This document shows positions 1-64,000 of a stretch of DNA of 64,000 nt, piece after piece. The stretch is from a virus. Both the position numbers and the translations under genes were made by a program. Each line of letters starts with the position of its first letter. Positions within the stretch are counted from its first letter, which is position 1. A model generated the notes under the pieces. That model ran no database searches, was not told the origin of the DNA, and saw only the letters and a program-made list of their open reading frames with translations. The stretch lies in the IMG/VR virus record IMGVR_UViG_3300044535_000472, positions 32,001 through 96,000 of that record; one strand, 5' to 3'.

Positions 1-303
1 GTACCTGTTAACAATGCTGTAGTATCTGAAAAGATTGGAGATGTAATTAACTATCTTATCTTACTAGAGGCTATGCTGAATGAGAAATGTGAAAGACACT
101 GTAAGCTTAAAGAAGCATATGATAAATACAAACTTTATAATAAAGATTCTGTAGATAGATTGTCTATGTGGACTAGTGACTACACTAAGAATACGGACAT
201 GTTAGGTCTTGTTAAGATGACAGCTACTAATCCTATTAGTAAAGGTAGTGACTATGATGTAGATAAGGTAAAGTATAATACTAACGGAGATAAAGGATAT
301 TAA
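1..303 (+). CDS. 5'-truncated protein, all-alpha NTP-pyrophosphatase-like (DUF1599/MazG-like) candidate
   Basis: Frame 1 is open from base 1 (VPVNNAVVSEKIGDVINYLILLEAML...), so the tracked ATG at 73 is internal. EKIGDVINYLILLEAM resembles the E..D..NY helix of all-alpha NTP-PPase-like phage proteins. Confidence 0.45.
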   Translation, partial: VPVNNAVVSEKIGDVINYLILLEAMLNEKCERHCKLKEAYDKYKLYNKDSVDRLSMWTSDYTKNTDMLGLVKMTATNPISKGSDYDVDKVKYNTNGDKGY

Positions 304-686
304 TGAAGAAGTTTATAGATATGGTAGCGGAATTCCATACCGCGTTTAACATGCCAGACCCACAAGATTACAAACAACTTACACAAGAACAATATGAGTT
401 ACGTCACAGGCTCTTGGATGAAGAGAACAGGGAGTACCTTGAAGCTTGCGATGCTGATGACTTGGTGGGTATCGCTGATGCTCTTGGTGACCAGTTATAT
501 ATTATTTACGGGACTATTCTTAAGCATGGCTTACAAGATAGGATTGAAGAAGTCTTCGCGGAGATTCACAGATCAAACATGAGTAAGCTAGATAAAAATG
601 GAAAACCCATCCTCAGAGAAGATGGGAAGATCCTTAAAGGTGAGAATTACTTCAAACCTGATATCAAGAAAATACTAGGGGTTTAA
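303..686 (+). CDS. MazG-like / PRA-PH-like nucleoside triphosphate pyrophosphohydrolase (127 aa)
   Basis: V.EFH.AF, LLDEENREY, IADALGDQLYIIYG, EIHRSNMSK and REDGKILKGENYFKPDI are characteristic of this all-alpha NTP-PPase family. Confidence 0.8.
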   Translation: MKKFIDMVAEFHTAFNMPDPQDYKQLTQEQYELRHRLLDEENREYLEACDADDLVGIADALGDQLYIIYGTILKHGLQDRIEEVFAEIHRSNMSKLDKNGKPILREDGKILKGENYFKPDIKKILGV

Positions 687-826
687 CGACCTTGTCCTCT
701 GTAAGCTTTCTTGTAGTTCTTACTAGACTTTAATCGACTAGTTTTAGTTTTTGCTATTACTCCAGGGCGACTAACCTTAGTTGCTCTCGGAGCATAGCTA
801 TTCTTTGCATTTACAACTTTTGCCAT
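683..826 (-). CDS. small basic protein, 47 aa (MAKVVNAK...SSKNYKKAYRGQGR)
   Basis: Manually translated, not in the ORF track. A-rich leader. The YKKxYRGQGR ending is a recurrent motif of small basic phage proteins. Its stop overlaps the convergent stop of 303..686 (TTAA). Confidence 0.75.
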   Translation of the reverse strand: MAKVVNAKNSYAPRATKVSRPGVIAKTKTSRLKSSKNYKKAYRGQGR

Positions 827-842
827 TATTTTATATTTTCAA

Positions 843-989
843 TTAAGATCCGCAATATAAACAACCGTCATCAGCATCTTCGCTGTCGCCTGCTAATATC
901 TTTTTGCATTCAGCATCCACCTGGTCATCAGACCATTGTGGATGGAATGCTTTTACTTGAGCTCTAAGAAATTGGTAATCGTTATTCAT
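843..989 (-). CDS. small acidic protein, 48 aa, ending in CxxC (MNNDYQFLRAQVKAFHPQWSDDQVDAECKKILAGDSEDADDGCLYCGS)
   Basis: Manually translated. The start is coupled to the upstream stop (TAATG overlap at 987-991). Confidence 0.7.
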   Translation of the reverse strand: MNNDYQFLRAQVKAFHPQWSDDQVDAECKKILAGDSEDADDGCLYCGS

Positions 990-1486
990 TACTTTTTACC
1001 CATTTTCTTCATAGTCATTTTAGATTTAGGACTTGCTGCACCACCCATTTTTTTCTTCATGTTCATGACTCTATCAGAAGCTTTTTTACCAGCTGCATCC
1101 ATTTCACTTTTAACAGTTGGTAGGTTCATGTAAGGTCTAACAGTTTCTTGTATACTGAATAATCTTGGATTTATATCAGCACCTTCTGACTTATAAACTC
1201 TTTCTGCTGCAGCATTACCAGCTACTTTAGCAGCTTTTGCTTTTTCAGATGCTGACATTGATGCTATTCTTGATTCAAGTGCTTTTTTTGCCGAACTAGC
1301 TCCTGATTTTGCAGCAGTACTAGCTACTTTACCTTTAGTTACAGTACCCTTGTACTGATACTTTGCGGTACCACCTTTAGACATAACGCCTGCTACTTTA
1401 GTAGTTCCACCTTTTTTGTAACTAGCTGCTTGTCCAGCTCCTCCACTACGTGGATTACGTCCCATAGGACTTGAAATTTTTGCCAT
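989..1486 (-). CDS. Lys/Ala/Gly-rich basic protein (~165 aa) with repeated xKxGG motifs; putative DNA-binding/virion core protein
   Basis: The likely start is the ATG at 1486 (MAKISSPMGRNPRSGG, after the A-rich leader AAAACACAATACA) rather than 1555, which overlaps the upstream gene. Motifs SYKKGG, VMSKGG, KKMGG. Confidence 0.7.
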   Translation of the reverse strand: MAKISSPMGRNPRSGGAGQAASYKKGGTTKVAGVMSKGGTAKYQYKGTVTKGKVASTAAKSGASSAKKALESRIASMSASEKAKAAKVAGNAAAERVYKSEGADINPRLFSIQETVRPYMNLPTVKSEMDAAGKKASDRVMNMKKKMGGAASPKSKMTMKKMGKK

Positions 1487-1497
1487 TGTATTGTGTT

Positions 1498-1962
1498 TTA
1501 GTTTGTTATAATAAGAATACTTAATAAAAATACGGAGATTCCTCCGAATATCCAATTATTTTTTTTAGCTATACCAAGATTATCTTGTGATATCTTTAGG
1601 GAATCCCTGGTTCCTAAAAGGTTTGCATGTAGCTCTGCATTGTTATCCAGGCAATCTTTTGTTCTCTGGTTTGCATCATCGAGGAAACCGCTAATCTTTT
1701 TAATTTCGTATTCTTTATCAAGGATACGGAGCTCATGGGTTTTAATGATCTCGTCTTTTCTTGCAATACTTTTCTGCAGGTAGTCATAGTCCACAATAGA
1801 TTTAAGCAAGATCTCCTCTTGTTTATCTGTGAAGAAGACACCTTTGTTACCATTGTAGTTAATTCTTTGGGGAGTAAGCTGCCCATATACGGTCACGCTG
1901 CTCATCGGTTGCGTTAGGGATAATAGCAATAACAATATCCCGGTTACCCTTGTCTTTGTCAT
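1498..1962 (-). CDS. secreted coiled-coil protein with C-terminal TM; spanin-like component candidate
   Basis: Sec-type signal (MTKTRVTGILLLLLSL...VYG/Q), coiled-coil middle and C-terminal hydrophobic helix (WIFGGISVFLLSILII). Last gene of the lysis cassette; overlaps the upstream gene by 104 bp. Confidence 0.55.
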   Translation of the reverse strand: MTKTRVTGILLLLLSLTQPMSSVTVYGQLTPQRINYNGNKGVFFTDKQEEILLKSIVDYDYLQKSIARKDEIIKTHELRILDKEYEIKKISGFLDDANQRTKDCLDNNAELHANLLGTRDSLKISQDNLGIAKKNNWIFGGISVFLLSILIITN

Positions 1963-2224
1963 CTTGTTGGTTTATTGTGTTTATGTGGTTAACTCTCTGA
2001 ATATCAACTATATGTAGGCTGTCTTGTAGTATCTTAAATTTTAAAGAGTCAATAGCAATACTATCTCTGATATCATCAGCATAAGACTTACGCTTGAGTT
2101 CTTCTATCTGAAGGTCCTTTACTTTATTCTTATACATAAGCAAACCTATAGAGCCCCCTATTATAAGTATAACAACTAATACAGCTATCTCACTGTACAG
2201 TTTCTTCATTTGCTGGCGTGTCAT
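1859..2224 (-). CDS. inner-membrane spanin (Rz-like) candidate
   Basis: N-terminal TM (IAVLVVILIIGGSIGLLMY) followed by a coiled-coil periplasmic region; lies after the holin-like genes and endolysin. Confidence 0.6.
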   Translation of the reverse strand: MTRQQMKKLYSEIAVLVVILIIGGSIGLLMYKNKVKDLQIEELKRKSYADDIRDSIAIDSLKFKILQDSLHIVDIQRVNHINTINQQDDKDKGNRDIVIAIIPNATDEQRDRIWAAYSPKN

Positions 2225-2471
2225 TTGTTTCTTCTTTAGGTTTAAATGGTATGTTCATCTTCTGAGTAAATACACCTTCAAGCATTGTTCCTACAAATAC
2301 CCCACCGCCTATAAACATAATAGTATTATACATGTACTCCGGGGTTTTGTATTCTGAGAATGTAGCTATCCATGCTAAAGCAGACCCTGTTATAATACAG
2401 TAGAGACCCACAAGTCTTTTAGAACTCTGGTCTCCGTCTTTACTTAATATAGATAGTACCCACTTTTTCAT
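2190..2471 (-). CDS. holin-like two-TM membrane protein
   Basis: SSKR followed by two hydrophobic helices and a charged C-tail; located in the lysis cassette. Confidence 0.6.
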   Translation of the reverse strand: MKKWVLSILSKDGDQSSKRLVGLYCIITGSALAWIATFSEYKTPEYMYNTIMFIGGGVFVGTMLEGVFTQKMNIPFKPKEETNDTPANEETVQ

Positions 2472-2638
2472 CTCTTTAATTCTTTAATAGTGTCATTGCA
2501 CTCTTCCAGTCTCTTAATTAACCTTTCTTTTTCAGCTTTGTCTCTCTTCCAATATTGCCATAAAATAAAACCCATTGCTAAGGTCATCACCCCTAGGGCA
2601 CCAAAGTCTATAAGTCTTTCTATAAACGCCTGTTCCAT
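2468..2638 (-). CDS. 56-aa single-TM + coiled-coil protein, holin/antiholin-like
   Basis: Manually translated: MEQAFIERLIDFGALGVMTLAMGFILWQYWKRDKAEKERLIKRLEECNDTIKELKR. It fills the gap between the endolysin and the 93-aa gene, with an ATGA overlap at 2468-2471. Confidence 0.7.
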   Translation of the reverse strand: MEQAFIERLIDFGALGVMTLAMGFILWQYWKRDKAEKERLIKRLEECNDTIKELKR

Positions 2639-2639
2639 T

Positions 2640-3185
2640 TTAAAATTCTCTTAGTAGTGTATATGTAAATGCTTTTTTACCAGAAGCTTTACAAGCTGCA
2701 ATCAATGTAGCATATTGCTTAGGATCATTAAGTACTTGACATCCTGCTGACCACTTATCTATAAGACTAGAGATAGCTGATGCATTAGCGCGATGGATAT
2801 TGATACCAAATAAACCGGTATCTTCTTTACCTTGCTCTTCTGCCGTATCATCTTTGTCACCATCGCGGTATACAGTTACAGGTTTACGTTGTACTAACGC
2901 TTCATACTTACCTTGGTGTAATCCTAATTGGTAAGCGTCGACATATTGTCCTGGTTTCAACACTGCTGTACCTTTAGGGTTTAGCAAATTTTTTAACCAG
3001 TGTGTACCAGGATTAGTTGTTCCTGAGAATACATGCATCATTGGACCATTCACTAAGTAAAAGGTATCATCAAACTTGTTTTTCTCATTAGCCTTAGACC
3101 TTACTCCAATAACGTGTAAGGTTGGCCATTGATATCCTAGTCTAGCAAATTCTGCTTCTAGCTCTGCGTATGAATACTTTTTCAT
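2640..3185 (-). CDS. endolysin candidate with YkuD/L,D-transpeptidase-like catalytic motif
   Basis: GINIHRAN...DKWSAGCQV matches the H-x(n)-S-x-G-C signature of L,D-transpeptidase-fold enzymes; directly upstream of the holin/spanin-like genes. Confidence 0.7.
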   Translation of the reverse strand: MKKYSYAELEAEFARLGYQWPTLHVIGVRSKANEKNKFDDTFYLVNGPMMHVFSGTTNPGTHWLKNLLNPKGTAVLKPGQYVDAYQLGLHQGKYEALVQRKPVTVYRDGDKDDTAEEQGKEDTGLFGINIHRANASAISSLIDKWSAGCQVLNDPKQYATLIAACKASGKKAFTYTLLREF

Positions 3186-3197
3186 AAGTTTTATTTA

Positions 3198-6100
3198 TTA
3201 ATCTCTAACCGTTAACTTTTTACGTTCTGTTTCCATTTGTTTTTGTCTACCCGCAGGATTTATAAACTGACCACTTAATCCAAAAAATCCAGCAAGTGTT
3301 GCATACCATTTTGGATCACCAGCTTTTTCCCAAGGATATGGACCAGAATCCTGTTGATATATACCAGCTCTATCATCGTTAATATCAGCTGCAATATAGT
3401 TAATTAATTCTACAGAACGATTTAAAGTAGGATTAAGAGCTGCTCCAGTTTTAAGGTTAAATATACTCATAAGATTACCTAACCCATAGCCAGACATTGC
3501 AAGCCAGTCTTCTTGGTCATGACCTACACGAGTTGTAATATATAAAGCTTGTAACTTTAACCATTCTTGTGAATTAAATCTTGCAGTTTCTTTTTCATTA
3601 CCTCCATATAAATCAGCTTCAACTTCAGCACCTAAAATAGGTAATGGTCCACTTCTTCTATAAAGTTTTTTCCAGGTATCAGGAGTTGGTAATTCTACTA
3701 TTCCTTTTTCTTCTTTTTCACGTTGTTCTTTTCTTTTTTTCAAATAGCTTATCATAGCTCTTTCGTCTCCAGTTGTAGCCAGCCTTAGTTTAGCTTTTAA
3801 ATCCTCTTTTCTTTTCTTTCTAGCTTGTTCTTCTAAAGCTTCTTCTTCATCATCATCTGGATTGTAACCTAACCATACGGACTTCATATAGCCAATTGCC
3901 ATTAGCATAGTAATCCACCTTACGGTTTTCATTATATATACACCCTCTTCTCTTGAAGGAGATACTAATCCTGATCCGTATGTTCTTACACTTTTAGTAA
4001 TATAGTTAGTTACAGCACTAAAGAATCCCATGTGAATGTCATCATTACCCCAATCATATCTTCCAGAACCTTCTCCTTTAAACAGGTTACCTTTTATACC
4101 ATAGTGGTTAATTAACATTCTAGTTAAGTGCTTTTGAATAAAAGACACTATTCTATATAAGGCCCATTGAGCAGCTCTAGGTTGATCAAATTCTCCAAAT
4201 GCTCCGTTTATATTAGATGTAACGGTTTGCATTCTACTTTTCATTTTTAAGAACTCTGAACCATTTATACCATACTTTGGATCAATACCATCTTTTAGCT
4301 TTATAACTTTATCTGGTCCTATTTCCCAAGCATCTAAGTAGTTTATATATTTTGTTTTAGTACCTATAGTTCGCGGAACTTTTTTATAATGCATTAATGC
4401 ACCCATAGTTTGCATCGTTGCTAACATCTCAAACCACTTACGTGTGTTAGTTAAGAAGTTAAGTCTAACAACATCACCTGCAAGATTTCTAGAAAGACCA
4501 TCGTCTAATGCTCTTTTTTGGTAGTCTTGCCCAGGATCAAAAATTTCAATAAGTTGACCCACAAGTGATTTAGGACCTGTTTTATAAATCTCAGCAGTTA
4601 CCGTACTCATTGCATGTACACCAAAGAGCTTACCAGCTTGTAAGCTAACTGGATTAGTATACTTAAATGCCCAACCTTCAATTTTTAATTCCATTAAGGC
4701 ATCATAGTAGTTTACAAGAGCACTACTTGGGTCTAAAGAAAAGTAACCAAATGATGCTATTTTAAACAATCCCCCAAAGAAATTATTTAGTCCTACTGCA
4801 CCAGCGCCTTTACCATATTTTTGACCTTCAAATTCTCTTGCTACAAGATAATCTAATGATGCGTATCTTGGGGTATCTTTAAACCAGCCAATTGTTTTAT
4901 CTACACGACCTTTTCTTTTTTGTTGTTCAGATGTAACTATTTCACCAGCACTATCTAGTTTATTTTTTACATAAATTCTTTCTCCGGTTTTAGAATCTTT
5001 CTCATAATAAAATTCTCTCATGGCCTTAGCCATTGGAGATAGTTCAACAAGCTTCTGATGCTTTTCTAAAGATGCCATATAACGCATTGTACTTTTTACA
5101 AAGTTTCTTGATACGTTATTAAACTCAATATTAGATCTACCTTCAATAGGAATTTTTGAATTTTGCTTAGCAAAGAAACTTAATGCTTCTACCTCATAGC
5201 TTTCTTCAAAGTTTGTATCACCTTCTTCAAATGAACCAGCTTGTGGTTTAAAGAATCTTACTACATCGTCATACCAACGACTAAATACTTTTGGTTTCTT
5301 TAAGTTAGATTTACCAAATACACTTTTCTTTGTATTTCTTAATGCATCTCCTATATCTTCTGCTATATCTGTGGTATATCTAGGAAGCTCTAAGTACATT
5401 TTTGTGCTACGGTCTTTGCCTTCTTGAATACCTACATAAAATTCTTTATACTTTTCAAGGGCATCAAACATAGCTTTATCTGTACGGCGAAGTTCTGCAT
5501 ATCGGCTATTTATAAAACGACCATCTGGTGCACCTTGTGTTAAGCGTTTAGGTAACCAGTTTCCTTTATTGTCCTTGTTAGGCGGAATCACATTACCATC
5601 TGCATCATATGTGTTAGGTAATATTTCTTCAGTTAAGAACTCTGGTTTAACATCAAACGTGTAGTACTCTAAATTAGGTGCTGCAAATAGTGTTTCTTTT
5701 ATAATATTACCTTTTTCATCTGTTTCATGAGTTGCATTAGGAATTTCAGTGCTTTCAAATAATCTATTATCTGAAGGTACATTGTAACTCCAAACTTGTA
5801 CTCTTTGCCAAGCATCTGACCAGCCTCCTTTACCATCATACTTTTTTACGCGTATGTGATTTTTATCAAACCAAATTGCAAACTGTGCATTTTGAGATTT
5901 TATTTCATCTACAACGTCATCTAATAAAAAGTAACTATCTGCATTTGTTTCATCTATATGATTAACACCTATGTCATCAATCATAAATTGTTTATCTATA
6001 AGACTTATGTAGTTGTTATAGATATCTAAGTAGTATGCAGTAGGTTCTTTATCACTAATACTTCTTAAAGTTTTATATGCAGTAGCTAGTGCTTTATTTT

Positions 6101-9100
6101 CATCTTTAGTTAGACCATTATAAGATTGCTTTTCAAATAATTCAGCAGCACGATCTTGTTCATCTTGTGATGGCATTTGTCCTATACCAACATTAGCAAG
6201 TGCAAAGCGTTCTACATAATCAAGTAAGAAATCATTTTCTTCTTCGGTAAGATTATTTATTTTACCTGAGTTTTCTTTAGTGTAAGCAATAACTTCTTGA
6301 AGGCTTTTGATAAGCTCCATACCTTCTTCTGTTATTTCACTAGCTGCTACTACACCACTTTCATCTCTATTAATAGAAGCAATATCATTTATAATAGCAT
6401 ATAAGTCACCAACTGATTCTATTTGATCAATTATATCTTGACTTACATTTCTTTTTGCTAATTCATCCTTAATAACTTTAGCAGTTGCCTCTGCTATTTT
6501 AGGATCTTTTTTAGCTTCTAATTGTTTAATACTTTCATAAAGAGCAGCTTGGATCTCATAGTATTCTTTCTTTGGAACCTTTCTTGTATTTTTTGCAAGC
6601 CACGCTTCACGCTCATTTAAAAATTCTTCAGAAGTTCTATCTCCACCTATGCTTGGTCTCAACAATAATTGTTGCTCGTAGTCTGCTAGTGCTTTTAAAA
6701 ATACTCCAGGACGAGGCTTAGACTCATAAAAACTAGAACTTAAATCTCTATATTCACGTAATCTTTCGGCAATAAGTTTATCCTCACCTTCTTTAAGATT
6801 TCCAAATTCATCTACTAAGCTATATAAAAATCTTTTTTCTCTTAATGCTAGCTTACGTACTTCGGTTTCATCTTTAATTTCAAAACCTTGACGCTTCATG
6901 TCTTTCCACATTTGAAGCTTTTCATTAACAATATCAAGTCTTCTTTTAGCTTCGGCGCCTATATCATCTCTTTCAAATAACTCTTGTCTTTCATAGTACT
7001 CTGGTTTATACTTATTGTTAAAGTATAAACGTCGCATCTTATTATACTCTTGTCTAATGTTGTTATATTCTTTTTTATCATCATCATTTAAAGTACTATA
7101 GTATTTTAAACGAGCTTTTTCAAGTCTAAAAGTTTCTTGGGCATCCCACCATTCATACCCTACAAATTCATCTAAGAACTTTAATACTTTAAATTCATAA
7201 AGATTACCATCTGGATGTTTTTCAGCTATGCTATCTTCCATTAAGAAGGTATCTGCTTTACTAATTAAGTTTCTAGCATTAATACCAGCTTTTTTAAGTG
7301 CTGGTATAACTTGCGATGAAAACATAACTTTATGCATATGGATTTTTGATTCCATTTCCATATAGTTAGTTCTTAAATATTTAGCAAATGCTCCTATAAC
7401 AGGATCTTGATTGACTAAGTAACTTTCAAATAATGAATTCATTTGACTTGCAAAACCATTGTTTACAATATCACCCATTACCATTTTTTCAAAAGTCTCT
7501 TTAGTAAGCTTTATACTATTGTAAGCAGCCTCTTCTACAGCTAGTAATCTTCTAGTAGCTAATGGAGAGTTCTCTAAAAATGCTTTACGCTTTAACCAGC
7601 GCTCATCTATTTTTTTAGCTGTTGGTTCAACAAATTCCCAAAGTGTATCTGTTAAGTTTTCTCCATAGATGTATAGTGCAGATCTTTTACCCCTTTCGGA
7701 TGCATTTCTAATATCTGATACAAGACTATAAAGTTCGGATTTTTCCGTAATACCAAGATCTTCTAAATCTTTAATAACCTTTGTTGCTAAGTCAATATAT
7801 GAATCTAAATAGTCAGTAAGATTTTTAACACGATAAATACTATCTGGAGTTACACCAAGTTTTTTTATTTCCTCAATTCTATTAGTTATCTTATCAGCAA
7901 TCATGTACGTTTGCTGCAAGCTGTTAACAAAAGCAATAGCAAGTTTTCTATTCTCTTCTACCAAATCTTTAATATGCCTAACTCTATTAGACTCATAACT
8001 ACTAAGAGTAGATGTTATATATGCTAAATCTCTACTATCGTCATTTGTTAGTAGGAGAGCAAGTTCTTGGTACTCATCTTTAGTGGTAGCTCGGAGCTGA
8101 TCACTAAATAATTTATACATGGCATCTATATTCTTTTTAAGCTGCGCATGTGTTTTTTTGGCAGTCTCATCATCAACTGCATTATCCAATTCTTTGATGA
8201 AATCGTTAATCTCCTTAGCATACTGTACTCTATTATCTTCAATAGACTCTTTAGTAGCTATAGACGTATCTATATTAAACTTCTCAGATAGCATTTCATT
8301 TGCTAAATCCATAAAAGAAGTATTAACTCCTAGGTCACTAAGCTTAGGTCCAGCACCAAATAGTTTTCTAAAGAACTTTTTAATTTGATAAAGTATATTA
8401 GAAACCATTTCGCTAAATGAATTTGGCATTGGTGTATTAGAAAGCTGAGCCTGTCCAGCCATAGTTAATACATGCACAATAATCTCTTCTGAAAAGCCTT
8501 GTGGATCTCCTTCAAGTTCAGGATACTGTTTTAAAAAGTTTTCTTGTAGTCCTAGTTTACCTAACTCAGACCAAGCTTTTTTAGCTAATTTTTGAAACAG
8601 CTCTGGGTTTTCTTTTGCCAAGTACTTTACAAAAGGGTGAGCAAACTCGTGAAATAAAGTCTTTGTGCTTAATGCACCATCTACTACATATACTTTTCCA
8701 TTATAAACAAATGCAGGTTCATTATTATAAGGAGCCTTTGTATTTTTAGTAAGCTCAATAGCATCATTTACAGATATAAATTCTACTTCAGGTTCACCAA
8801 ATACATTTGTCATGTTCATGCTAGCAGCTAAGTTTTTTACAACTTGCATGGCTTGAACATGTTCGGCTTGCTCCTGTGTTAAAGTATCTGTTAATAAATC
8901 ATCTATTGCAGCATCCTCTTCACTACGAGTAAGACCTAGTAAATCATCAATAGCTTCAATCTCCCTAATAAACCACGCCCTATCTATACCACTTTCTTGT
9001 GAATTAGGTGAGTTAGGTTGTATCGGTAGCGGGGTTTTAAATACTTTTATGTAATACTTTTGAGGCCCGTTTCTTAAATCATTCTCCTCTTTTACAACAT

Positions 9101-11426
9101 CTAAGTAACGCAAATTACCATTAAGCCTATTGTAAGCATTAACTTCATTTACTGCATTAGTATATCCACCTTGTGATAAGTATTTCTTATTATATATATT
9201 TGTATCACCGTTCAGCTTCATAAGATGTTTCTTAAACTGAGCAGGTGTTAAATCATATATGTTTTTGTTATACTGTGGAGTCTCACTTGTAATGTCTGTA
9301 ACAGCATCATTGCTAAATGCAACTAGGTATTGACTATCCGAAAACATTGTATAGTCAAGTCCCTTATAGCCTCTATCTTTAAGAAAGTTAAAGAAGTTAT
9401 TTTGAATAGCTAATCCTTCTGGAGAATTATCAAGTATATTAAAATCAGTTCCAGTTTGTTTTGCAAACTCAGACCTAAGAGGTCTATATTCTTTACTATC
9501 TCCTTCTAAAAAACCTTTTGTATCTACATTTACTTGTCTTACGTTTTTACCGTAGTTCTTTGCCTCTGCTTTATCAACAGTAAAATAATTAATTTCTCTA
9601 TTATCTAGAGTATCGTATCCTTGATATACAGCTTTAATGTCATCATTTGTTTCTTCAGTTTCTTGTATGATATCATCTATAAAAGAAAAGTATCTAAAAC
9701 CAGGAGCATTAAATTTATAAATGTCTTTCTTAAATGGGGCAAAGTAAATTAAGTCCATGATATCTTTACCACGGCCCATATTTATTTTTGCTTCAAAGAT
9801 TTGTTTCCAATCTTTCCAGTAGTTATCAAATATCTCTGGATAGTTACCTTGTGCAGTTCTTAAAAAGAAATCTAGTACATATCTTTTAGGTCTTGTTTCA
9901 CCGGTTTCCTCATCAATTTCAAATGCTGTAGGATGTTCAATGTACCCAGTAATTGTAACACTTTCACCTTTTTTATGGTCACGTCCTATGAATGCAGTTT
10001 GGAATGTCCATGAAGGAAATACTTCTTTTAGATTTTTATACCAAGATTGACCTTCTAAAAATGGTATGATCTCTTTATTAAATTTATTACGACCTAAAGC
10101 TGAGCCAACACTTGATTTACGTTGCATGTAACTCAGACCTTTAGTTTGAATCCAATCTAAAAACTCCTGAGCATTTGCCTCTTTCATGAAATGTTCAAGT
10201 GTAATAACACCATCAATATCATGCAGGTCTTCACTAAAGCTTCTGTATGTAGCTCCATATCTTCTCAATACTTGAGAGCCAGATAGTTTATAAGCTTTAC
10301 CCTCAGGGTCTAATGAGTTAAATAGTTTTTGCAACACATCTGCTGCAAAAGGATCTGCAGATAATGTAGTGTAATAGTTTTTTTGCTCTAGTAGATTACC
10401 TTTTTTATCATAGAGCATCCCATCGCGGACCTCTATACCACGCATCCACTTTTTGAAATCCTTCTCATAGATATCATCTACTAAGTCAAAAAGTAAATCA
10501 TTAAGCTTTTCAGCATTGTACTTAGTAAAAGGTTTACCATGTATTGCTTTATGTACAAAGTTATATATGGCAGCTAAAGCTGTTTTAAGAACTGTTACTG
10601 CATATGGGCTTTTGAAACCTTTTTTCTCAAAGAAAGATTTATCAATATCTGGATTTTCAAAGTCTATCTTTTCACGTTGATCAGGTCTATAAGCAAGTAA
10701 GCCATCTGTAATAAACTCAATAATAACTTGTTTGTGAGCCCAAGCGTTTTTTGGCGCATCCTTGCTTTCTGAAAACTCATCAACAGTTTCTTCAATAACA
10801 TCTAAGTCAGCATTTTGTATACTTTTTGTTTTACTTAGTGCATCGTACTTATCGTATAACTCATCATACTTATTCCAAAGTTTAATGTTAAACCATAAGT
10901 CTTTTGAAATCTTAGATTTTCTACCTAAGAAAGAATATGCAATGTTAGCAGTTTGCTTAGCTAGTCCTCTATCGGAAAGATTTTTTGGTATTGCTAGGAG
11001 TTTTTGAAGCATATCAAATGCAGCAACGGGAGGACCTAATTCTCCTTTATCCCATCTTCCGGCAGAGTTCATTTGTTCTGCTAGGCCTGTCCACTCTTGA
11101 CTACCTTCTTCAATGATATCAATACGTAATGCTCTTATAAAGTCATATAGTGAATCTCTAAATTGCTTTTGTTGACCCTCAAATTTTTGGTAAGACTTAA
11201 GATTACCTTTAAAGTTTCTTACTTTAAACTTTTTAAGATCATAGCGTTTAGCTTCATAAAAATCTCTACGCTCTGGATAAGCTTCTTGTAAAGTATCTAA
11301 AATAGCAAAAGGGTCTATTAAAGAACCTTTATCTTCTGTAAGTAGTAAATAATTACTTACGTCGTAGTCCCCTAACAATCTTCTTGCTGCTTCTAATGAA
11401 GGATTAAAAACTTGACAACTAGCCAT
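3198..11426 (-). CDS. giant virion-ejected polyvalent protein (2742 aa): nucleotidyltransferase-like, ART-like and zincin (HEFAH) domains plus a helical C-terminal region
   Basis: Motifs LSGSQVL...HDID / RGKDIMDL; VYQG..NYFTVDKAEAKNYG..GYKGLDY..YLVAF; TLFHEFAHPF..SEEIIVH. Adjacent to the RNAP gene, as in crAss-like phages. Confidence 0.75.
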   Translation of the reverse strand: MASCQVFNPSLEAARRLLGDYDVSNYLLLTEDKGSLIDPFAILDTLQEAYPERRDFYEAKRYDLKKFKVRNFKGNLKSYQKFEGQQKQFRDSLYDFIRALRIDIIEEGSQEWTGLAEQMNSAGRWDKGELGPPVAAFDMLQKLLAIPKNLSDRGLAKQTANIAYSFLGRKSKISKDLWFNIKLWNKYDELYDKYDALSKTKSIQNADLDVIEETVDEFSESKDAPKNAWAHKQVIIEFITDGLLAYRPDQREKIDFENPDIDKSFFEKKGFKSPYAVTVLKTALAAIYNFVHKAIHGKPFTKYNAEKLNDLLFDLVDDIYEKDFKKWMRGIEVRDGMLYDKKGNLLEQKNYYTTLSADPFAADVLQKLFNSLDPEGKAYKLSGSQVLRRYGATYRSFSEDLHDIDGVITLEHFMKEANAQEFLDWIQTKGLSYMQRKSSVGSALGRNKFNKEIIPFLEGQSWYKNLKEVFPSWTFQTAFIGRDHKKGESVTITGYIEHPTAFEIDEETGETRPKRYVLDFFLRTAQGNYPEIFDNYWKDWKQIFEAKINMGRGKDIMDLIYFAPFKKDIYKFNAPGFRYFSFIDDIIQETEETNDDIKAVYQGYDTLDNREINYFTVDKAEAKNYGKNVRQVNVDTKGFLEGDSKEYRPLRSEFAKQTGTDFNILDNSPEGLAIQNNFFNFLKDRGYKGLDYTMFSDSQYLVAFSNDAVTDITSETPQYNKNIYDLTPAQFKKHLMKLNGDTNIYNKKYLSQGGYTNAVNEVNAYNRLNGNLRYLDVVKEENDLRNGPQKYYIKVFKTPLPIQPNSPNSQESGIDRAWFIREIEAIDDLLGLTRSEEDAAIDDLLTDTLTQEQAEHVQAMQVVKNLAASMNMTNVFGEPEVEFISVNDAIELTKNTKAPYNNEPAFVYNGKVYVVDGALSTKTLFHEFAHPFVKYLAKENPELFQKLAKKAWSELGKLGLQENFLKQYPELEGDPQGFSEEIIVHVLTMAGQAQLSNTPMPNSFSEMVSNILYQIKKFFRKLFGAGPKLSDLGVNTSFMDLANEMLSEKFNIDTSIATKESIEDNRVQYAKEINDFIKELDNAVDDETAKKTHAQLKKNIDAMYKLFSDQLRATTKDEYQELALLLTNDDSRDLAYITSTLSSYESNRVRHIKDLVEENRKLAIAFVNSLQQTYMIADKITNRIEEIKKLGVTPDSIYRVKNLTDYLDSYIDLATKVIKDLEDLGITEKSELYSLVSDIRNASERGKRSALYIYGENLTDTLWEFVEPTAKKIDERWLKRKAFLENSPLATRRLLAVEEAAYNSIKLTKETFEKMVMGDIVNNGFASQMNSLFESYLVNQDPVIGAFAKYLRTNYMEMESKIHMHKVMFSSQVIPALKKAGINARNLISKADTFLMEDSIAEKHPDGNLYEFKVLKFLDEFVGYEWWDAQETFRLEKARLKYYSTLNDDDKKEYNNIRQEYNKMRRLYFNNKYKPEYYERQELFERDDIGAEAKRRLDIVNEKLQMWKDMKRQGFEIKDETEVRKLALREKRFLYSLVDEFGNLKEGEDKLIAERLREYRDLSSSFYESKPRPGVFLKALADYEQQLLLRPSIGGDRTSEEFLNEREAWLAKNTRKVPKKEYYEIQAALYESIKQLEAKKDPKIAEATAKVIKDELAKRNVSQDIIDQIESVGDLYAIINDIASINRDESGVVAASEITEEGMELIKSLQEVIAYTKENSGKINNLTEEENDFLLDYVERFALANVGIGQMPSQDEQDRAAELFEKQSYNGLTKDENKALATAYKTLRSISDKEPTAYYLDIYNNYISLIDKQFMIDDIGVNHIDETNADSYFLLDDVVDEIKSQNAQFAIWFDKNHIRVKKYDGKGGWSDAWQRVQVWSYNVPSDNRLFESTEIPNATHETDEKGNIIKETLFAAPNLEYYTFDVKPEFLTEEILPNTYDADGNVIPPNKDNKGNWLPKRLTQGAPDGRFINSRYAELRRTDKAMFDALEKYKEFYVGIQEGKDRSTKMYLELPRYTTDIAEDIGDALRNTKKSVFGKSNLKKPKVFSRWYDDVVRFFKPQAGSFEEGDTNFEESYEVEALSFFAKQNSKIPIEGRSNIEFNNVSRNFVKSTMRYMASLEKHQKLVELSPMAKAMREFYYEKDSKTGERIYVKNKLDSAGEIVTSEQQKRKGRVDKTIGWFKDTPRYASLDYLVAREFEGQKYGKGAGAVGLNNFFGGLFKIASFGYFSLDPSSALVNYYDALMELKIEGWAFKYTNPVSLQAGKLFGVHAMSTVTAEIYKTGPKSLVGQLIEIFDPGQDYQKRALDDGLSRNLAGDVVRLNFLTNTRKWFEMLATMQTMGALMHYKKVPRTIGTKTKYINYLDAWEIGPDKVIKLKDGIDPKYGINGSEFLKMKSRMQTVTSNINGAFGEFDQPRAAQWALYRIVSFIQKHLTRMLINHYGIKGNLFKGEGSGRYDWGNDDIHMGFFSAVTNYITKSVRTYGSGLVSPSREEGVYIMKTVRWITMLMAIGYMKSVWLGYNPDDDEEEALEEQARKKRKEDLKAKLRLATTGDERAMISYLKKRKEQREKEEKGIVELPTPDTWKKLYRRSGPLPILGAEVEADLYGGNEKETARFNSQEWLKLQALYITTRVGHDQEDWLAMSGYGLGNLMSIFNLKTGAALNPTLNRSVELINYIAADINDDRAGIYQQDSGPYPWEKAGDPKWYATLAGFFGLSGQFINPAGRQKQMETERKKLTVRD

Positions 11427-11429
11427 CTT

Positions 11430-14400
11430 TTAACATTTATTGAGTTCTTGTACTTTATTTAAGATATCTTCACGAGTTACTCGTATAAATTTTTTAGGTG
11501 CTACAACTTCATAGTTCTTATTCTTGTACCCAAATTCTTCGTAAAGCCTCTTAGACAAATATACGAAAGTTTTAGGGGCTTTTGCCCTCTTTTGGTTTAC
11601 ATTTTCACCATTAACATCAGCACCGATCATGTATTGCCCATAACCAGCAGCATTCCAAAAGATTTTATTATCATAGTCTTTAGCTGCTTTCTTAAGAGCT
11701 TGAATACTGTTTTCAATAGCTTTGATGTTTTCATCATAATTGTTATCAGTCATTTGCTGACTCACAACATCTTGATAGCCAAGCTTACTAGTTAAACCAA
11801 ATGAGTTTGTATTTTCTTGAGAAAGTGCAAATACTGAATCATTTGTCTCTAAAGGCTTAGCTGTTGGATTAGATGCGCCATTATATACAAACAGGTAGTT
11901 TGATCTATCACTAAGTAATTTGTTTATGGCTTGTTTAATATCTACATCTTTTTCTGCTTTACCTACTATGAAACTTGGACTTTGGTAGTTATCTCTAAAT
12001 GTTTGTACTGCACCAAATGATCCAGTAAGATCTGCAGCAGGGTTTCTAGAAGCTTTCCATAAAGGTTGATCTAGCGTATAGTTTCTAACCTTGTATCTAC
12101 TAGACGTATTCTTATATGAGTTAACAGTACTAAACTTGTTAAAGTAGCTATTAATTAAATTCCAAGTCATTAACTTATTGGTTTCCATATAGTTAATCAT
12201 GCTTTCTAAGATTGGAGTTAATCTTGTATCAGGCATAATCTGCCCTATACCATACTCACCTTTTGAGTTAAATCCTGTAGTAAACATTGTATATATAGGT
12301 AGGTTAGTGAAGAACTTTGAAATCTCCTGGGCCTCGCTTGAGGTCATGTTAGCAGTTTCAATTAAGTTAAATGGATCTGTTAGCTCAACTAAATCCTCAT
12401 GGAACCTGTTTATTCTATCTGCATCTAGCTTACCTGACTTAAATTTAATAACACGCTCTTTAGTCTTTGCTTCATCAGCTGTTAAAAAGTCCAATACTTT
12501 ATACTTCTGTACAAGGTCTGGGTACTTTTCTTTGATATCAAGAAGTCTTTTTGCGTATGATTTAGTAGGGCTCTTTAAAATATAGTATTGGTTAAATGTA
12601 TTATCCAACGCCATATCTCTCAAAGTGTTTTCATAAGCAAATGTTGTTGCTTTATTTTCCAACTCGCTTTCTTCAATCTCCTCAAACTTAGCTGCTATAA
12701 AGTCTTTTTTATACTGAATGTAATCACTTCTCTTAATGATATCAGATACTGGTATAGCATTTCTTAAATATTCACGCTCCATTACATATCTACCATATTC
12801 ACGTATGTTTTGAAACATGCCAGATCTAATGATACCAAATTCAAATGGAAGTTCTGGATTAGTGATGTTAATATTTTCCTTACCGCTATTAGCTTGTAAG
12901 CTTTCAAACTCTTCTACCAATTTTTGTTTGTCAAAGTACATCATTGGTATAGTAGTCTTGTCTTTTAACTTAACGTTTTTAACAAATACCGATACAGGAG
13001 ACTTAGTTGTTGGCTTAAGTTTTACTGATTTAGACGCAACTTGCAAACTCTTATAGTACTTAATAGAGTCAAGATCCAAATTACGCATGTAGTTTTGGAA
13101 CATAAACATTACTAAGTCATTTCTAAAGTTAGAAATAAATGCGTCTTGCTCACCAAATGTATCTGAGACTGCACTTTTAAACTTCTTATCGCTTAGTTTT
13201 TTAAGTAAGAAGTCATTTACTAATTTAGAATCTCTAATGGTAAATAGGTTCTTATATATATCTGACATGAATTCAGCTATACCAAAACTTGATATAGATG
13301 ATTCATCTAAGATTTTACTAATAACATCTTCACCAAATCTATCATCTTCACGTAGTTGATCAGCCTGATGTTGTCTTAAGTTAGTTTCAAATAAACTTGA
13401 TGCAACCTGCGTATCTAAATTAGTAGTACGCTTTACTGCAGTAATTACTTTAGACATATCTTCTATATCTAGGAAGTGTAATAACAATGCTAGTTGGTCA
13501 GTGTTTTCAAAATCAAGCTCATCTTGCAAGTGATCTTCAAAGTATTGTTGATTAAATACCTTATCCTTCAATGATCCAGCAATATCTGAAGCTGCATTCT
13601 TAATTGATTTTGAATAAAGTACAGTTTCACCATCATCATTTGTATCAGTATAAGCTAGCATTTCTGGGAAGTTCATAAGAACTTTTCTACGTGCTTCACT
13701 TCTAAAGAAGTTAGGGTTTGATAATTCAATACCTAGAGGACCTGCATAAGCAGACTTAGCTTTCTTAACCTCGTTAATGTATTGACGAATAATAGGTTGT
13801 GATACAAAGTAAGCAGCTTGTCTAATAGGTACACCAGCTTGAACCATTAATAGTAATGCTGGAGCTACAAAGTTGTTACCTTGAATATCAAAGATCCACG
13901 GATCTTTAGCAATATCTACCCAACCATTGATAAGCTGAGAAATAACATCTGATACCTTGTTTACACCATCTGCATCATATAAGTTACTCAATGATATGGC
14001 AGCACCATCTGGAGTTAATAAAGTATTGTGAGGCAAATAAATAGTTTGCTCTTTTTTAATTGGGTCGCCTTTTTCATCTTCTCCAATTATATATTTAGGT
14101 TGAAGATACGCGCCAACGGTATTAAAGATTACGCTATAGGTATTGTCTACGGCACCTTGACCTAGAGTTCTCTTACCGATACTATTAGAACCATGCTTAT
14201 AGATGTTATATTCTATTTCAAATATTCTTGTACCCTTAATTTCTTTACCTCTTTCAGTAAATACATTTTGTAAAGAGTCATATGGTCTTACCTTAGAAGC
14301 AAGCTCTTGGGCAATTGGTAATACAATATCAGTTGCGTTAGGTGTAATAAGATCTACATAGTTACTCTCTAAAGAAAGTATATCCATAATGTCTGTGATA

Positions 14401-17400
14401 ACATCATTTTGGAAATCCTCTGCTATAGATACTGAGCCATCTTCATTTTTGGTAAGCTTATACATTAAAGTAGTAAGCTTATCAATGTCAAAGTCACCTC
14501 CTGACTTAGCTACAATCTCGGCAGGAAGTACAATTTGGTTACTACCTTCTGGTAAGAACTCATATACTTCCATAAACTCCATAGAGTTAAGACCTTGCAC
14601 AGGAATACGCACACCAGCTAAAGAAACAAGCTTGCGATTATTATCTTCATTTAACCAGCTTTCATCTTTAAGAAGTTGGTTAAGAGCTTGAAGACGAGTA
14701 AGTGACTGCCCTTTTCTTGCAGCATCCTCAATCATCTCAGTAACCTTTGGTAAGTCTAAAAGCTTTTTATATTCTCCTTGAATACCAATCTTAATTTTCA
14801 TGGCCATTGTCTTACCATCTTTTTTTCTATAGAATGGTAAGTCATTAGTACCTAATACTTCTAGACGCTCCTTAGAGTCTTTGTTAGCATTAAAGAAATC
14901 ACGGTTAGTATAACCAGCACCTGATACTTGAACAAGAGCCTCTCCCGTAACCTTTTGCTTAATAAGTTTCTTATTAATAATAGATACAAGAACCTTTTCA
15001 ATTTCAGCCGCTGCTAGAGATACGTCTAGAGAAGATTTTAATTTACCTTCTTTATTAAGCTTAACAAAATCTAAATGGTGTTCAGCAAGTTCTCGCTTAG
15101 TTAATTGACTTTCTATATAAGCAAATAACTTATCTAAAGGTCCTGTTGGTTTACCATTTTCATATGTCCAACCTATTTCATCTAATAACTCTTGTTTCTT
15201 TTGAGCCATAAGATTTTCAAGGTTACCTTGAAAACGTTTAATTAAACTATAGTTTTTAGATTCTCTACGCTTAGCTCTATCATCTCCAATTTTACTCCAG
15301 TTAGCAATCCTAACTTCTTTAGGCATATCTGGTTCAAAGTCTGTAGGTACACCATTCTCCATTAGTCCAGACTCAATAAGTTTACGTAATTGAGTAGGGA
15401 ATGTAGTTTTATTCTTATACTTAGGTGCAATCTCTAACTGCTTCTTGAAGTACTTTAAGAATATATCGTTAGGAGTAAACATGTATCCGTCTTCTGTAAA
15501 TGCCAACTCACGGTTAGTAGCATCTTCCGAATTTTTATAAAACTTATCTGGTTTACCATTAGGTGTAATAGTAGCAATCTTAGATCCTGATCCGAATAAA
15601 GCATAGTCGACCTTTTGCTCAACCATCTTATTATGAAGCTTTTCAAGATCGGAGCCTTCAATAGTAGATGGAATTAATGGTACCAATGAGAATTTATGGA
15701 ATGCTGTAAGTGGTAAACCATTTGTTGCAAGTGGTCCCCAGTATTGCATCTTAAGTACAGGGAAGAATTCTTTAATCTTAGTTTGATCAATATTCTTCTT
15801 AGCCAATACATCTCTATATAATAACTCTTGTGTATCTGACCATGCACCCATCATAATGCTAAGTGCCTTATAACCATCAAAAGTTATCCAGCCTTGAGCA
15901 TCCCCTTCTTTCATTTCACGGTATGGCTTAGCACGTTCTTTAACAATTTTTTCAACGTCCTCGTCTGTTAACTTACCATTTTTATAGCCAGGTGAATTTT
16001 TGATAGAAGTTCTAATGTCATCTTCAATGGCAGCGTAGTATAATGATTTTGTTTCAACATCTTCTAATACTGCACTTCTAAATTGTTCACCATAAGACTT
16101 CTCTACACTTTGACCTGTATACCAGCTACTTGAACGATAGCTAGCTTTATCAGGGGCAAATACAACATTATTTAAATAGCGTAACATTGCAGGGTCGGTT
16201 CTTGGAATAATACCACCGCTATTAATACCGGCGTTACGTTTTTGGAACTCCTCCTTAGCCATGTTATATAAAGCTGGATCACCATGATAAAGCAATACAG
16301 TTTCTACATTATGTATAAAGCTATTATAAACATGCGTTTTAATAGCAATATTTCTAGTTTGATTTCTAGTTAATTTTTTAGCTTTAGTATCATTACCAGC
16401 ATAGAGTTCTTGAATTTTATTGTGCATGGTATCATCCATGTATTCAGCTTCTACTAGCTTTTCAGTAAATTCATTTATCTTATTTGCAAAGTATACTTTT
16501 ATAACATCATCTGCTATTCTCTTTTTAAGATCGCTTGACTCTGGTAAATCTAAATAATCACGTAATCTACCACCATATTCAGCTGGGATACTCTTTAACT
16601 CTTCCTGTAACTCAGGTCTTATCATGTCTGAGAATATCACAAACTTTTCACCCTCTACACCATAAGTAGATTTACCTACTGGTATCATACGCTCTGGAGC
16701 ATTTGCAGGTAAAGCTTTTACCCTATTGATACGATCAAGCTCGGCCTCTAAATATCCCAGTAAGATATTAAATGCTGCAGCTTCACCATTAGTACCAAGA
16801 GCAAATTCTCTAGGGTTTACATAATACTTTCTATTAGATAAGTGATATACAAGTATTGTAGATTTATCTGCAGGAGTAGTTCCCATAGGTAAACCGTGGA
16901 TAACGCTTACGTGAAAGTCTGTAAGACGCTTTGTAAATTCATCTGAGTCTGATGCTGCAATACCATTACTTGGTTCACCATTAACTGTAAATGAAACACC
17001 AGCTAAGTTATTGATATCAATGGTAATCTTTTCATTAGATCCAACCTCTTCTTTAATACCACGCTTAGGCCCATTGGCCTTAGACATGTCAAACAACTCA
17101 TGAATTGTTACAAGACGTTTTCTTCTAGGATCTGGGTCATTACTTACAAAAGGATTGCGTAGTGCAGATAAGTGACTCATCTCAGGTTTTGCAATAAGAG
17201 TATTAAAATCAGGTGCCTCCTGTAATTCTCTAATCATTTGAGTAATGGTATTGTTTTCCATAAACTCATACTGCGCATCACCTGCTGCATTTAATACCAT
17301 GAAGTCTGAATAATCATCGGTATATGTAGCTTGAATCTTTTGCAAAGAGTTGTAGAATCCGCGTAAACCTTTTAGAACATCACCATCTTGTCTAACCTTT

Positions 17401-20400
17401 TTAGTAGGATTAATTAAATCATCAATTTTTCTTACTACAATTATACTCTTTGGCTTATTCTCAGCAATCATTTTATCATTATGAAGCTTAATAGCTTCAA
17501 TACGATCAAACATTACTTTAGCTGGATTTGGAATCATTTTATTTAATGCCGCAATAATCTTAGACTTATTGTCAAAGTATATTCCTACATCTTGTAAAAA
17601 TTTAAGTCTGTTAAGACTATTATACTGTGATGCATAGTCATTATATATAGCATCAATGTCTAGGAAGTTATTGCCATTAATATCAGGTTTGATATACTTA
17701 GTTGTAGTTGTTTTAAACCTGTCATTCCAGTCACGCCCTACCTTAGCATCTGCCGTTGAAGCACCCCCTACTTTAGCACTATACTCAAACTCGGTTTTAA
17801 TAATATTACCCTCTGCATCTCTTTCAAGAACATTAGTTGTTCTATCAATAACTAAAGCAACAAGTGGAACACGAGTTTTATTAAATGCATCATTAAATTG
17901 TGTCCATAAGTTTTGGGCATTAGCCGTCATTTGCGTATCAGGATTGCCAAGTTTAATTAGCAATTCTTGTATAAATGGATAGTCTTCTTTTGAATCCTGT
18001 AAACGACTATACATTTCTTGTGGACTATTAGCACCTTGTAGTATTCTAGTAATACGGTTCCAAGCAATACCAAAATCCATTAGTGTATTAAAGCCTAAGT
18101 TGTTTAGAGCTTTATCACCATTAGACTCTAAAGCATGTAAACTTTTAATTAAATAGATAACACTTTCATTAGCAAGATCTAATAATGAAGCTTCATTACC
18201 TCTTCTGTCATGACCATCTCTACTTTTGAATTCACCAGTGTCTTCAAATAATAGTACTGCTTTTTCCGATGCTGTAACAAAATCTGAGAAGCGAGATTTC
18301 TTATTGTAATACGCAATAATACCTTTATCACTTTCAGTATCCCAGTTATCTGTTGCCCATACTAAAGCATCTTGTTGATTTAAAAGTCTTTGCTTTTCAC
18401 TATCTGTTGTAGCATTTGCTATTTGAATATCTAGTGCTTCAATAGCTTCTTCTATTTTAGTCTTAGCATATTGTAATGCTGCTTCTCTACCTTTTGGTAT
18501 GGCTAGGAGAGCCGTTGTGTAATATGCTTTATCGCCGGAACCATCTTCGGTTACACCAATTCTTAGGTTAACAAAGTCAGATACTAATGAGTCTAAGGTA
18601 TCTACTATTTCCATAGAGTTACGCATAGTAAGCAATGGTGTGCTATAGTCTTCATTTATAGCCTCAGCACCCTTATTCATTACTTGCTGTCTAATCTCTG
18701 CAGGTAAGTTTTGCTCAGAGTAGCTATACTCAGTTAATCTTCCAAACTGTAGCTTATTATAAATATCATTAGCATAAGTCAACGCTTCTTGGTTTAAAAC
18801 CATGTCGTTGTAACTCTGTACTCCAAATAACTCAAGGAAGAAATCAAGAATTTTCCTAAAGATACTACGCTGTGTAACATCTTTAATTTCCATTTTACCA
18901 CCAGACAACATATAAGCTCTAAACTCTTCAGCTAGGAACTCTTCAAGTTCAAGGTCACTTGCTTTAGCAAAGTCTCTATATACACCTTTGTAAGTTCTGA
19001 AGTTACCGCTACGCTTTCTAGTTTTTTCATAAAGCTCTTGTCTTTGAGCATCAGTCATAAACATGCGGGTAAACCCGTGCCATGCTTCGTGGTATAAGTC
19101 TGAGTAATTAGCACCTTCAAAAAGTATAATAGCATTTTGATACCACTTTGCAACTGATGTTGGGTCATAAGTATTAACCTCATTCATTAAGTTTTCAAGT
19201 GGAAACTTATCTTTAAATATGCTATTATCAAACCACTTCTTAGCTTCTTCAAGCTTAGCTTTTAATTCATTTGGGCTAAGTTGTGCAATGTCAAAACGTA
19301 AACCAAATTGTCTAACAAAATCTCTAGCTTGTTTTTTATTTCTAGAAAGCCCTTGGAATTCGTCATCCTCAAGGCTATCATTCTTAACAATCTCATTTAT
19401 AACTTCCCAAGCTGATGGCTTAGGTGCTTCCTCAACTTTTTCTGCTGGAGCTTTTTTACCTTTTTCTTTAGCAGCTGGTTTAGTAGTAGCAGACTTCTTA
19501 CCCTTATTTGTTTTAGTAGGTGCAGCCGCTTTTTTTCTTTCGTAGTTTAAGATCTTTTCAAAGTTTTCATCACTAGGATCAAACTTAATATGACCGTTAA
19601 GCCCTACTATTTGATTGTCTTTATTAAGTGGTATATTAATAAAGAAGTTATCTTTAATGTAATCTACATAGTTAACTTCATTCTTTGTCTTAATCCACTC
19701 GCCGTCCTTTTCGTTAATGTTAAAGTTATCAAATAGACCATTAATATCACCAAGTACATCTGACTTAATGTGAAGACGTCTTTTATATACTTTAAAATAG
19801 CCAGTACCCTTATCTCTTTTTCTTGCTATAGGATCTTCAACTATAGTATTTTCATCTAGCTTATCTTCATAAGCTTTATCAATTTGTTTATTTATAACAG
19901 TTTTACCATCTAGAAATCCTGATTTTAATTCTTTTTCAGTAACCTCAGTTCCTGATACATAAAACTTTTCAAAAAGGTGTTTGTATATAGCATCTTCTGC
20001 CTCAGCTTCTTTTTGTGCGTCAATGCTTTTTCCAGACAATTTTAATACCCGACCAAGACCTTTAACATAGTTGAACTCAATACCTGATTCAGGTAAGTAT
20101 ATATATTCAGATAGGTATTTGTTTTTTTCATCTACCGTAAGCTCTCGCTTTTCACCTAAGTCGTTTATTTCAAATACAGGTCTGGCAATTAATCGAGCAA
20201 GCTTTCTAGCTATATCACTAGACATTCCTCTACTAATAATAGGAATAGCACCAGTTACACCATTAATATAAAATACCTGGTTAGTTTTAGTTTGACCAGA
20301 TGCTCTATAATTTTTTTCAGGTACGATAACTGGCTTAAATACTTGATTGATAAAGTTGACTTTACTAATTGGAGTAAGTAAGTTATAGTCAACATACATT

Positions 20401-21398
20401 GCGCCTAAAGAAGTTCCAGAGATTGGGACTGTAACCCAGTTTTCTGGTTTATTAAAATTATCCTTCGTGTAAGCAAATAAGTTTGTCATAAACTTAATTT
20501 CTTCATTAAGGATTTCCTGAGCCTTTTCTACAGATATCCCCTTACGCTTAGCAATATCTTCTGGAGCAAGTACACGCTTTCCTATATTTTCTGAAGCTGC
20601 TCTACCTGATCTAGCCTCAAAGTAAATAGGCTTACCGTTATTCTTGTTTGTAACATTATAGTCATTGTCAAAGAAAAGAATGTTACCACTTGCATCTGTA
20701 ACAGCTAGCAAAAGATTGTCAGCTCTTGAATAAGCTGTGGTATCATAAATATCATTTTTCTTTACTAGAGTTTGCAATGCACCTCTTGGTATAGCCGTTA
20801 AGTGATATCCGTAATCTTTATCTTTTGCGTTGTTAGTTATGTGTAGGATGAAATCGTAGTAAAATGCTTTTGCAGGGTCAGCTACGCGATCTTCTAATTT
20901 AGTTGCAGCATTAACTAAGTTCTGAATACCAGTTGTAGAAAAAAGACTATCTACAATATAGTTAAATGATGTAGCAAGTTCTAATGCATTACCCGCTGGT
21001 AATTCACCACTAGTAGATCTTTCAATTGCAGCTTTAACTTCTACCTCTTCAACTTTTTCTGCAGTTTCACCAGTGCCTAAATATGCTTGAACTTTAGAAT
21101 AGTCTTCAAACTCTAGCATTTTATCCGTAACAAAGTTTACATTAAACCCTGTTTTGATTAAGTGCATAGTAACATTGTTGTTAATAAAGGCAGCCTGACT
21201 AATAATACTTGGTAGTATTTGGGTATATGCCTCAGTAACTAATTGGTCATCTGCATTTTTAGAAATAAGACCCACAATATCTTTCATGTAGGTCTCTGGA
21301 TTTATCGGAGTATTATTTGAAAACGCTTCATAAAAATCACGATATACCATTTGGTAAAGCGAGTCTCTTTCTTTTTGACTTATACTACAGATTGCCAT
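11430..21398 (-). CDS. virion DNA-dependent RNA polymerase of crAss-like type (3322 aa) with an N-terminal zincin-like domain
   Basis: RIPVQGLNSM...IVAKSGGDFDIDKL: the DFDID catalytic motif (14481-14495) is the hallmark of the single-chain double-psi-barrel RNAP of crAss-like phages. EGDAQGWIT and KMQYWG segments are also present, as is LYHEAWH..EEFLAEEF (zincin). Confidence 0.9.
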   Translation of the reverse strand: MAICSISQKERDSLYQMVYRDFYEAFSNNTPINPETYMKDIVGLISKNADDQLVTEAYTQILPSIISQAAFINNNVTMHLIKTGFNVNFVTDKMLEFEDYSKVQAYLGTGETAEKVEEVEVKAAIERSTSGELPAGNALELATSFNYIVDSLFSTTGIQNLVNAATKLEDRVADPAKAFYYDFILHITNNAKDKDYGYHLTAIPRGALQTLVKKNDIYDTTAYSRADNLLLAVTDASGNILFFDNDYNVTNKNNGKPIYFEARSGRAASENIGKRVLAPEDIAKRKGISVEKAQEILNEEIKFMTNLFAYTKDNFNKPENWVTVPISGTSLGAMYVDYNLLTPISKVNFINQVFKPVIVPEKNYRASGQTKTNQVFYINGVTGAIPIISRGMSSDIARKLARLIARPVFEINDLGEKRELTVDEKNKYLSEYIYLPESGIEFNYVKGLGRVLKLSGKSIDAQKEAEAEDAIYKHLFEKFYVSGTEVTEKELKSGFLDGKTVINKQIDKAYEDKLDENTIVEDPIARKRDKGTGYFKVYKRRLHIKSDVLGDINGLFDNFNINEKDGEWIKTKNEVNYVDYIKDNFFINIPLNKDNQIVGLNGHIKFDPSDENFEKILNYERKKAAAPTKTNKGKKSATTKPAAKEKGKKAPAEKVEEAPKPSAWEVINEIVKNDSLEDDEFQGLSRNKKQARDFVRQFGLRFDIAQLSPNELKAKLEEAKKWFDNSIFKDKFPLENLMNEVNTYDPTSVAKWYQNAIILFEGANYSDLYHEAWHGFTRMFMTDAQRQELYEKTRKRSGNFRTYKGVYRDFAKASDLELEEFLAEEFRAYMLSGGKMEIKDVTQRSIFRKILDFFLELFGVQSYNDMVLNQEALTYANDIYNKLQFGRLTEYSYSEQNLPAEIRQQVMNKGAEAINEDYSTPLLTMRNSMEIVDTLDSLVSDFVNLRIGVTEDGSGDKAYYTTALLAIPKGREAALQYAKTKIEEAIEALDIQIANATTDSEKQRLLNQQDALVWATDNWDTESDKGIIAYYNKKSRFSDFVTASEKAVLLFEDTGEFKSRDGHDRRGNEASLLDLANESVIYLIKSLHALESNGDKALNNLGFNTLMDFGIAWNRITRILQGANSPQEMYSRLQDSKEDYPFIQELLIKLGNPDTQMTANAQNLWTQFNDAFNKTRVPLVALVIDRTTNVLERDAEGNIIKTEFEYSAKVGGASTADAKVGRDWNDRFKTTTTKYIKPDINGNNFLDIDAIYNDYASQYNSLNRLKFLQDVGIYFDNKSKIIAALNKMIPNPAKVMFDRIEAIKLHNDKMIAENKPKSIIVVRKIDDLINPTKKVRQDGDVLKGLRGFYNSLQKIQATYTDDYSDFMVLNAAGDAQYEFMENNTITQMIRELQEAPDFNTLIAKPEMSHLSALRNPFVSNDPDPRRKRLVTIHELFDMSKANGPKRGIKEEVGSNEKITIDINNLAGVSFTVNGEPSNGIAASDSDEFTKRLTDFHVSVIHGLPMGTTPADKSTILVYHLSNRKYYVNPREFALGTNGEAAAFNILLGYLEAELDRINRVKALPANAPERMIPVGKSTYGVEGEKFVIFSDMIRPELQEELKSIPAEYGGRLRDYLDLPESSDLKKRIADDVIKVYFANKINEFTEKLVEAEYMDDTMHNKIQELYAGNDTKAKKLTRNQTRNIAIKTHVYNSFIHNVETVLLYHGDPALYNMAKEEFQKRNAGINSGGIIPRTDPAMLRYLNNVVFAPDKASYRSSSWYTGQSVEKSYGEQFRSAVLEDVETKSLYYAAIEDDIRTSIKNSPGYKNGKLTDEDVEKIVKERAKPYREMKEGDAQGWITFDGYKALSIMMGAWSDTQELLYRDVLAKKNIDQTKIKEFFPVLKMQYWGPLATNGLPLTAFHKFSLVPLIPSTIEGSDLEKLHNKMVEQKVDYALFGSGSKIATITPNGKPDKFYKNSEDATNRELAFTEDGYMFTPNDIFLKYFKKQLEIAPKYKNKTTFPTQLRKLIESGLMENGVPTDFEPDMPKEVRIANWSKIGDDRAKRRESKNYSLIKRFQGNLENLMAQKKQELLDEIGWTYENGKPTGPLDKLFAYIESQLTKRELAEHHLDFVKLNKEGKLKSSLDVSLAAAEIEKVLVSIINKKLIKQKVTGEALVQVSGAGYTNRDFFNANKDSKERLEVLGTNDLPFYRKKDGKTMAMKIKIGIQGEYKKLLDLPKVTEMIEDAARKGQSLTRLQALNQLLKDESWLNEDNNRKLVSLAGVRIPVQGLNSMEFMEVYEFLPEGSNQIVLPAEIVAKSGGDFDIDKLTTLMYKLTKNEDGSVSIAEDFQNDVITDIMDILSLESNYVDLITPNATDIVLPIAQELASKVRPYDSLQNVFTERGKEIKGTRIFEIEYNIYKHGSNSIGKRTLGQGAVDNTYSVIFNTVGAYLQPKYIIGEDEKGDPIKKEQTIYLPHNTLLTPDGAAISLSNLYDADGVNKVSDVISQLINGWVDIAKDPWIFDIQGNNFVAPALLLMVQAGVPIRQAAYFVSQPIIRQYINEVKKAKSAYAGPLGIELSNPNFFRSEARRKVLMNFPEMLAYTDTNDDGETVLYSKSIKNAASDIAGSLKDKVFNQQYFEDHLQDELDFENTDQLALLLHFLDIEDMSKVITAVKRTTNLDTQVASSLFETNLRQHQADQLREDDRFGEDVISKILDESSISSFGIAEFMSDIYKNLFTIRDSKLVNDFLLKKLSDKKFKSAVSDTFGEQDAFISNFRNDLVMFMFQNYMRNLDLDSIKYYKSLQVASKSVKLKPTTKSPVSVFVKNVKLKDKTTIPMMYFDKQKLVEEFESLQANSGKENINITNPELPFEFGIIRSGMFQNIREYGRYVMEREYLRNAIPVSDIIKRSDYIQYKKDFIAAKFEEIEESELENKATTFAYENTLRDMALDNTFNQYYILKSPTKSYAKRLLDIKEKYPDLVQKYKVLDFLTADEAKTKERVIKFKSGKLDADRINRFHEDLVELTDPFNLIETANMTSSEAQEISKFFTNLPIYTMFTTGFNSKGEYGIGQIMPDTRLTPILESMINYMETNKLMTWNLINSYFNKFSTVNSYKNTSSRYKVRNYTLDQPLWKASRNPAADLTGSFGAVQTFRDNYQSPSFIVGKAEKDVDIKQAINKLLSDRSNYLFVYNGASNPTAKPLETNDSVFALSQENTNSFGLTSKLGYQDVVSQQMTDNNYDENIKAIENSIQALKKAAKDYDNKIFWNAAGYGQYMIGADVNGENVNQKRAKAPKTFVYLSKRLYEEFGYKNKNYEVVAPKKFIRVTREDILNKVQELNKC

Positions 21399-24300
21399 TA
21401 TTCACAACGATTTTTAAGATTATTTAAAAAGTTATTTTGCGCTTGGGCCTTAGTCATCTTTTCAGCATCACTAGCAAGTTTAGCTTGAGCATCTTTATCA
21501 TTAGCTAAAGTTTCTGCATTTGACTTTGATTCATTCATAACTTCATCAGTTTCAGGTTTTGGAGCAGGAGCCTTTTTCTTTTTTGTAGATGAAACAACCA
21601 TCTTATCAATATCTTCTACAACTGATTCATCTAGGATTTCACCTATGGCATCCTCGTCATTCAAAGGTACAACAGTAACTTGTTTTTTACTAACTTTTTT
21701 AACCTTAACTACACGACCATCTTCAAGTTTAATGATCATTCCCACTTCAGGTTTTACTTTAGCTGTTTCTTCAGTTTCAAGAACTTCTGGTTCTTTAACA
21801 ATTTCTTCAATAGCAATACCGTATAGCTTAAGCTCATCAACTATCTTTTTAATTTTTTCATTTAAATCATTGATTTTAACTAAGTTACCTGAGCTTATAG
21901 CTGCAATTTGTTCACCTCTTAGTTTAGATAACTTAGTTTTTAAACCGTCAATTCTTTTTTGCTGTTTAGTTTTTTCAGCTTCAGCTAATGCATCTTCTTC
22001 CTCTTGAGTTCTAGTAACTTCAGAACCTGCTGGTCTACCATATCCAGTAACCTCAAAGATATCACGTGATGTGTTTAGCTTTAATAGTATACTAGGGTTT
22101 TCTGCAGTTCCTGTATTTAAACTAGTAAGACCTTTTACAACACCTCCAGCATTAGTAGAAAGTTGTATTGGTAGGATGTAAATATCGGTGATGTCTTCCC
22201 CAGTAGCTTGGCGAATTAATTCACGGTATGCTAACTGTTGAATTGTATGTCCACGCTCATATTGATATTCATCTGCAGGATCATTATAGCTATCAACTAA
22301 GTTTCTAGTAGACGTCTTTAAGTCAATAATACCTAAATCGCCATTTTCATTATACATAAGAAAGTCAATTTCCCCAGCACGTGGTCCAGCAATATCACCA
22401 AATAAAGTTGGGATACTACCTACTACTTTAAAGCCTTTATCTTTTAAGTATTGTTTAACTTCAACCATTGTGTTGTACAATGCACTTGGGAAAGTCGCAC
22501 TATACTGCATCATTTTCTCACCACTTTCTGAGTCAACTTTACCAGATAACTCTTCTAGTTTTTGTTTTACTTGCTCTGGTGTAGTTAATTTACCATCAAA
22601 GAAATCACGAAAAATAGGGTCAAGTACATTACCACGGTTAGCAGCAGTAGTATTAGTAAACTTCTTGGCTAAGATATCCCTAACGATATCACTAACACGA
22701 GCTACCTTATTGCCATCCTTTTCATATCCACCTTCTACTTTAGTAACTCCACTAGCTTTAAAGCTATCGCTAAGTTTCTTAATTAAAGCTTGTACCTTTT
22801 TATCAGCTTCAGCAAACTTAGCAGCAAACTGAAGATCAGCTATTGCTTGTTGTAGTGTTTGACCTTGAGCATGTAAAGCAACAACCTCATCTTCGGTTAA
22901 ACCATTAATATGTTCTGGTAACCAACCTCTTGCAAATAGATCATCTCTAATCTGCTGAATATCAAGTGGTTTAGGTTCTTCTGGTTTTTCTTCAACAGGA
23001 GCTTCAGTTTTACTTTTCTTCCAGTTTTCAATAATTGTAACAGCCTTTGGGTTAGTTTGAATAAAGTTTTTAAAGCCTATTTTGCTTTCTTTTATTTTAG
23101 CAACGGCAGCTACTTTTTTATAAGCATCATAAAGTAAATCGGAAAGATCTTTAGGAAGCTTTTCAACAGGGGTGTTAATATCAATATTATCTACATCTTC
23201 TGCTGTTGTACTAAATCCTTCTAATGGTGTAACCTCAGGAACTTCTTCAGTAGTAGCAGTAGAGGTTTTAGTAGATGCTGTTTTTACCAATACAGGTAAA
23301 CTAATCATTACCGAACCATTTGCTGCATTAAATCTTAATTCAGCTTCGGGTAGTAACTTAGTTACTTGTTCTTTAATTTTATTAAACTCTTCTCTAGTTA
23401 AACCTGTTTTTTGCTCATATAAATCACTTATTTCATCTTCTGTTTTTGCAGAACGTAATGCATCTAAAGTAGCAGCATTTAAACTAACATTGCTAGTAAT
23501 TATATTTCCAGATGCATCTCTTAATAACTCATATCCTCTTTTTAAGTTATTAGCATATACTCGTAAACCGTCAAGAGAAATGTTTGTTTTTTCAGTGTAC
23601 TCATGTTCTGCAGGTAAAGACTTTTGAACTTCTGCAAGCATAGTCTTAAAGTTATCTTTATTACCAGACTTGTTCTCCATTTTAGAAGTCCATCTATTAG
23701 TTGGAGTAGTAACAACTTTACCATCTTTTATAGACCTTTCATATATTCTTATATAACCAACATAATCATTATCAGATGTTCCTGTCATGATAACATCTAC
23801 TAATCCATTATCTGGGTTAGTATATTCAGCAAGACCAATTCCGTTAACTTCTCTATAGCCTGATATTTTTGAATTTTTACCACTACCTCCAACTACATCA
23901 GCAAACTCAGTTTCATCTGGGAATAAATCTTTTCTTTTTCTATTCTTAATTGCATCTTCTGGTGTTTCTGTTGCAGGTTTAGTACCCTTAGCTTTTGCTC
24001 CTAATGCATCTGCCTCAGCATTAGCTTCTTCAAATCCAATTACCTCACCATCTACTGTTACAGTTAATGGTTGAACACCAAGTTTTAAAGCTCTAGATGT
24101 TGCATATATTATTGCCTGTAAAAGCTTTACTCTTCTATCATTTTCTTCTGGAGTAAGTTTATCGCTTTTTTCTATTACAGGAGTTTCTTCAGCCGTAGTT
24201 GTTTCTTCTTCTTCAATAGCAACTTCTTCTAGTACTTCATCCTTTGGTTCTTCAACAGATTCCATAGCAGGAGACTTTCTACGCTCACCCGGTTTTTGTA

Positions 24301-27300
24301 AGTAATCCGTTTGATCAATAGTTAATCCTACTAATGCTACAGCTTGCTTTAATACATTATCATCAGAACTTTTTATCTTAAATGTATTCTTAATAAACTT
24401 TTTAATAGAGTTTACTACTTGAGTAAATGTACTTTCTTTTGGAGTTCTAGTAGATTTAACCTGAATAAGTAACGCCTGAAACTGTGGGTTAGTCATTACC
24501 TCATTAATAAAACTAACAGGTGACGCCATACCCATTGGTATCTTACCTCCAAAGTCATCAAGTAAAGATGGATTAGTTTGAACTGTTGCTTTTACAGCAT
24601 CCATCATTTCTTCTACCTCAGCTGCAAATTCTTCATCTTGTAAAAAGTCTGTAGTTAAAGACATCATCATACCTTTTAATACAAGGTATTCTGCTCTATA
24701 CTCATTGTCTTTATAATTAGAAGACGCATATCTAAAATCAATAATGAGCCCGTTTTTAGGATCATGTGAAATAGGTACGCTATGATTAGGTCTAATGGTA
24801 ACTTTCATGTCACCCTTGTTTAGACTTAAAATCTTTTGCGCTAATTTCTTTTCAGCTGACGTTGCAAACTTGCTATTAATAATAAAATTACAAAGATCAT
24901 CCATAGATACTTGAGATGCTTTAGACATATCAATACCTAACTCGTTAGCATAATCTTGTACATTGCGGGTATCTTGACCATTTTTTTTCTTATGTGCAAA
25001 ACTAAAATACTCTTCTAGTAAACCAAGTTCTGCAGCCGCTTCACGAATAGGTCTTTCTTTAACAACCTTATTGTATACCTTTTCATAGTTATCAAACATT
25101 TCTTCAATAGCTGGTATACGAAGATCATTTCCTTTTATAGGCTCTAATGTCTTTGCATCAATTAGTGTTGGATACCTATCATTTTTTTCAAATGCTTCAA
25201 TATCCTCTACACTTACAAATACACCTTGTTGTTCAAATAAAGCTTTTAAGAATGCGTTTTGGATCATACCCTTCATGAACTTCTTTTTCTGTTCTCTAAG
25301 GATATCCTTACGCTTTTCATATACACGCTTTAATGAGTAGCCAATATTATTTTTAAACTCATTAAAACCAATAGGATCGGTTAACATATTAACCCACTTA
25401 GCCATATTTCTATTATCTGTACCTAATGAATGCCAATCATTATACATGGTAAACATATCATTAAGCTCTTCTGCTAAGAAAGGTCTAACGTTACTTGTAG
25501 TAGTCATGTCATTAAAGTACTTATCAAAAGCGCTCTTTAATACATTCTTATATTCGTCTAATGCATCTTGAGATGTTAAATCATCTAATGTAAACTCTGT
25601 TTCATCTTCTAGATTTTTCTTATCTAGGTTTTCAATAAAAGCTTTTCTTGCATCTTCAAGTTCTCTTTTTTCTTCTGCAGTAAGTGTGCTTTTTCCAGCA
25701 AGACTTAAAAGAGTTGAATAAATAGAAGATGCATTGGCAAGATTCTCAAGGTTATCAGCTTCACGTGTTAAACGTTTTGCAATTTTAGTTTCACCATTCT
25801 CTTCATTTATTTTAGCCTGAGCTCTTAATGATTTAACATCATCTTGCATTTGTGATACAGAGAATATCTTAGATGCACGCATTCCAGGCATTCTAGAAAA
25901 ACTAGGAATTGCAGCAAACTTTTCTTGTATGCCTTGAATTCTATCTAAAGTTTCTTCAAATGTTTTACTAGAATATACAGCAAAGAATGTAGCCTCCTCA
26001 TGCGCATTATAATTATTTACTTCTGCAGCATAAGCCTCAGGGTTAGTAAACTTATTAATCTTGCTTGGATCATACTTGTTAGGCATTTTTTCACGGAAGC
26101 TTTCAAAACGCTGACCTAAATCTTGTACGTTTCTAATAGCTTTTTCTAATCTTGAAAAATATTTTGCTTGATCAGCTTCTACATAATTTTCACCTAAAGC
26201 ATTTGCTAGCTCTTCAGCATTAAGTTGTCTTAAGTCTTTTAGGTTATCTATAAGAACATCTAAGCGTCCGGCTTGAGCAAGTGTATGCACATAGCTTATT
26301 GTAGCATCATTTCTAATATCACGTTGATCTTTTTCATCACCTAAAGCTTCAGCTACATGTCCAACTCTTGCATAGTTAATTTGTTCTCCACCCGCTTTAT
26401 CAAATAACTTATAGAATTCTCCAGGATCATCTGCAGATTTTTGAGCAGCTGTTAAAACTCTATTAGCTTGATCATTTAAATCAGCTGCGTATTTCTCATA
26501 GTTTTCTTTACCCATCCAAGTCTTTTTGCCAAGCTCAACCATTGGATTAGCAACTGATTTTACCATAGAGGTTCCAGTGTATATTGCTCCACCGCTTAAT
26601 AAACCTTGTGCAAAAACTTCTAGACCTTCTTTACTATATTGACTATTAGCACCAACAAGTATAGATTCTCCCAATACTCCTTTGTGAAATTTAAGCGGAT
26701 CTTGAAACTTGGTAGTGTAGTAGTGGTCAACACCTTTAATAGCAGCCTCTTGGAATAATTCCTGAATACCTTCTGGTACATTTTTACCTAAGTAATCAAG
26801 TAGTCTACCAGGAGTTTGCATCATCGCATGTTTTAAATATGCTTTCTTACCCCACCTTTTAATATTATTTTCAATAAGCTCGTAACTAGCTTTACCAGCT
26901 GCACCAGCTATAGTAGATTTTACTAAATGCTTGTTATAATTTTTTACAAATTGATCTGCTAAACTTCTTTTTACTGCACCATGTCCAATTATTTTTTCAA
27001 AACCAAAAGCGTTGGTCATGTATATAATAGGAAGATTTATAAGCGTAACAGCTTTACCGTTTTGCTCAGCAATAGTTAAAATTTTTGAAGCATCTTCACC
27101 AGTTGGTCCAGTAGAAAGTTTTTGCTTAGCATCTATTAACTCATTGTGCAATTGCTCATAACGAGTTTTATCTGTAATCTCATTATTTTCATTAATAAGA
27201 GATTGCATTTCTTTATTAATACTAGCAATTTTCTTTTGTTGAACTGCACCATATTCTTGTCTACCTGATTCAATTTTTTCTAGTATAGCACCACCACCTT

Positions 27301-28294
27301 CAGTTTGAGCTTCATTAATACCAAATCTTATACGCTGAAGATCTGCATAGCCTCCACCAACACTTCTCATTATTGCAGCAACCCCATTTAATTCACGAGC
27401 TTCATCAAGACCTCTTATTGTATTTTTTAAAGGATTAATTTCTTTTGCAAAACCAACACCCATGCCTTTTATACCACCTAAACCTTTTTGACCTTCCCAG
27501 ATCATTCTTAATTTAGCCACATTATCTGCTTTGCTAAAAGCGGATAATCCAGTTTTTATAGCCTTACCTCTTTCAATAAGAGAAGGTATACGAAGTATAT
27601 TTCTAGCAGCTGCGGCGTCTAATGGTTTTGTTGCTGCAGTAAGTCCCAATCTTGAAGCAGTAAACTTAGTAGCAGCTATAGCACTTTCTTCTATTAACAC
27701 ACCTGCTGCTATACCTAATGTAGGAGCTAGGTTTGCAAAAAAGTTTACAGAGCTACCAGCAAATCCTGGCTTACTTGACATCATAATAGACATACCATCT
27801 TGGTATGCCTTAGCACCTTCTATATCAGGAGTAGCATCAAATAAATCACTAGGCTTTGTATATGGCTTTAAATAATCTTTAGTAAAACCCCACATGGTAC
27901 TAGGAAGGTATTTAGCCATCCTAATAAAATCACCGCCCACTCTACCATGCTCATTATAATATTGCTCAGTATCAAAGTTTGCAGGATTAATACCAAGTAC
28001 ATCTACATCAGGATGTGCATAATATCTTTTTAAATTAAGACCTTCACTACCAGCACCAAATTGAGTAGGTTGTGAAAAACGCAAAGGATCAACTTTAACA
28101 CTAGCAATCTCGGAAATTTTATTGTTCCAATCATTAATTGTTGGTGCTCCCGTATTTGTAACTTTTATTGGCGTTGAGGTTTTTGGTTTAAATTCTGGCG
28201 CAGGTTTAACAGCTGGCTGTTGCGCCTTTGCTGTCATATTATCCCAAAATTCAAAAACAGAAGGTGTGCCTTGCGGAGTTTGTTCGTTTGCCAT
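21398..28294 (-). CDS. giant virion-ejected protein (2298 aa) with hydrophobic N-terminal helices, a degenerate zincin-like domain and a PD-(D/E)XK nuclease domain
   Basis: Gly/Ala-rich hydrophobic segments near the N-terminus; RGNVLD..GEIDFLM..IIDLKTS..QQLAY nuclease motifs; position directly before the RNAP gene. Confidence 0.75.
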   Translation of the reverse strand: MANEQTPQGTPSVFEFWDNMTAKAQQPAVKPAPEFKPKTSTPIKVTNTGAPTINDWNNKISEIASVKVDPLRFSQPTQFGAGSEGLNLKRYYAHPDVDVLGINPANFDTEQYYNEHGRVGGDFIRMAKYLPSTMWGFTKDYLKPYTKPSDLFDATPDIEGAKAYQDGMSIMMSSKPGFAGSSVNFFANLAPTLGIAAGVLIEESAIAATKFTASRLGLTAATKPLDAAAARNILRIPSLIERGKAIKTGLSAFSKADNVAKLRMIWEGQKGLGGIKGMGVGFAKEINPLKNTIRGLDEARELNGVAAIMRSVGGGYADLQRIRFGINEAQTEGGGAILEKIESGRQEYGAVQQKKIASINKEMQSLINENNEITDKTRYEQLHNELIDAKQKLSTGPTGEDASKILTIAEQNGKAVTLINLPIIYMTNAFGFEKIIGHGAVKRSLADQFVKNYNKHLVKSTIAGAAGKASYELIENNIKRWGKKAYLKHAMMQTPGRLLDYLGKNVPEGIQELFQEAAIKGVDHYYTTKFQDPLKFHKGVLGESILVGANSQYSKEGLEVFAQGLLSGGAIYTGTSMVKSVANPMVELGKKTWMGKENYEKYAADLNDQANRVLTAAQKSADDPGEFYKLFDKAGGEQINYARVGHVAEALGDEKDQRDIRNDATISYVHTLAQAGRLDVLIDNLKDLRQLNAEELANALGENYVEADQAKYFSRLEKAIRNVQDLGQRFESFREKMPNKYDPSKINKFTNPEAYAAEVNNYNAHEEATFFAVYSSKTFEETLDRIQGIQEKFAAIPSFSRMPGMRASKIFSVSQMQDDVKSLRAQAKINEENGETKIAKRLTREADNLENLANASSIYSTLLSLAGKSTLTAEEKRELEDARKAFIENLDKKNLEDETEFTLDDLTSQDALDEYKNVLKSAFDKYFNDMTTTSNVRPFLAEELNDMFTMYNDWHSLGTDNRNMAKWVNMLTDPIGFNEFKNNIGYSLKRVYEKRKDILREQKKKFMKGMIQNAFLKALFEQQGVFVSVEDIEAFEKNDRYPTLIDAKTLEPIKGNDLRIPAIEEMFDNYEKVYNKVVKERPIREAAAELGLLEEYFSFAHKKKNGQDTRNVQDYANELGIDMSKASQVSMDDLCNFIINSKFATSAEKKLAQKILSLNKGDMKVTIRPNHSVPISHDPKNGLIIDFRYASSNYKDNEYRAEYLVLKGMMMSLTTDFLQDEEFAAEVEEMMDAVKATVQTNPSLLDDFGGKIPMGMASPVSFINEVMTNPQFQALLIQVKSTRTPKESTFTQVVNSIKKFIKNTFKIKSSDDNVLKQAVALVGLTIDQTDYLQKPGERRKSPAMESVEEPKDEVLEEVAIEEEETTTAEETPVIEKSDKLTPEENDRRVKLLQAIIYATSRALKLGVQPLTVTVDGEVIGFEEANAEADALGAKAKGTKPATETPEDAIKNRKRKDLFPDETEFADVVGGSGKNSKISGYREVNGIGLAEYTNPDNGLVDVIMTGTSDNDYVGYIRIYERSIKDGKVVTTPTNRWTSKMENKSGNKDNFKTMLAEVQKSLPAEHEYTEKTNISLDGLRVYANNLKRGYELLRDASGNIITSNVSLNAATLDALRSAKTEDEISDLYEQKTGLTREEFNKIKEQVTKLLPEAELRFNAANGSVMISLPVLVKTASTKTSTATTEEVPEVTPLEGFSTTAEDVDNIDINTPVEKLPKDLSDLLYDAYKKVAAVAKIKESKIGFKNFIQTNPKAVTIIENWKKSKTEAPVEEKPEEPKPLDIQQIRDDLFARGWLPEHINGLTEDEVVALHAQGQTLQQAIADLQFAAKFAEADKKVQALIKKLSDSFKASGVTKVEGGYEKDGNKVARVSDIVRDILAKKFTNTTAANRGNVLDPIFRDFFDGKLTTPEQVKQKLEELSGKVDSESGEKMMQYSATFPSALYNTMVEVKQYLKDKGFKVVGSIPTLFGDIAGPRAGEIDFLMYNENGDLGIIDLKTSTRNLVDSYNDPADEYQYERGHTIQQLAYRELIRQATGEDITDIYILPIQLSTNAGGVVKGLTSLNTGTAENPSILLKLNTSRDIFEVTGYGRPAGSEVTRTQEEEDALAEAEKTKQQKRIDGLKTKLSKLRGEQIAAISSGNLVKINDLNEKIKKIVDELKLYGIAIEEIVKEPEVLETEETAKVKPEVGMIIKLEDGRVVKVKKVSKKQVTVVPLNDEDAIGEILDESVVEDIDKMVVSSTKKKKAPAPKPETDEVMNESKSNAETLANDKDAQAKLASDAEKMTKAQAQNNFLNNLKNRCE

Positions 28295-28296
28295 AA

Positions 28297-31200
28297 TTAC
28301 TGTATCAATGCTTGTGGGTCTCTAATTAAATCTGGGTTACTACGCTTCCTATCAATACCCAATTGAGTTATATAACCAAAATTATCTAATCCCTGTTGTC
28401 TTAATTGTTCAGCAAAATAATATCCTGGTATTGTACCTTTACTTGCATATTGTGTTTCAATTTGCTGTGGAGCTACTAATCCTTTAAGATCATCTGCTGT
28501 TAATATTTGACCATTAAGCACATAGTTATCATACTTATCTTGTGTGATATTAAATATACCAGATCCAGGAATATTAACCGTAGCTTTTCCCATAGCCCAA
28601 AGAGCTAAGTCTACCCAGTCTGATTTTACAGTGCGTTTATACAATGTATTAACAGCTTGAGATTTAGGTATTAATGCTGTAAATACTAAGTCTTTATTAT
28701 TATTTTGAAACCCTAATGATTTAGCTTTTTCACCATTAAGTGTAATCTGATATGCTGTCATGTTAGATGAACCAGCAACTGGATACACTCGTATTTGACC
28801 TGCAGCTAAATCAAGCTTGTTAAAGTTTCCTACATTAGCTTGACCTTTAATATCATTTTCTAAGTTGGATAATAAGCCTAATAATTTATCTGCATTTTTA
28901 GAATGATTATCTTCTAAATCAGCCCAGTCCCAATCATTAATATTTTCGTCGCTTACATCAAGTTTATCAAGAAGTTTTACATAAGGCATGTCAACCAAAA
29001 ATGATTTTTGATAATACTTACCATCTTCTTTTCTACTTGCTATACTACCTTTAAGGTTATTGATAAGACCAATTAAATCTTGGTTACCTGTACCAGATGC
29101 TAAGTCTACACCTTCATTAAAGTTAATAAAGTATGGTTGTGCAGTGATACCACCTTGACCCTTATAGCTATCAGCTAAGATATTTCTAGGACTATATGTT
29201 TGCAAATCTGTATTTTTATCTGCAGCTGCAATTCCATATTCTCTTTTAAATGTATCATAGCCTACTATAGGAATTTCTGGAAACTCTAAATATGCAGGAG
29301 CTTGACCTCTTTGTTGTTGAACCGCTGCATAATCTTGATATACCTGCCATTCAGTAGTTCTACCTTCTGAAGTCCAAGTTTCCATTATTGCTTCTTTTAA
29401 AAGCTCTTTACCATTAACACCCTTTTCATTTAATCTATTAACAATACTTGCAACCTCGGAAGGATTTCCTTCAAATGCTAAATTATCAAACCATGCATTT
29501 GGATCATAGTTTAATGCCTTATTTCCTTTTTCTGCAAGTCGTTGAGCAATTTTTGGATTTAATTTATTTTGCTCAAGAACAGCACTACGAACTTCTCCTC
29601 CAAAAGTAGGGGTATATGCACCACCAATACCGGATAATTGTGATGCCCAAGTACCAGCCATATCTGCTTTACCCTCTAAAGAATTTGTTGTTACAATTGC
29701 AGCATCCGCCATAACATCTGCAGCAGCCCATATCTTAGGATTGTTGTAAATTTGATCTTTAAACTCCTGCTGTGTTTTAACTGCTTTTAACGGTGCTCCA
29801 TTAGCTGGACTATTCTCAGCATTAACAGTACCCATTTGTTTAAAGATGTACTTATCCATAAAGTCTCTTAGCTCGGTACCACTACCATAAGCTAACATAC
29901 CAGGATTAGTTTCCATCTTAGCACCTACTTTTGCAATGTTATATTGGTCTACAATTATCATTGCCTTTTCAGTTTGAGACTGAATATTAGCTAATGAAAC
30001 TTTGTCCATTATAGTCGTCTTATCAACATCATCTTTAAACAAAGGATCTTTACTATATTCTGCTACTGCTCTATCAAAGCTATCTGATGTAGTAATTCCT
30101 AATTTCATATATGGGAAGATGTCGCTATTTTTAATTTGACCATCATCACCAATAAGCCCTAATCTATCTGGGCCAGGAAACATTTTCTTTATAGATGCTA
30201 ATGCACTTTTCTTTTCACTAGGTGTACCATATGCAACCTTGTCTTGATATTTTCTTAGTAATAAATCTACAGTTGTTCCTTTTACATCATCAAGAATTTG
30301 ATTCTTGGCATCTAAGCCAGCAGTTATAGCATTTTTAGTTTGAATGTTTTGAGCTGTTAAAGCAAGTCCAGTATCCCATAAATTTTCTAAAAATGATTTC
30401 TCTCCAGGTAGTTGAATATTTTTATATTCTTGAGTCATTTCAGGACTAACTTCACCAACAAGATTTTCACGAGAGTCATCTTCAGATACTAACGGATTAG
30501 GCATTAATGTAGCTAATACTGAAAATTTATTTAAATCAGTTCCTACAATAGTTTTTCTAGCTTCAGTACGAGTTTGATCCGCTAAATAAGTTGGAATACT
30601 ATCCGTACCTAATGCAAACTTTGAATAATCTTTAGCAGCATTTACTATAGCTTCTACAGATGCACTATCCGCATTAGCTTCCAAAAGGGCATCAAATTCT
30701 GCCTTTCTTGGATTGTTTTCAGTGAACATGTAACCAAATGGATTTTGGTATTTATTAAATACATATTCATTAAAGTCTTTTACATCAGCTTCAGTTTTTA
30801 TTACATCTGCTGGATTAGGAGCTTCAATAGGTGCATATTTTTCACTAAAAGCTGTATCTTGAAATGCTGTACGTGCGGTATCGCTAGGAGTCGCACTTGC
30901 AGTTTGTGCTGTAGCTGTACCTGCAGTATCACTTGGTGGAACATAATTACTAGCTAATAACGTATCTGCTACAGTAGATGTAGTATCTGGTGCAACAACT
31001 GCTGTTGCTGTAGAATCTACTTGTGGAATATTTGTTGTAGAAGCTTGACCTGTACTATCTACAGATGATGGTGTAACTGTAGCTGTAGCTGTACTATCTT
31101 GGGGTGTAGTTGTAGTTTGTTGCTGTGTAGTTTGCTGAGAAGATTCTCCTCCACCAGTACTTACACCAGCTTTTTCAGCAGCTTCTTTTTGAGCACCATC

Positions 31201-32781
31201 ACCATCTAAAAATGATAATTGGCTTTTATCAGTAACACCTAGGGTAGCAAGTTTATCTGTACCCATACTATTCCACACAACCTCACTACCATGTCCTCTT
31301 AATTGGTGAATATAAAACTCAAGTTCATTTTCCTTTTTTTCTTTTTCTGATTTACGAGCATTATCATTAGTTGTAGTTCCCGCATCAAGAATACTTTGCA
31401 AACCAAATGGATCTGCACCTGCATCCTCTAATAATAATTTCTTAAGACTATCATCTAAGAAACCTGCTGATTTTCCAGATCTGCCACCTAATCTACTATC
31501 CCAAAGTTTTTTCTCAAGGTCGTTAGCATAATCATAAGCCGCCTTCTTCCATTGGTTTTCTAGCTCCATTGACTTAAGAGAAACCTGATGTGAAAAGTTC
31601 AAGTTTTCTAAATATATAGGATCAGCTTTTACATCTTGCTTTTGTGTAAGTTGTGCATATGATGAAGCTGCAGTAGCTAAGTCATTACTTAATAAACCTC
31701 TAGCCAAAATAGCATCAGCTCTAGCAGCTAATGCACTTTGTGATAATCCCTCAGTTGCTGTAGGAGATGTAATATCTAAAGATTGTGTATAGTAGTCATC
31801 AGTTTGCTCAGCAACTTGACCATCATCATTTAGTCGACGATAGTACTCAATAAGATCTTTATCAAGTTCTGGGTCAACACCCTTTTCCTTAATATAGTTT
31901 TCTGCTACTTCTTTTTTAGCATTAATAGTTTCTTTATTACTCTGAGCTATCTTTTTATTTTCAAGATTGGCTTTATTTTCAGACTCGATAACTTGGCGTA
32001 TGTAATCTGCTTCTGCAGCTTGTGCACTACCAAATTCTGATGCTTTTGATTCACCGTATTGCTTACGTTGTAAATAAGCAGATACATTATACATATCGGC
32101 AACTTGCTGTTCATTACCGTATTTAGAAAGGAAGTAGTTGTACAATGGAACTTCCATTGGAGTACCATTAGTAGTAGTATAAATATAACGACCATCCGAA
32201 GACACCGTTTGCATTTCTAGTTTACTAGATGTAGCAAATTTTACAGCATCGTCAACTACGTTTACAAATGGAACATACTTAGGTGAGCTCATTGCTAAAG
32301 CTTCTTGCTCAGTAGAGTTAGCAAAATCTTGTGCTTTATATTGCAAATACTGAACACCACCATCCCAATACTTACCGCCGCATTCTTTTGGATTTAAACA
32401 ATTTCTAAAGAATTCTGCACGGTCATACTCATTATAAACATCCTTTGTAAAGTTAACATCTTTGGCAAATAACTTATTGGTTGTCAATGGTTTAAACACC
32501 TGAAAAGCAGCTCGTTGATTATCCTCTATAGATAAATCTACACCAGCTAATCTTTGTATTTCATTATTAGCCTTTGAGAAAAAATCATTTCTCATTGTAG
32601 ACGTATCCTGTCTTGTAAGAGGTGAGTTTAATAGTGTACCATAAATGCTGTTAACTCGATCATACCCAGCTTCATACTGCGCATTCTTGGTATCAAGAAC
32701 AGTTTTATAAAAATTAAAATCAGGCTGATACGGTTGTATCTGCGGTATGTATTTATTACTTCCTTGTAAGTACGTTGCCAT
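28297..32781 (-). CDS. large virion cargo/ejected protein (1494 aa) with a central Ser/Thr-rich linker
   Basis: Long ORF in the cargo block; N-terminus MATYLQG..YIPQIQPYQPDFNFY; S/T/A-rich segment at ~30850-31140. Confidence 0.65.
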   Translation of the reverse strand: MATYLQGSNKYIPQIQPYQPDFNFYKTVLDTKNAQYEAGYDRVNSIYGTLLNSPLTRQDTSTMRNDFFSKANNEIQRLAGVDLSIEDNQRAAFQVFKPLTTNKLFAKDVNFTKDVYNEYDRAEFFRNCLNPKECGGKYWDGGVQYLQYKAQDFANSTEQEALAMSSPKYVPFVNVVDDAVKFATSSKLEMQTVSSDGRYIYTTTNGTPMEVPLYNYFLSKYGNEQQVADMYNVSAYLQRKQYGESKASEFGSAQAAEADYIRQVIESENKANLENKKIAQSNKETINAKKEVAENYIKEKGVDPELDKDLIEYYRRLNDDGQVAEQTDDYYTQSLDITSPTATEGLSQSALAARADAILARGLLSNDLATAASSYAQLTQKQDVKADPIYLENLNFSHQVSLKSMELENQWKKAAYDYANDLEKKLWDSRLGGRSGKSAGFLDDSLKKLLLEDAGADPFGLQSILDAGTTTNDNARKSEKEKKENELEFYIHQLRGHGSEVVWNSMGTDKLATLGVTDKSQLSFLDGDGAQKEAAEKAGVSTGGGESSQQTTQQQTTTTPQDSTATATVTPSSVDSTGQASTTNIPQVDSTATAVVAPDTTSTVADTLLASNYVPPSDTAGTATAQTASATPSDTARTAFQDTAFSEKYAPIEAPNPADVIKTEADVKDFNEYVFNKYQNPFGYMFTENNPRKAEFDALLEANADSASVEAIVNAAKDYSKFALGTDSIPTYLADQTRTEARKTIVGTDLNKFSVLATLMPNPLVSEDDSRENLVGEVSPEMTQEYKNIQLPGEKSFLENLWDTGLALTAQNIQTKNAITAGLDAKNQILDDVKGTTVDLLLRKYQDKVAYGTPSEKKSALASIKKMFPGPDRLGLIGDDGQIKNSDIFPYMKLGITTSDSFDRAVAEYSKDPLFKDDVDKTTIMDKVSLANIQSQTEKAMIIVDQYNIAKVGAKMETNPGMLAYGSGTELRDFMDKYIFKQMGTVNAENSPANGAPLKAVKTQQEFKDQIYNNPKIWAAADVMADAAIVTTNSLEGKADMAGTWASQLSGIGGAYTPTFGGEVRSAVLEQNKLNPKIAQRLAEKGNKALNYDPNAWFDNLAFEGNPSEVASIVNRLNEKGVNGKELLKEAIMETWTSEGRTTEWQVYQDYAAVQQQRGQAPAYLEFPEIPIVGYDTFKREYGIAAADKNTDLQTYSPRNILADSYKGQGGITAQPYFINFNEGVDLASGTGNQDLIGLINNLKGSIASRKEDGKYYQKSFLVDMPYVKLLDKLDVSDENINDWDWADLEDNHSKNADKLLGLLSNLENDIKGQANVGNFNKLDLAAGQIRVYPVAGSSNMTAYQITLNGEKAKSLGFQNNNKDLVFTALIPKSQAVNTLYKRTVKSDWVDLALWAMGKATVNIPGSGIFNITQDKYDNYVLNGQILTADDLKGLVAPQQIETQYASKGTIPGYYFAEQLRQQGLDNFGYITQLGIDRKRSNPDLIRDPQALIQ

Positions 32782-32805
32782 AGTTTATACTGTAAATATA
32801 CGAAA

Positions 32806-32838
32806 AACTTTTAAAAGTTACTAAACTTAAAAAGTTTA
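32806..32838. repeat. two adjacent palindromes: AACTTTTAAAAGTT (32806-32819) and TAAACTT-AAA-AAGTTTA (32822-32838)
   Basis: Perfect dyad symmetry read directly in the intergenic gap upstream of the 1494-aa gene. Confidence 0.8.
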
Positions 32839-32844
32839 ACTTTC

Positions 32845-35439
32845 TTAAATTAATCCTCCAAACATATAAGGTAATGCACCTGTACCTGCTGCTTGTGCGT
32901 ATTGTGCAAATGCAGCTGCAGCATTTGGATCACCCATATTATACTGCTGTAACATTTTATTAAACATCTCAACCTCAGGATTTCCAGGATCTTGAATGTT
33001 CATACCCTTGCCGCCAAAAATAAGTTGTGCAGCTTTATCTGCAGAAACACCTTTTTTCATAAGATCATTTATCCTTTGTAATTGTGCTTCATACTCATCA
33101 AAAGATTTTTGACCTGTAAGATCTTTACCTTTATTAAAATATACTAAACCTGATGGCTCATCTATAAGAAACTTGTTACCAGACATTGCCTCAAGATTAG
33201 CTGATGTAGCTGCGTTAACGTCCATAGCATTTTTCAATGCGGTTGTTTGAGCAATAAACTCATTTTGAGTTTGCTTATCATTTTGAATCTTTTGCGTCAT
33301 TTCATCATAGTAACGCTTAGAATTTTCTAAGTTATATGCGTTAGTCTTAAACGCTAAATCTGCACGGGCTTTCTCAGCATTGTTATAAATCTCATTGTTA
33401 GCATTAAAGTATTTACCTAATGTATTAGCAATTTGATTTGATGCTTGAGCTTGTGTTGAAGCAGCAGCGGCGGCATATCCTTGTGGACTTCCGTAAACAC
33501 CAGCGGCACGTAGCGCACCTTGTGCTGTACCCTGTGTTTCAGCAACCTCACGACTTGGATCTAAGTATGCTTGGTTAAAGCTTACTGGAGCCATAGGGAA
33601 AGATGCAGGCATAACATTAGGTTGGTTTGCACCAATAGCTAAGTTAGCTACCATGTTATTTACATCTGGTCCCCAGTACTGTAGATCAGGTGTTGCTTGT
33701 GTATATGTAGGAGATTTCGGGGTTTCAACTGTGCTTTCAACATCTTTAACATCTTCAAAGCCTACTCCTTCTTCTTTAAGACCTTTTACAAATAAACCTT
33801 GTCCTGCAGTAGTATTACCAAAGATATCATCAACAGGAGATATTGCACGTCCTGCAGCATCTTGTTGGTCACTCATACCTCTTGGTACTAATGTAAAGTT
33901 CTCAAGTGTTTTTGCATATTCAGGATCATCAGCCGCAGCTTGAATACCCTTATAGGCAGCTTGGAACATTGCAATTTGATCATCATTAAAAATCTCATCA
34001 TCTTTAAAACCAATATCTTTAGCTGTTTTTCTATAAACATTGTTTTTATTTCCACCACCTTTATCCCAAGTTTTGTTTTTAGTAATAGGATCAATCTTAC
34101 CTTCTACTTCCGCTTTAGTAATTGCAAAGACTTGTTTTTGAGCTTTTAAAAAGTTATCCAAAACTTCTTCTGCACTTTTAGATTTTAAAGCAGCTTTTCT
34201 AGATGAGCTAAGACCTGAGGCATCAACTTGACGCTTGTACTCTTCATACATGCGATCAACAATACCTTTATTTGCTGGATCTTTTAATACACCTTCAACA
34301 TAAGAATAGTCATCAATGTATCCACCAAGACGTGGATCTGTAACATTTGATTTTGGCAATTGTTTAGATACAGTAGTTTTAGTTACTCTTTGGTAGCCAC
34401 CATCAGCTTTTACTACATATACCTCTTGCTTGTTTTTTGCTTTACCAAATTCTTCACGTACACGTTTTTGAAAATCTGTATCAGACTCATTTTCATTACG
34501 TGTAATAACCGTAGCATTCTCGCTAGGTTTAAATTTAGTTACAGTAGTAGTACGTCTTGAAGCTGGCTGTTGATTTCCAAATGGTGTATTAATTATGTTA
34601 CCATAACCATCTACAACATAGGTCATACCTGTAACTCTATCTGTGATAACACGTGGCTGATTTTGTGCAGTGCGCAATTGATTAATACGGCGTTGCATTC
34701 TACGCATTTTACCACTTTGAGCTTTTGGTAATCCACCATAACGAGCCTGTGGCATTTCACCTTCAGCCATTTCATTATCTTGCATAGCTTCCATTTGCTC
34801 ATTATCAGAACCAGCTTGCATAGGCATAAGAGCAGAAGGATCTGCACCTACACGCATTAAGTATGGTAATGATAAAGCTGGAATATCTTCAAAACCTTTG
34901 CTAGCTTCTTGAGCTAATGCAATTTGACCTAGTTTATCAATAGAGTTTTTAATATTTAATTCAGCAGTACTAACATCCATTTTAGTAGCATTAGGATCTG
35001 CCATTACTTGTCTAGCATCATTAATAACACTACCATATTTCTTAGCTGCGTCAGCATAAGAAATTTTAGAAGTTTTAGACTTACCCTTTTTAGCAGGGTA
35101 TCCAAAGTATTCTGCTAAGTCCTTTGGCATCTTTAGAAATTTACTAAAGATAAAAGAATCCTCGGTGGCACGCATAGGTACTCCACCATCAGCATGGGAA
35201 GGACCATTGATGTTAAAGTGTGCGGGTAAACCTCCTACATTAGGATCAAGAATGGTTTCGCCACCCTCTGCTTCAATATTAGGATTTTCATAATCTGGTT
35301 GTACAGATTTACGTGCTTCCGTTAAAGGCGCCCCTGCAGTATTGTGCACAGACCAAGGTGCAATTTGCATAGGAATATTGGGGTAGTGTGTACCACCCCT
35401 TTTCATTTGCGGAAGTTTCTTAATAGTAACTTTTCTCAT
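32845..35439 (-). CDS. virion cargo protein (864 aa), crAss-like cargo-protein-1-type candidate
   Basis: N-terminal MRKVTIKKLPQMKRGG; NIEAEGGE..GPSHADGGV..SFIFSK motif, recalled from the crAss-like cargo gene that follows the muzzle gene; Q/A/N-rich helical C-terminus. Confidence 0.55.
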   Translation of the reverse strand: MRKVTIKKLPQMKRGGTHYPNIPMQIAPWSVHNTAGAPLTEARKSVQPDYENPNIEAEGGETILDPNVGGLPAHFNINGPSHADGGVPMRATEDSFIFSKFLKMPKDLAEYFGYPAKKGKSKTSKISYADAAKKYGSVINDARQVMADPNATKMDVSTAELNIKNSIDKLGQIALAQEASKGFEDIPALSLPYLMRVGADPSALMPMQAGSDNEQMEAMQDNEMAEGEMPQARYGGLPKAQSGKMRRMQRRINQLRTAQNQPRVITDRVTGMTYVVDGYGNIINTPFGNQQPASRRTTTVTKFKPSENATVITRNENESDTDFQKRVREEFGKAKNKQEVYVVKADGGYQRVTKTTVSKQLPKSNVTDPRLGGYIDDYSYVEGVLKDPANKGIVDRMYEEYKRQVDASGLSSSRKAALKSKSAEEVLDNFLKAQKQVFAITKAEVEGKIDPITKNKTWDKGGGNKNNVYRKTAKDIGFKDDEIFNDDQIAMFQAAYKGIQAAADDPEYAKTLENFTLVPRGMSDQQDAAGRAISPVDDIFGNTTAGQGLFVKGLKEEGVGFEDVKDVESTVETPKSPTYTQATPDLQYWGPDVNNMVANLAIGANQPNVMPASFPMAPVSFNQAYLDPSREVAETQGTAQGALRAAGVYGSPQGYAAAAASTQAQASNQIANTLGKYFNANNEIYNNAEKARADLAFKTNAYNLENSKRYYDEMTQKIQNDKQTQNEFIAQTTALKNAMDVNAATSANLEAMSGNKFLIDEPSGLVYFNKGKDLTGQKSFDEYEAQLQRINDLMKKGVSADKAAQLIFGGKGMNIQDPGNPEVEMFNKMLQQYNMGDPNAAAAFAQYAQAAGTGALPYMFGGLI

Positions 35440-35450
35440 CCTATAGATAT

Positions 35451-38126
35451 TTATTCTAGTTCATAACCAGCATTAATCAATGCTTGAATTTCCTCATCGC
35501 TTAAGTAGTAAGTACCACCTTGTTGGTATTGACCACCCATTTCATAAGAACCACCAGATTGACTTCGTGGTCCTATATACTCATCTCTATCAAATCTATT
35601 AGCTACTCTATTATATCTATTTTCTAAACGTTCTTGTTGTCTTTCTTCTCTAGGAGATATACCTTGATTATCGTTATACCAAGTTTTTAAAGACATGTCT
35701 TTTTGTGCTAATCTATCAAGTTTATTACCAATTTCTGTTAAACGATTTGTAGCCTTATCATTTCTAATATCGGATCTATAATTTTTAGCATTATAACCAG
35801 CAGGATTAAACTGTCTTGTCATAATAGGCGCTTCTACATTATTTATCTTAGATGAATTAAAAGTTGGTCCTTGTATAGTATCCCAACGAGATGCTCTATT
35901 ACGTGCTTTATCAATAAAGCTTTGATCATTAGGAGTAACTAGACTACCATCGTTATTATATTGCACATTACCTTGTCCAGGTTGATTAGCTCGGATTCTC
36001 ATCTTATATCTATTAGGACCTTGTGTAATATCATAACGGTTAATGTTATTATCTTTAAACCAAGTATTATACTGAGCATTTGCACCAGGACCTGTAACAG
36101 GTGTACCAGGTACCGTAGTTCCAGCAGCACCGGCAGTTCCTTGTCCTTGACCCTGCATATTAATCATTTGCTGAGCCATAGCCTGATTAAATAATGCATT
36201 GATGTTACGTTTTGTTCTAAAACCAAACAAAGGTGTTTTAGTATAACCAGCTGCCATTGCTTGTAATAAACTTTGCATTGCTGGATTAAACTGATAACCA
36301 CCTGCACCGCCTCCACCTGTATTAGTATTGGTGTTAGTATTTGTACTATTTCCACCTGCAGCAGGAGTAGTAGGTTTTGCAGGAGATCCGTAATAGTCAG
36401 CAGTAATTTTATTTGTACTAACTGGATACTTTTTATTTAAAGCATCCATAGCTTTAGCACGCTTGTCTTCAATTGCTTGTAATGTTGCTGCATCTGCGTT
36501 GTTCAACATTGCATTATCATACTCAGCTTCTGAATCTGCAATAAGAGTTTCTAACTCAGTATCATACTTAGTATCTCTTCCTCCAGCTACAGTATTTGTA
36601 TTTAAATTTGTATAACCCAATTGATTTGGATTATATCCATAATCATATGCCGTTTGTCTTGCTTGATTTACAAAAGCATTTATTTTAGTTTGATCCCCGC
36701 TAGCAATAAGTTTTCCTAACTCGGTATTATACCAAGTTTCAAAATCAGCTTCTGTTGTTTTAGCTGGTCTACCAATCTGGGCTCTAGGAATACCGCCATA
36801 TTTTGCAGTAGTTGGTTGTTGTGATTTATTTATCATATCTTGTAGCTTTTGCATATTTTGATAAAATTCAGCATTAGTTTGTTTAGCTTTAGCAATAGGT
36901 TTTGAAAATGCATCTTGTGCAGAACTGTATAATCCTTGCATTAACTGAGAATTAGCTTGCTTAGCTTCATTAGGATCATACATTCCTGTGTAATAAGGGT
37001 TAAGAGGATTTTGACCATCAAACCCAAACTCTTGAAAATCACTACCACTCATACCCATACCCATTTGAGCCATAGGCATTTCTTGCATCATTTCTTCTGG
37101 CATTTCTTGTTGAGCTTGCTCTTGACCTGCACCTTGAAGTTGCTGAACCACAGCATCTACAATTTGCATAGCTTGCTCTTCAGGGATACCCATCTCAATT
37201 AACTTTTGATCAACCTCTTCAGGAGTAGCCCCTTGCTGTAAAGCTTGAGCTACCATTTGCATTAGTTGTTCTTGAGAGGTTTGCTCAGAAGTTTGTTGTG
37301 GAGCTTGCATTCCCATTTGAGCAAATCCCATTTCTTCAGATTCGCTAAGTTGACCTTTACGCTTATTACCTAAAGCTTTTTGAATTACAGCATTAGCTGA
37401 CATATCTCTTAGATAATTCAAAAAGTTATTAGGCTTCTCATAATACTCATAGTTCTCAGTATTATCAGTAAGCTTTTCTGGTGTAAAAAAACCACCACCC
37501 TTTTGAGCAGTTGGTATTCCATAGTGACTACTATCCATTTTTATTGCATTTTGTATAGGAGATCCTGCCCCCATTTCATATTTAGGAAGATCTCCCATTT
37601 GTCCAAGTTGGTCCGTTGAACCGCCACCTTGAAATGCCATATAAAGCTGGCCGCCTTTTTTTGCTGTTGCCATAGGATTTGTGTATGCGCTATTTTGGTA
37701 GCCAGGTTCATATACAGGAACTTTTTCATTAGGGAAATCTGTAAACTGCCCAGTTGAAGTAAGCCACGGATAAGATCCATATTTTTTCATTGATGAAGTT
37801 TGATAAAGATTAAAAGGGTCATTAAGATAATCCCTTTGAGTCTTCTTCATTCTATTTTGATCTTGGTAGTTAAGAGCCATTGTTGCTCCCGACACAAGAC
37901 CATGTACAGTATCTCTTAGATAAGGATGATTATCAATAAATCCGCTCATGCCACCCTTAGGTTTTTTAAGCTTTATATTGAGATTGTTATGGAGATTGTC
38001 TAAATTAATATCACCAGGTTGACTCAATTTAGCATAAGGATCATTAAGCTCAATAGTATTTGTGGAGTTATAGTCATCCCCAAGAACATCTTGCCACGGA
38101 CCGCCTGTGTAATACTTTTTTATCAT
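35451..38126 (-). CDS. low-complexity Q/M/G/N-rich virion cargo protein (891 aa) with many xQxGG motifs
   Basis: Motifs YYTGG, AKKGG, FQGGG, AQKGGG, AQMG, AKYGG, and the terminal SQSGG-YEMGG-YQQGG. Confidence 0.6.
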   Translation of the reverse strand: MIKKYYTGGPWQDVLGDDYNSTNTIELNDPYAKLSQPGDINLDNLHNNLNIKLKKPKGGMSGFIDNHPYLRDTVHGLVSGATMALNYQDQNRMKKTQRDYLNDPFNLYQTSSMKKYGSYPWLTSTGQFTDFPNEKVPVYEPGYQNSAYTNPMATAKKGGQLYMAFQGGGSTDQLGQMGDLPKYEMGAGSPIQNAIKMDSSHYGIPTAQKGGGFFTPEKLTDNTENYEYYEKPNNFLNYLRDMSANAVIQKALGNKRKGQLSESEEMGFAQMGMQAPQQTSEQTSQEQLMQMVAQALQQGATPEEVDQKLIEMGIPEEQAMQIVDAVVQQLQGAGQEQAQQEMPEEMMQEMPMAQMGMGMSGSDFQEFGFDGQNPLNPYYTGMYDPNEAKQANSQLMQGLYSSAQDAFSKPIAKAKQTNAEFYQNMQKLQDMINKSQQPTTAKYGGIPRAQIGRPAKTTEADFETWYNTELGKLIASGDQTKINAFVNQARQTAYDYGYNPNQLGYTNLNTNTVAGGRDTKYDTELETLIADSEAEYDNAMLNNADAATLQAIEDKRAKAMDALNKKYPVSTNKITADYYGSPAKPTTPAAGGNSTNTNTNTNTGGGGAGGYQFNPAMQSLLQAMAAGYTKTPLFGFRTKRNINALFNQAMAQQMINMQGQGQGTAGAAGTTVPGTPVTGPGANAQYNTWFKDNNINRYDITQGPNRYKMRIRANQPGQGNVQYNNDGSLVTPNDQSFIDKARNRASRWDTIQGPTFNSSKINNVEAPIMTRQFNPAGYNAKNYRSDIRNDKATNRLTEIGNKLDRLAQKDMSLKTWYNDNQGISPREERQQERLENRYNRVANRFDRDEYIGPRSQSGGSYEMGGQYQQGGTYYLSDEEIQALINAGYELE

Positions 38127-38194
38127 ACCGCTAATATAGTCATTATAATATATAAGATACTGATTTCTTTAATAAATTCCTAGCTATCAAAGAT

Positions 38195-38212
38195 TTAACT
38201 TTTTAAGTTTAG
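38195..38212. repeat. second copy of the TAAACTT-N3-AAGTTTA element; 38197-38212 is the exact reverse complement of 32821-32836
   Basis: AACTTTTTAAGTTTAG (38197-38212) versus CTAAACTTAAAAAGTT (32821-32836); it overlaps the stop codon of the 652-aa gene. Confidence 0.75.
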
Positions 38213-40167
38213 GTTTTTACAAATACATACTTACCATTGGTATCTGTAAGAATCTGGAAACCTTTATCTTTACGTGAACCTCCTTTCTTAAAACCAGCAG
38301 GATTTGGATTATTTATATCTATTTCCCATTGTGGCTCAGTTAAGTCAAAATTTCCCCATATTCTACCAGAACCTTTTATTTCTTGCGGAAAACTATAGCC
38401 TTGAATATTACGGTTTAACTCATCAATATGTCTAGGGTATCTTCTTAAAGATGGGGATAAGCTTTTATCATAATTTTCTAAAAAGGTTCCTATACCTTTC
38501 TCATAGATACTAGGATAGTCTACACCAAATTTTCCTATTTTTCTAATACTTGTACGATCATACATATCTGTAAAAGCTGATTCAGGTATTCCTGAAAGAT
38601 CTACAACACCAACTTCACCTGTTGCAGGGTCAAACATAAAGTTGTTTGGATTTACCCAGTCTACAGATATGTCATTATCTTGTAAAAATTTCAATCTTTT
38701 TGAAGTATTTGCTATTGACTGTGGTGTTAGTTTACTTCTAAATGTAGATAAACCTCCAGGACTTTCTAAGAATCGCATTAGAGGTTGACCTGAAACTTTA
38801 TTTAACACTTGAACAGCAACACCTGGTGTACTTATTTTTGAAACTTGTGTTCTAAAATCAGGAAATACATGAGAAACCTTAGGTAATCCTAAATATGAAT
38901 CTGCAGAAGATTGTCCTAATAGACCAAGTTTATCAAAAGTTTCTTGCGTTTCCCAAGGCATTAAGTTACCAACTTTTAAAACTTCAGTTTCACTACCTAC
39001 AATTGGTAGCACTTTTCCAAAATAACCAGAAGCCGCATTTTGAAATGAGTTAACGTCAATAGGATAGCGAAGTTTATTCACTGCCTTTTGTAAATACTTA
39101 TTTTGCAAATTAGCTATAACATCTATATCAAACGTATTTAGATGATTTCGTGCATTTTTAACTTTTTCTATATACGGTTGTAGATCAATAGTTTCTCCAT
39201 CAAACTTAGCCATTCTCGCATTTTGCAACTGATACTCATGAAAATTAAAATCATCTAATGCATCTTTGTACTCAGGTGAGCTTTTAACTTGATAAACTTC
39301 ATCTTGAAGCTGCTTACTCCAACGTCTTACATCCCACTCTTTAATGTTTTTAGGATTTGTAAACATACCATTACCATACACATAGTCTAAAAACTTTTGG
39401 GTTTTTTCTTTATCGTATAGTGAACTCTGTTTACTAGAAAGCTTTGGTTCAAAAAGTATATTCTTTACTTCTCCCGTTCTTGTAATAACACTTTTTCCAG
39501 CACTCTTTAATAAGGGTGAAGCAGCCCTTGCAACAGGAACTGCTGCGGCTAAATCTAAATAATTTCCTAGTGCTTCTCCACTATATCTTGGATCAAATAA
39601 ACCTAATGTATTTGTTAAACCATATTCTAACGGATTATCAACAAATTTTTCTACTTGTCTACCACCAGCATTTATTACAAAAGCAGGTATACCAGCAGCC
39701 ATATCTACCACTGAAGTCATTGGTGATCCTACACCATACCCTTCATAAGGATTATGCATTCCTAGTGATCCACTTGGAATATCGTAACCTCTGTTAACAG
39801 CAGCTATAGTTTCCATAGGATGGCTTACAGCTGTCCAGGCACGTCTTGCAAATTTTTCAGCATCGCTTCTAGTATCTGCCGTAAGTACATCTTGACGTTT
39901 TAATGCTTCTGGTAAAGCATCATACGCTTCCTGCGCTTTAGCTTCTTCTATAATCTGTTTACCACTTTTATCTTTCCATGTGTCAGGAGCTTTAGGCATA
40001 TTAGTAGGTCTAGTAGATTCTGCTACAACAGGTTGCGTTTTAACTTCCCTTATATCCCCTACAAGATTTTGTGTGGGTGCTACTTTCATTTCACGTCTAA
40101 GGAAATCTCTCCAGTCTGGAATATTAGTTTGTGCCTTAGGTAATGATTTTATTTTAACTTTTCTCAT
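38209..40167 (-). CDS. cargo protein with a C-terminal protein-kinase-like domain (652 aa)
   Basis: Gly-loop ASGYFGKV, beta3 Lys VLKV, catalytic loop SVDWVNPNNFMF and DFG-equivalent GVVDLS; N-terminal MRKVKIKSLPKAQ. Confidence 0.7.
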   Translation of the reverse strand: MRKVKIKSLPKAQTNIPDWRDFLRREMKVAPTQNLVGDIREVKTQPVVAESTRPTNMPKAPDTWKDKSGKQIIEEAKAQEAYDALPEALKRQDVLTADTRSDAEKFARRAWTAVSHPMETIAAVNRGYDIPSGSLGMHNPYEGYGVGSPMTSVVDMAAGIPAFVINAGGRQVEKFVDNPLEYGLTNTLGLFDPRYSGEALGNYLDLAAAVPVARAASPLLKSAGKSVITRTGEVKNILFEPKLSSKQSSLYDKEKTQKFLDYVYGNGMFTNPKNIKEWDVRRWSKQLQDEVYQVKSSPEYKDALDDFNFHEYQLQNARMAKFDGETIDLQPYIEKVKNARNHLNTFDIDVIANLQNKYLQKAVNKLRYPIDVNSFQNAASGYFGKVLPIVGSETEVLKVGNLMPWETQETFDKLGLLGQSSADSYLGLPKVSHVFPDFRTQVSKISTPGVAVQVLNKVSGQPLMRFLESPGGLSTFRSKLTPQSIANTSKRLKFLQDNDISVDWVNPNNFMFDPATGEVGVVDLSGIPESAFTDMYDRTSIRKIGKFGVDYPSIYEKGIGTFLENYDKSLSPSLRRYPRHIDELNRNIQGYSFPQEIKGSGRIWGNFDLTEPQWEIDINNPNPAGFKKGGSRKDKGFQILTDTNGKYVFVKT

Positions 40168-40173
40168 TCTAAG

Positions 40174-43100
40174 TTATTTTAAATTGTCCAATACGCTTCT
40201 TGTATATTTATTTCTTTCACCCAATGGGACTAGCACCCCATCTTTTTTCACATTTCGTATATAGTTCTTAAGCATCTTTTCATAAGCTTGTTTTTTTACA
40301 GTAGCATCTTTTGTTGTAGAATACTGATTTGCTGCTCCAAAAAAGTTAGGATATTCTTCTATAGGAAGACCATTATAAACAAAGTCTAATGCAAGTACTT
40401 TTAAATCAGGATGTAACTTATCAAAAGAACCTTTTCCAAATTTTGTTTCATACTGCTCTAATGTGCGATCAAGATGTTCTTCTGCATCATTACGCATTAA
40501 CGCAATAGCCTCATCTTTAGTAAGCCCTTTAGAATATCTGTTAGTTTTAACATCATCATCTGTTAGCTTATGACCATAACCTATTGTATCATTACCACCT
40601 TCTTCAGATGCATACTGATAATATCTTCCATCTTTTAAACCTTTATTAACACCATTTTCTTGTTGCATCAATCGTGTATAGTAATCTTCAGGTATTTTAA
40701 ATCTCACAGGTTTTGGTTTATCAAAGGCATTCATCACTTGATTATATTGATCTAATAAAGTTGGTGTTGGTTGTGGGAGAATTCCCATCTTTTGCATTTG
40801 ATCAAAAACATCTGGTGTTTCTGGTGCGGGCTTATAACCATATTGCTGCATCATATTAATAATGCCACCTCCATCTTGTTTTCTTTCTATATAGCGCATT
40901 CTTTGCAGCTCAGGATCAAATACTAAGTTTTGATTTTTACCTCCCCAGTTACGGTCATTGCTCAACATAAAGTCCTTATACTCCATCCAACCGGTATCTC
41001 CAGGATGGGATTCTCCCGGTATATGAGACTTTAACCAAACACCTGTATCAGGATTAGTACTAAAGCCATGATACATATTATCATAGGGATCTGGCTGCCA
41101 GTGTGGATTCATTTCTAAAGCTTGCTCAAAATTCTCAGGTTTTCCTAAAGCATTCCACATGTTATAGTGATCATATTGTCTAGGGTTACCATATTGCCAC
41201 TTGGAGTCAGGTCTTCTATTTTCAGGCGCTGTTTCACTGTAACATAAAAAATCTTCATAGTCATCCGGCAAGCCACCACCAGTTTGAGCTTGATCTAAAT
41301 ATAACTCGAAATCACCTTCATCAAACATTTCATCATCTACAATAATATCTTGAAATGCTCTATTTCTATTTGCAAGTATTTCTTCTTCTGTAGATCCTCC
41401 AGCTTGTTTTACCTTTTTAAATCTTTTATCATTAGGATCAAATGGTGCAGCATCATTTGTATTCCAAATTCTACCATACCATGTATTGTAATATGCATCT
41501 GATGGAGTACCATCGGGTTTAAGATCTATGTTTTGATAATAGAAATCACGACCCTTATTTAATAACTGACGTCTATCATTTACTGAAAGTTTATTAATAG
41601 CGGGTGCATATTGTTGCCACAATTTATCTAGCTCTGCCAACTTTGCCGCTACGGCTTTTTTATCAGCCTTAGCTCCATAATAGTCAATATTAAAACTACC
41701 TCTATTAGGTAATCCAGATTGACCTATGCTTTTTAAATATTGATCTAATTGATATATTCTAGGATCTCTACCAGTATTATATATAAAATCAACAGCTTCA
41801 GTTTGCTCTGCTGGAGTAGTATAGTAAGGTTGTGCGATTGGTAAAACATTAGTCATCATCCAATTTATAGCATCATCCCTTTTAGGATTAGTACCTAGTA
41901 AAGGATTTCCATAATCAGTTAAACCTGTACCATCACGTCTTCCTCTTGCATATTCGTAATCTGCAATTTTACCTATACCTGTTTTTATATCACCAATTAG
42001 TTGAGCCTTTGGTAATGATTTTATTTTTATTTGTTTAAGACTTGGTATAGATATATCACCACCTTTTTGCTTTCTAGTATATCTAGCGCTACCCGTTCCC
42101 ATATGAGCTCTAGATGTATTTTGCCATATCTCAGGAGTAACTCTATCAGTCCTAATTACATCAAATATTTTTTCTCCTGGTTGACCTTTAAAAGCATAAT
42201 GTGAAAATGGATCTAACTCTCCAAATGCGTTTTGTGCAAAACCACGATAAACTTTTGGATCTAAAAACATTTCTTTAAGAACTACTTTTAACGGAGCAAG
42301 CTCAGGCTTAATATCATAGTAAGCTCTCATAAAATCATAGTAAGACATTTTAGCATAATCTAATAAGTTAGGGCTATCTTTAAACACAAGATCATCTTCT
42401 CCAGGTGTCCAACTCATAGAACGGCTTTTGTCATAATCAGCTGCCAGTACCCCTCTTCTGTTTTTGGGATTTGTTGCTTTTGCCAAAGCATCTTTCTTAT
42501 TTCTAAATTTTCTTTGCATTGGCCACGCATCGGTCTGCGCTTTTCTATATACATCATCAAGACCTTGAGTTAACCTATGTTGTTTCATAGGATCTTTTGT
42601 AACATATACAAAATCTCTAATAGATGTTGGTAATCTTTTTTGATAGTCATTTGCTACAATACCTGTTCCATATGGGGAACCCCTAAATCCATAGTTAATT
42701 GGATATTCATTTGCTGATATCCAATCTAGTCTATTTGATGATGAGAAATCTGTAGGACGTCTTAAAGTAACAGAATAGCCATCGCCATAAGTATAACCCT
42801 CGGCATTAGGTTTAGAGTTTGATACGTATAGTGCATGTTCCCCTTTCTTTAAACCATATCTACCATATCCAGTTTCTCCTGGTATGTGGGATGCCATATA
42901 CTCTGCAGCAGCTTGAGGATTTGTTTCATAGTTAATCCCCTGCGCTTCTAACTCTTTAATTAATTTACTCCAAGCATTTTCTTCACCGAGCCATCTACCA
43001 CTAAGAGTTTCTTTAACTTTAGGCCAATTGGTACTAACACCTCTTACAAAAGTGTTATGCCTATTTAACAAACCTCTAAAAGTCATGTCAGTAAGCATAT

Positions 43101-44445
43101 CTGATTTTGCAACTCTTTGTATATCAGGTATATTATATCCATACTGTTTTGCCCAATGCTGTAAATTTTGAAGATCTTTAAATCTTCTTCCTGTGCTTCC
43201 AATTGCTCCAATATTTTTTACCGCATTTAAATCTGAAGATAAATTTTTAGCTCCTAGAAAGTTTAACGCATTGAGACCTCCTTCAAATGCTACATCTCTC
43301 CAGTCTCCTTCTCCAGCATTATATCTAGATACAGCTTGTCTAAAGTCAGATTCTGGATTTAAAAAATTATAAGTACCTACAGCTTGAAATGCTGGATTAA
43401 CGACATTACCCAGTGTAACACCAGTACCTAATAACTCCAAACCTAATGTACTAGCAATAGCTGGAGCAGCTGCATATAATCCTACTGCAGCATCTAAAGG
43501 TCCAACTGTTGTATTTGTTGTACCAAGCATGTTTGCTTTCTGCTGAGAATCTTGCTTATGTTGTTGATAAGCAGAAAATTTTCTACTAAACTCGGTACTA
43601 TTAATAGCTTTATCGGCCTGATCTAAAATGTATTTTTTATCTTTTAACTTAGAATTTAATTTCTTTTTTTCTTTTTCATTTTTTGAAAAAGATATATCAA
43701 AAGTCAGTTGACCTATTTCGTCTTCTATTTTTTGTTTATTGTATGATGCATTTAAATAATCAGTTATGTCTGCATCACTTATTTCACTATTAGTAATATC
43801 TTCAGGACTCCATAAACTCATTCCTCCTATTTTTGGACCTGTACCAAAGCGACTTGTATATGCTGCTTTAGCATAACCAGTTTCTGGATTTACACTTTCT
43901 AAATCTTCTTGACTAGGTGTAGTAAGATGTTTTGCAAAACGTTCTTTTTTCTCCTGCTCTAAAACTTCTTTAGATGGTTGCTTATAATTAGCATCCATCC
44001 AGTTTGCAATCTCTTTACCTCTTTCTAAATTATTCTTATTCTGAGCTGCTGTATTATATGCCCAATTTGCATTTCTATATTCATCTACTGAGTTCCATCC
44101 TGCTACCTGTGCTCTTCTGTTAAGCTCCATATTCTCAGCAGGACTTAAATTAACATCATAGCTAGAATTAAATTGACCTGTAGTTTGGGCTTTTGGTAAA
44201 GTCTTTATTTTAACTCTTTTAAGATTTGGCATAGAGGTATTACCACCATAAGCCATCATAGGTATTTCATATACGGCAGTACCAGGAAATGTATAGTTAC
44301 CTCCAGGCTGCATCATTTTAGTATTACCTAAATTATCAATACCCAATACAGGGTATGGTACACCCTTCATTGTTATATCACCACTTGGAATAATAGTATC
44401 CTCACCAGGATATTTCCATTGTCCATATTTACTTACTTTAGCCAT
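40174..44445 (-). CDS. modular cargo polyprotein (1423 aa): ART-like, GH108-like and GH24/T4-lysozyme-like domains separated by xxxGG linkers
   Basis: TFVRGVS..ALYVSNS..AEGY; YEYARG..DGTGLTDYG..DFIYNTG..RDFYY..WYGRI; QENG..DTIGYGH..LDFVYN. Confidence 0.7.
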   Translation of the reverse strand: MAKVSKYGQWKYPGEDTIIPSGDITMKGVPYPVLGIDNLGNTKMMQPGGNYTFPGTAVYEIPMMAYGGNTSMPNLKRVKIKTLPKAQTTGQFNSSYDVNLSPAENMELNRRAQVAGWNSVDEYRNANWAYNTAAQNKNNLERGKEIANWMDANYKQPSKEVLEQEKKERFAKHLTTPSQEDLESVNPETGYAKAAYTSRFGTGPKIGGMSLWSPEDITNSEISDADITDYLNASYNKQKIEDEIGQLTFDISFSKNEKEKKKLNSKLKDKKYILDQADKAINSTEFSRKFSAYQQHKQDSQQKANMLGTTNTTVGPLDAAVGLYAAAPAIASTLGLELLGTGVTLGNVVNPAFQAVGTYNFLNPESDFRQAVSRYNAGEGDWRDVAFEGGLNALNFLGAKNLSSDLNAVKNIGAIGSTGRRFKDLQNLQHWAKQYGYNIPDIQRVAKSDMLTDMTFRGLLNRHNTFVRGVSTNWPKVKETLSGRWLGEENAWSKLIKELEAQGINYETNPQAAAEYMASHIPGETGYGRYGLKKGEHALYVSNSKPNAEGYTYGDGYSVTLRRPTDFSSSNRLDWISANEYPINYGFRGSPYGTGIVANDYQKRLPTSIRDFVYVTKDPMKQHRLTQGLDDVYRKAQTDAWPMQRKFRNKKDALAKATNPKNRRGVLAADYDKSRSMSWTPGEDDLVFKDSPNLLDYAKMSYYDFMRAYYDIKPELAPLKVVLKEMFLDPKVYRGFAQNAFGELDPFSHYAFKGQPGEKIFDVIRTDRVTPEIWQNTSRAHMGTGSARYTRKQKGGDISIPSLKQIKIKSLPKAQLIGDIKTGIGKIADYEYARGRRDGTGLTDYGNPLLGTNPKRDDAINWMMTNVLPIAQPYYTTPAEQTEAVDFIYNTGRDPRIYQLDQYLKSIGQSGLPNRGSFNIDYYGAKADKKAVAAKLAELDKLWQQYAPAINKLSVNDRRQLLNKGRDFYYQNIDLKPDGTPSDAYYNTWYGRIWNTNDAAPFDPNDKRFKKVKQAGGSTEEEILANRNRAFQDIIVDDEMFDEGDFELYLDQAQTGGGLPDDYEDFLCYSETAPENRRPDSKWQYGNPRQYDHYNMWNALGKPENFEQALEMNPHWQPDPYDNMYHGFSTNPDTGVWLKSHIPGESHPGDTGWMEYKDFMLSNDRNWGGKNQNLVFDPELQRMRYIERKQDGGGIINMMQQYGYKPAPETPDVFDQMQKMGILPQPTPTLLDQYNQVMNAFDKPKPVRFKIPEDYYTRLMQQENGVNKGLKDGRYYQYASEEGGNDTIGYGHKLTDDDVKTNRYSKGLTKDEAIALMRNDAEEHLDRTLEQYETKFGKGSFDKLHPDLKVLALDFVYNGLPIEEYPNFFGAANQYSTTKDATVKKQAYEKMLKNYIRNVKKDGVLVPLGERNKYTRSVLDNLK

Positions 44446-47400
44446 TAGCGAGGAGATAAAGTTTGTTTCATGTTGTTAATCTTATAAAGCATCTTGGTGT
44501 TATTTTGACCAGGTGCATTTTCTCTAATAAGTTTTAATCTGTTTACATAGTGGCGAAACTTCTTACGTTGGAAAGCTGGCTTACTATAGTTAATATTATT
44601 AGGGTTTAACAAAGATATATAACCGTTTGCTTGTGTATCCCACATTTGAGTTACAAATCCAGTGTATTCACCACGGTCTCTGGTTAAATCTACAAATTGA
44701 TTAAAGCGATATTTATTCTCTTCTTTAGAATACAATATGTCTACGTATGTTGGTGTATATGTAGGATACTGCATTGCGAGGACCGGGTTATTCTTTGGGT
44801 GTAAGTTTAATCGTAACTCACCAGATACCTGCTCAGAGTTATATACTATAGCTTTATTAAAGTTGTAATCAAGTACATGGAATCTGTCATAACCATCTTG
44901 GCTATAAACATAAGCCTCAAGTATGTACTCCATGCTCTTAATAGATGTAACAGTTTGTCCATTAGAAACTACTTCTTCTACTTCAAATGGATAATCTACC
45001 CCATAGAAGTTTGTATAGCTTGAAGTACTTTCATTATGCTTCCAAATGTTAGGACCCTTAGTTGTAAGGATACTCATCTTAGATGGCATAATTAAATCAG
45101 GATGCCAGTCATGGAATGAGATAAACGCTTTAGCCTTAGGGTCATAACTTACCGTCCAAGATGCATCTTCAAAGTATAATGGATCACCTAGTGCTACTGT
45201 TATTGAAGTAACTTGACCATTGATAACCTTGTTAAAGATATCCTTCTTATCATAGACAAGTCCTGAAGGCGCATCAATTCTTAATTTAAAATCTCTTTTG
45301 GTAAAGTATACTATTTGATTTTTATTATCAAATGATGCTTGGCAACCAATACCGGCTATAGGATTTCTTACTAATTCAAAGTCTGGAAAATCTTCTAAAA
45401 GCTTATATGGTAAATATTTTGCAAACCACCATTTTAAACCAGCTGTAGAAATCTCTTCTAAAGATTGACCAATACCAAATATTTTACCTTGGCTTTGAGC
45501 AACATAGTATAATCCCAAGGGTGTATTAACAACACTTAATGGATCTTGCACTGATGCATACTGATAAGCAGCATCTGCATTACTAAAACTTTGCAATGGT
45601 TGTGAAAACAAACTACCATCTCCAATATTAAGCTTTGTACCTAAATCTAGTTCAAGATTTTCTACAGTACGTGTCATTACTGGTGAATCCTTTTCAGTAA
45701 AAATTATCACACCGCTTTGGTCATATGGCTTAACAGATATAACTTTAGACCTAAAGTCTTTATAGTTAAATGCTAAAAAGACTTGCCAGTAATCTCTAAT
45801 AGCTTCTAAACTTTGTGGTAAAGAATATATAAGACGATTAGGATAATAGGTAAAGCATTTCTCAGCTACATATGGATTGTAACTAATAGGCTGAACATTA
45901 CCCCAGCTAATTAAATCATGATACGTCTTAGAGATACCAAGAGACATATCATACTTAAAGAAATTACCAGCTTTGATAATACTTGGTTCAAATAGTGCTT
46001 CAGTATCCGCATATCTGTATGGATCATAGAATCTTTGATCATCTTGATTACCCCAATCACGATAACTTATATTAAGTTCTGTTTCTACAAAGAAATCTCT
46101 AACCCCAGATTGAAATAAATAGAAGAATGCATTCTTTACACCAAATCTAAAGCTAACATTAAAGTTGGTACCACCACCACCTAATGAACCAGAAGGTGAA
46201 TAGTTTCTTCTATCTAAATGATGATAGTTAGATGGAATATCCCAAGTATTTGAGCTTACACTACCTAGTGATAATAAATCACCTACCATACTACCAAGAG
46301 CTCCCATTGCATCATACTCACTTAAATTAGCCCAATATCTTGGATATGATATCATGTAGTGTAATCCATAATCAAACTGAGTACCATCTGGTTGACCGTA
46401 AAGCCAATCTCTAAAATAGAAGAAAGTATTTTTTTCAGTATATCTTCCTATATACACATCACCACCATACACAATAGAACCTGGTACTTTTTTACCCTTA
46501 TCATTTTGTGTTAGTGTTAAAAACGTAGTATTGCTACATGAACCAAAATTACCATCAATTGGTTTTACAATAGTTCTGCAGCCTGAAGGAACTTGTAGTA
46601 TACTATCTATTTGACCATAAAGGTTAGGTCTTCTTATTTTAAATCCTGCATAGTATGATGAAGCTGTAGTATCAAAATCTTGTTTAACAATATCTAAAAA
46701 ATCATATTCATTTGCAGTTAGTCCTGCTGTAGTATCATTATCAATATCAAATTGAACACCAATTGTGGTAAGAGAATTATCTACTATGCTTGGATCAGCA
46801 ATATTATTACTTGCTTCAAACATTACAGCTCTTCCTCTATATAAGTTATTTACTCGATAACTTACTTGTGTACTATCTGATGCTGGAAAAGTCTGTAGCA
46901 AATTATCTAAGTAATAAGATCGCTCAACTTTACGACGATGGTTACCTATTTGTACATTACCAATAGTGTTATTTGTTAAATCACCATGTGATAAATATCT
47001 ATAGGCGTACTGTCTATATTTTGTACTAGCTTTTATAAGTTCTACGAAATTAGAAAGACCCATTCCCCAGTAACTCATAAATGAAACTATACCATAGGAT
47101 GAAGCAATGCCTGGGTCTAGCATTTGCTGACCAGATAATTCAAGATCTAAATTTTCACTAAATCCAATTTTTACTTTAGAATCTTTATAAAATTGGTTAT
47201 CAGAAAGTGTATGATAAAAACCAGTTACATCATAGTTTTGACCAAATCCTAAAATCGCATTCCACGCTTGGTTATTACCTCCTAAACTAAATAGGTTATT
47301 ACTATCATTAATACCACTTTCAACAGTATTATCAGATCCTGGACCTTGTATTTGACCGTCTACATATAAAGGAACTTCAAACTTAGCACTATCTGGAATA

Positions 47401-49790
47401 GGTTCACTATCCCAATATTTATTAGGTGTGCTACCCTCTAAGCCACTTATTGCTCCACCACTTATTGGACTTTGAGTTCCAGCACCCCCTACAACCCACG
47501 TACCTCCACCACCACTTAATGCATTACCATCAATAGATTCATTATATTGACCTAACCATAGTTCTTTAGGACCTTGTTGCGATCTTGTTTTGCGACCTCT
47601 AGCTTTTATCATAGCTTCTGCCATACCTATAACAACTGCTACTGAAAAAGCTAAATCTGTAATAAGCTTGTGACGAGGATGTTCAGGTACTTCACTAAAT
47701 GCACCATTAACATTATTTGTATATCCTCTTTGTCCATATAAAACAACTTCTTGAGGTGTAAGATATGGCGATATTACTTGTGTATCAGGTGAGTGAAATG
47801 TAAATATATCTCTAAATACTTTACTAGGTGGTGGATAAAGTTGTCCATTATCGCTAGGTCCACCTGGTATGTCTTTAGTAGATAAAGATGGGTCAGGTTG
47901 TAAAGAATTATAAGGATAGTTTTGATAAAGAATTTCATCAGCACCATCTTTATCTTCCTTATAAGATCTTACATTGTTTATAATACCTTTTGCAATAACT
48001 GTTTTATTACCTTGACGAGAAGATCTTAAAATCTCATAGCCTACAATACCAGGTATAACATTACCTTGATTATCTAATGGTGGTAAGATATTATCAAACT
48101 CTACTCCTAGTACACGTATTCTAGCAGGTGAATTGTCAGCATTACTTACGATATGATTAGATGCGTCATTATATGATACAGAACCATTGCTATTATAAAA
48201 TATAATATCAGCTGGCATTTTATGATGACGTAGTGCTTTACCACATAAATCATAATCACTATTAAGATTAGTGTTTGGGTATGGGTAGGAGGCTGGTGCT
48301 GTCCAGGGGTGATCCGCGTTATTAGCATCCCAAACAACAGGTTGATTATTTGGATAAATCTCAGTTGATTGCCAGTAACCCATTCTCCCCTTAGCTGTTA
48401 TAATACCACCATCATCTTGAGTTATAGATAATCCAGGATCGGTAATAAACGCTGTATTGTATACTTGCCAAACTGCAGTTTCATTATTTATAACATCATT
48501 AGTTATAGAAGGTTGTGCTGTTTCCCAGCCATACGCTGGACGTCCTGGTATATGATATGACGATGATGTATCTCCTGTATTATAAACCCAGCGAATAAAA
48601 AACGCATAGATTTCATCACGCATATAACCATTAACATTACCACCTTTAAAATAGTAATCTGCAGGATATTCTGTAACTACCCATTTAGCAGATATCTGAT
48701 TTGCTAAAGGTTGATAGTTAAAACTAAATCTAGACTTAGGTGATGTTCTAATTAAATAATCATTTATTGAAAAAATACCCTCAGAAGTTTCTGTTATAGC
48801 ATTTCTTACTACTAATGATGGTAAAGGTACATCTTGTAATGTATCCGGTATTTCAGGAATTTCAACAGTTCTTGAGTTTGTGCTATATAATCCAATGCGC
48901 TTAGCAACAGTTTGTTGATTAACAAACTTTACTATTACAAGCTCAAACTGATCATATAAATCAGTTTCCATATCATTGATTACTAGCTGTAAACCTTCGC
49001 TAATATTATCATGATTAAACAAAGATTGAATATTGCTAGGTGGATAATAGTCGGTTACACGTTCTCCATTTAAAGCATATGCTACAAATGCAAAGTATGA
49101 ACCATTAAGTAAAGTACCTCCTGATAAACTTTTAGTAAGCTCAATACATGGTGTCTTAACAATCTTAGCTATTCTAATTTTTTCACAATCTAGCTGTAAT
49201 GGATATATTGGTTTACAATCTTCACATGGTCCTGAATTTACATCTTGTGTAATATAAGGAACACCAGGCCAAGGTTGTTCAAATGGTGCTACTCTAATAT
49301 CTCCAATGTTTAAAGTTCTATCTGGATTATTACCATCTACAAAATATACTTGAAAAGAGCAATCATAGTTTTGCTTTGCCTCACCAATTACAATATTATA
49401 TTTTGTAAAATTTAAACAAGGATCATTAACAATAGTATGATATGAACAAGTATTTGCCATGAATAATCCAACTTCTGAATTACCATTTTCTCCTGACGTA
49501 ATAACCCACTTATCATCATAAACATGTATAGCACCATTTATTTGATATGGTGCTGTTGTTTGAGCTCCGGGAGGAACACATAAGGTATTAGAAGGTTCAT
49601 TACCTAAAACACCTACATTACCATCTGTTGAATTATTTACAGCATTACGCGCATGTGACCAGCACGACTCTGGAAAATAAACATCATCGTAATCTTTTAC
49701 TAAACCTTTTGAAAAAGTGTCACTTTGTGTAGTAATCATTGTGGTAATACCACTTCCTTTGCCACTTTTACCAGATACTTTCTTAGCCAT
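44445..49790 (-). CDS. tail stabilisation / muzzle protein of crAss-like type (1781 aa)
   Basis: N-terminal DTFSKGLVKD..PESCWSHARN and C-terminal WTVSYDP..FISFHDWHP are typical of this family; lies between the ring and cargo genes. Confidence 0.7.
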   Translation of the reverse strand: MAKKVSGKSGKGSGITTMITTQSDTFSKGLVKDYDDVYFPESCWSHARNAVNNSTDGNVGVLGNEPSNTLCVPPGAQTTAPYQINGAIHVYDDKWVITSGENGNSEVGLFMANTCSYHTIVNDPCLNFTKYNIVIGEAKQNYDCSFQVYFVDGNNPDRTLNIGDIRVAPFEQPWPGVPYITQDVNSGPCEDCKPIYPLQLDCEKIRIAKIVKTPCIELTKSLSGGTLLNGSYFAFVAYALNGERVTDYYPPSNIQSLFNHDNISEGLQLVINDMETDLYDQFELVIVKFVNQQTVAKRIGLYSTNSRTVEIPEIPDTLQDVPLPSLVVRNAITETSEGIFSINDYLIRTSPKSRFSFNYQPLANQISAKWVVTEYPADYYFKGGNVNGYMRDEIYAFFIRWVYNTGDTSSSYHIPGRPAYGWETAQPSITNDVINNETAVWQVYNTAFITDPGLSITQDDGGIITAKGRMGYWQSTEIYPNNQPVVWDANNADHPWTAPASYPYPNTNLNSDYDLCGKALRHHKMPADIIFYNSNGSVSYNDASNHIVSNADNSPARIRVLGVEFDNILPPLDNQGNVIPGIVGYEILRSSRQGNKTVIAKGIINNVRSYKEDKDGADEILYQNYPYNSLQPDPSLSTKDIPGGPSDNGQLYPPPSKVFRDIFTFHSPDTQVISPYLTPQEVVLYGQRGYTNNVNGAFSEVPEHPRHKLITDLAFSVAVVIGMAEAMIKARGRKTRSQQGPKELWLGQYNESIDGNALSGGGGTWVVGGAGTQSPISGGAISGLEGSTPNKYWDSEPIPDSAKFEVPLYVDGQIQGPGSDNTVESGINDSNNLFSLGGNNQAWNAILGFGQNYDVTGFYHTLSDNQFYKDSKVKIGFSENLDLELSGQQMLDPGIASSYGIVSFMSYWGMGLSNFVELIKASTKYRQYAYRYLSHGDLTNNTIGNVQIGNHRRKVERSYYLDNLLQTFPASDSTQVSYRVNNLYRGRAVMFEASNNIADPSIVDNSLTTIGVQFDIDNDTTAGLTANEYDFLDIVKQDFDTTASSYYAGFKIRRPNLYGQIDSILQVPSGCRTIVKPIDGNFGSCSNTTFLTLTQNDKGKKVPGSIVYGGDVYIGRYTEKNTFFYFRDWLYGQPDGTQFDYGLHYMISYPRYWANLSEYDAMGALGSMVGDLLSLGSVSSNTWDIPSNYHHLDRRNYSPSGSLGGGGTNFNVSFRFGVKNAFFYLFQSGVRDFFVETELNISYRDWGNQDDQRFYDPYRYADTEALFEPSIIKAGNFFKYDMSLGISKTYHDLISWGNVQPISYNPYVAEKCFTYYPNRLIYSLPQSLEAIRDYWQVFLAFNYKDFRSKVISVKPYDQSGVIIFTEKDSPVMTRTVENLELDLGTKLNIGDGSLFSQPLQSFSNADAAYQYASVQDPLSVVNTPLGLYYVAQSQGKIFGIGQSLEEISTAGLKWWFAKYLPYKLLEDFPDFELVRNPIAGIGCQASFDNKNQIVYFTKRDFKLRIDAPSGLVYDKKDIFNKVINGQVTSITVALGDPLYFEDASWTVSYDPKAKAFISFHDWHPDLIMPSKMSILTTKGPNIWKHNESTSSYTNFYGVDYPFEVEEVVSNGQTVTSIKSMEYILEAYVYSQDGYDRFHVLDYNFNKAIVYNSEQVSGELRLNLHPKNNPVLAMQYPTYTPTYVDILYSKEENKYRFNQFVDLTRDRGEYTGFVTQMWDTQANGYISLLNPNNINYSKPAFQRKKFRHYVNRLKLIRENAPGQNNTKMLYKINNMKQTLSPR

Positions 49791-49792
49791 AT

Positions 49793-50704
49793 TTAGACAG
49801 CATTATTTGTTCTATAATTTGGTGCAAATGGAAAATAAGACTTGAACATATCATAATATTTACCATACATGGCTTTACGGTTCATAGCCCATAGTTTTTC
49901 CATTTCGGAGAAGTTAGGAGTATTAACAATAGTAAGTGCATTGTTTCTAGCAGCTCTATACTCTTGTGATACAAGTTGATATTGTGCTGCTACATTTTCT
50001 CCATCCATTACTAAGTTTTCAAGTATACGTTTTTTAATAGCATACTCATAATACTCATTAAGCATTGGATGATCTGGTATTAATAGGTCACCATTTTCAT
50101 CCGTAAATGTTCCTTGATAGTTGATATAAACTGAAGCAGTTTCTAATGTTGTATACAACCAACCATCTTTAATCCAAGCTTCATCAACATGTGAGTGAAA
50201 AAGATTTGGCCAATTGCAATCTACATATTTAGAATTTCTAAATCTTAAAGGAAAAAAGTTTTTGTACGCTCTTCTTTCAGTATTTACTACTTGAATAATT
50301 TGATACTCTGAAGTTTTTTCACATTTGCTAAAACATACCGGTTGTTGTGGTAATGAATCATTAGTGCAATATGCTTGTTCTACCCAAGGTCTCCATGTTG
50401 GCGTAACATCTTGAACGTTAGTACCTTGCGCAGGTACAACTAAATCATACCCTTGTGATACAGCAAGAGCATAGTTCATCACATAGAAATCTTCTGGTAA
50501 ACGTACTCTACCTTTTTCAACCTCAAGAATAGTTTCTTTAGTCATGTTAATTCTAAGACCTAAATCATAGTTTACACGCATTGCAACTTTGATAAGTTGC
50601 GCAGGGTCAATTCTGTTTTCTAGTGTAAGAGTTCTAAGATCTATCTTAACATCTTCAAGAAGAGACTCAAAGGTTCTATATTTAAGGGTGTAGTTGTAAT
50701 TCAT
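49793..50704 (-). CDS. tail ring / head-tail adaptor protein (303 aa)
   Basis: Size and synteny (immediately before the muzzle gene); GRVRLPEDF and YQGTFTDENGDLLIPDHP segments. Confidence 0.55.
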   Translation of the reverse strand: MNYNYTLKYRTFESLLEDVKIDLRTLTLENRIDPAQLIKVAMRVNYDLGLRINMTKETILEVEKGRVRLPEDFYVMNYALAVSQGYDLVVPAQGTNVQDVTPTWRPWVEQAYCTNDSLPQQPVCFSKCEKTSEYQIIQVVNTERRAYKNFFPLRFRNSKYVDCNWPNLFHSHVDEAWIKDGWLYTTLETASVYINYQGTFTDENGDLLIPDHPMLNEYYEYAIKKRILENLVMDGENVAAQYQLVSQEYRAARNNALTIVNTPNFSEMEKLWAMNRKAMYGKYYDMFKSYFPFAPNYRTNNAV

Positions 50705-51378
50705 TATGGTCTAAGTATACTTTGTTTATCATCAATTGCGGTATCTGAGGGAATAGCCATGCTAAACTTAAGATCATTATACACCTGGGCTTCAATTTGG
50801 CTAAATAAATAATCCGGTACGATAAGAGGCTGATCTTGTCTTTTAATACAATCTGGTTGAGTATCACATGTATATGGAGAAAGATCCTGCTCAAAGATAC
50901 CCTCTACAGATACTGCCTCCCAATCCACATTAGGAAAATACAAGTACCCATTCAAATACCAATAATACTTTTGTTTATTGTATTTGTAGCCTGATGTTTT
51001 AGCCATAGAGTTATATAAGGCTGGCTCTGTTTTATATACTTGAGTAGAATCATCTACTGAAGCTACAGTTCTAAATAATGGTCCATATGAGCTATCCATT
51101 ACTCCGGGAATTTTATCTCTAGTGCGCTTTACCATGATGTTTGATTTAACATCGCAGCATGCCTCAACTTTATCTACCTCAATAAGGTCAACGCATGGAA
51201 GCCTCCTAAAGAAACTATTAAACCTTAATATCTCATTAAGGCTATCTTGCTTCTTAATAAAGAACTTTGCATGTTTCATTATTAAGCTAAATATGTATCT
51301 ATCTGTAAGAAAGGCGTCCTCAGTTGAGCCCTTTACTATATTTCTAACTCTAGATACTGCTTCTCCTATTGTAGTCAT
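50704..51378 (-). CDS. tail ring / adaptor protein (224 aa)
   Basis: MTTIGEAVSRVRN..D..LTDRYI N-terminal helix, YWYLNGYLYFP and V.VEGIFE, typical of tubular ring proteins; synteny. Confidence 0.55.
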   Translation of the reverse strand: MTTIGEAVSRVRNIVKGSTEDAFLTDRYIFSLIMKHAKFFIKKQDSLNEILRFNSFFRRLPCVDLIEVDKVEACCDVKSNIMVKRTRDKIPGVMDSSYGPLFRTVASVDDSTQVYKTEPALYNSMAKTSGYKYNKQKYYWYLNGYLYFPNVDWEAVSVEGIFEQDLSPYTCDTQPDCIKRQDQPLIVPDYLFSQIEAQVYNDLKFSMAIPSDTAIDDKQSILRP

Positions 51379-51383
51379 ATCTT

Positions 51384-51974
51384 TTAAAATTCAAATTCAT
51401 TATATACTGAAAGTAAAAAATCATCATCCGGCATATGCAGGTTATAATCAATATACTTTTTAGGATTAAAGTATAGTTGAGATACGGGTTTTGTTTTATC
51501 TATACTTAAGTACATCTTCCATTTCTCAGGATATACTTTAGCAAACTCACGTTTAAATTGCCGTACTGGATTAAACGCCCATATTTCTCTATCTTTAATC
51601 TTATACTTACTATTATAGTTTGAGAAAAATATTTTACCTATAGTACCATCTGTTTCCCAGTTCATTGTACTCACTTTGTAACCACACTCAAAAGACTTCT
51701 TATAGTCTACAACCTGCTTTTTTCTTGCAGGACACGCGCCAATAAATACATATCCTAACCCTTCTGGTAACTCAATACCATCTCGTGTATTGATTACCGT
51801 TCTCCATATCTTCTCACAATGTGTTGCTATAACGTTTTTAAACGTTATATAATCCACATCATCATAACCTTTATGCTTTTCTTTAAAAGCATTTAATGTT
51901 GCTGCCGTTACTGTTTTAGTAACAGGCTTTCTAAATCTTGGCGCCTTTAAGTCTGGTTTTCTTATAGGTTGCAT
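51384..51974 (-). CDS. IHF/HU-like DNA-binding protein (196 aa)
   Basis: Helical N-terminal part followed by GIELPEGLGYVFIG (HU/IHF-type hairpin); crAss-like tail modules carry an IHF-like gene at this position. Confidence 0.55.
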   Translation of the reverse strand: MQPIRKPDLKAPRFRKPVTKTVTAATLNAFKEKHKGYDDVDYITFKNVIATHCEKIWRTVINTRDGIELPEGLGYVFIGACPARKKQVVDYKKSFECGYKVSTMNWETDGTIGKIFFSNYNSKYKIKDREIWAFNPVRQFKREFAKVYPEKWKMYLSIDKTKPVSQLYFNPKKYIDYNLHMPDDDFLLSVYNEFEF

Positions 51975-52051
51975 ATTCTCCTATTATAATTTACAAAATT
52001 TCTTCCAGCTTTAAAAGTAATACTTAATGTGTTGAGAAACAAATATTAGTG

Positions 52052-52080
52052 AAAAACCCCCAAGCCATTGCCTGAGGGTC
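52052..52080 (-). terminator. intrinsic terminator after the FN3 gene
   Basis: Minus strand ACCCTCAGG-CAATGG-CTTGGGGGT stem-loop (G-U pairs) followed by TTTTC, ~40 nt after the stop at 52119. Confidence 0.65.
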
Positions 52081-52118
52081 TCTCTTGTTAGTCACGCTAA
52101 ACCAACAAACGTGGACTA

Positions 52119-52661
52119 TTATGCTGTTAATGTCTTTATCATGATAAGAGAACTGATAGAACTGTTTATACCACAAGTTGTTCTTACTCTAAAATAATAG
52201 TTAGTATTAGGATTCAAAAGAGTAAGTGTATAGGTAGGGGTTGTTAAAGTAGATGATGTTGTATAGGATCCTGGTACAGTTCCATAATCTACAGTGTAAC
52301 TAGTCGCACCAGTATCTTCCCAGTTAAGTATAATAGCTGTTGTACCTATATAACTAGGGTGAACATTAATGGGAGGAAGACAAGCTGTATTCAAGTCTTC
52401 AACTGACATTGCCTGGTAAGCATTTTCTAATGATGCTCCTGCTGGTAATGCTGGATAAGAATCGCCACCTGCTAATAATGCTCCAAAGTTAATGATGCTA
52501 TAGTTACCATGTTTTACACAAGTATCTTGGATAGTCTCATAGCACGGAGTTGGATCCGGGCAAGTTATATCAGGAGGACATGTGTATACAGGTGCAGTTG
52601 TAAGGGGGAGATCCTTACAACCGCACTTATTATCTGAACAATTACAAGTTTTGCAAGCCAT
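52119..52661 (-). CDS. Cys-rich N-terminus + fibronectin type III domain protein (180 aa), virion decoration/fibre
   Basis: CLPPINV..IILNWEDTGATSYTVDYG..YTLTLLNPNTNYYFRVRTTC is a canonical FN3 pattern; N-terminus MACKTCNCSDNKCGC. Confidence 0.75.
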   Translation of the reverse strand: MACKTCNCSDNKCGCKDLPLTTAPVYTCPPDITCPDPTPCYETIQDTCVKHGNYSIINFGALLAGGDSYPALPAGASLENAYQAMSVEDLNTACLPPINVHPSYIGTTAIILNWEDTGATSYTVDYGTVPGSYTTSSTLTTPTYTLTLLNPNTNYYFRVRTTCGINSSISSLIMIKTLTA

Positions 52662-52671
52662 GTTTTATATT

Positions 52672-54183
52672 TTATAAGGTTGTACCAGGATAATATGGTC
52701 CAGTTTCGCTAGATGAACCAGCTACCATTGTCATTCTAGTTTGATATGTAGTTGCGGTAGTTAAGCTACCAAATGTATAGTTATATGCTATACCTGTAGC
52801 AGGATTGTTAATTACAGTACTAGCTATAATTCCAGTAGTTGTATTATTCCATAACTCCAAGTAATAAGTTACAGGGCCTATGTACGTTGGAGTAAATGTA
52901 GCTCTGAGTTGTGTAGTTGATACTGGAGTAATAGTTAATGCTGGAACAGCATCGCCTGCTACAAACTCTGTAAAGGTTAGTTCACATTTTTGATTAGTTG
53001 TAGTACTTAAATTTAAATTTCCTGTGATAATTTGATATGCATATGCACCTACACAACCTGTATTAAATGTACCAGGTGCTTCTACTGAAAAATCAATAGT
53101 TATACTAGTTCCAATTACAGCACATAATGTAGTGCCTATATTATAATCAAAATAAATTCCATTACAGTCTGTAATTCTTATTAAAGCATTACCTGAGCAT
53201 GTAACACCTGCGGGAATACTACCTTGAAAATCTACTGTTAATGTTGTAGTTCCCGGATCATATGATGAGTTAGCAAGACTTAACATAACTTGATTACACT
53301 CATTACAGCAGTTTGTAACAACGTTATTTAATGCAGCACGCATATCACATACAGTAATCCATAAGTTTTGTACCGCTGCTGATAATGTATTAAAGTTACC
53401 ACTTGATGCAGTAACCCAACCCGGGATAAGACCCATAGCAGCATATGGTTGTGATAATGGCGCTGCACTTTCTAAACCTTCACATTGTTTAGCTAGTACA
53501 TCATTAACAACAGTTTGTGCGATTGCACCATCACCTACTACAGCTGTTTTAAGATCACATAATTCAGCTTCCATTGCTTCTACAAATGTTACAATAGGAA
53601 TATCTGTAGATGGCGAGAGGCAACTTGTTGGAACAGTGATTTCGCCGCTATCTGGTGTACAAGGTAATACACAATTTTCAAGAGTTTGTACGCGACTTTG
53701 TAATGATAATATATCTGATTGCACCGCTGCTAAAGCATCTGCAATTTCACAAACTCTAATACCAATAGCTGTTGCATATTCAGTAAGGGTCATTGTTGTT
53801 ACTTGCTGACCAAATTGGTTTGGATAATAGAAGCAAGGAGCAATAGATACAATACAATTATCAGGGCATACCGGCACATCTGGCGTAGTACCTCCTGAAG
53901 CATTTTGCAATTCACAAAGTTTATCTATAATAAACTGAATAAGATCATGAATACTTTCAGGCTTAGGGCAGATCGGTGGAAAACATGATACATCAAAACC
54001 AGCAATGTCTAGTTGGTCTATTAATGTACAAAGCTCTGTTGCTACCTTGTAAGTAACATCAGAAATGCTATCCCCTTTGCATAATGTAATGCATGGAATA
54101 TCTGGTCCCTGCCAGATTACGCAGTTACTTGAAACAGGATTACATCCTGCCTGTGTATTTGTTGGTTGAATCGGTGTTGCCAT
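52672..54183 (-). CDS. Cys-rich tail fibre-like protein with a coiled-coil segment and a C-terminal FN3-like domain (503 aa)
   Basis: GCNPVSSNCVIWQGPDIPC; heptad segment LAAVQSDILSLQSRVQTLE; C-terminal YTFGSLTTATTYQTRM. Confidence 0.55.
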   Translation of the reverse strand: MATPIQPTNTQAGCNPVSSNCVIWQGPDIPCITLCKGDSISDVTYKVATELCTLIDQLDIAGFDVSCFPPICPKPESIHDLIQFIIDKLCELQNASGGTTPDVPVCPDNCIVSIAPCFYYPNQFGQQVTTMTLTEYATAIGIRVCEIADALAAVQSDILSLQSRVQTLENCVLPCTPDSGEITVPTSCLSPSTDIPIVTFVEAMEAELCDLKTAVVGDGAIAQTVVNDVLAKQCEGLESAAPLSQPYAAMGLIPGWVTASSGNFNTLSAAVQNLWITVCDMRAALNNVVTNCCNECNQVMLSLANSSYDPGTTTLTVDFQGSIPAGVTCSGNALIRITDCNGIYFDYNIGTTLCAVIGTSITIDFSVEAPGTFNTGCVGAYAYQIITGNLNLSTTTNQKCELTFTEFVAGDAVPALTITPVSTTQLRATFTPTYIGPVTYYLELWNNTTTGIIASTVINNPATGIAYNYTFGSLTTATTYQTRMTMVAGSSSETGPYYPGTTL

Positions 54184-54212
54184 TATATATAATTTACAAA
54201 AAAATTTACGTT

Positions 54213-55535
54213 TTAACTAGGTTCTGGGCAAATAATTGGAGTAGGCTCAGCAGTAATTTGTCCACATGCTGGTGTATAATACGTTGCCGCTAAGTCAGCT
54301 AATTCTTTTTTAATAAGTATTTTTTCGGTGTTAATATCGCACTCGCTATTAATACCGTACTTTAAGTTCTTAAACATTTTATAGTAAGCATTTGCAAACT
54401 GTGTATTAGTTCTAATATCACATTGCGAAGGCATCTTATAAAATACTCTATTTGGAGCAGGTATAATCCTGGTATATTTAGGTGGTTCTGGACCAAGGCA
54501 ACATAAGCAGTCATCATAGCCGGTTATTAAAGTAACTTCTTCAGTAGTTACACAATCTTCACCTAAACTTACTTGCCAGCATCCAGCATACTCTTGAATA
54601 GTAATTACAGAATTTACATAGAAAGCTAAGTTACTATTAGTAAATAACTGCTGTTGAGACTTACAATTAGTTAAAATATAGCATGGTTCTGGACAAGGTA
54701 TTGCACCTAAATCTGTAACATCTGCTAAATCAATAACTACCGAGTTTAATAAACAAGGTGCAGAATCTAAACAAGGATCAACGACTTCTTCACCTATACA
54801 GCAAATACTATCTACTAAATATGTTCCTGGATATTCAGGTAAATCTATAGTAATTGTATTACCCACATAAGAATCCCAAGTAGTATACTCAGGAGATGTA
54901 TCTTCTCCAATATAAACAGTAATTGGATTACCTCCATCGCATGGTAATAATACAGCACAACATGTTGGATCTGCTGGTGGGGCTGGTTCAAAACAAGGAC
55001 CTTGTCCTAAGTTTTCATCAACAGTAGGTGGTATTACAAGTAATGATTGATCTATACCGCATAAAGTGGCTGCAGGAACGCTACAACATACATCACTTAA
55101 ATAGTATGTTCCAGAATAACCAGGTGTTGAAAATGTAAGTAACTGACCTTCTAGTGGTAACCATTCTAAATGTATAAACTGATTTTCTGTACCTAATCTT
55201 AAATATATAGGTTCCCCACCATTACATGGTATTAAAGTACCAACACAACTATTAATTACGCAAGGTCCTGATATAACTGTTATATCATCTGAGGATGGTG
55301 CACTTGGATAAGGTCCTGCTGGAAAACCACTTAAACATGCTAACTCACAACATATTGAACTTATGTAATACTCCGTACCTGAAACAAAAGGACTTGTTGT
55401 AGATGTAAAATGATCTCCAATTAAAGCTTCATAAAATAAAGGCACGGGAGCACCCTGTAATCCTAAATTTAAGATTATTGCATCCTCTACATCATTAGAG
55501 CCGCAGGGATATACTATTGCATAACAGATTACCAT
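54213..55535 (-). CDS. Cys-rich tandem-repeat structural protein (440 aa)
   Basis: Three repeats of C..L.PC...Y.G..h....Y.GTY....CC plus one CYxLTNC...YxGCW...CxCC unit. Confidence 0.6.
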   Translation of the reverse strand: MVICYAIVYPCGSNDVEDAIILNLGLQGAPVPLFYEALIGDHFTSTTSPFVSGTEYYISSICCELACLSGFPAGPYPSAPSSDDITVISGPCVINSCVGTLIPCNGGEPIYLRLGTENQFIHLEWLPLEGQLLTFSTPGYSGTYYLSDVCCSVPAATLCGIDQSLLVIPPTVDENLGQGPCFEPAPPADPTCCAVLLPCDGGNPITVYIGEDTSPEYTTWDSYVGNTITIDLPEYPGTYLVDSICCIGEEVVDPCLDSAPCLLNSVVIDLADVTDLGAIPCPEPCYILTNCKSQQQLFTNSNLAFYVNSVITIQEYAGCWQVSLGEDCVTTEEVTLITGYDDCLCCLGPEPPKYTRIIPAPNRVFYKMPSQCDIRTNTQFANAYYKMFKNLKYGINSECDINTEKILIKKELADLAATYYTPACGQITAEPTPIICPEPS

Positions 55536-55538
55536 ATT

Positions 55539-57338
55539 TTATACGCATTGATATTGAAAACAACATTCACAATCAGGATAACTTTGTACTATACTTACAG
55601 TAGTAAATTCTCCTACACAATTATAAGTTTCTAAAATCGTCCAACACAATCCTGGATATTCAGCTAACTCAACAACTAAACCCGCATAAGCGTTTAAGTT
55701 TTGTTGAGTCATTATAAATACCTCACCATTATTACAGTTTGTAAGTTTATAACAAGGATTAATCTGAATAGCTTCTTGACACTCTTGACAAGTTGTAAAT
55801 GAGTCTGTAATAGTTACTATACCTATTGGAGTTGAGTTAGCACAATTACTAGATACTGTAACAAATAAGCACTCCTCTAAACCTTCAAATACTATAATGC
55901 TACCTACGTATGCTGCTAGATAATCAAATCCTAAATTATTAGTGTTTACAGTTGCATATAGACTACCATCTTTACAGTTAATTAAATCATAACAGCAAGT
56001 AGTATAATTTGATGTTGAGCATTCACACTCACCAGTTGTAGTATTTAAAACGCAAGGGCTGCTACATGCAGTAGGTGTCTCAGTATTTGGACAAAGTAAA
56101 CTTTGTACTATACCATCTTTAACAGCTGCTAAAGATGTAGCATCAAATAATGACATAAAATAATCAGGTCCTCCTGCAATATTATTACTACAAAATCTAT
56201 CAGTAGACGTGTATGTACAAGACCAGTTTACACAAGGATCAAATATTCCACTAGTATTAAGATTACAAGGTGTAGTAGACCAAGCTGGATTTGTAACACC
56301 TGATGTACCACCCGTATTACCTACTAATGAATCTCTTGTTGCGTAGTATTCTAGTGTGCCAGTACCTGTAGTTTCACCAACTATCATTAGTGTTATATCA
56401 CATGCAACCGGTGTACCTGCTGATCCAGACTTTATAGTTTGAGCTAAATCCATAGCTCCTTTATAAGCTTGACATCTATACAGTTGATAGTTTGAATTGG
56501 TACAATTTATTCCACCTAATGTTGTATTAGGAACCACTGTACCATTGTATGTGCCAGAATAAGCCCAACTTGGAAAACCATCTGTAATAAATAAAATTCT
56601 TCTTGCTACAGTAGGATCTGAGTTTCTATTATTTGGACCAGTGATATTATCATAGCCTACAGATAATCCGCTAACTGTATTTGTACTTCCTGAAGAATAT
56701 ACAACAAAATTAGATATAGCTTGTTTTATTGATCCACCTGCAGAACCACTTGCCCATGCCGTTGACCCACCTGATAAGTCTAAAATATTTTGGCCACCTG
56801 TTAATTCAAGTGCATTGTTAAATCTTACAATACCAATTTGAACATCACCACTAACTATTCTATCTTCACCATTGGTTCCATTAATGTCATCAACTAATGT
56901 TACCAAAAAAGCTTTTAAGTTATCTAGTTCTGTTTGACTTATAGAAGATGATGCGTCAACAACTAGTGTTAAATCCATTTTACAATTAGCTGGTGCACCA
57001 ACACATAATCCAGATGCAGCATTATAAGTATAACCTTCTGGGCATACGGGTGTTGAGCTTTCACATAATTGATTACTAGTATTGTAAGTATAACCTGGAG
57101 GACATCCACATTGACTAGCTAATGCATCTAAACAATCTTGGCAAATATCAAAAGACAACAATACACCTAATGTTTCAGGTGTAGGTGCGGAATCTTTAAT
57201 TACTTCCCAACAAGTATCAGGATACTGTTGAGTATAGATAAATTTACCTTCATAGGTATCTATAGTAGGCGTTAACGTGCTATTTGTATAGATATCTGGT
57301 AATAATCCCGCACAATCATGTAGTCTATACGTTGTCAT
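55539..57338 (-). CDS. vWA-domain tail/adhesin protein flanked by Cys-rich repeats (599 aa)
   Basis: MIDAS DLTLVVDASSSI, VQIGIVRF, GSTNT, RILFITDG; CPPGYTYN/CPEGYTYN mini-repeats; three CYxLxNC-type repeats. Confidence 0.8.
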   Translation of the reverse strand: MTTYRLHDCAGLLPDIYTNSTLTPTIDTYEGKFIYTQQYPDTCWEVIKDSAPTPETLGVLLSFDICQDCLDALASQCGCPPGYTYNTSNQLCESSTPVCPEGYTYNAASGLCVGAPANCKMDLTLVVDASSSISQTELDNLKAFLVTLVDDINGTNGEDRIVSGDVQIGIVRFNNALELTGGQNILDLSGGSTAWASGSAGGSIKQAISNFVVYSSGSTNTVSGLSVGYDNITGPNNRNSDPTVARRILFITDGFPSWAYSGTYNGTVVPNTTLGGINCTNSNYQLYRCQAYKGAMDLAQTIKSGSAGTPVACDITLMIVGETTGTGTLEYYATRDSLVGNTGGTSGVTNPAWSTTPCNLNTSGIFDPCVNWSCTYTSTDRFCSNNIAGGPDYFMSLFDATSLAAVKDGIVQSLLCPNTETPTACSSPCVLNTTTGECECSTSNYTTCCYDLINCKDGSLYATVNTNNLGFDYLAAYVGSIIVFEGLEECLFVTVSSNCANSTPIGIVTITDSFTTCQECQEAIQINPCYKLTNCNNGEVFIMTQQNLNAYAGLVVELAEYPGLCWTILETYNCVGEFTTVSIVQSYPDCECCFQYQCV

Positions 57339-57341
57339 TAT

Positions 57342-57470
57342 TTATTTTTTTGCTTCTTGCTTTTTTGCTTCATAGGAATGTATGCACTTTGAACATACTT
57401 GTTTTCCATCTTTACTCACTCTTTTTTGGCAGCCGCAACTTAGGGCTGCTCCACAATTTGCACATTTCAT
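57342..57470 (-). CDS. 42-aa six-Cys metal-binding mini-protein (MKCANCGAALSCGCQKRVSKDGKQVCSKCIHSYEAKKQEAKK)
   Basis: Manually translated; CxxC-CxC-CxxC pattern; preceded by the A-rich leader AAAAACCAACATATT. Confidence 0.7.
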   Translation of the reverse strand: MKCANCGAALSCGCQKRVSKDGKQVCSKCIHSYEAKKQEAKK

Positions 57471-57491
57471 AATATGTTGGTTTTTAAATTA

Positions 57492-58049
57492 TTAGCATGT
57501 ACCGCATCCACACCCACATGATAATTTGTCTAACTTAGACATCACGTATGTGTATATTGCCATACCCTCTGTAGGATTATGACAATACTCTACTTTTGCT
57601 TTAGCTGCTTTTAACATTGTCGATAGGAGGTTTATTTCCCGCAACTTTTCTTTCATTGGCCCTACTGGCTCGCAGTTAGGAACATCTAGACAACAAAGCA
57701 AGTTATTAATTTTATTTAAGGCCTGAGATATACGTAAATGGTTGTATTCTACATATACCACATCATTAGGCGCCACACTGTAGCGAATAACATATACCCC
57801 ATCTGGTAAATCATTTCTATATGAATCACAGTTTGTAAGCTGTAATCCTAAATCACACGCAGTAAGGTTTACTACAAACTCAGTACCCATATCTGTAATC
57901 TCTGCACTTGTAGTAAATCCAGGTGCAGTAATTTGCAACTTAGGACATTCTACTGGTACATTTTGATTATAGGTAGTCATGTCTACTATACGCAGTAAAC
58001 AGTTACTTAAAGTATCTGGAATTTCTAAAGCTAATTGATGTTGTGCCAT
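57492..58049 (-). CDS. tail hub / fibre-attachment protein candidate (185 aa)
   Basis: LRIVDMTTY..DLPDGVYVIRYSVAP segments and position after the auxiliary capsid gene; C-terminal CGCGCGTC. Confidence 0.45.
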   Translation of the reverse strand: MAQHQLALEIPDTLSNCLLRIVDMTTYNQNVPVECPKLQITAPGFTTSAEITDMGTEFVVNLTACDLGLQLTNCDSYRNDLPDGVYVIRYSVAPNDVVYVEYNHLRISQALNKINNLLCCLDVPNCEPVGPMKEKLREINLLSTMLKAAKAKVEYCHNPTEGMAIYTYVMSKLDKLSCGCGCGTC

Positions 58050-58064
58050 TGTATTACTAAGTTA

Positions 58065-58072
58065 CAAAGATA
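58065..58072 (-). promoter_or_regulatory. Bacteroidota sigma70-type -7 element TATCTTTG
   Basis: Exact TAnnTTTG match, 16-23 nt upstream of the ATG at 58049 and just after a terminator. No clear -33 TTTG seen. Confidence 0.45.
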
Positions 58073-58084
58073 TAGTGTAAAAAT

Positions 58085-58123
58085 AAAAAAGAGGAGGGGA
58101 TTTTTTATCCCACCCCTCTTTTT
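58085..58123 (-). terminator. intrinsic terminator after the 439-aa gene
   Basis: Minus strand GAGGGGTGGGA-TAAAAAA-TCCCCTCCTC followed by TTTTTT. Confidence 0.75.
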
Positions 58124-58140
58124 ATAAGTTTTAGTTAAGA

Positions 58141-59460
58141 TTATACTGGTGTAACAGGAGATACTGGAGTACAAGTTTCAGGGCACTCATATTCTACTAA
58201 TCCTACGCAGTCTGAACCAGCGTTAGTCAACCATGCTGTTACAAAATTTTCAAAAGCTGTATCGCGACCATCTGTTACAATTTCTAACAAGTACTGGTCA
58301 TTGTCAAATGTTCCAGTTGGGTTGTTGAAACGTGGCACATTGTGCTGGATATAGTAACGAGTATAGAATGATGTTCTGCTAATTGCATCATATACATCTG
58401 TACCGTTAGTAATCTCACGGATACGCAAGTCTTGACCAGTATAGAAAGGTTGTTGCATGTAACCTTCAGTTAAGATAAGGTCACGGATAACATTCTCTCC
58501 AGTTCCTTTCAATTGGTAAGGCTCGCAAGTGTTATATACACAAAGTCCAGCAAATGCACAAGGATCACCGTTAAGATCTACTTCAGAAGCATAAATTTTA
58601 ACTGGCTCTAAGAATGCAATGATAGAATCATTTGGATAGAAAGTACAATCATTGAAACGTGTATCAACATATGCTCCATTGATAAGGATACCAGCTAATG
58701 TGTTTTCATCTCCAGGAAGAGTTGAAGGGTTTTGGATATATCCTAATAACAAATCTAAGTTTGTCTTAGAAGAAGTACCATCACCTAATTCTAACCAAAG
58801 AACACCATCACCAAGTGTATTGTAAGTAATTTCAACTTGAATATATGGGTTAATCAATGGTGAGTTCAACAATTGGTAAGCCCATTGTACGTATACAATC
58901 AAAGGGTTAACTGCAACTGGTGCAATTGCATCATCTGGGCAACATCCTGTATAACCAGCAGCAGTATAGTAACTGTTACGAGTCAATGTACGCAATGCAG
59001 GAGAACCTTTGATGTCTACACGCAAGTTGTAAGTTTCACCACAAAGGAAAGTTTTGTTGATAACAGTTCCTGAGTTTAAGTTACAAGAACCACCTTCCCA
59101 ATTAATTTGGTTAGCACCAACAGATACTTGAGCTTGTTGAGCAGGACAATCATCCACACGATAGAAAGCTGATACATACTTAGGGTTAATAGTCTTAGAC
59201 TTTACAGTCTCAGAATATCCACCGTGGAATTTACCAATTTTGTCATTTGGGTGAATAGAAGTTGAAATTAGCACTAAAGGACAACTTGTGCTTGTTGGTC
59301 CTGCTAAGTCACTTGGTGTTACCCAAGTCTTAGGATCCACAAAAGTAAATTGTCCAGCACGATTTTGTGGAGTAAATGCCGAACTAGACAAACCTCCTGT
59401 TGTAGTAAACCCATCGGTTCCTACAAACATCTTTTGAAAGGCATGATTAAAATAAGCCAT
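58141..59460 (-). CDS. abundant structural protein, probably an auxiliary capsid (decoration) protein (439 aa)
   Basis: Codon usage resembles that of the MCP (many C-ending AAC/TTC/ATC and CGT codons); has its own terminator; synteny with crAss-like auxiliary capsid genes. Confidence 0.5.
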   Translation of the reverse strand: MAYFNHAFQKMFVGTDGFTTTGGLSSSAFTPQNRAGQFTFVDPKTWVTPSDLAGPTSTSCPLVLISTSIHPNDKIGKFHGGYSETVKSKTINPKYVSAFYRVDDCPAQQAQVSVGANQINWEGGSCNLNSGTVINKTFLCGETYNLRVDIKGSPALRTLTRNSYYTAAGYTGCCPDDAIAPVAVNPLIVYVQWAYQLLNSPLINPYIQVEITYNTLGDGVLWLELGDGTSSKTNLDLLLGYIQNPSTLPGDENTLAGILINGAYVDTRFNDCTFYPNDSIIAFLEPVKIYASEVDLNGDPCAFAGLCVYNTCEPYQLKGTGENVIRDLILTEGYMQQPFYTGQDLRIREITNGTDVYDAISRTSFYTRYYIQHNVPRFNNPTGTFDNDQYLLEIVTDGRDTAFENFVTAWLTNAGSDCVGLVEYECPETCTPVSPVTPV

Positions 59461-59525
59461 TGTTTTTTGTTTTTAAGGGTTATAAATATATATTTAATAT
59501 AAGAAAAGTATTTCTACTTTCCAAA

Positions 59526-60029
59526 TTATTTTAAGAAAAGTAATTTGTACTTAGCTGAGTTTATAGCATCTTTAACTAAGTCTAGGTTATTAACTATCTC
59601 TGAATAAGGCATCATGCCTTGAAGTTTATTGATAGAATTATACATATCTCTAAGATAGGCCACCGCATCTGCTACAGTATCTAATGTGCGAATAGGCATA
59701 TCTTTATAAGTTAAAAGCTTTTCAGTTGCTCCCTGATAACCTTCTACAAGAGTATCAGCATAACCATGTAGACCATCATAAAAATCACCAAGAGCTTTAT
59801 GAGCAGCATAAGAACCATCTCCCTTTATCTTTAGATGTAATCTATGAAAACTTACAGCAGCATTCATCATTTCTGTAGAGCAGGCTGCAGTCATGTTATC
59901 TAATGAGCTTCCTCCAACACCTGCATCAGAAGTAGGCATTGGTTTAGCAGCTTGTTCAACACTAGGTCTACTAAGCTTTTTAATAGGCTCAGGATCTCTC
60001 TTTAATAAATTTCTTGGTTGTTCAGCCAT
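59526..60029 (-). CDS. ferritin/Dps-like four-helix protein (167 aa)
   Basis: FHRLHL..SYAAHKALGDFYD..ADTLVEGYQG matches Dps-type ferroxidase ligand spacing. Confidence 0.75.
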   Translation of the reverse strand: MAEQPRNLLKRDPEPIKKLSRPSVEQAAKPMPTSDAGVGGSSLDNMTAACSTEMMNAAVSFHRLHLKIKGDGSYAAHKALGDFYDGLHGYADTLVEGYQGATEKLLTYKDMPIRTLDTVADAVAYLRDMYNSINKLQGMMPYSEIVNNLDLVKDAINSAKYKLLFLK

Positions 60030-60031
60030 GA

Positions 60032-60736
60032 TTAATTGTTTTGTTCAGAAGCTGTAGACTCCCGAGTATATTGATTAAATGATTCTATATCTCCTGCAAG
60101 GATTGATGCTGCTGAATCTACAATTACCTCTACCACATCATCAGGAAATTCACATAACACTTCTTGAGTCGATGTTTGTAGGGTATAAGGATCTGCACAA
60201 CCTAAAATTTGAATTCTAGTTGGGTACTTATAGTAAGTATATTTAACACTTTTTATTTCAAACTCATCATTAGTAAATACCTTGATTTTGTTTTCCATCA
60301 TGGTTGCAAAAGTCTCACGCCATTCAAAGCTAGGTTTACGTAAAAAATCATTTAGTAAAACACTAAGGTTAGCCTCTTCTGCTAAATATACCACCATATC
60401 TTTCTCCTCATTGCAACATTTGCTTACTGCTTTAACATCTATTCTTTTAAACTCCATCCAGTCATCTGGTAATACTTCGGTAATAACATATTTATCACCA
60501 TAAGTAAAAGCAAGATCTTCGGATTTAAGCATGATCATAAGATCACCAATCTTACGATTACTTTGCTCATCACCCTGTTTAAGAATATTGTTACCAACAA
60601 GTTGACGGCGCACCCATTCTATTTGAGCTTTATTAAAAGCCTCAACTATTTGCCAACATTCAAAGTTGTCATAGTCTTGGCTATCAAGCTTGTTGAGTCG
60701 CTCCTTAATCTTTATTTGTATGGTAGTATTATTCAT
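60032..60736 (-). CDS. head-tail ring/adaptor protein (234 aa)
   Basis: IKERLNKLDSQDYDNF..QIVEAFNKAQ N-terminus, YYKYPTRI and CEFPDDVVEVIVD C-terminus, typical of crAss-like ring proteins. Confidence 0.6.
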   Translation of the reverse strand: MNNTTIQIKIKERLNKLDSQDYDNFECWQIVEAFNKAQIEWVRRQLVGNNILKQGDEQSNRKIGDLMIMLKSEDLAFTYGDKYVITEVLPDDWMEFKRIDVKAVSKCCNEEKDMVVYLAEEANLSVLLNDFLRKPSFEWRETFATMMENKIKVFTNDEFEIKSVKYTYYKYPTRIQILGCADPYTLQTSTQEVLCEFPDDVVEVIVDSAASILAGDIESFNQYTRESTASEQNN

Positions 60737-60891
60737 TTCTTAGCACCGCCTTTTTTAGCGTAACCCATTTTATTTCTTACTGCAGTTGGAAGTTTAGATA
60801 GTCCCGGATTAGCACTAGGATTAACAGATTTAAGTTTAGAAGAACCACCAGACTTCATTTTAACTGAACCACAAGTTGCACACTTTTTCAT
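60733..60891 (-). CDS. small basic protein, 52 aa (MKKCATCGSVKMKSGG...MGYAKKGGAKK)
   Basis: Manually translated; ATGA overlap with the next gene. Confidence 0.7.
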   Translation of the reverse strand: MKKCATCGSVKMKSGGSSKLKSVNPSANPGLSKLPTAVRNKMGYAKKGGAKK

Positions 60892-60903
60892 ATCATTATA
60901 GTT

Positions 60904-61149
60904 TTAGCATTTCCATTTTCTAAGTGACTTATTAATCCTTGAGTTAGGATCATTAGCCGTTTTAGCACTAGTAAGCTTTTTCTTCATCCCAGACATTCTT
61001 GCGCAAAAGCTTTTCTTTCTAGGCCCACCCTCTGGTTGAGGTGCCTTAATATCATGACCTGCTGCTTTTAAAGATGCACGTCCTTTAGCGTTAAGTCCTC
61101 CACTTGGAGACTTACCTTCTTTTCTTTGCCATGCTGGACTTTTTGCCAT
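60904..61149 (-). CDS. small basic protein, 81 aa (DUF6321-like, recalled from aquatic phages)
   Basis: AWQRKEGK..GGLNAKGRAS..RKKSFCARM..DPNSRINKSLRKWKC. Confidence 0.75.
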   Translation of the reverse strand: MAKSPAWQRKEGKSPSGGLNAKGRASLKAAGHDIKAPQPEGGPRKKSFCARMSGMKKKLTSAKTANDPNSRINKSLRKWKC

Positions 61150-61150
61150 A

Positions 61151-61300
61151 CTATTTCTTTTTAGCAGTCTTAGCAGACTGGGTAAAATCTTTTTTAGTAG
61201 GTGCGCCTTTTGCTCCTACTTTACGCATCTTCTCACCGGAACCTGCGGCTATGCGAGCTCTTTTAGCATGAATGTTAGCGTATAATCCTTGCTTTGCCAT
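61151..61300 (-). CDS. small basic protein, 49 aa (MAKQGLYANIHAKRARIAAGSGEKMRKVGAKGAPTKKDFTQSAKTAKKK)
   Basis: Manually translated; GLYANIHAKR..GSGEKMRK is a recurrent aquatic-phage motif. Confidence 0.75.
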   Translation of the reverse strand: MAKQGLYANIHAKRARIAAGSGEKMRKVGAKGAPTKKDFTQSAKTAKKK

Positions 61301-61301
61301 A

Positions 61302-61442
61302 CTATCTATTTTTAGCCATTTTTTTAAATGTCATTGCTAATGCTTTCCGTTTAGGGGTGCATGTAGCTTTAGTCATAGGTGTACAATAACCTTTATGTTT
61401 AGGATTAACAGCTTTTTGAATCCACTTTTTATCTTTAGCCAT
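61302..61442 (-). CDS. small basic protein, 46 aa (MAKDKKWIQKAVNPKHKGYCTPMTKATCTPKRKALAMTFKKMAKNR)
   Basis: Manually translated; tight gene packing; KWIQKA..LAxTFKKM pattern. Confidence 0.7.
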   Translation of the reverse strand: MAKDKKWIQKAVNPKHKGYCTPMTKATCTPKRKALAMTFKKMAKNR

Positions 61443-61447
61443 AGTAG

Positions 61448-61573
61448 TTATTTTTTACAACCACAACCAGATTTCTTGGAAGCCGTAGCACCACCTTTTT
61501 TATAGGTGGTACCATTGGGCTTACCATATGAAATCATTTTCTTTTTTTGCTCTGGTGTTAGTAGAGGGTTCAT
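61448..61573 (-). CDS. small basic protein, 41 aa (MNPLLTPEQKKKMISYGKPNGTTYKKGGATASKKSGCGCKK)
   Basis: Manually translated; start overlaps the stop of 61570..61755. Confidence 0.6.
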   Translation of the reverse strand: MNPLLTPEQKKKMISYGKPNGTTYKKGGATASKKSGCGCKK

Positions 61574-61755
61574 CCTTTACGCTTTGGGCTTACTTCAGCA
61601 GATTTATTTCCACCGCCTGAGCGACCTTTAGCAACTTTTTGAACTTGTGCAGCAGCGTTTCCGCCACCAACACGTCCACCAGGAGTCTTTTGTACCATAA
61701 CGGAAGCATTAGGATTTTTAACACCGCCGGTCATCATTTTTTTAACCTTTTTCAT
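61570..61755 (-). CDS. small Gly/Lys-rich protein, 61 aa
   Basis: In the ORF track; MKKVKKMMTGG...; A-rich leader. Confidence 0.65.
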   Translation of the reverse strand: MKKVKKMMTGGVKNPNASVMVQKTPGGRVGGGNAAAQVQKVAKGRSGGGNKSAEVSPKRKG

Positions 61756-61780
61756 TTTAGTATGTTTAATATAAAGATAG

Positions 61781-62800
61781 TTACATATTCCAATACTTCT
61801 CCACTTTTTTAGAAATTTGTACTAAAACATCTTCATTAAGTGGGTTTTTAAAGAACTCTACAATCTCAGCTTGGTTTCTTCCTAACATTGTATTAGTGTC
61901 TCTAGTGTATATAATTCCATCTGTTTTTGCAACAATAAACTTATAATAAGTAGCATCTTTTACAATTGCTTTAACTTTAAGTGTTTCCATGTCAGAGTTC
62001 GCAGCATCTAAGAATGTTTGCGCAGCGCGTATAGGATTTCTTTCTGTACTCTCCCCATTAATAAAGTTATCCATAATATCGTAAATGATATCATTAGGGG
62101 TAGACTTTTTATACTGGGCGCTCGCGATGTCCACAACTTTTGCAACATAGAACAACTTATTAGTGTTCTTATCATAAAGTTTTTGCAATTCAGCAAGAGC
62201 TTTGTTACGAAGCTTTTTAACCTCAGTTTTAGTTGAAGCTGTTTCTTCGTACTTGTCTAAATAAAAACGTGCGTTCTTATTCATTTTTATTTTAGCATCA
62301 TCATAGCTTTTAGCTACAATGCTAAATCCTCCGGCATTAATTGCATAGAGCTTAATAAGATCATAAGCATCTTTCTCAGGCTCTAAAAATACGGGGTCGT
62401 TACCACAACGTATTGTTATTTTATTCCAGAACTCATCATTGTCTGGACGCAATAATTTAATTTTATTCCAGAAATCAGGATCTTCTGGACTTACAACATT
62501 TGCAGCTAATTCTTTTTCAAGCTCAGATACAATTGTTCTAATCTCTTTAATTTTTGCTTCACGCTCTTCAGGATCCGCAATTTTTTTAATCTCAGGAGCA
62601 AATTCATTAAGTCCTGTTAAGTAACGTTTTACACCGTTATTCTCAAGACATGCTAACTGCTCTTCATGGGATACACCTTCAAAAAGTGTTAAACCATATT
62701 TCTCAAGACCCATGTTTGAGTTTTGATTGTTAAAATAAGGTCTAATTGCAATAGGACCTTTCTTAAGGTGTGACACCTTTTCTACTAAAGTAAAGCTCAT
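61781..62800 (-). CDS. conserved hypothetical protein directly downstream of the MCP (339 aa)
   Basis: Long ORF with normal codon usage; crAss-like genomes carry a conserved gene at this position. Confidence 0.65.
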   Translation of the reverse strand: MSFTLVEKVSHLKKGPIAIRPYFNNQNSNMGLEKYGLTLFEGVSHEEQLACLENNGVKRYLTGLNEFAPEIKKIADPEEREAKIKEIRTIVSELEKELAANVVSPEDPDFWNKIKLLRPDNDEFWNKITIRCGNDPVFLEPEKDAYDLIKLYAINAGGFSIVAKSYDDAKIKMNKNARFYLDKYEETASTKTEVKKLRNKALAELQKLYDKNTNKLFYVAKVVDIASAQYKKSTPNDIIYDIMDNFINGESTERNPIRAAQTFLDAANSDMETLKVKAIVKDATYYKFIVAKTDGIIYTRDTNTMLGRNQAEIVEFFKNPLNEDVLVQISKKVEKYWNM

Positions 62801-62840
62801 AACTTGTTGGTTTTATTTTATTGGTTTTTGTAAAGGTAGT

Positions 62841-62870
62841 AAAAAGGGGGAGGCTTTCAACTCTCCCCCA
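62841..62870 (-). terminator. intrinsic terminator after the major capsid gene
   Basis: Minus strand GGGGGAG-AGTTGAAAGC-CTCCCCC followed by TTTTT. Confidence 0.8.
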
Positions 62871-62889
62871 GTTTACATATATTCTAAGA

Positions 62890-64000
62890 TTAGAATGATC
62901 CGCCAGTGATTGGGTTACGCATAACGATTTTCAATACTTTGGTTGGGTCTTTAACCCAGATCGCAGGCATTGTTTGCGTCATGAATACACGGTATCCGTT
63001 AAATTGTCCAGAGCTTTGGAAACCTTGGGTACGTCCCATGTAATCCATAGTTCCGTTTTGGTACCACCACTTCAATTGATTATCCCAAGATAACTTCAAC
63101 AAGAAGATATTGTCGTTAGTGTTATCTGTGATATCAAAGATAATGAAGCTATAAGAAGACAATGGGAAACCATCAATGATTGGGTTTTCAATGTCATTGG
63201 TGTGTAGGTTATCAAACGCTGGGTTCAACACAAACTTCACGTTAGCCAAGAATGGGATAACATAAGAAGTGAATGCAAATCCGTAGTTCAAGTCCATACC
63301 TTTACCAGTGATTGCTCCAATACCGTTATTTTCAGCAGCTTGGATCAACAATCCTGAAGCCATTGCCTCACGCTTAATTGCTTCGTTAACCATGCGCATA
63401 CCGCCCATACCGGTTTGTACAATCAATTGACGCTTAGGATCTGGACCTTGAAACTCAACTTTACCAGCATAGAAGTTGTAAAGCTCAGAGCGGAACAAGT
63501 CAAGGTTAAAGTTAGACTTGTTATAGATACGCTTGAATGAGTTATCCAATTGCTTCCAAAGACCCACAGATAAACGGATATCATCTGGACCATCTTGACG
63601 TACACGTCCACCTTGTCCCCACATTAAGTAGGTCTCGATGTCATTAGCTACTTTAGTCAAGTGAGCTGCTTCCATTGTAGTCATGAAGGTACGAGACAAT
63701 GAACCATTACCCATTGCACGCTTAACATAATCCTTACCCATGCGAGAAACCATGTTGTCAAGGTTAGCAATAGATGGATCAATGTTCTTGTCAAAGTTAC
63801 GCCAGATTTCTACTACTGGTACAGTACCATCTGCATTCATACCACCCTTGATCATAAGATCTGCGCGAGATGAAATAGAATAGTGTACGTGTGCCTCAGC
63901 TCCTCCTACGAAGTTGTAGAACTCGCGGAAACCTGTTGCAGTAACGATGTCTGAGAAACGCTCTCCATACTCGCCACGTGCAGAACCTTTACGGAAGATT
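62890..64000 (-). CDS. major capsid protein, crAss-like HK97-type (5'-truncated by the window)
   Basis: The frame stays open to the window edge (48 further codons, IFRKGSARGEYGE...SRADL, precede the tracked Met). YLMWGQGG, QTGMGGM, YGFAFTSY..FVLNPAFD..GFPLSSYSFIIFD; strong codon bias; downstream terminator. Confidence 0.85.
   Translation of the reverse strand, partial: IFRKGSARGEYGERFSDIVTATGFREFYNFVGGAEAHVHYSISSRADLMIKGGMNADGTVPVVEIWRNFDKNIDPSIANLDNMVSRMGKDYVKRAMGNGSLSRTFMTTMEAAHLTKVANDIETYLMWGQGGRVRQDGPDDIRLSVGLWKQLDNSFKRIYNKSNFNLDLFRSELYNFYAGKVEFQGPDPKRQLIVQTGMGGMRMVNEAIKREAMASGLLIQAAENNGIGAITGKGMDLNYGFAFTSYVIPFLANVKFVLNPAFDNLHTNDIENPIIDGFPLSSYSFIIFDITDNTNDNIFLLKLSWDNQLKWWYQNGTMDYMGRTQGFQSSGQFNGYRVFMTQTMPAIWVKDPTKVLKIVMRNPITGGSF

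Follow-up and report, generated by a model that had tools for sequence, protein, structure and literature searches.

Cysteines at the facing ends of three giant putative cargo proteins of a crAss-like phage suggest a head-to-tail disulfide chain

Three neighbouring giant open reading frames encode proteins that hold five cysteines in 8,362 residues, and four of these five lie at termini that face each other across the gene junctions. We consider it likely that, in the virion, the three cargo proteins are joined head to tail by disulfides, forming one linear covalent chain. The chain would run from a 2298-aa protein through a virion RNA polymerase (RNAP) to a 2742-aa protein, with one intermolecular disulfide per junction (Cys2297 to RNAP Cys4, and RNAP Cys3322 to Cys4 of the 2742-aa protein), and all other cysteines would have been selected against, so that no wrong or looping disulfide could form. 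The cargo proteins would have to exit the capsid via a narrow channel, and the disulfide would in effect substitute for the peptide bond of a polyprotein. If a disulfide takes the place of a peptide bond, gene fusions are expected to lose a Cys pair and gene splits to gain one.

The three giant proteins and their cysteines

The features below lie in the window, the 64,000-nucleotide stretch of DNA that was analysed.

21398..28294, minus strand: first protein of the proposed chain, 2298 aa; Cys1135 and Cys2297 only
11430..21398, minus strand: predicted virion-type RNA polymerase, middle link of the proposed chain, 3322 aa; Cys4 and Cys3322 (last residue) only
3198..11426, minus strand: last protein of the proposed chain, 2742 aa; Cys4 only, C-terminus without Cys
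24890..24892, minus strand: Cys1135 codon of the 2298-aa protein
21404..21406, minus strand: Cys2297 codon (TGT) of the 2298-aa protein, ...KNRCE-stop
21387..21389, minus strand: RNAP Cys4 codon (MAIC)
11433..11435, minus strand: RNAP Cys3322 codon, last residue
11415..11417, minus strand: Cys4 codon (MASC) of the 2742-aa protein
14481..14495, minus strand: DFDID, putative catalytic motif of a two-barrel RNAP, residues 2302-2306

Judged by its sequence, the 3322-aa protein is a crAss-type virion RNAP, which bears out the label given in the original prediction. Its DFDID motif is invariant across 15 aligned RNAP homologs, and a preprint gives DFDxD as a motif of crAss RNAPs (bioRxiv 10.1101/2020.03.07.982082). 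Weak and consistent similarity was found by tblastn to phi14:2 g066 (E 8e-7, 26% over ~175 aa), which Drobysheva et al. characterised as the RNAP 'gp66', to a Rudgehvirus 'putative RNAP catalytic subunit' (E 1e-9) and to 22 further crAss records. The RNAP gene is flanked by the two other giants, in the order 2298-3322-2742. The 2742-aa protein has a zincin-type HEFAH at residue 926 (HEFxHP is kept in alignment A1), a putative zincin-like HExxH assignment made at the level of the motif, and a conserved N-proximal domain (~70-620) that found no match by tblastn in the phage collection. In PHROGs and Pfam, the three giants gave nothing beyond a weak PD-(D/E)XK nuclease-like region at ~1880-2055 of the 2298-aa protein, and PDB sequence searches with all three gave no match. 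By position, the 2298-aa protein is the counterpart of phi14:2 g067 and crAss001 gp47, and the 2742-aa protein that of phi14:2 g065 and crAss001 gp49. The three giants are most likely the RNA-polymerase-associated cargo of a crAss-like phage.

The original prediction had placed the cysteines of these proteins, and the codons of the terminal ones, exactly where the ORF translations and the junction sequences put them. The first junction, from the 2298-aa protein to the RNAP, reads ...CGT TGT GAA TAATG GCA ATC TGT..., and the second, from the RNAP to the 2742-aa protein, ...AAT AAA TGT TAA aag ATG GCT AGT TGT.... The N-terminus of the 2298-aa protein (MANEQ...) has no Cys. Cysteine makes up 0.06% of the three giants, compared with 0.9-5.4% of other proteins in the same window. 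Under the assumption of uniform placement, the probability that four of five cysteines fall in 51 terminal positions among 8,362 is ~7e-9. Taken alone, the Cys counts also fit other pairings, for example of the RNAP's two ends together, a point against the chain.

The only non-terminal cysteine among the three giants is Cys1135 of the 2298-aa protein, which is kept in the family within a SxD[DE][LV]C[ND]F motif. This conserved internal residue speaks against a strict model without stray thiols, which does not predict it.

Each C-terminal Cys had also been proposed to end an amphipathic helix. The h..hh..h..h spacing is indeed visible; AF2 gave the helix weak support, with a prediction spanning 187-198 of the final 200 residues at a pLDDT of ~53. 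The N-terminus of the partner protein was predicted as coil (pLDDT 38), and a complex prediction limited to segments of the window's own proteins, the RNAP C-terminus (150 aa) with the N-terminus of the 2742-aa protein (130 aa), scored 0.04.

Conservation, fission and fusion of the cysteine-bearing junctions

Co-conservation of the C-terminal and N-terminal cysteines in homologs, which the original prediction had named as a check, holds order-wide. The RNAP was compared with 32 homologs of 92% down to 23% identity (3,300-5,700 aa, 0-3 Cys each), in 31 of which 0-6 residues separate a Cys from the C-terminus; the Cys3322 column is invariant in alignments A2 and A3. RNAP Cys4 is present in the 16 closer homologs and missing from fused forms. 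Among homologs of the 2742-aa protein, 72 of 74 have a Cys at residue 2-9, mostly as the sole one, and in alignment A4 no column other than that of Cys4 is invariant. For the 2298-aa protein the corresponding figure is 20 of 21 homologs, with a Cys 1-4 residues from the C-terminal end. When the terminal 200 aa were aligned (16 loci, ~20% identity), the sole invariant column was the Cys. Searches with single terminal segments retrieved relatives of ~90% identity only. In 64 of 74 homologs the Cys of the N-terminus occupies position 3 or 4, and in 45 of 53 only 0-2 residues come after the C-terminal Cys; with cysteines so near both chain ends, a linked joint would be almost linear.

A junction census was made over 32 non-redundant IMG/VR loci. 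Both cysteines were present at 42 junctions, only the C-terminal one at 1, only the N-terminal one at 4 and neither at 30 (Fisher test 6e-16, relatedness not corrected for), and terminal positions account for 69 of the 79 Cys found among 158,911 chain residues. The rule is broken at two junctions, in locus L028 and in locus L012; in the latter the Cys stands 17 residues before the end. Genes split at differing sites bear fresh Cys pairs, as in the following loci (end of the upstream protein, then start of the downstream one):

L007: fission, 583 aa ending ..CKL, then MSKC
L008: fission, ..C, then MSDSTC
L040: fission, ..CFR, then MYTC
L041: fission, 1167 aa ending ..CK, then MSSC
L042: fission, ..CL, then MKVC
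L044 and L012: 3-5 links

Fused or rearranged forms carry Cys at their true ends only, and an ORF of more than 6182 aa (L026) has a single one. The RNAP homologs without an N-terminal Cys have 800-1,850 extra N-terminal residues, a part that in three of them is homologous to the 2298-aa protein. The pattern also has a polarity: an N-terminal Cys is never found in the first protein, nor a C-terminal Cys in the last.

Cultured phages obey the same rule, as do Rudgehvirus and Suoliviridae. In phi14:2, whose g067-g066-g065 proteins were located in the virion by MS, the sole Cys of g067, Cys1797, is its last residue, g066 has Cys3 and Cys2179, and g065 has Cys3. In crAss001, gp47 has a sole Cys, Cys2339, 2 residues from its end, gp50 carries Cys5 together with Cys2404, which lies 8 residues from its end, and gp49 has Cys5 only; the three RNAP-associated proteins are virion cargo according to MS (Bayfield et al. 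2023, PMC10172136). The gp47 gene lies on the strand opposite to gp50 and gp49, ~11 kb from the gp50 start, which indicates that the signal is in the proteins and not in a DNA junction. Both cargo blocks resemble that of the window in their remote RNAP homology, DFDxD, the zincin HExxH in the last protein and an identical terminal-Cys rule; they differ in length, the window's proteins being larger by 30-90%, and the divergence of the window's proteins is too great for sequence matches in PHROG, Pfam or PDB. By analogy with these homologs, the three giants would be packaged in the virion and ejected. The pairing 2298 to RNAP to 2742 put forward in the original prediction is strongly supported by the conservation, the fissions and fusions, the polarity and the non-adjacent crAss001 genes.

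Peptide-bonded forms of such cargo also exist. Suoliviridae have the first two crAss proteins fused (4,500-4,950 aa), with a Cys pair at the remaining junction only, and in some phages all three are fused (phi14:2 preprint). The N4 vRNAP, gp50, is likewise a very long Cys-free ejected chain (0 Cys in 3,500 aa). Ejected proteins avoid Cys in N4 (0 in 4,294 aa) and in T7 (1 in 2,261 aa) too. In N4 gp50 and the Suoliviridae fusions continuity is provided by peptide bonds, whereas here it would be provided by reversible disulfides.

A structural precedent and competing explanations

An inter-protein disulfide between consecutive ejection proteins has been published for cyanopodophage A4 (Anabaena phage A-4L), which makes the original remark that no such mechanism was known to be described not wholly correct: cryo-EM of the pre-ejectosome shows a bond between gp27 Cys1715 and gp26 Cys5 (PNAS 2025, PMC12002296). 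The sequences of these two proteins carry the signature seen here. gp27 (1717 aa) has Cys1715 as its sole Cys (...DNPCQF), and gp26 (1114 aa) has Cys5 (MSKHC). In both systems the upstream protein is poor in Cys and has one near its C-terminus (2297/2298 and 3322/3322 here, 1715/1717 in A4), and the next protein has one near its N-terminus (Cys4 here; Cys5 in gp26, which is otherwise Cys-free). Our blastp comparisons of the window's proteins with A4 gp26 and gp27 gave nothing better than E 0.6, and the likeness is one of mechanism, not descent. A4 differs in having one link as opposed to a chain of two or more in crAss-like phages, in not involving an RNA polymerase, and in that the structure shows its linked proteins folded into a pentameric ring; its authors regard the bond as a local stabiliser and state no general rule (PMC12002296). 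Since the linked A4 proteins form a folded ring and no thread, the precedent backs the bond and not the threading. In the virion of the window's phage, bond formation would follow by analogy. The disulfides may then keep the stoichiometry and ejection order of the cargo, the linked chain may be threaded through the tail, and host thiol reductants would undo the disulfides in the cytoplasm.

The disulfides may also be real and yet staple a folded, stoichiometric core in the capsid as in A4, stabilising it against DNA pressure and setting a 1:1:1 ratio, without any thread; this differs from the chain in function only. We regard it as a serious alternative, if a rather doubtful one. It would agree with the A4 structure, where the gp27 C-terminal helix is inserted in a cleft of gp26 within the pentameric ring (PMC12002296), and with the crAss001 capsid, which has a cargo zone for the three RNAP-associated proteins (PMC10172136). 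The extreme closeness of the cysteines to the chain ends and the exchange of the Cys pair for a peptide bond at fusions and fissions suit a linear chain and exceed what a staple needs. Staple and chain roles may also go together.

A second possibility is that the facing termini dock and the two cysteines share a metal ion, or that the contact is non-covalent, with no disulfide formed. The comparative pattern fits any pairwise contact between termini, and shared metal sites were allowed for in the original prediction. The cytoplasm in which virions are put together is reducing, and oxygen is absent from the habitat of many hosts; both points favour such a contact and count against a disulfide chain. 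A search of the whole 122.6-kb genome for thioredoxin and glutaredoxin found none, which also counts against the chain. Separately, a search for Erv1 gave no match in any control genome and so carries no weight either way. Each terminus offers a single Cys, with no His, Cys, Asp or Glu conserved nearby, and two thiolates would make a poor Zn or Fe site; moreover, the cysteines of this very signature are bonded as a disulfide in A4. We therefore consider docking without a disulfide improbable.

It is more improbable still that each terminal Cys anchors its protein to the portal, the inner capsid or a tail cargo protein, or bears a modification, the termini being unpaired. The crAss001 tail does have disulfides between different structural proteins, joining the tail hub to ring proteins (PMC10172136); that crAss001 particles hold such bonds at all also counts in favour of the chain. 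Such anchors leave unaccounted for the absence of Cys from the N-terminus of the first protein and the C-terminus of the last, the two anchors per middle protein, and the gain of two Cys per fission and loss of two per fusion; they would also find few partners, since the other virion-module proteins of the window are almost Cys-free.

Chance can practically be dismissed, and so can a signal in the nucleotides of closely packed gene junctions (start context or translational coupling): the junction gaps are tight (-4 to +24 nt), with TGT close to stop and start alike, but the probability calculated from the window alone speaks against chance, the distance between the Cys and the ends is not constant, both TGT and TGC occur, and the other tight, unrelated junctions in the same loci have neither Cys in 30 of 30 cases. 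Translational coupling or any other DNA-level cause is ruled out by the position of crAss001 gp47 on the other strand, far from gp50. Two further candidates were rejected: an intein or trans-splicing, the upstream Cys being at the very C-terminus and not at an intein boundary, and a lipobox, there being no signal peptide.

Significance for crassvirus cargo delivery

Crassviruses are the most abundant phages of the human gut. We found no statement on cargo cysteines in the searchable crassvirus literature, the searchable phi14:2 and crAss001 papers included. The rule that cysteines occur only at facing ends provides a concrete hypothesis for how chains of over half a megadalton each, made of polymerase-associated protein, are packed and delivered, and how such cargo passes the narrow crassvirus tail is a question raised in structural papers. 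Two phages in culture, phi14:2 and crAss001, allow a quick test of this hypothesis. The rule accounts for the extreme avoidance of Cys in the cargo proteins and for the free tolerance of gene fusions and fissions in the cargo block, and it offers annotators a marker that shows where the cargo chain begins and ends and how its members are ordered, even where the genes are scattered.

More tentatively, and as a possibility to which we give less credence than to the chain itself, all giant ejected proteins of Crassvirales, including the virion RNA polymerase, might form one redox-gated covalent thread, held by near-terminal disulfides able to substitute for peptide bonds, that passes the tail as a string and is severed into functional subunits by the reducing cytoplasm of the host, with a convergent counterpart in at least one unrelated podophage. 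If this is true, the thread would fix both the stoichiometry and the order of delivery, and would constitute a redox-gated protein delivery device.

Terminal cysteines of the three giant proteins

The three giant ORFs sit within a long minus-strand gene run of the window, together with two groups of ORFs that differ in their cysteine content:

Cysteines of the giant ORFs and of nearby genes in the window
3198-11426, minus strand, 2742-aa ORF, sole Cys at residue 4 by direct count
11430-21398, minus strand, 3322-aa ORF, Cys at residues 4 and 3322 (the last residue) by direct count
21398-28294, minus strand, 2298-aa ORF, Cys at residues 1135 and 2297 by direct count
28297-44445, minus strand, five ORFs of the virion module (1494, 864, 891, 652 and 1423 aa), lying upstream of the chain, 3 Cys in 5,324 aa
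52672-59460, minus strand, four adjacent Cys-rich proteins (503, 440, 599 and 439 aa), 26, 31, 37 and 13 Cys, 5.4% overall

The original prediction had placed cysteines at the ends that face each other across the two gene junctions. The ORFs exist at the lengths it gave, the direct count agrees with its Cys positions, and a sequence check of the junction DNA returned the same reading. Cys makes up 0.06% of the three proteins (5 in 8,362 residues); in other proteins of the window it ranges from 0.9% (1781 + 303 aa) up to the 5.4% of the Cys-rich group. If placement were uniform, the probability of finding at least 4 of the 5 Cys within 51 terminal positions would be about 7e-9. The terminal-Cys observation is real, and chance is excluded.

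Cys1135 of the 2298-aa protein (24890-24892) is the only non-terminal Cys among the three. It is kept in 19 of 21 homologs within the motif SxD[DE][LV]C[ND]F[IV][IV]NSKFAT, for which no family match was found. A model linking chain ends gives it no role, and it could be catalytic or form an additional link.

The Cys-rich group stands in sharp contrast with the Cys-free cargo genes. Its 599-aa member has a VWA domain (E 3.6e-10), and the group probably represents external proteins of the virion, or adhesion proteins, rich in disulfides. None of the five virion-module ORFs carries a terminal Cys. Among them, the 1423-aa protein combines a lysozyme-like region (phrog_4290) with a single Cys at 1068; all five may be additional ejected or tail-lumen proteins.

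By tblastn, the 3322-aa protein matched crAss-like phages only, at 22-27% identity, including phi14:2 g066 ("catalytic RNA polymerase subunit") and a Rudgehvirus "putative RNAP catalytic subunit". A G-x-DFDID block is invariant at 2300-2306 in an alignment of 15 homologs; DFDxD is described as a signature of crAss RNAPs in a preprint (bioRxiv 10.1101/2020.03.07.982082). At residue 926 of the 2742-aa protein lies a zincin-type HEFAH (HEFxHP in the family), resembling the protease-like domain reported in phi14:2 gp65 (phi14:2 RNAP preprint), and the 2298-aa protein has a weak match to a PD-(D/E)XK nuclease-like region. The window also codes for virion proteins and for a major head protein of crAss type, and the source record is a virus genome of 122.6 kb, estimated complete. 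Mass spectrometry places the counterparts of all three proteins in the virion, both in crAss001 (PMC10172136) and in phi14:2, and they are taken to be ejected cargo. By analogy, the proteins of this phage would also reside in the virion and be ejected.

The N-proximal domain of the 2742-aa protein (residues ~70-620; window 9560-11220) shows 41-52% identity, against ~25% in the remainder, with many invariant residues, including H402-D403-I404-D405. Searches of Pfam, PHROG and PDB found nothing similar to it, nor did tblastn against 50,697 phage records. In two relatives, L026 and P0106, the domain occurs elsewhere in the chain, a case of domain shuffling.

Conservation in homologs and named crassviruses

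A Cys lies 0-6 residues from the C-terminus in 31 of 32 RNAP homologs (92% down to 23% identity, 3,300-5,700 aa), which have at most 3 Cys each. Similarly, in the family of the 2298-aa protein a Cys sits 1-4 residues from the C-terminal end in 20 of 21 homologs. Homologs of the 2742-aa protein carry one at residue 2-9 in 72 of 74 cases (residue 3 or 4 in 64), and in most it is the sole Cys in 2,100-2,900 residues. When the terminal 200 residues were aligned across 16 diverse loci (mean identity ~20%), Cys was the sole invariant column on both sides of the junctions.

In phi14:2, the last residue of g067 (1,797 aa) is its only Cys, g066 (2,180 aa) has Cys3 and Cys2179 and none besides, and g065 (1,421 aa) has Cys3 alone. 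In crAss001, the only Cys of gp47 (2,341 aa) lies 2 residues from its C-terminus; gp50 carries three, at residue 5, internally and 8 residues before the end, and gp49 a single one at residue 5. In Rudgehvirus (Intestiviridae), a 2,018-aa protein ends ...CS and the next begins MAC.... In the Suoliviridae cr4_1 and cr118_1, a single fused polypeptide (4,491 and 4,946 aa) stands in for the first two proteins and has a Cys 3 from the end, and the following protein begins MIC..., with its only Cys there; cr108_1 retains the last junction. The terminal-Cys rule thus holds across the order Crassvirales. Explanations based on the junction DNA are ruled out, since the crAss001 gp47 gene lies on the other strand, distant from the gp50 start.

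Two annotations deserve comment. The RNAP-block gene of cr108_1 (L049, 8978-20568) is annotated as 2,967 + 798 aa with a gap of ~290 nt; the second piece has a non-ATG start and the break lacks a Cys pair. A gene interrupted by an intron, an insertion or an error seems likelier here than a genuine fission. The annotated cargo genes of cr4_1 (L048) contain 7-38 in-frame stops under table 11, consistent with the stop-codon reassignment known from some crAss-like phages, and cr4_1 obeys the terminal-Cys rule despite them.

Cysteines at shifting gene boundaries

We collected 40 IMG/VR loci with an alignment of the 2742-aa family and read them gene by gene. In non-redundant loci, both Cys were present at 42 junctions, the C-terminal one only at 1, the N-terminal one only at 4 and neither at 30, which are unrelated junctions (Fisher 6e-16, a descriptive value since the genomes are kin and non-independent). 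Terminal positions account for 69 of the 79 Cys in 158,911 chain residues, and Cys content is 0.064% in chain-like proteins versus 1.36% in the remaining ORFs of the same loci.

The strongest evidence is that the Cys shift with lineage-specific gene boundaries. Breaks in the 2742-type gene fall after ~575-690 aa in four loci (L007, L008, L040, L042) and after 1,167 aa in L041; in each new upstream piece a Cys is followed by only 0-2 residues, and each new downstream start is MxxC. Chains are three to five links long in L044 and L012. Conversely, L026 has a single ORF, over 6,182 aa long and with altered domain order, whose only Cys is at the true C-terminus. RNAP homologs without the N-terminal Cys carry 800-1,850 additional N-terminal residues, detectably homologous to the 2298-aa protein in three of them, which are thus fusions. 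No chain starts with a protein that has an N-terminal Cys or finishes with one that has a C-terminal Cys.

Two junctions are exceptions. A truncated upstream ORF in L028 (1-1345) ends ...EMYNK without Cys before a start MTC..., and a 1,446-aa protein in L012 (5314-9674) has its nearest Cys 17 residues from the end before a start MFC.... By analogy with crAss001, their partners may be encoded elsewhere. A seeming exception in L020 was a mis-called start (corrected junction ...KTCE-stop / MPCKIE).

A probable disulfide-linked cargo chain

N4 gp50, gp51 and gp52 have 0 Cys in 4,294 residues, and T7 gp14-16 have 1 in 2,261. The latter is at residue 2 of gp14 (L053; MCW...), gp15 and gp16 having none; thus the one Cys in this T7 set is likewise terminal. 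Given this scarcity, ejected proteins commonly avoid Cys, and the special feature here is that terminal Cys are kept. In the genome of cyanopodophage A4 (A-4L), Cys1715 is alone in gp27 (1,717 aa) and Cys5 alone in gp26 (1,114 aa), and cryo-EM showed the two to be disulfide-bonded (PMC12002296). Hence, in the single case with resolved termini, the same sequence signature is a disulfide. The A4 proteins have no sequence resemblance to those of the window, and the A4 structure is a folded assembly, not a thread. Disulfides are also present in the tail of crAss001 virions (PMC10172136).

Most likely, and with fairly good confidence on our part, two intermolecular disulfides would join the proteins as 2298 -> RNAP -> 2742; reduction in the cytoplasm would plausibly release them. 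Oxidation timing is a problem for disulfide linkage: assembly is cytoplasmic and many hosts are anaerobic. No thioredoxin or glutaredoxin was found in the whole 122.6-kb genome.

The original prediction also had amphipathic helices ending at the C-terminal Cys. The hydrophobic spacing of ...EDILNKVQELNKC and ...NNFLNNLKNRCE is compatible with such helices. AF2 models from 16-row alignments, of low confidence (mean pLDDT 62 and 55), place a helix at 187-198 of the last 200 residues of the RNAP, stopping two residues ahead of the Cys, and show residues 1-8 of the 2742-aa protein as coil. The helices are thus plausible but not established.

These Cys go unmentioned in the searchable text of the crAss001 atlas, the N4 ejection paper and the phi14:2 RNAP preprint, and targeted literature searches found nothing on cargo disulfides in Crassvirales. 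One inter-protein disulfide of this kind is already published, in A4 (PMC12002296); what sequence comparison would add is an order-wide, multi-link version that includes an RNA polymerase and covaries with gene fission and fusion. Since the Cys are so close to the chain ends, the joint would be nearly linear, and the fission/fusion comparison shows that the Cys pair and a peptide bond can replace each other over evolution. Either feature is in keeping with a chain that acts as one polypeptide. Such a chain could thread in order, hold the proteins at a fixed stoichiometry, keep the cargo core stable, or combine several of these roles.

Follow-up and report, generated by a model that had tools for sequence, protein, structure and literature searches.

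Introduction

No viruses of the human gut are more abundant than the crAss-like phages, which are also common in water. To our knowledge, crAss001 is the only crassvirus that has been studied structurally, and its ejection model is hypothetical. In mycobacteriophages, Freeman et al. are said to have described, in 2023, O-glycosylation of virions by phage glycosyltransferases with Ser/Thr-rich tracts as acceptors. The small cargo proteins of crAss001 are expected to build a trans-envelope channel, and the giant proteins are expected to pass partly unfolded (PMC10172136). On the host side, the general O-glycosylation system of Bacteroidota uses the motif D-(S/T)-(A/I/L/V/M/T), which is extended by S/G/F/C (review PMC12871550; P. 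gingivalis glycoproteome PMC8729774). Motifs engineered into exported proteins are glycosylated (PMC12871550), and the P. gingivalis gingipains are wholly devoid of the motif, which has been read as selection against glycosylation (PMC8729774). Our literature search found no paper that ties phage ejection proteins or crassviruses to O-glycosylation, and the word "glycosylated" was absent from each podophage ejectosome paper that a full-text search returned.

Here, we describe a 1494-aa protein of an uncultured phage with a dense array of this motif in one linker, and we compare it with its homologues, with the rest of its genome and with crAss001.

Results

Phage, gene order and host

The window analyzed is a stretch of 64,000 nt (positions 32,001 to 96,000 of IMG/VR record IMGVR_UViG_3300044535_000472) within a 122.6-kb phage genome, and the genome-wide sequon counts given below cover the 122.6 kb. 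Judged by its genes, the phage is crAss-like (Crassvirales): its terminase, portal and tail ring proteins are of the crAss type and follow the conserved order. The terminase is about 25% identical to those of Crassvirales (E=1e-43) and matches Crassvirales of Bacteroides, Flavobacterium, Cellulophaga and Azobacteroides only; phrog_6681 and phrog_6547 were also matched in the genome. The ring proteins fix the crAss-type order (Table 1), which runs from the rings through a gene at the muzzle position and the cargo zone to the giant proteins, as in crAss001. The gene family studied here lies past the muzzle gene and ahead of the giant RNA-polymerase-type genes, a position that it occupies in 10 of the 10 whole genomes examined.

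Shine-Dalgarno cores precede 5 of 107 genes, fewer than in the background, and an A-rich stretch lies at positions -14 to -11, so that translation starts are, by this signature, of the Bacteroidota type. The glycosylation motif is also enriched where exported proteins are predicted. Across 63 phage ORFs that begin with a membrane or signal segment, 57 sequons were counted against 15.5 expected (3.7-fold, P=4e-16; E-control 0.91), and the remaining ORFs of the same phages are at 0.93 of expectation. ORFs with such a segment hold 5 sequons vs 1.5 in crAss001 and 1 vs 1.2 in coliphage T4. Taken together, the terminase relatives, the lack of Shine-Dalgarno cores with A-rich upstream regions and the sequon-enriched exported phage proteins make a member of Bacteroidota the most likely host.

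A 121-aa spanin-like protein encoded in the window provides a positive control for exported proteins from within the genome (Table 1).

Table 1. Features of the window discussed in the text (positions in the window; sequon counts as observed vs expected)
Feature	Position	Strand	Basis or content
1494-aa protein (P0001): N-terminal family domain, S/T-rich linker, C-terminal helical/beta domain	28297..32781	-	ORF list and translation
N-terminal domain of about 430 aa (MATYLQG..IPQIQP..)	31492..32781	-	Large family; domain always N-terminal
Low-complexity linker, residues 541-650	30832..31161	-	T 28, A 17, S 15, Q 10, D 8, P 7 of 110 residues
Eight D-[ST]-[ATL] sequons (Asp 562, 575, 589, 599, 606, 618, 634, 642)	30850..31098	-	Translation
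C-terminal part, residues 651-1494, predicted mostly helical with a C-terminal beta region	28300..30831	-	AF2 model of low confidence (pLDDT 57)
crAss tail ring proteins 1 (303 aa) and 2 (224 aa)	49793..51378	-	PF24228 CrAss_Ring_1, 59.3 bits; PF25702 CrAss_Ring_2, 83.7 bits; both above cut-off
1781-aa protein at the crAss muzzle position	44445..49790	-	phrog_37948 virion structural protein; synteny with crAss001 gp44
Cargo-zone genes upstream of the 1494-aa gene (864, 891, 652, 1423 aa)	32845..44445	-	4 strict sequons together vs 9.4
Gene directly downstream (2298 aa)	21398..28294	-	Weak PD-(D/E)XK match
121-aa spanin-like protein with N-terminal membrane helix	1859..2224	-	3 sequons (DSI, DSL, DSL) vs 0.34

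The 1494-aa protein and its family

As modelled, a disordered linker of some 110 aa connects two alpha-helical parts. The N-terminal domain holds both Cys residues of the protein (C128 and C134). Sequence comparison with this domain delineates a family that is new here, large, uncharacterised and found in crAss-like phages, with 1238 cluster representatives at E<=1e-3. The AF2 model of the domain (pLDDT 79) is a helical bundle with a long hairpin, for which Foldseek and VIA-align returned generic coiled-coil and helical-hairpin matches only, with Z of about 10, in the noise range for helical models. The C-terminal model had no Foldseek match. Neither the whole protein nor the family was matched by sequence profiles of Pfam, PHROG or PDB. 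The protein had no tblastn match among 50,697 phage records, a genome contig scan found no relative, and IMG/VR contains a single close relative.

Relationship to the crAss001 cargo proteins C1 (gp45) and C2 (gp46) was looked for separately. Comparison by hhalign gave probabilities of 0.4% and 0.1%, that is, no homology, and PF25712 (the C2 family) had no match in the genome at E<=1 in a search run without a positive control. An Atlas feature match of 0.89 to a cluster with 21% PF25712 members is the only lead toward C2.

The first-pass annotation described the protein as cargo lacking a signal peptide. Hydropathy alone agrees with the second point: the highest 19-residue Kyte-Doolittle mean is 1.07, the maximum within the first 40 residues is -0.06, and neither a signal peptide nor a membrane helix is seen. 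By this measure the protein has neither the signal peptide nor the membrane anchor that would mark it as noncytoplasmic, and its access to the periplasm hinges entirely on the proposed ejection route. The cargo label is given by gene position, and packaging and ejection are putative.

A sequon array in the linker

Translation bore out that all eight Asp residues of the linker lie in D-(S/T)-(A/L/T) triplets (QDSTA, VDSTG, VDSTA, PDTTS, ADTLL, SDTAG, SDTAR and QDTAF); residues 541-650 have no further Asp. The host motif is thus present eight times in a region of low complexity that is probably soluble and accessible. S/T/A composition is not enough to account for this: shuffles under four window definitions gave 1.4-1.7 sequons against the 8 seen (p<=5e-5). 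Even the D-[ST] dipeptide is in excess (8 vs 3.0-3.3 expected, p 1e-4 to 4e-3), and the reversed motif, h-[ST]-D, occurs 0 times vs 2.25 expected. The linker boundaries were set post hoc, and residues 651-700 hold four non-sequon Asp; in a wider window, 536-700, sequons occupy 8 of 12 Asp and p is still 5e-5.

Elsewhere in the protein 3 sequons are found at 109 Asp vs 4.7 expected, a depletion of the flanks that is not significant. Two sites that had been added to the array, ADSAS (705) and TDSIP (727), are present at this chance level. Genome-wide, 97 sequons occur at 2442 Asp, and every other 100-aa stretch has 4 or fewer. Other S/T-rich stretches of the proteome have Asp without sequons, and the linker is the sole one filled with them.

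Recent duplication was ruled out as the source of the array: TRF detected nothing but a 22-bp (GCTACA)n run, and the eight sites differ in their codons.

Ser/Thr-rich tracts are the known substrates in mycobacteriophages, and the linker could likewise be glycosylated in the cytoplasm by a phage-encoded glycosyltransferase. Neither GT2 (PF00535) nor GT1 (PF00534) was found across the 122.6-kb genome, whereas both were detected in 14 of 14 control genomes. The strict preceding Asp is moreover a hallmark of the host periplasmic system and not of known cytoplasmic transferases, and, from a search that covered these two families, we regard a phage-encoded enzyme as extremely improbable.

Conservation of the linker

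The linker is restricted to a subfamily of 1450-1600 aa, represented here by 25 homologues (47-91% identity) and P0001, 26 proteins in all. Their linkers contain 77 strict sequons vs 22.7 expected (3.4-fold) and 110 extended sequons vs 31.0 (E-control 1.07), with the proviso that the homologues share ancestry and pooled counts therefore overstate independent events. Within-linker shuffles were significant separately in several clades of the subfamily. D589 is invariant in the 26 proteins and is followed by S or T in each of them, with T, S, L or I, and once P, at +2.

It had been expected that the cluster would be kept in homologues. This holds for the excess and for D589, but not for single sites, which are gained and lost between close relatives. 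Four homologues (P0015, P0016, P0022 and P0027) have linkers without a strict sequon, carrying DSS, DTP or DSF only, and in P0016, P0018 and P0021 the linker is not significant even with the extended motif. A core, DS[TS]A..TNIPQ..DS[TS]ATA, is conserved, and the "IPQ" of the N-terminus recurs in the linker. Judging from this pattern, the core could be a specific peptide instead of generic sequons.

Depletion outside the linker

The N- and C-domains of the same proteins show the opposite pattern. Only 1 strict sequon is found in the N-domains of the 26 proteins vs 41.6 expected, and 31 in the C-domains vs 70.6 (0.44). In 153 distant family representatives D[ST]h is at 257 vs 497 (0.52), with E[ST]h at 1.0 and the reversed motif at 1.3. 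The deficit is stronger in their C-parts (96 vs 300, 0.32), which are under expectation in 137 of 144 cases and free of sequons in 76, against 19.9 expected.

The depletion is specific in sequence. When X[ST]h was compared across the 20 residues X, D was the outlier, and the rarest D-x dipeptides are DS (0.62) and DT (0.53). Relative to E[ST]x, the deficit falls at +2 = L, I, V, T, S, M, G and F, with none at N, D, E, K, R, P, H or Y, a profile that agrees with the extended motif (PMC8729774). The family shows no depletion of Ala at +2, which is a canonical residue of the sequon.

It is also specific to the gene. Under local 30-aa shuffles at 75 loci, the family gene reaches 0.33 of the expected count (z about -12), against 0.58-0.77 for three upstream cargo-zone genes and 0.97 and 0.94 for the downstream giant proteins; ten whole genomes are at 0.80-1.13 overall. 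In the window, the 2298-aa protein encoded directly downstream has 0 strict sequons at 144 Asp vs 6.6 expected and 1 extended sequon vs 9.3 (Poisson P<=0.001).

Two other causes of a D-S/T deficit were considered. Avoidance of isoaspartate is unlikely, since DG (0.78) is less depleted than DS and DT. Avoidance of a restriction site (GANTC, overlapping Asp and TCN-Ser codons) was dismissed on the argument that, within a genome, only certain genes are depleted.

The depletion in the family, the unaffected giant proteins and the enrichment in exported proteins make the motif appear, on these counts, to be under selection in these phages. Domains purged of the motif and a linker loaded with it fit periplasmic exposure after ejection. 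The array, together with avoidance elsewhere in the family, suggests that the host periplasmic glycosylation machinery acts on the linker.

S/T/A/Q-rich spacers are frequent in multi-domain phage proteins, and the linker could be one of these, flexible and never modified, with a D-S/T excess inherited in one subfamily and a depletion that is structural and unrelated to glycosylation. Its confinement to the 1450-1600-aa subfamily, the several members without the strict motif, the non-independence of related homologues and the crAss001 cargo, which has no such signals, would all suit a plain spacer. We nevertheless consider it unlikely. Linker shuffles are significant in several clades separately, the motif is strictly oriented (8 forward vs 0 reversed) and Asp in other S/T-rich stretches of the proteome stays outside sequons. 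Nor would a spacer account for a depletion that is specific to Asp, to S/T and to the family gene, that persists under local shuffling and that spares the helical giant proteins of the same genomes.

A pattern of avoidance everywhere except in the linker would suit any sequence-specific reader, however, and not only a glycosylation system. D-(S/T)-x might be read by a phage or host protease that cuts the linker and parts the N- and C-terminal portions, or by a Ser/Thr kinase, the motif being kept where it is used and removed elsewhere; the conserved core and the repeated "IPQ" resemble specific recognition or a seam peptide. We know of no protease or kinase with D-(S/T)-x specificity. The host motif, on the other hand, agrees residue for residue, with Asp required, Glu neutral and a +2 profile that tracks the extended sequon. 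A protease or kinase acting on cargo leaves the 3.7-fold enrichment in predicted exported phage proteins unexplained, and a cutting site needs one or two copies, whereas the linkers carry four to eight with turnover of sites. Another reader is rather improbable in our view, and glycosylation by the host remains the reading that we develop below.

Discussion

The signal described here is real and unusual, and the first reading of it is partly supported. That reading took the triplets for host O-glycosylation sequons. The crAss-like assignment, the enrichment in exported proteins, the depletion in the family and the linker excess in most homologues lend it comparative support, against which stands crAss001, whose gp44-gp50 have neither a sequon array nor depletion. 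As gp45 and gp46 of crAss001 also lack homology to the protein, the signal is not general to Crassvirales.

From these data we infer the host phylum, packaging, ejection, periplasmic residence, glycosylation and its benefit. The protein is probably injected into a Bacteroidota host. It would be packed in the virion, leave it by way of the tail when infection begins, in a state that is at least in part unfolded, and join an envelope-spanning assembly, with the linker staying exposed in the periplasm. There, the general O-glycosylation system of the host would read D-(S/T)-(A/I/L/V/M/T) and glycosylate up to eight Ser/Thr residues. The glycans would turn the linker into an extended, protease-resistant, mucin-like tether, and the parts that refold or assemble, where a glycan would do harm, would for that reason have lost the motif. 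A ratchet, an anchor, a protease shield or self-mimicry were the putative roles named in the first reading. We offer packaging, periplasmic exposure, host O-glycosylation and purging as one explanation only tentatively, at somewhat less than an even chance. A broader claim is rather unlikely as it stands, namely that a virion-delivered protein is glycosylated by the host periplasmic system during entry at a purpose-built linker, that the same enzyme purged the motif over evolution from the periplasm-exposed domains of entry proteins, and that sequon statistics are a natural reporter of topology.

If the explanation is true, phage proteins are modified on entry by a post-translational system of the host, a virus-host interface that is new to the literature, and phages both evade host glycosylation, through purged domains, and exploit it, through the linker array. 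Sequon counts on metagenomic sequence would then sort cargo into periplasm-exposed and channel-shielded proteins and give testable predictions for uncultured phages, and host O-glycosylation mutants would be candidates for altered phage susceptibility. The question bears on how crAss-like phages carry their DNA, along with several megadaltons of protein, through the Bacteroidota envelope. An excess of the motif in exported phage proteins would in addition be a handle for host prediction, as it would mark a Bacteroidota host.

Among known systems, the crAss001 proteins gp45 and gp46 (PMC10172136) correspond in position, in that their genes follow those of the rings and muzzle and precede those of the giant RNA-polymerase-type proteins. 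Both proteins are likewise alpha-helical and are expected to form a channel and to use a partly unfolded ejection route. Unlike the 1494-aa protein, they have no S/T-rich linker, sequon array or sequon depletion, and gp45 has a predicted membrane helix, whereas the 1494-aa protein has none. The podophage ejectosomes (T7 gp14/15/16, P22 gp7/16/20, PhiM1 and cyanophage A4; PMC8954989, PMC11440229, PMC12002296) offer the route needed here, in that ejected internal virion proteins span the periplasm. The structural matches are weak and non-significant (Foldseek E around 1), and no model of the 1494-aa protein had a significant fold match to any ejectosome protein. The mycobacteriophage system shares the use of Ser/Thr-rich tracts of phage structural proteins as glycan acceptors; it differs in being cytoplasmic, phage-encoded and without an Asp-dependent sequon, and the search of the present phage turned up no GT1 or GT2 gene.

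The closest likeness in sequence is to Bacteroidota O-glycosylation itself. The tripeptide is identical, Asp is needed and cannot be replaced by Glu, the second residue may be Ser or Thr, the residues favoured at +2, whether judged from enrichment or from depletion, overlap those published, and the motif is enriched in predicted exported phage proteins as it is in noncytoplasmic proteins of the host. All known substrates use their own signal peptide or membrane anchor, whereas the 1494-aa protein, on which a glycan is predicted from sequence alone, has neither and would arrive via the phage tail. The gingipains, cargo of the P. gingivalis T9SS, are a precedent for motif purging in proteins that cross the Bacteroidota periplasm (PMC8729774). 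Gingipains, however, belong to the host and carry signal peptides, whereas the purged proteins described here form a phage family, one subfamily of which carries a dense positive array.

Genomic context of the 1494-aa protein

On sequence grounds, the phage of this complete-looking IMG/VR virus record belongs among the crAss-like phages. Its terminase matches Crassvirales only, at about 25% identity (hosts Bacteroides, Flavobacterium, Cellulophaga, and Azobacteroides), the portal and terminase PHROGs are of the crAss type, and Pfam CrAss_Ring_1 and CrAss_Ring_2 are both above cut-off. Ring 2 and ring 1 are followed by a protein of 1781 aa where the muzzle would lie, then by five of 652-1494 aa and three giants of 2298-3322 aa, mirroring the order in crAss001 (rings, gp44 muzzle, gp45/gp46 cargo, gp47/49/50). 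Of 107 genes, 5 have a Shine-Dalgarno core before them, a frequency under background, and A makes up about 57% of positions -14 to -11; sparse Shine-Dalgarno sequences and A-rich upstream positions are typical of Bacteroidota, and the host is probably a member of that phylum.

The 1494-aa protein has no relatives in Pfam, PHROG, or PDB, profile comparisons with crAss001 gp45 and gp46 showed no similarity, and a PF25712 search of the whole genome gave no match. Since it lacks homology to known cargo, its presumed cargo status, packaging, and ejection are read from gene position and synteny. In crAss001, small cargo proteins are expected to build a trans-envelope channel and giant proteins to traverse it partly unfolded, and cargo sets differ among crassviruses (Bayfield et al., PMC10172136).

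A 416-aa protein of this phage shares about 65% identity with a "virion structural protein" (phrog_1645) of Synechococcus myophages S-RIM12 and S-WAM2 and Puniceispirillum phage HMO-2011. It is far closer to cultured phages than any other gene of this phage, and its gene seems to travel among unrelated phages of aquatic environments. In the head/tail module, a 180-aa protein has an FN3 domain above Pfam cut-off, a 503-aa protein (not obviously the major capsid protein) matches FN3 weakly, and a 599-aa protein carries a VWA domain.

Features of the phage and of related genomes (window positions unless stated)
Feature	Position	Strand	Basis
1494-aa protein ORF	28297-32781	minus	ORF list and translation
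Eight-sequon array	codons 30850-31098	minus	translation
TNIPQV, linker	31024-31038	minus	
CX5C (C128, C134)	32380-32400	minus	
YIPQIQP, N-terminus	32737-32748	minus	
2298-aa protein	21398-28294	minus	
180-aa protein	52119-52661	minus	domain match
503-aa protein	52672-54183	minus	domain match
599-aa protein	55539-57338	minus	domain match
Lysis-like cassette	1498-2471	minus	
121-aa spanin-like protein	1859-2224	minus	N-terminal membrane helix; sequons DSI, DSL, DSL
Lysis-cassette counterparts (examples)	G002 111965-112321; G009 16006-16320; G010 108357-108779		
416-aa protein	L004:12153-13403 (genome 108153-109403)	minus	

A sequon array in the linker

The linker (residues 541-650) is of low complexity, with 28 T, 17 A, 15 S, 10 Q, 8 D, and 7 P in 110 residues. 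Each of its eight Asp residues (562, 575, 589, 599, 606, 618, 634, 642) is followed by S/T and then by T, L, or A, forming the strict Bacteroidota O-glycosylation sequon D-[ST]-[AILVMT], and translation returned the eight triplets of the first-pass annotation exactly. The enrichment exceeds composition: residue shuffles in four differently drawn windows gave 1.4-1.7 expected sequons for the 8 observed (p<=5e-5), and 3.0-3.3 D-[ST] dipeptides for the 8 observed, while the reversed h-[ST]-D motif (h, +2 residue), with an expectation equal to that of the forward motif, is absent from the linker. Recent duplication was ruled out as the source of the array because Tandem Repeats Finder detected just a 22-bp (GCTACA)n in the region and because codon usage differs among the eight sites. 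In the rest of the protein, 3 of 109 Asp begin a sequon (4.7 expected), which leaves two additional sites proposed earlier (ADSAS and TDSIP) at chance level. The whole 122,614-bp record holds 97 sequons per 2442 Asp, with at most 4 in any 100-aa stretch elsewhere, and three further S/T-rich stretches of the proteome contain Asp and almost no sequons. Signal and membrane prediction relied on hydropathy, and ORF calling was mechanical; neither a signal peptide nor a membrane helix was seen in the 1494-aa protein, in agreement with the earlier reading that it lacks a signal peptide.

We aligned 25 full-length homologues (47-91% identity). D589 is invariant, with S/T always at +1 and T, S, L, I, or once P at +2, and D575 is mostly retained. 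Per-protein shuffles found the strict motif significant in most members of several clades. Pooled, the 26 linkers hold 77 strict sequons where 22.7 would be expected (3.4x, a count that takes in related sequences), with 8 against 7.5 for the E-[ST]-h control. The anticipated conservation of the array held for the pooled excess and D589, but other sites are gained and lost even between ~90% identical proteins, and four homologues have DSS, DTP, or DSF in place of any strict sequon. The extended motif from glycoproteomics (PMC8729774), (D)(S/T)(A/I/L/V/M/T/S/G/F/C), admits DSS and DSF, and it reached p<0.05 in 19 of 26 linkers.

The conserved linker core, DS[TS]A..TNIPQ..DS[TS]ATA, in which the IPQ of the family N-terminus recurs, may have a specific peptide function. 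Its TNIPQV echoes the N-terminal YIPQIQP, sits between the pair of DS[TS] sites with the strongest conservation, and may be an internal copy of a docking or seam peptide.

Depletion of the motif in the N-domain family

Outside the linker the motif is scarce, with 1 strict sequon against 41.6 expected in the N-domains of the 26 proteins and 31 against 70.6 in their C-terminal parts. The N-terminal ~420 aa define a large family, with matches in 1238 cluster representatives (E<=1e-3), mostly 950-1100-aa proteins with this domain always at the extreme N-terminus, diverse C-parts, and no S/T linker. Among 153 representatives, at most 50% identical to one another by construction, D[ST]h occurs 257 times where 497 are expected (0.52), and in the C-terminal parts 96 times where 300 are expected (0.32); controls gave 1.01 for E[ST]h, 1.18 for N[ST]h, and 1.36 for the reversed motif. 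C-parts were under expectation in 137 of 144 cases and sequon-free in 76 (19.9 expected), whereas the E-control split 86 to 58. When X in X[ST]h is varied over the twenty amino acids, Asp stands out (z = -10.8). Avoidance of isoaspartate-prone bonds is unlikely to be the cause, because DG (0.78) is less depleted than DS (0.62) and DT (0.53), the rarest D-x dipeptides. Relative to E[ST]x, loss is seen with L, I, V, T, S, M, G, or F at +2 (0.3-0.6), whereas N, D, E, K, R, P, H, and Y are spared (0.8-1.3); Ala is the sole canonical sequon residue spared.

The only two Cys of the 1494-aa protein, C128 and C134 (RNCLNPKECGG), are nearly invariant throughout the family. This CX5C could be a disulfide loop, which would suit an oxidising (periplasmic) destination.

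The deficit marks the family gene and, less strongly, its upstream neighbours. Eighty IMG/VR loci with the family gene were fetched, and the gene was located in 75 of them, with expectations from shuffles within 30-aa blocks. The family gene was at 0.33 (76 against 233, z = -12), the three genes upstream at 0.58, 0.77, and 0.70, and the first and second giant genes downstream at 0.97 and 0.94. Ten whole genomes of the clade showed overall D[ST]h at 0.80-1.13 of expectation, with 14 sequons against 34.7 expected in their summed family genes; all nine relatives fetched whole have a crAss-type terminase. The deficit thus belongs to the gene, not to the phages. It is clearest within this phage in the next gene downstream, encoding the 2298-aa protein, whose 144 Asp include no strict sequon (6.6 expected) and a single extended one (9.3 expected; P<=0.001; E-control 9 against 9.2).

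Counterparts of the 2298-aa protein in related phages are on average not depleted; its residues 1881-2055 weakly match a PD-(D/E)XK nuclease. In the gene directly upstream of the family gene (loci L009-L087, 73 loci), E-[ST]-h is in excess (1.58x, 201 against 127, z 6.9) alongside D-[ST]-h at 0.70; either a conserved motif or substitution of Glu for Asp where sequons once stood could explain this.

The linker is rather unlikely to be a spacer that stays unmodified and has inherited a peptide motif. Such a spacer would suit both the homologues that have lost strict sites and crAss001, whose cargo has no comparable sequon signal, but depletion specific to Asp, to S/T, and to the gene would be left unexplained.

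Enrichment in predicted exported phage proteins

Sixty-three ORFs from ten genomes, predicted as exported or anchored by a single N-terminal hydrophobic segment, carry 57 sequons past that segment against 15.5 expected (3.7x, P=4e-16), with the E-control at 0.91 and sequons in all remaining ORFs at 0.93. The same crude test found 5 sequons where 1.5 were expected in the Bacteroides phage crAss001, and 1 for an expectation of 1.2 in the E. coli phage T4 (35% GC); N4 has too few N-terminal-hydrophobic ORFs for an assessment.

The lysis-like cassette encodes a 93-aa holin-like protein and the three-sequon 121-aa protein, whose gene is overlapped by one for a 154-aa protein that has both a signal peptide and a C-terminal membrane helix. 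Related genomes have counterparts with 3-5 sequons each.

Sequon enrichment in noncytoplasmic proteins is mainly a Bacteroidota trait, motifs engineered into exported proteins get glycosylated, and Asp is not replaceable by Glu in B. fragilis (review PMC12871550). A different reader of D-S/T, either a protease cutting in the linker or the putative kinase encoded three genes upstream, would produce the same pattern of a motif present here and nowhere else. We consider it quite unlikely, as it explains neither the exported-protein enrichment nor the match to published +2 preferences, and a cutting site would need fewer than four to eight copies with turnover. Phage-encoded cytoplasmic glycosylation of the linker is also unlikely, because no GT1 or GT2 gene was found in the phage genome.

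Discussion

Sequons fall into three classes: enriched in exported phage proteins, neutral in ordinary and giant ones, and depleted in the family gene and its upstream neighbours. The simplest account is that proteins coming into contact with the periplasm are under selection from host periplasmic O-glycosylation. Exported phage proteins would employ the motif in the way that host proteins do; entry proteins, emerging unfolded from the tail and having to refold and assemble, would avoid it; and giant proteins inside the channel would never meet the glycosylation system.

Against this depleted background, a linker in which every Asp heads a sequon looks deliberate. Our tentative reading, which we hold with less than even confidence, is that after ejection the linker is exposed in the periplasm and O-glycosylated there. 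It would then form an extended, protease-resistant tether (roughly 38 nm by estimate if its 110 residues were fully stretched) joining two helical parts, and its glycans may act as shield, stiffener, anchor, or ratchet.

Our literature search found no published link of crassviruses or phage ejection proteins to O-glycosylation. The sequon array in a signal-less cargo-zone protein and the family-wide purging of the motif both appear to be new. Avoidance in phage entry proteins has a parallel in the gingipains, which are wholly without the motif (PMC8729774). What the sequence statistics suggest is that a host system already known reaches a new kind of substrate along a new route.

Follow-up and report, generated by a model that had tools for sequence, protein, structure and literature searches.

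A conserved peptide tag where swappable modules start and join in probable cargo proteins of a crAss-like phage

We analyzed a window of 64,000 nucleotides (positions 32,001 to 96,000 of IMG/VR record IMGVR_UViG_3300044535_000472), in which a preliminary description had noticed a recurring peptide in four adjacent genes at 32845 to 44445. By its gene content, the phage is an uncultured crAss-like phage: Pfam analysis of the genome's open reading frames (ORFs) identified a crassvirus capsid protein (PF23898, Crass_capsid, 2.9e-32) and the tail ring proteins (PF24228, CrAss_Ring_1, 5e-16; PF25702, CrAss_Ring_2, 1.9e-23). The four genes lie in a late gene context where every gene is on the minus strand. 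They follow a muzzle-like 1781-aa gene that matches phrog_37948, a virion structural protein; encode proteins of 1423, 652, 891, and 864 aa, in that order, with no small genes between them; and precede genes of 1494, 2298, 3322, and 2742 aa. This position, with the muzzle-like gene on one side and the RNAP-associated giants on the other, is like that of gp45 in crAss001. Neither Pfam nor PHROGs assigned the 652-, 891-, and 864-aa proteins to a family. Searches for cultured relatives gave zero megablast matches of the region to 50,697 phage records, only domain-level tblastn matches for the 1423-aa protein, and nothing usable with a 38-aa tag segment.

We scanned every ORF of 50 aa or longer in the complete genome of 122,614 bases (122.6 kb). 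The long form, [RK].[VI].IK.LP, had four matches, in three of the four genes only, versus 0.0086 expected by composition (across 2000 within-protein shuffles, the mean was 0.0085 and the highest count was 1). The core form, [LIM]P[KRQ]AQ, had five matches, all within the four genes (0.11 expected; shuffle maximum, 2). The tag is real. The scan found again all four sites first reported for the long form, at the N termini of the 652- and 864-aa proteins and twice inside the 1423-aa protein, and none beyond them. Both internal copies directly follow a Gly-Gly pair (GG), as had been stated, and the specificity claimed for the cargo-position genes was borne out, with the four long and five core copies found there only and with no tag, and almost no GG, in ring and tail proteins. 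The short xxxGG forms are a weaker observation: the four genes have 9.7 GG per 1000 aa, compared with 4.4 for other ORFs and 3.4 for the five neighboring giant genes, but glycine itself is enriched (8.2% versus 6.1% elsewhere), and the context pattern was defined post hoc. Three small basic ORFs do contain xxGG (61570 to 61755, 60904 to 61149, and 989 to 1555, one of which begins MKKVKKMMTGG).

The tag copies differ at synonymous sites, so the conserved unit is the peptide and not merely a DNA repeat. In 185,579 bacterial and archaeal genomes, a strict tag DNA pattern had 12 matches, all of them outside any cargo-like frame or context. The tag is not a host motif. A literature search found no description of the motif or of a crassvirus cargo linker, and the tag is apparently undescribed. 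We rejected internal translation initiation at the tag, as an upstream Met codon occurs at tag 1 only and tag 2 has ATA there. We also rejected an A-rich start-codon context as the cause of the N-terminal motif, given that this peptide is found at internal and C-terminal sites too.

The first putative cargo protein, a polyvalent protein of 1423 aa (40174 to 44445, minus strand, as are all features below), has weak Phage_lysozyme and phrog_4290 matches and 120 mosaic homologues, and its residues 760 to 1423 were modeled with AlphaFold. In order from the N terminus, a 68-aa N domain and tag 1 are followed by a helical, hydrophobic region and an ART-like region; tag 2 then leads into a helical module, after which come three short GG joints and, last, a lysozyme-like C-terminal domain. 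The 68-aa module (GQWKYPG..YEIPMMAYGG, 44242 to 44445), conserved in 112 collected proteins, ends in GG. Tag 1 (44176 to 44247) has the long form GG-NTSMPNL-KRVKIKT-LPKAQ-TTG, and nucleotide homology to a 93 to 97% identical relative, locus L011, stops at 44241. Tag 2 (41992 to 42063; GG-DISIPSL-KQIKIKS-LPKAQ-LIG; block pLDDT, ∼28 to 37) is the sole island of L011 similarity (75 nucleotides, 77%) inside the swapped stretch. The right edge of that stretch is the short joint KQAGG (41395 to 41409; block pLDDT, ∼33), whose L011 counterpart reads LPKAQAGG; homology resumes at 41406. A module shared with another protein, P0008, starts at the joint AQTGGG (41272 to 41289, at the end of a low-pLDDT stretch) and ends at KQDGGG (40864 to 40881; block pLDDT, ∼38), where P0008 has EKTGG followed by a KIK tag; residues 1056 to 1195 of P0001 match residues 43 to 182 of P0008.

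The 652-aa cassette gene (38209 to 40167) begins in frame, two codons past the stop of the 1423-aa gene. Its product has an N-terminal tag found by the motif scan (MRKVKIKSLPKAQT, 40126 to 40167), a carrier module common to many relatives, a putative kinase-like C-terminal half, and a tail, KKGG..GFQILTDTNGKYVFVKT. The 891-aa putative cargo protein (35451 to 38126) has short LP/IPxAQ forms only, lacking KIK: YGIPTAQKGGG and AKYGG-IPRAQ-IG (36771 to 36806), followed by a C-terminal run, EMGG-QYQQGG, and a tail. The 864-aa protein (32845 to 35439), here called C1 (gp45-like), has 114 homologues and begins with the tag MRKVTIKKLPQMKRGG (35392 to 35439; variant ..KKLPQMKRGG; pLDDT <50), which is the family-wide N-terminal signature. 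A predicted folded domain (residues 41 to 209, 34813 to 35319) is followed by an internal short tag, ARYGG-LPKAQ-SG (34711 to 34746), in a low-confidence linker (residues 207 to 246) between two folded parts. The protein ends in PYMFGG-LI (32848 to 32871), and 34 collected homologues likewise end in GG-LI.

We read the context of homologues from IMG/VR loci. In about 280 relatives, the tag lies either at the true N terminus, as in nearly all C1 homologues, or 1 to 8 residues past GG, and a C-terminal variant reads GG..KRVKINxLPxNWKTK-stop. The start M-x(0-4)-[KR]V[KR]I[KT]K[LVI]P was present in 99 of the 127 proteins then in the collection and in almost every C1 homologue from 80 viral contigs, and this signature persists in C1 homologues down to about 25% identity. 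Searched against 1.84 billion representatives, a tag profile matched 66 clusters; the majority had two to six copies, in proteins of up to 3028 aa. Among the profile matches, 12 copies were N terminal; 51 internal copies had GG within 14 aa upstream, and about 10, mostly spurious, had none; all 28 C-terminal copies followed GG. Tags at both ends (P0064 and P0065) and tandem tags also occur. Such a strict N-terminus-or-after-GG rule is equally expected from cleavage after GG.

The tag belongs to the downstream module, because one carrier module follows Met plus tag in P0002, P0006, P0007, P0009, and P0010, GG plus a KIK tag in P0008, and GG plus a short LPKAD or LPQAQ in P0014 and P0013. Residues 75 to 166 of P0001 likewise match residues 1 to 88 of P0011. 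The 68-aa module of the 112 proteins is N terminal in 55 and internal in 57, and all 27 clear internal copies of this untagged module begin 6 aa after GG. In the one C1 lineage that lacks the N-terminal tag (L035, L036, L040, and L046), the neighboring cargo protein ends in a C-terminal tag at 4/4 loci, versus 4 of about 70 other loci, an association seen in one lineage only. Homologues of the 1423-aa protein are extremely mosaic, with PF18760 (ART-PolyVal), PF01832, PF01464, PF03734, PF00856, PF00959, and PF01510 domains, covering ART-PolyVal, SLT, glucosaminidase, YkuD, LysM, SET, and lysozyme types.

Comparison of module order with relatives agreed with the proposal that the modules are swappable. 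L011 exchanges modules at tags and lacks the 652-aa gene by a clean indel (40169 to 38190 in the window), and identity between the 891-aa protein and its L011 orthologue drops from about 98% to about 25% exactly past the YGG of AKYGG-IPRAQ-IG. Of the homology break-ends, 17.8% fell within 5 aa of GG versus 6.4% for the null (2.8-fold), and the enrichment at strong tags was 5-fold. In two AlphaFold models, the GGs of tags all fall in low-pLDDT blocks, versus values of 72 to 84 for GGs inside domains. The low-confidence linkers and the break-ends both place the tags at module boundaries, where they had been suspected to lie. These results support the conclusion that the tags mark the starts and joints of swappable modules.

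The resolved parts of crAss001 gp45 are residues 214 to 245 on the tail barrel and residues 425 to 552 on the portal (PMC10172136; PDB 7QOG chain M). The first segment begins 4 aa past FSAYGG, and the second begins at AFGG. Foldseek of the 864-aa model gave 7qog_M as the top PDB match, although a weak one (E, 0.26; probability, 0.77), and VIA-align of model residues 41 to 209 with residues 425 to 552 of 7qog_M gave a Z of 6.2 and a root mean square deviation of 4.6 with 99 of 126 residues aligned at 22% identity, which is below the tool's comfort zone. The match is suggestive of a resemblance between this domain and the portal-bound domain of gp45. At the sequence level, phmmer against the PDB found no homology to gp45 at E values of up to 1, Pfam found no relevant family at E values of up to 10, and BLASTP against gp45 gave matches only at E values above 4. 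Synteny and the weak fold match suggest that the four tagged proteins are probably packed and injected as cargo.

We tentatively favor a reading in which the tag stays uncut, serves for docking or handling next to a Gly-Gly hinge, and is also a recombination seam; partner binding and noncleavage are both what we infer. The tag would be a short linear peptide belonging to the start of a cargo module, with a core of basic-V/I-basic-I-K/N-x-L-P and then KAQ-x-G. This core may be the ancestral N-terminal leader of C1, of the gp45 family of crassvirus cargo proteins, that in this lineage was also placed before other cargo modules. It directly follows either the initiator Met or the Gly-Gly that ends the previous module, and its C-terminal version ends in NWKTK. 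With Gly-Gly as the hinge, the exposed basic amphipathic strand and Leu-Pro would dock at a repeated binding site inside the particle, possibly the portal, the tail-barrel lumen, or the packaged DNA, such that each module would be loaded and lined up for ejection. Because it is conserved and lies in a disordered linker, the tag is also the site at which modules are swapped, gained, or lost by recombination while folds stay intact. A docking motif fits because the tag occurs at N-terminal, internal, and C-terminal positions, at both ends of P0064 and P0065, and in tandem. We also count the tagless C1 lineage with a C-terminally tagged neighbor (4/4 loci) as evidence for docking. A point against it is that the AlphaFold models do not dock the tag onto its own protein.

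The strongest alternative, which we consider unlikely but a serious contender, is that GG is a maturation site at which an unrecognized viral or host protease cuts, in the particle or after ejection, freeing modules with the tag as a new N terminus and trimming N-terminal leaders and C-terminal tails. Modules do begin at Met1 or right after GG, both at KIK tags and in the 68-aa module (27/27). GG is also overrepresented near both protein ends, in the first 40 aa of 45% of cargo proteins and the last 22 aa of 50% (of 282), versus 21% and 13% in internal windows, and the residues upstream of GG are biased as at a protease site ([KM][KAFM][KAQ][YQKN]GG). The xxGG of small basic proteins near the capsid gene is reminiscent of adenovirus core precursors, and polyvalent proteins are predicted to be processed (PMC5512222). 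Bare HExxH motifs occur in the 2742- and 3322-aa giants and in the module swapped in by L011; the regions around those of the giants matched DUF4932 only, at an E of 0.0013, below its cutoff. However, Pfam analysis of 93 ORFs plus the giants detected no protease of the T4 gp21, HK97, adenain, Ulp1/C48, C39, or MPTase-PolyVal families, and six-frame genome searches with PF18818, PF03420, PF04586 (S78), PF00770, PF03412, and PF02902 gave 0 matches each. MPTase, which is zincin-like, is frequent among polyvalent proteins but not obligatory. The KIK strand is equally conserved at true N termini, where nothing upstream could be removed, and the tails past the last GG are conserved and diverse (LI, FPFIL, FPFMFY, YIVGLL, and WLNKYK), with only 2 of 140 proteins with such a C-terminal GG ending at GG itself. 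Because of these N-terminal tags and conserved tails, a cleavage site alone is insufficient.

Data from crAss001 also bear on cleavage. GG427-428 of gp45, at a domain start, is intact within the modeled chain, although this is a distant relative whose GG sites are perhaps not equivalent. We reread the published gel-band MALDI lists by peptide-mass fingerprinting, and virion proteins gp47 and gp50 in band 3 and gp49 and gp44 in band 4 (the third and fourth listed gel bands) were consistent with full length; those proteins lack tags. The rereading is uninformative on cutting of C1 because gp45 was not identified in bands 5 to 9.

It is unlikely, in our estimate, that the tag is a virion-internal address code, a docking peptide read at N termini, joints, and C termini that fixes modules at recurring positions in the portal or tail-barrel lumen, or, in a variant of that reading, that an unrecognized protease fold cuts after Gly-Gly and so frees the tagged modules. 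Quite improbable is a role after ejection and none in loading, in which the cationic amphipathic strand would steer each module to the host envelope or to DNA or anchor it there; in C1, for instance, the strand could leave the tail ahead of the rest of the protein. The strand does alternate basic and hydrophobic residues, and many tagged modules are cell wall enzymes (PF01832, PF01464, PF03734, PF00959, and PF01510 in homologues). The tag is also at the extreme N terminus of C1, and the N-terminal part of its crAss001 counterpart gp45 is placed in the tail barrel and proposed to exit first, forming a channel (PMC10172136). However, the tag also precedes putative kinase-like and ART-like modules with probable cytoplasmic targets, and C-terminal copies obey the same rule. 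Least probable is a tolerated flexible linker, recently copied and relevant only as a recombination seam with no binding function: the location of swaps and indels at tags, the break-end enrichment near GG (2.8-fold; 5-fold at strong tags), and the disordered stretches of the models would suit it, but the same residues are kept at the C1 N terminus to about 25% identity, copies differ synonymously, a specific variant at C termini, LPxNWKTK, persists across 28 clusters, and a pure linker is not expected to hold V/I, I, L, and P in register.

Crassviruses rank with the most abundant known phages, and the crAss001 structure leaves the question of how several megadaltons of protein are selected, packaged, and expelled by them. 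A portable, conserved tag at the starts of cargo modules would be a concrete handle on this packing and ejection, would predict cargo proteins from sequence alone, and would explain the fast shuffling of injected enzymes by crassviruses. If the tag were an address code, it would fix which effectors load and the order of their exit, any enzyme that gained it by recombination would become an injected effector, and it could be used to bring proteins of choice into phage particles.

Several known systems share features with the tag. The T4 capsid-targeting sequence (CTS) is confined to N termini, and the gp21 prohead protease cuts it off after LxE. Like the tag, it is a short N-terminal peptide common to otherwise unrelated packed proteins, but the tag is also internal and C terminal, the sequences are unrelated, and there is no S77 protease here (PF03420, 0 matches). 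Adenovirus adenain and African swine fever virus pS273R sites resemble the Gly-Gly with biased P4-P3 context in putative virion-internal and small basic proteins, but no C5 or C48-like protease is found here (PF00770 and PF02902), and the conserved peptide is downstream of GG. Many N termini here read leader-xxGG (e.g., MRKVTIKKLPQMKRGG), as in double-glycine leaders of C39 systems, but the leader consensus differs, tags also follow GG, and no C39 domain is present (PF03412, 0 matches). In polymorphic toxins, the pretoxin motif (VENN of CdiA) is likewise a short conserved peptide at a constant/variable border where domains are swapped; the proteins here, in contrast, are putative phage virion cargo and not secreted bacterial toxins, have several seams each, are unrelated in sequence, and have no immunity genes that we noticed. 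Polyvalent proteins are large late-gene proteins of phages and conjugative elements with unrelated enzyme domains, for which packaging and injection are predicted (Iyer, Burroughs, Anand, de Souza, and Aravind, 2017; PMC5512222). They share with the proteins here several unrelated effector domains per polypeptide among late genes, here with a lysozyme-like C terminus, but no conserved junction peptide is named for them ("linker" occurs 0 times), and MPTase processing is proposed (PMC5512222), while PF18818 has 0 six-frame matches here. Finally, crAss001 gp45 lacks LPKAQ, has no described leader or junction tag, and has at residues 425 to 552 the portal-binding domain whose possible likeness is at residues 41 to 209 here. 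It shares with C1 the same gene position, downstream of the muzzle-like gene and ahead of the RNAP-associated giants. Its N terminus is a basic Lys/Ile run (MAKKKIKRRGKMP), and of its several aromatic-x-x-GG sites, two flank the segments ordered in the virion.

The window covers bases 32001-96000 of a 122,614-base phage genome rated complete by CheckV, in which Pfam detects the major capsid protein of crassviruses along with tail ring proteins 1 and 2. The late genes all run on the minus strand: capsid comes first, followed by small proteins, the tail and ring genes and, at the muzzle position, a virion structural protein of 1781 aa. Next come the genes of 1423 aa (40174-44445), 652 aa (38209-40167), 891 aa (35451-38126) and 864 aa (32845-35439), followed by four giants of 1494 to 3322 aa. 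In Bacteroides phage crAss001, cargo proteins C1 (gp45) and C2 (gp46) occupy the equivalent position, with the muzzle protein on one side and the RNAP-associated giants on the other (PMC10172136). As probable crassvirus cargo and polyvalent proteins, the four belong to kinds already described (PMC10172136, PMC5512222).

The preliminary description placed long copies of a peptide tag at four sites, and all four were found there: at the starts of the 652-aa and 864-aa proteins and twice inside the 1423-aa protein (tag 1, 44176-44247; tag 2, 41992-42063). When all ORFs in the genome were scanned, [RK].[VI].IK.LP matched just these four sites, versus 0.009 matches predicted from composition and shuffling, and [LIM]P[KRQ]AQ matched five times, versus 0.11 expected, all within the four cargo genes. 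Synonymous positions differ among the copies, so conservation is at the level of the peptide. Less weight attaches to the shorter xxxGG forms: GG is two to three times denser in the four genes, but glycine is also enriched there and the context pattern was chosen after the data had been seen. The motif is absent from ring and tail proteins, and three small basic ORFs carry xxGG. These ORFs (61570-61755, 60904-61149 and 989-1555; 22 to 26% Lys plus Arg) have several xxGG sites each and adjoin the capsid and lysis regions, and one begins MKKVKKMMTGG, resembling a degenerate leader plus GG.

The proposed motif build and scan of the genome and related phages, using homologue sets for the 652-aa, 864-aa (n = 114) and 1423-aa (n = 120) proteins and a tag profile searched against 1.84 billion cluster representatives (E up to 0.001), gave one consistent grammar. 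The profile matched 66 clusters, mostly with 2 to 6 copies per protein. The tag core combines a basic amphipathic strand with Leu-Pro, usually continuing into KAQ-x-G, and it sits at the true N terminus or 1 to 8 residues past Gly-Gly. Internal copies had GG upstream in 51 cases versus about 10 without, these being mostly spurious, and all 28 C-terminal copies stood behind GG. The 240 unique internal sites comprised short tags (GG-x-LPKAQ-x-G, 91), medium tags (GG-xx-KVKIKSLPKAQ, 81), long tags (GG-DISxPxL-KRVKIKSLPKAQ, 45) and 23 unclassed tags, while the C-terminal tag is its own variant, ..KRVKINxLPxNWKTK and then the stop codon. The strict tag DNA pattern occurred in no cargo-like context in 185,579 prokaryote genomes.

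The C1-like protein, here the 864-aa protein, characteristically starts with an N-terminal tag; this tag was present in 99 of the 127 proteins collected by then and opens nearly all C1 homologues on 80 IMG/VR contigs. The start of crAss001 gp45 is a looser basic Lys/Ile run. Some C1 homologues (P0110-P0112 and P0115; loci L030, L079, L082 and L098) open with a tandem pair of tags, e.g., MNKRRVKIKKLPNNKRKVRIIKNP. The sole C1 lineage without an N-terminal tag (L035, L036, L040 and L046) starts MYGNN..; the upstream cargo protein ends in a C-terminal tag at all four of these loci, versus 4 of about 70 tagged-C1 loci in the L020-L098 comparison. In this single lineage, the neighbor's tag may be compensation.

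Judged from sequence comparison, the tag belongs to the module behind it and GG closes the module ahead. The 652-aa protein has a carrier module, shared by many relatives, that occurs behind Met plus tag, behind GG plus a KIK tag (homologue P0008) and behind GG plus a short tag (P0013 and P0014), and the module behind tag 1 forms the N terminus of P0011. The 68-aa module of the 1423-aa protein (44242-44445, aa 1 to 68; 62 to 68 aa among relatives, GQWxYPG..ITMxGVPYPV..YxFPG..YEIPM-xxx-GG) always ends ..PMxxxGG, followed by a long, medium, short or no tag, and its 27 clear internal copies all start 6 residues past a GG. In many crassviruses this module opens the first cargo protein, and it is found deep inside other cargo proteins too. 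A GG falls within the final 22 residues in half of 282 cargo proteins, versus 13% of internal windows; two of these proteins end at the GG and the others keep short conserved tails. One such tail, KKGG..GF(Q/K)ILTD(T/A)NGKYVFV(K/N)T-stop (38212-38289; also P0006-P0008, P0010 and P0011), closes proteins with differing central domains and is an alternative to the NWKTK tail.

Comparison of modules among relatives, also proposed at the outset, bore out swapping at the tags. The flanking genes of the close relative L011 are 93 to 97% identical to those of the window, and its modules differ at the tags. In the first cargo gene, nucleotide homology reaches 44241, just past AYGG, is then limited to 75 nt of tag 2, with otherwise different modules, and returns at 41406, just past KQAGG, where L011 has LPKAQAGG. 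Relative to L011, which lacks it, the whole 652-aa gene forms a clean indel (38190-40169). It is in frame with the 1423-aa gene and separated from it by just TAA and two codons, so that stop-codon read-through would fuse both. The 891-aa protein is about 98% identical to its L011 orthologue through ..AKYGG and about 25% directly beyond, and three of four mosaic edges lie at GG. Among 161 proteins, whose break-ends are phylogenetically non-independent, 17.8% of 3,996 homology break-ends fell within 5 aa of GG versus 6.4% (SD, 0.4) of random positions, and 4.0% versus 0.8% fell at strong tags. In place of the ART-like region, L011 has, between tags, a module (L011:4754-5872) that contains HExxH (..AHERSHW..) and could represent a zincin-like peptidase within a cargo polyprotein; no Pfam family was assigned to it.

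The AlphaFold model of the 864-aa protein (77 sequences; mean pLDDT, 70.7) had low confidence at the N-terminal tag (1 to 38), the internal tag (within 207 to 246) and the C-terminal GG tail. The folded aa 41 to 204 had as top Foldseek PDB match the portal-bound part of gp45 (7qog_M), a weak match (E = 0.26); VIA-align gave Z 6.2 and rmsd 4.6 over 99 of 126 residues at 22% identity. When aa 760 to 1423 of the first cargo protein were modelled, the four tag GGs lay in blocks with pLDDT 28 to 53, and a GG within the lysozyme-like domain lay in a block with pLDDT 77. This is supportive and not strong, since 36% of residues are low-confidence.

We tentatively favor the tag as an uncut docking handle. 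Tags at true N and C termini, proteins tagged at both ends and conserved tails past the last GG all speak for the strand being a peptide with a function of its own, hinged at GG. Cleavage after GG, which we consider unlikely, would yield exactly the modules observed, starting at Met1 or directly past GG, and the residues ahead of GG are biased; both points count against the uncut reading and keep our preference for it tentative. No protease was found: Pfam was run on 93 further ORFs and on the giants, and all six frames of the genome were searched for the MPTase-PolyVal, S77, S78, C5, C39 and C48 families, in each case with a negative result. In crAss001 gp45, the tail-barrel-ordered segment begins 4 residues past FSAYGG and the portal-ordered segment begins at AFGG (PMC10172136), whose glycines lie within the modelled chain, against cutting there.

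The sole peptidase-like gene found in the genome lies outside the window on the plus strand of the early region (G000:C1:21585-22787) and encodes DUF2201_N (putative metallopeptidase, HELLH), PhageMetallopep and a VWA-like domain. Two of the RNAP-associated giants, of 2742 aa (LFHEFAHPF at aa 926, 8649-8663) and 3322 aa (LYHEAWHGF at aa 770, 19077-19091), have bare HExxH motifs; MPTase-PolyVal (PF18818) did not match these regions, and one gave DUF4932 below the cut-off (E = 0.0013). Peptide-mass fingerprinting of published crAss001 MALDI lists (supplement of PMC6235969) placed gp47 (46 matched peaks) and gp50 (49) together in gel band 3, and gp49 (46) and gp44 (19) in band 4; within the listed order of bands, these positions fit full-length proteins.

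That the tag acts after ejection is improbable, and that it is a mere seam is about equally so. In the literature searched, including PMC5512222, we found no description of a conserved leader or junction tag with this N-terminal, post-GG and C-terminal grammar. Since no protease of the T4, adenain/ASFV or C39 kind was found in the genome, the tag does not pass the tests that define those systems; it resembles a cross between a targeting sequence of the T4 type and a boundary motif of polymorphic toxins.
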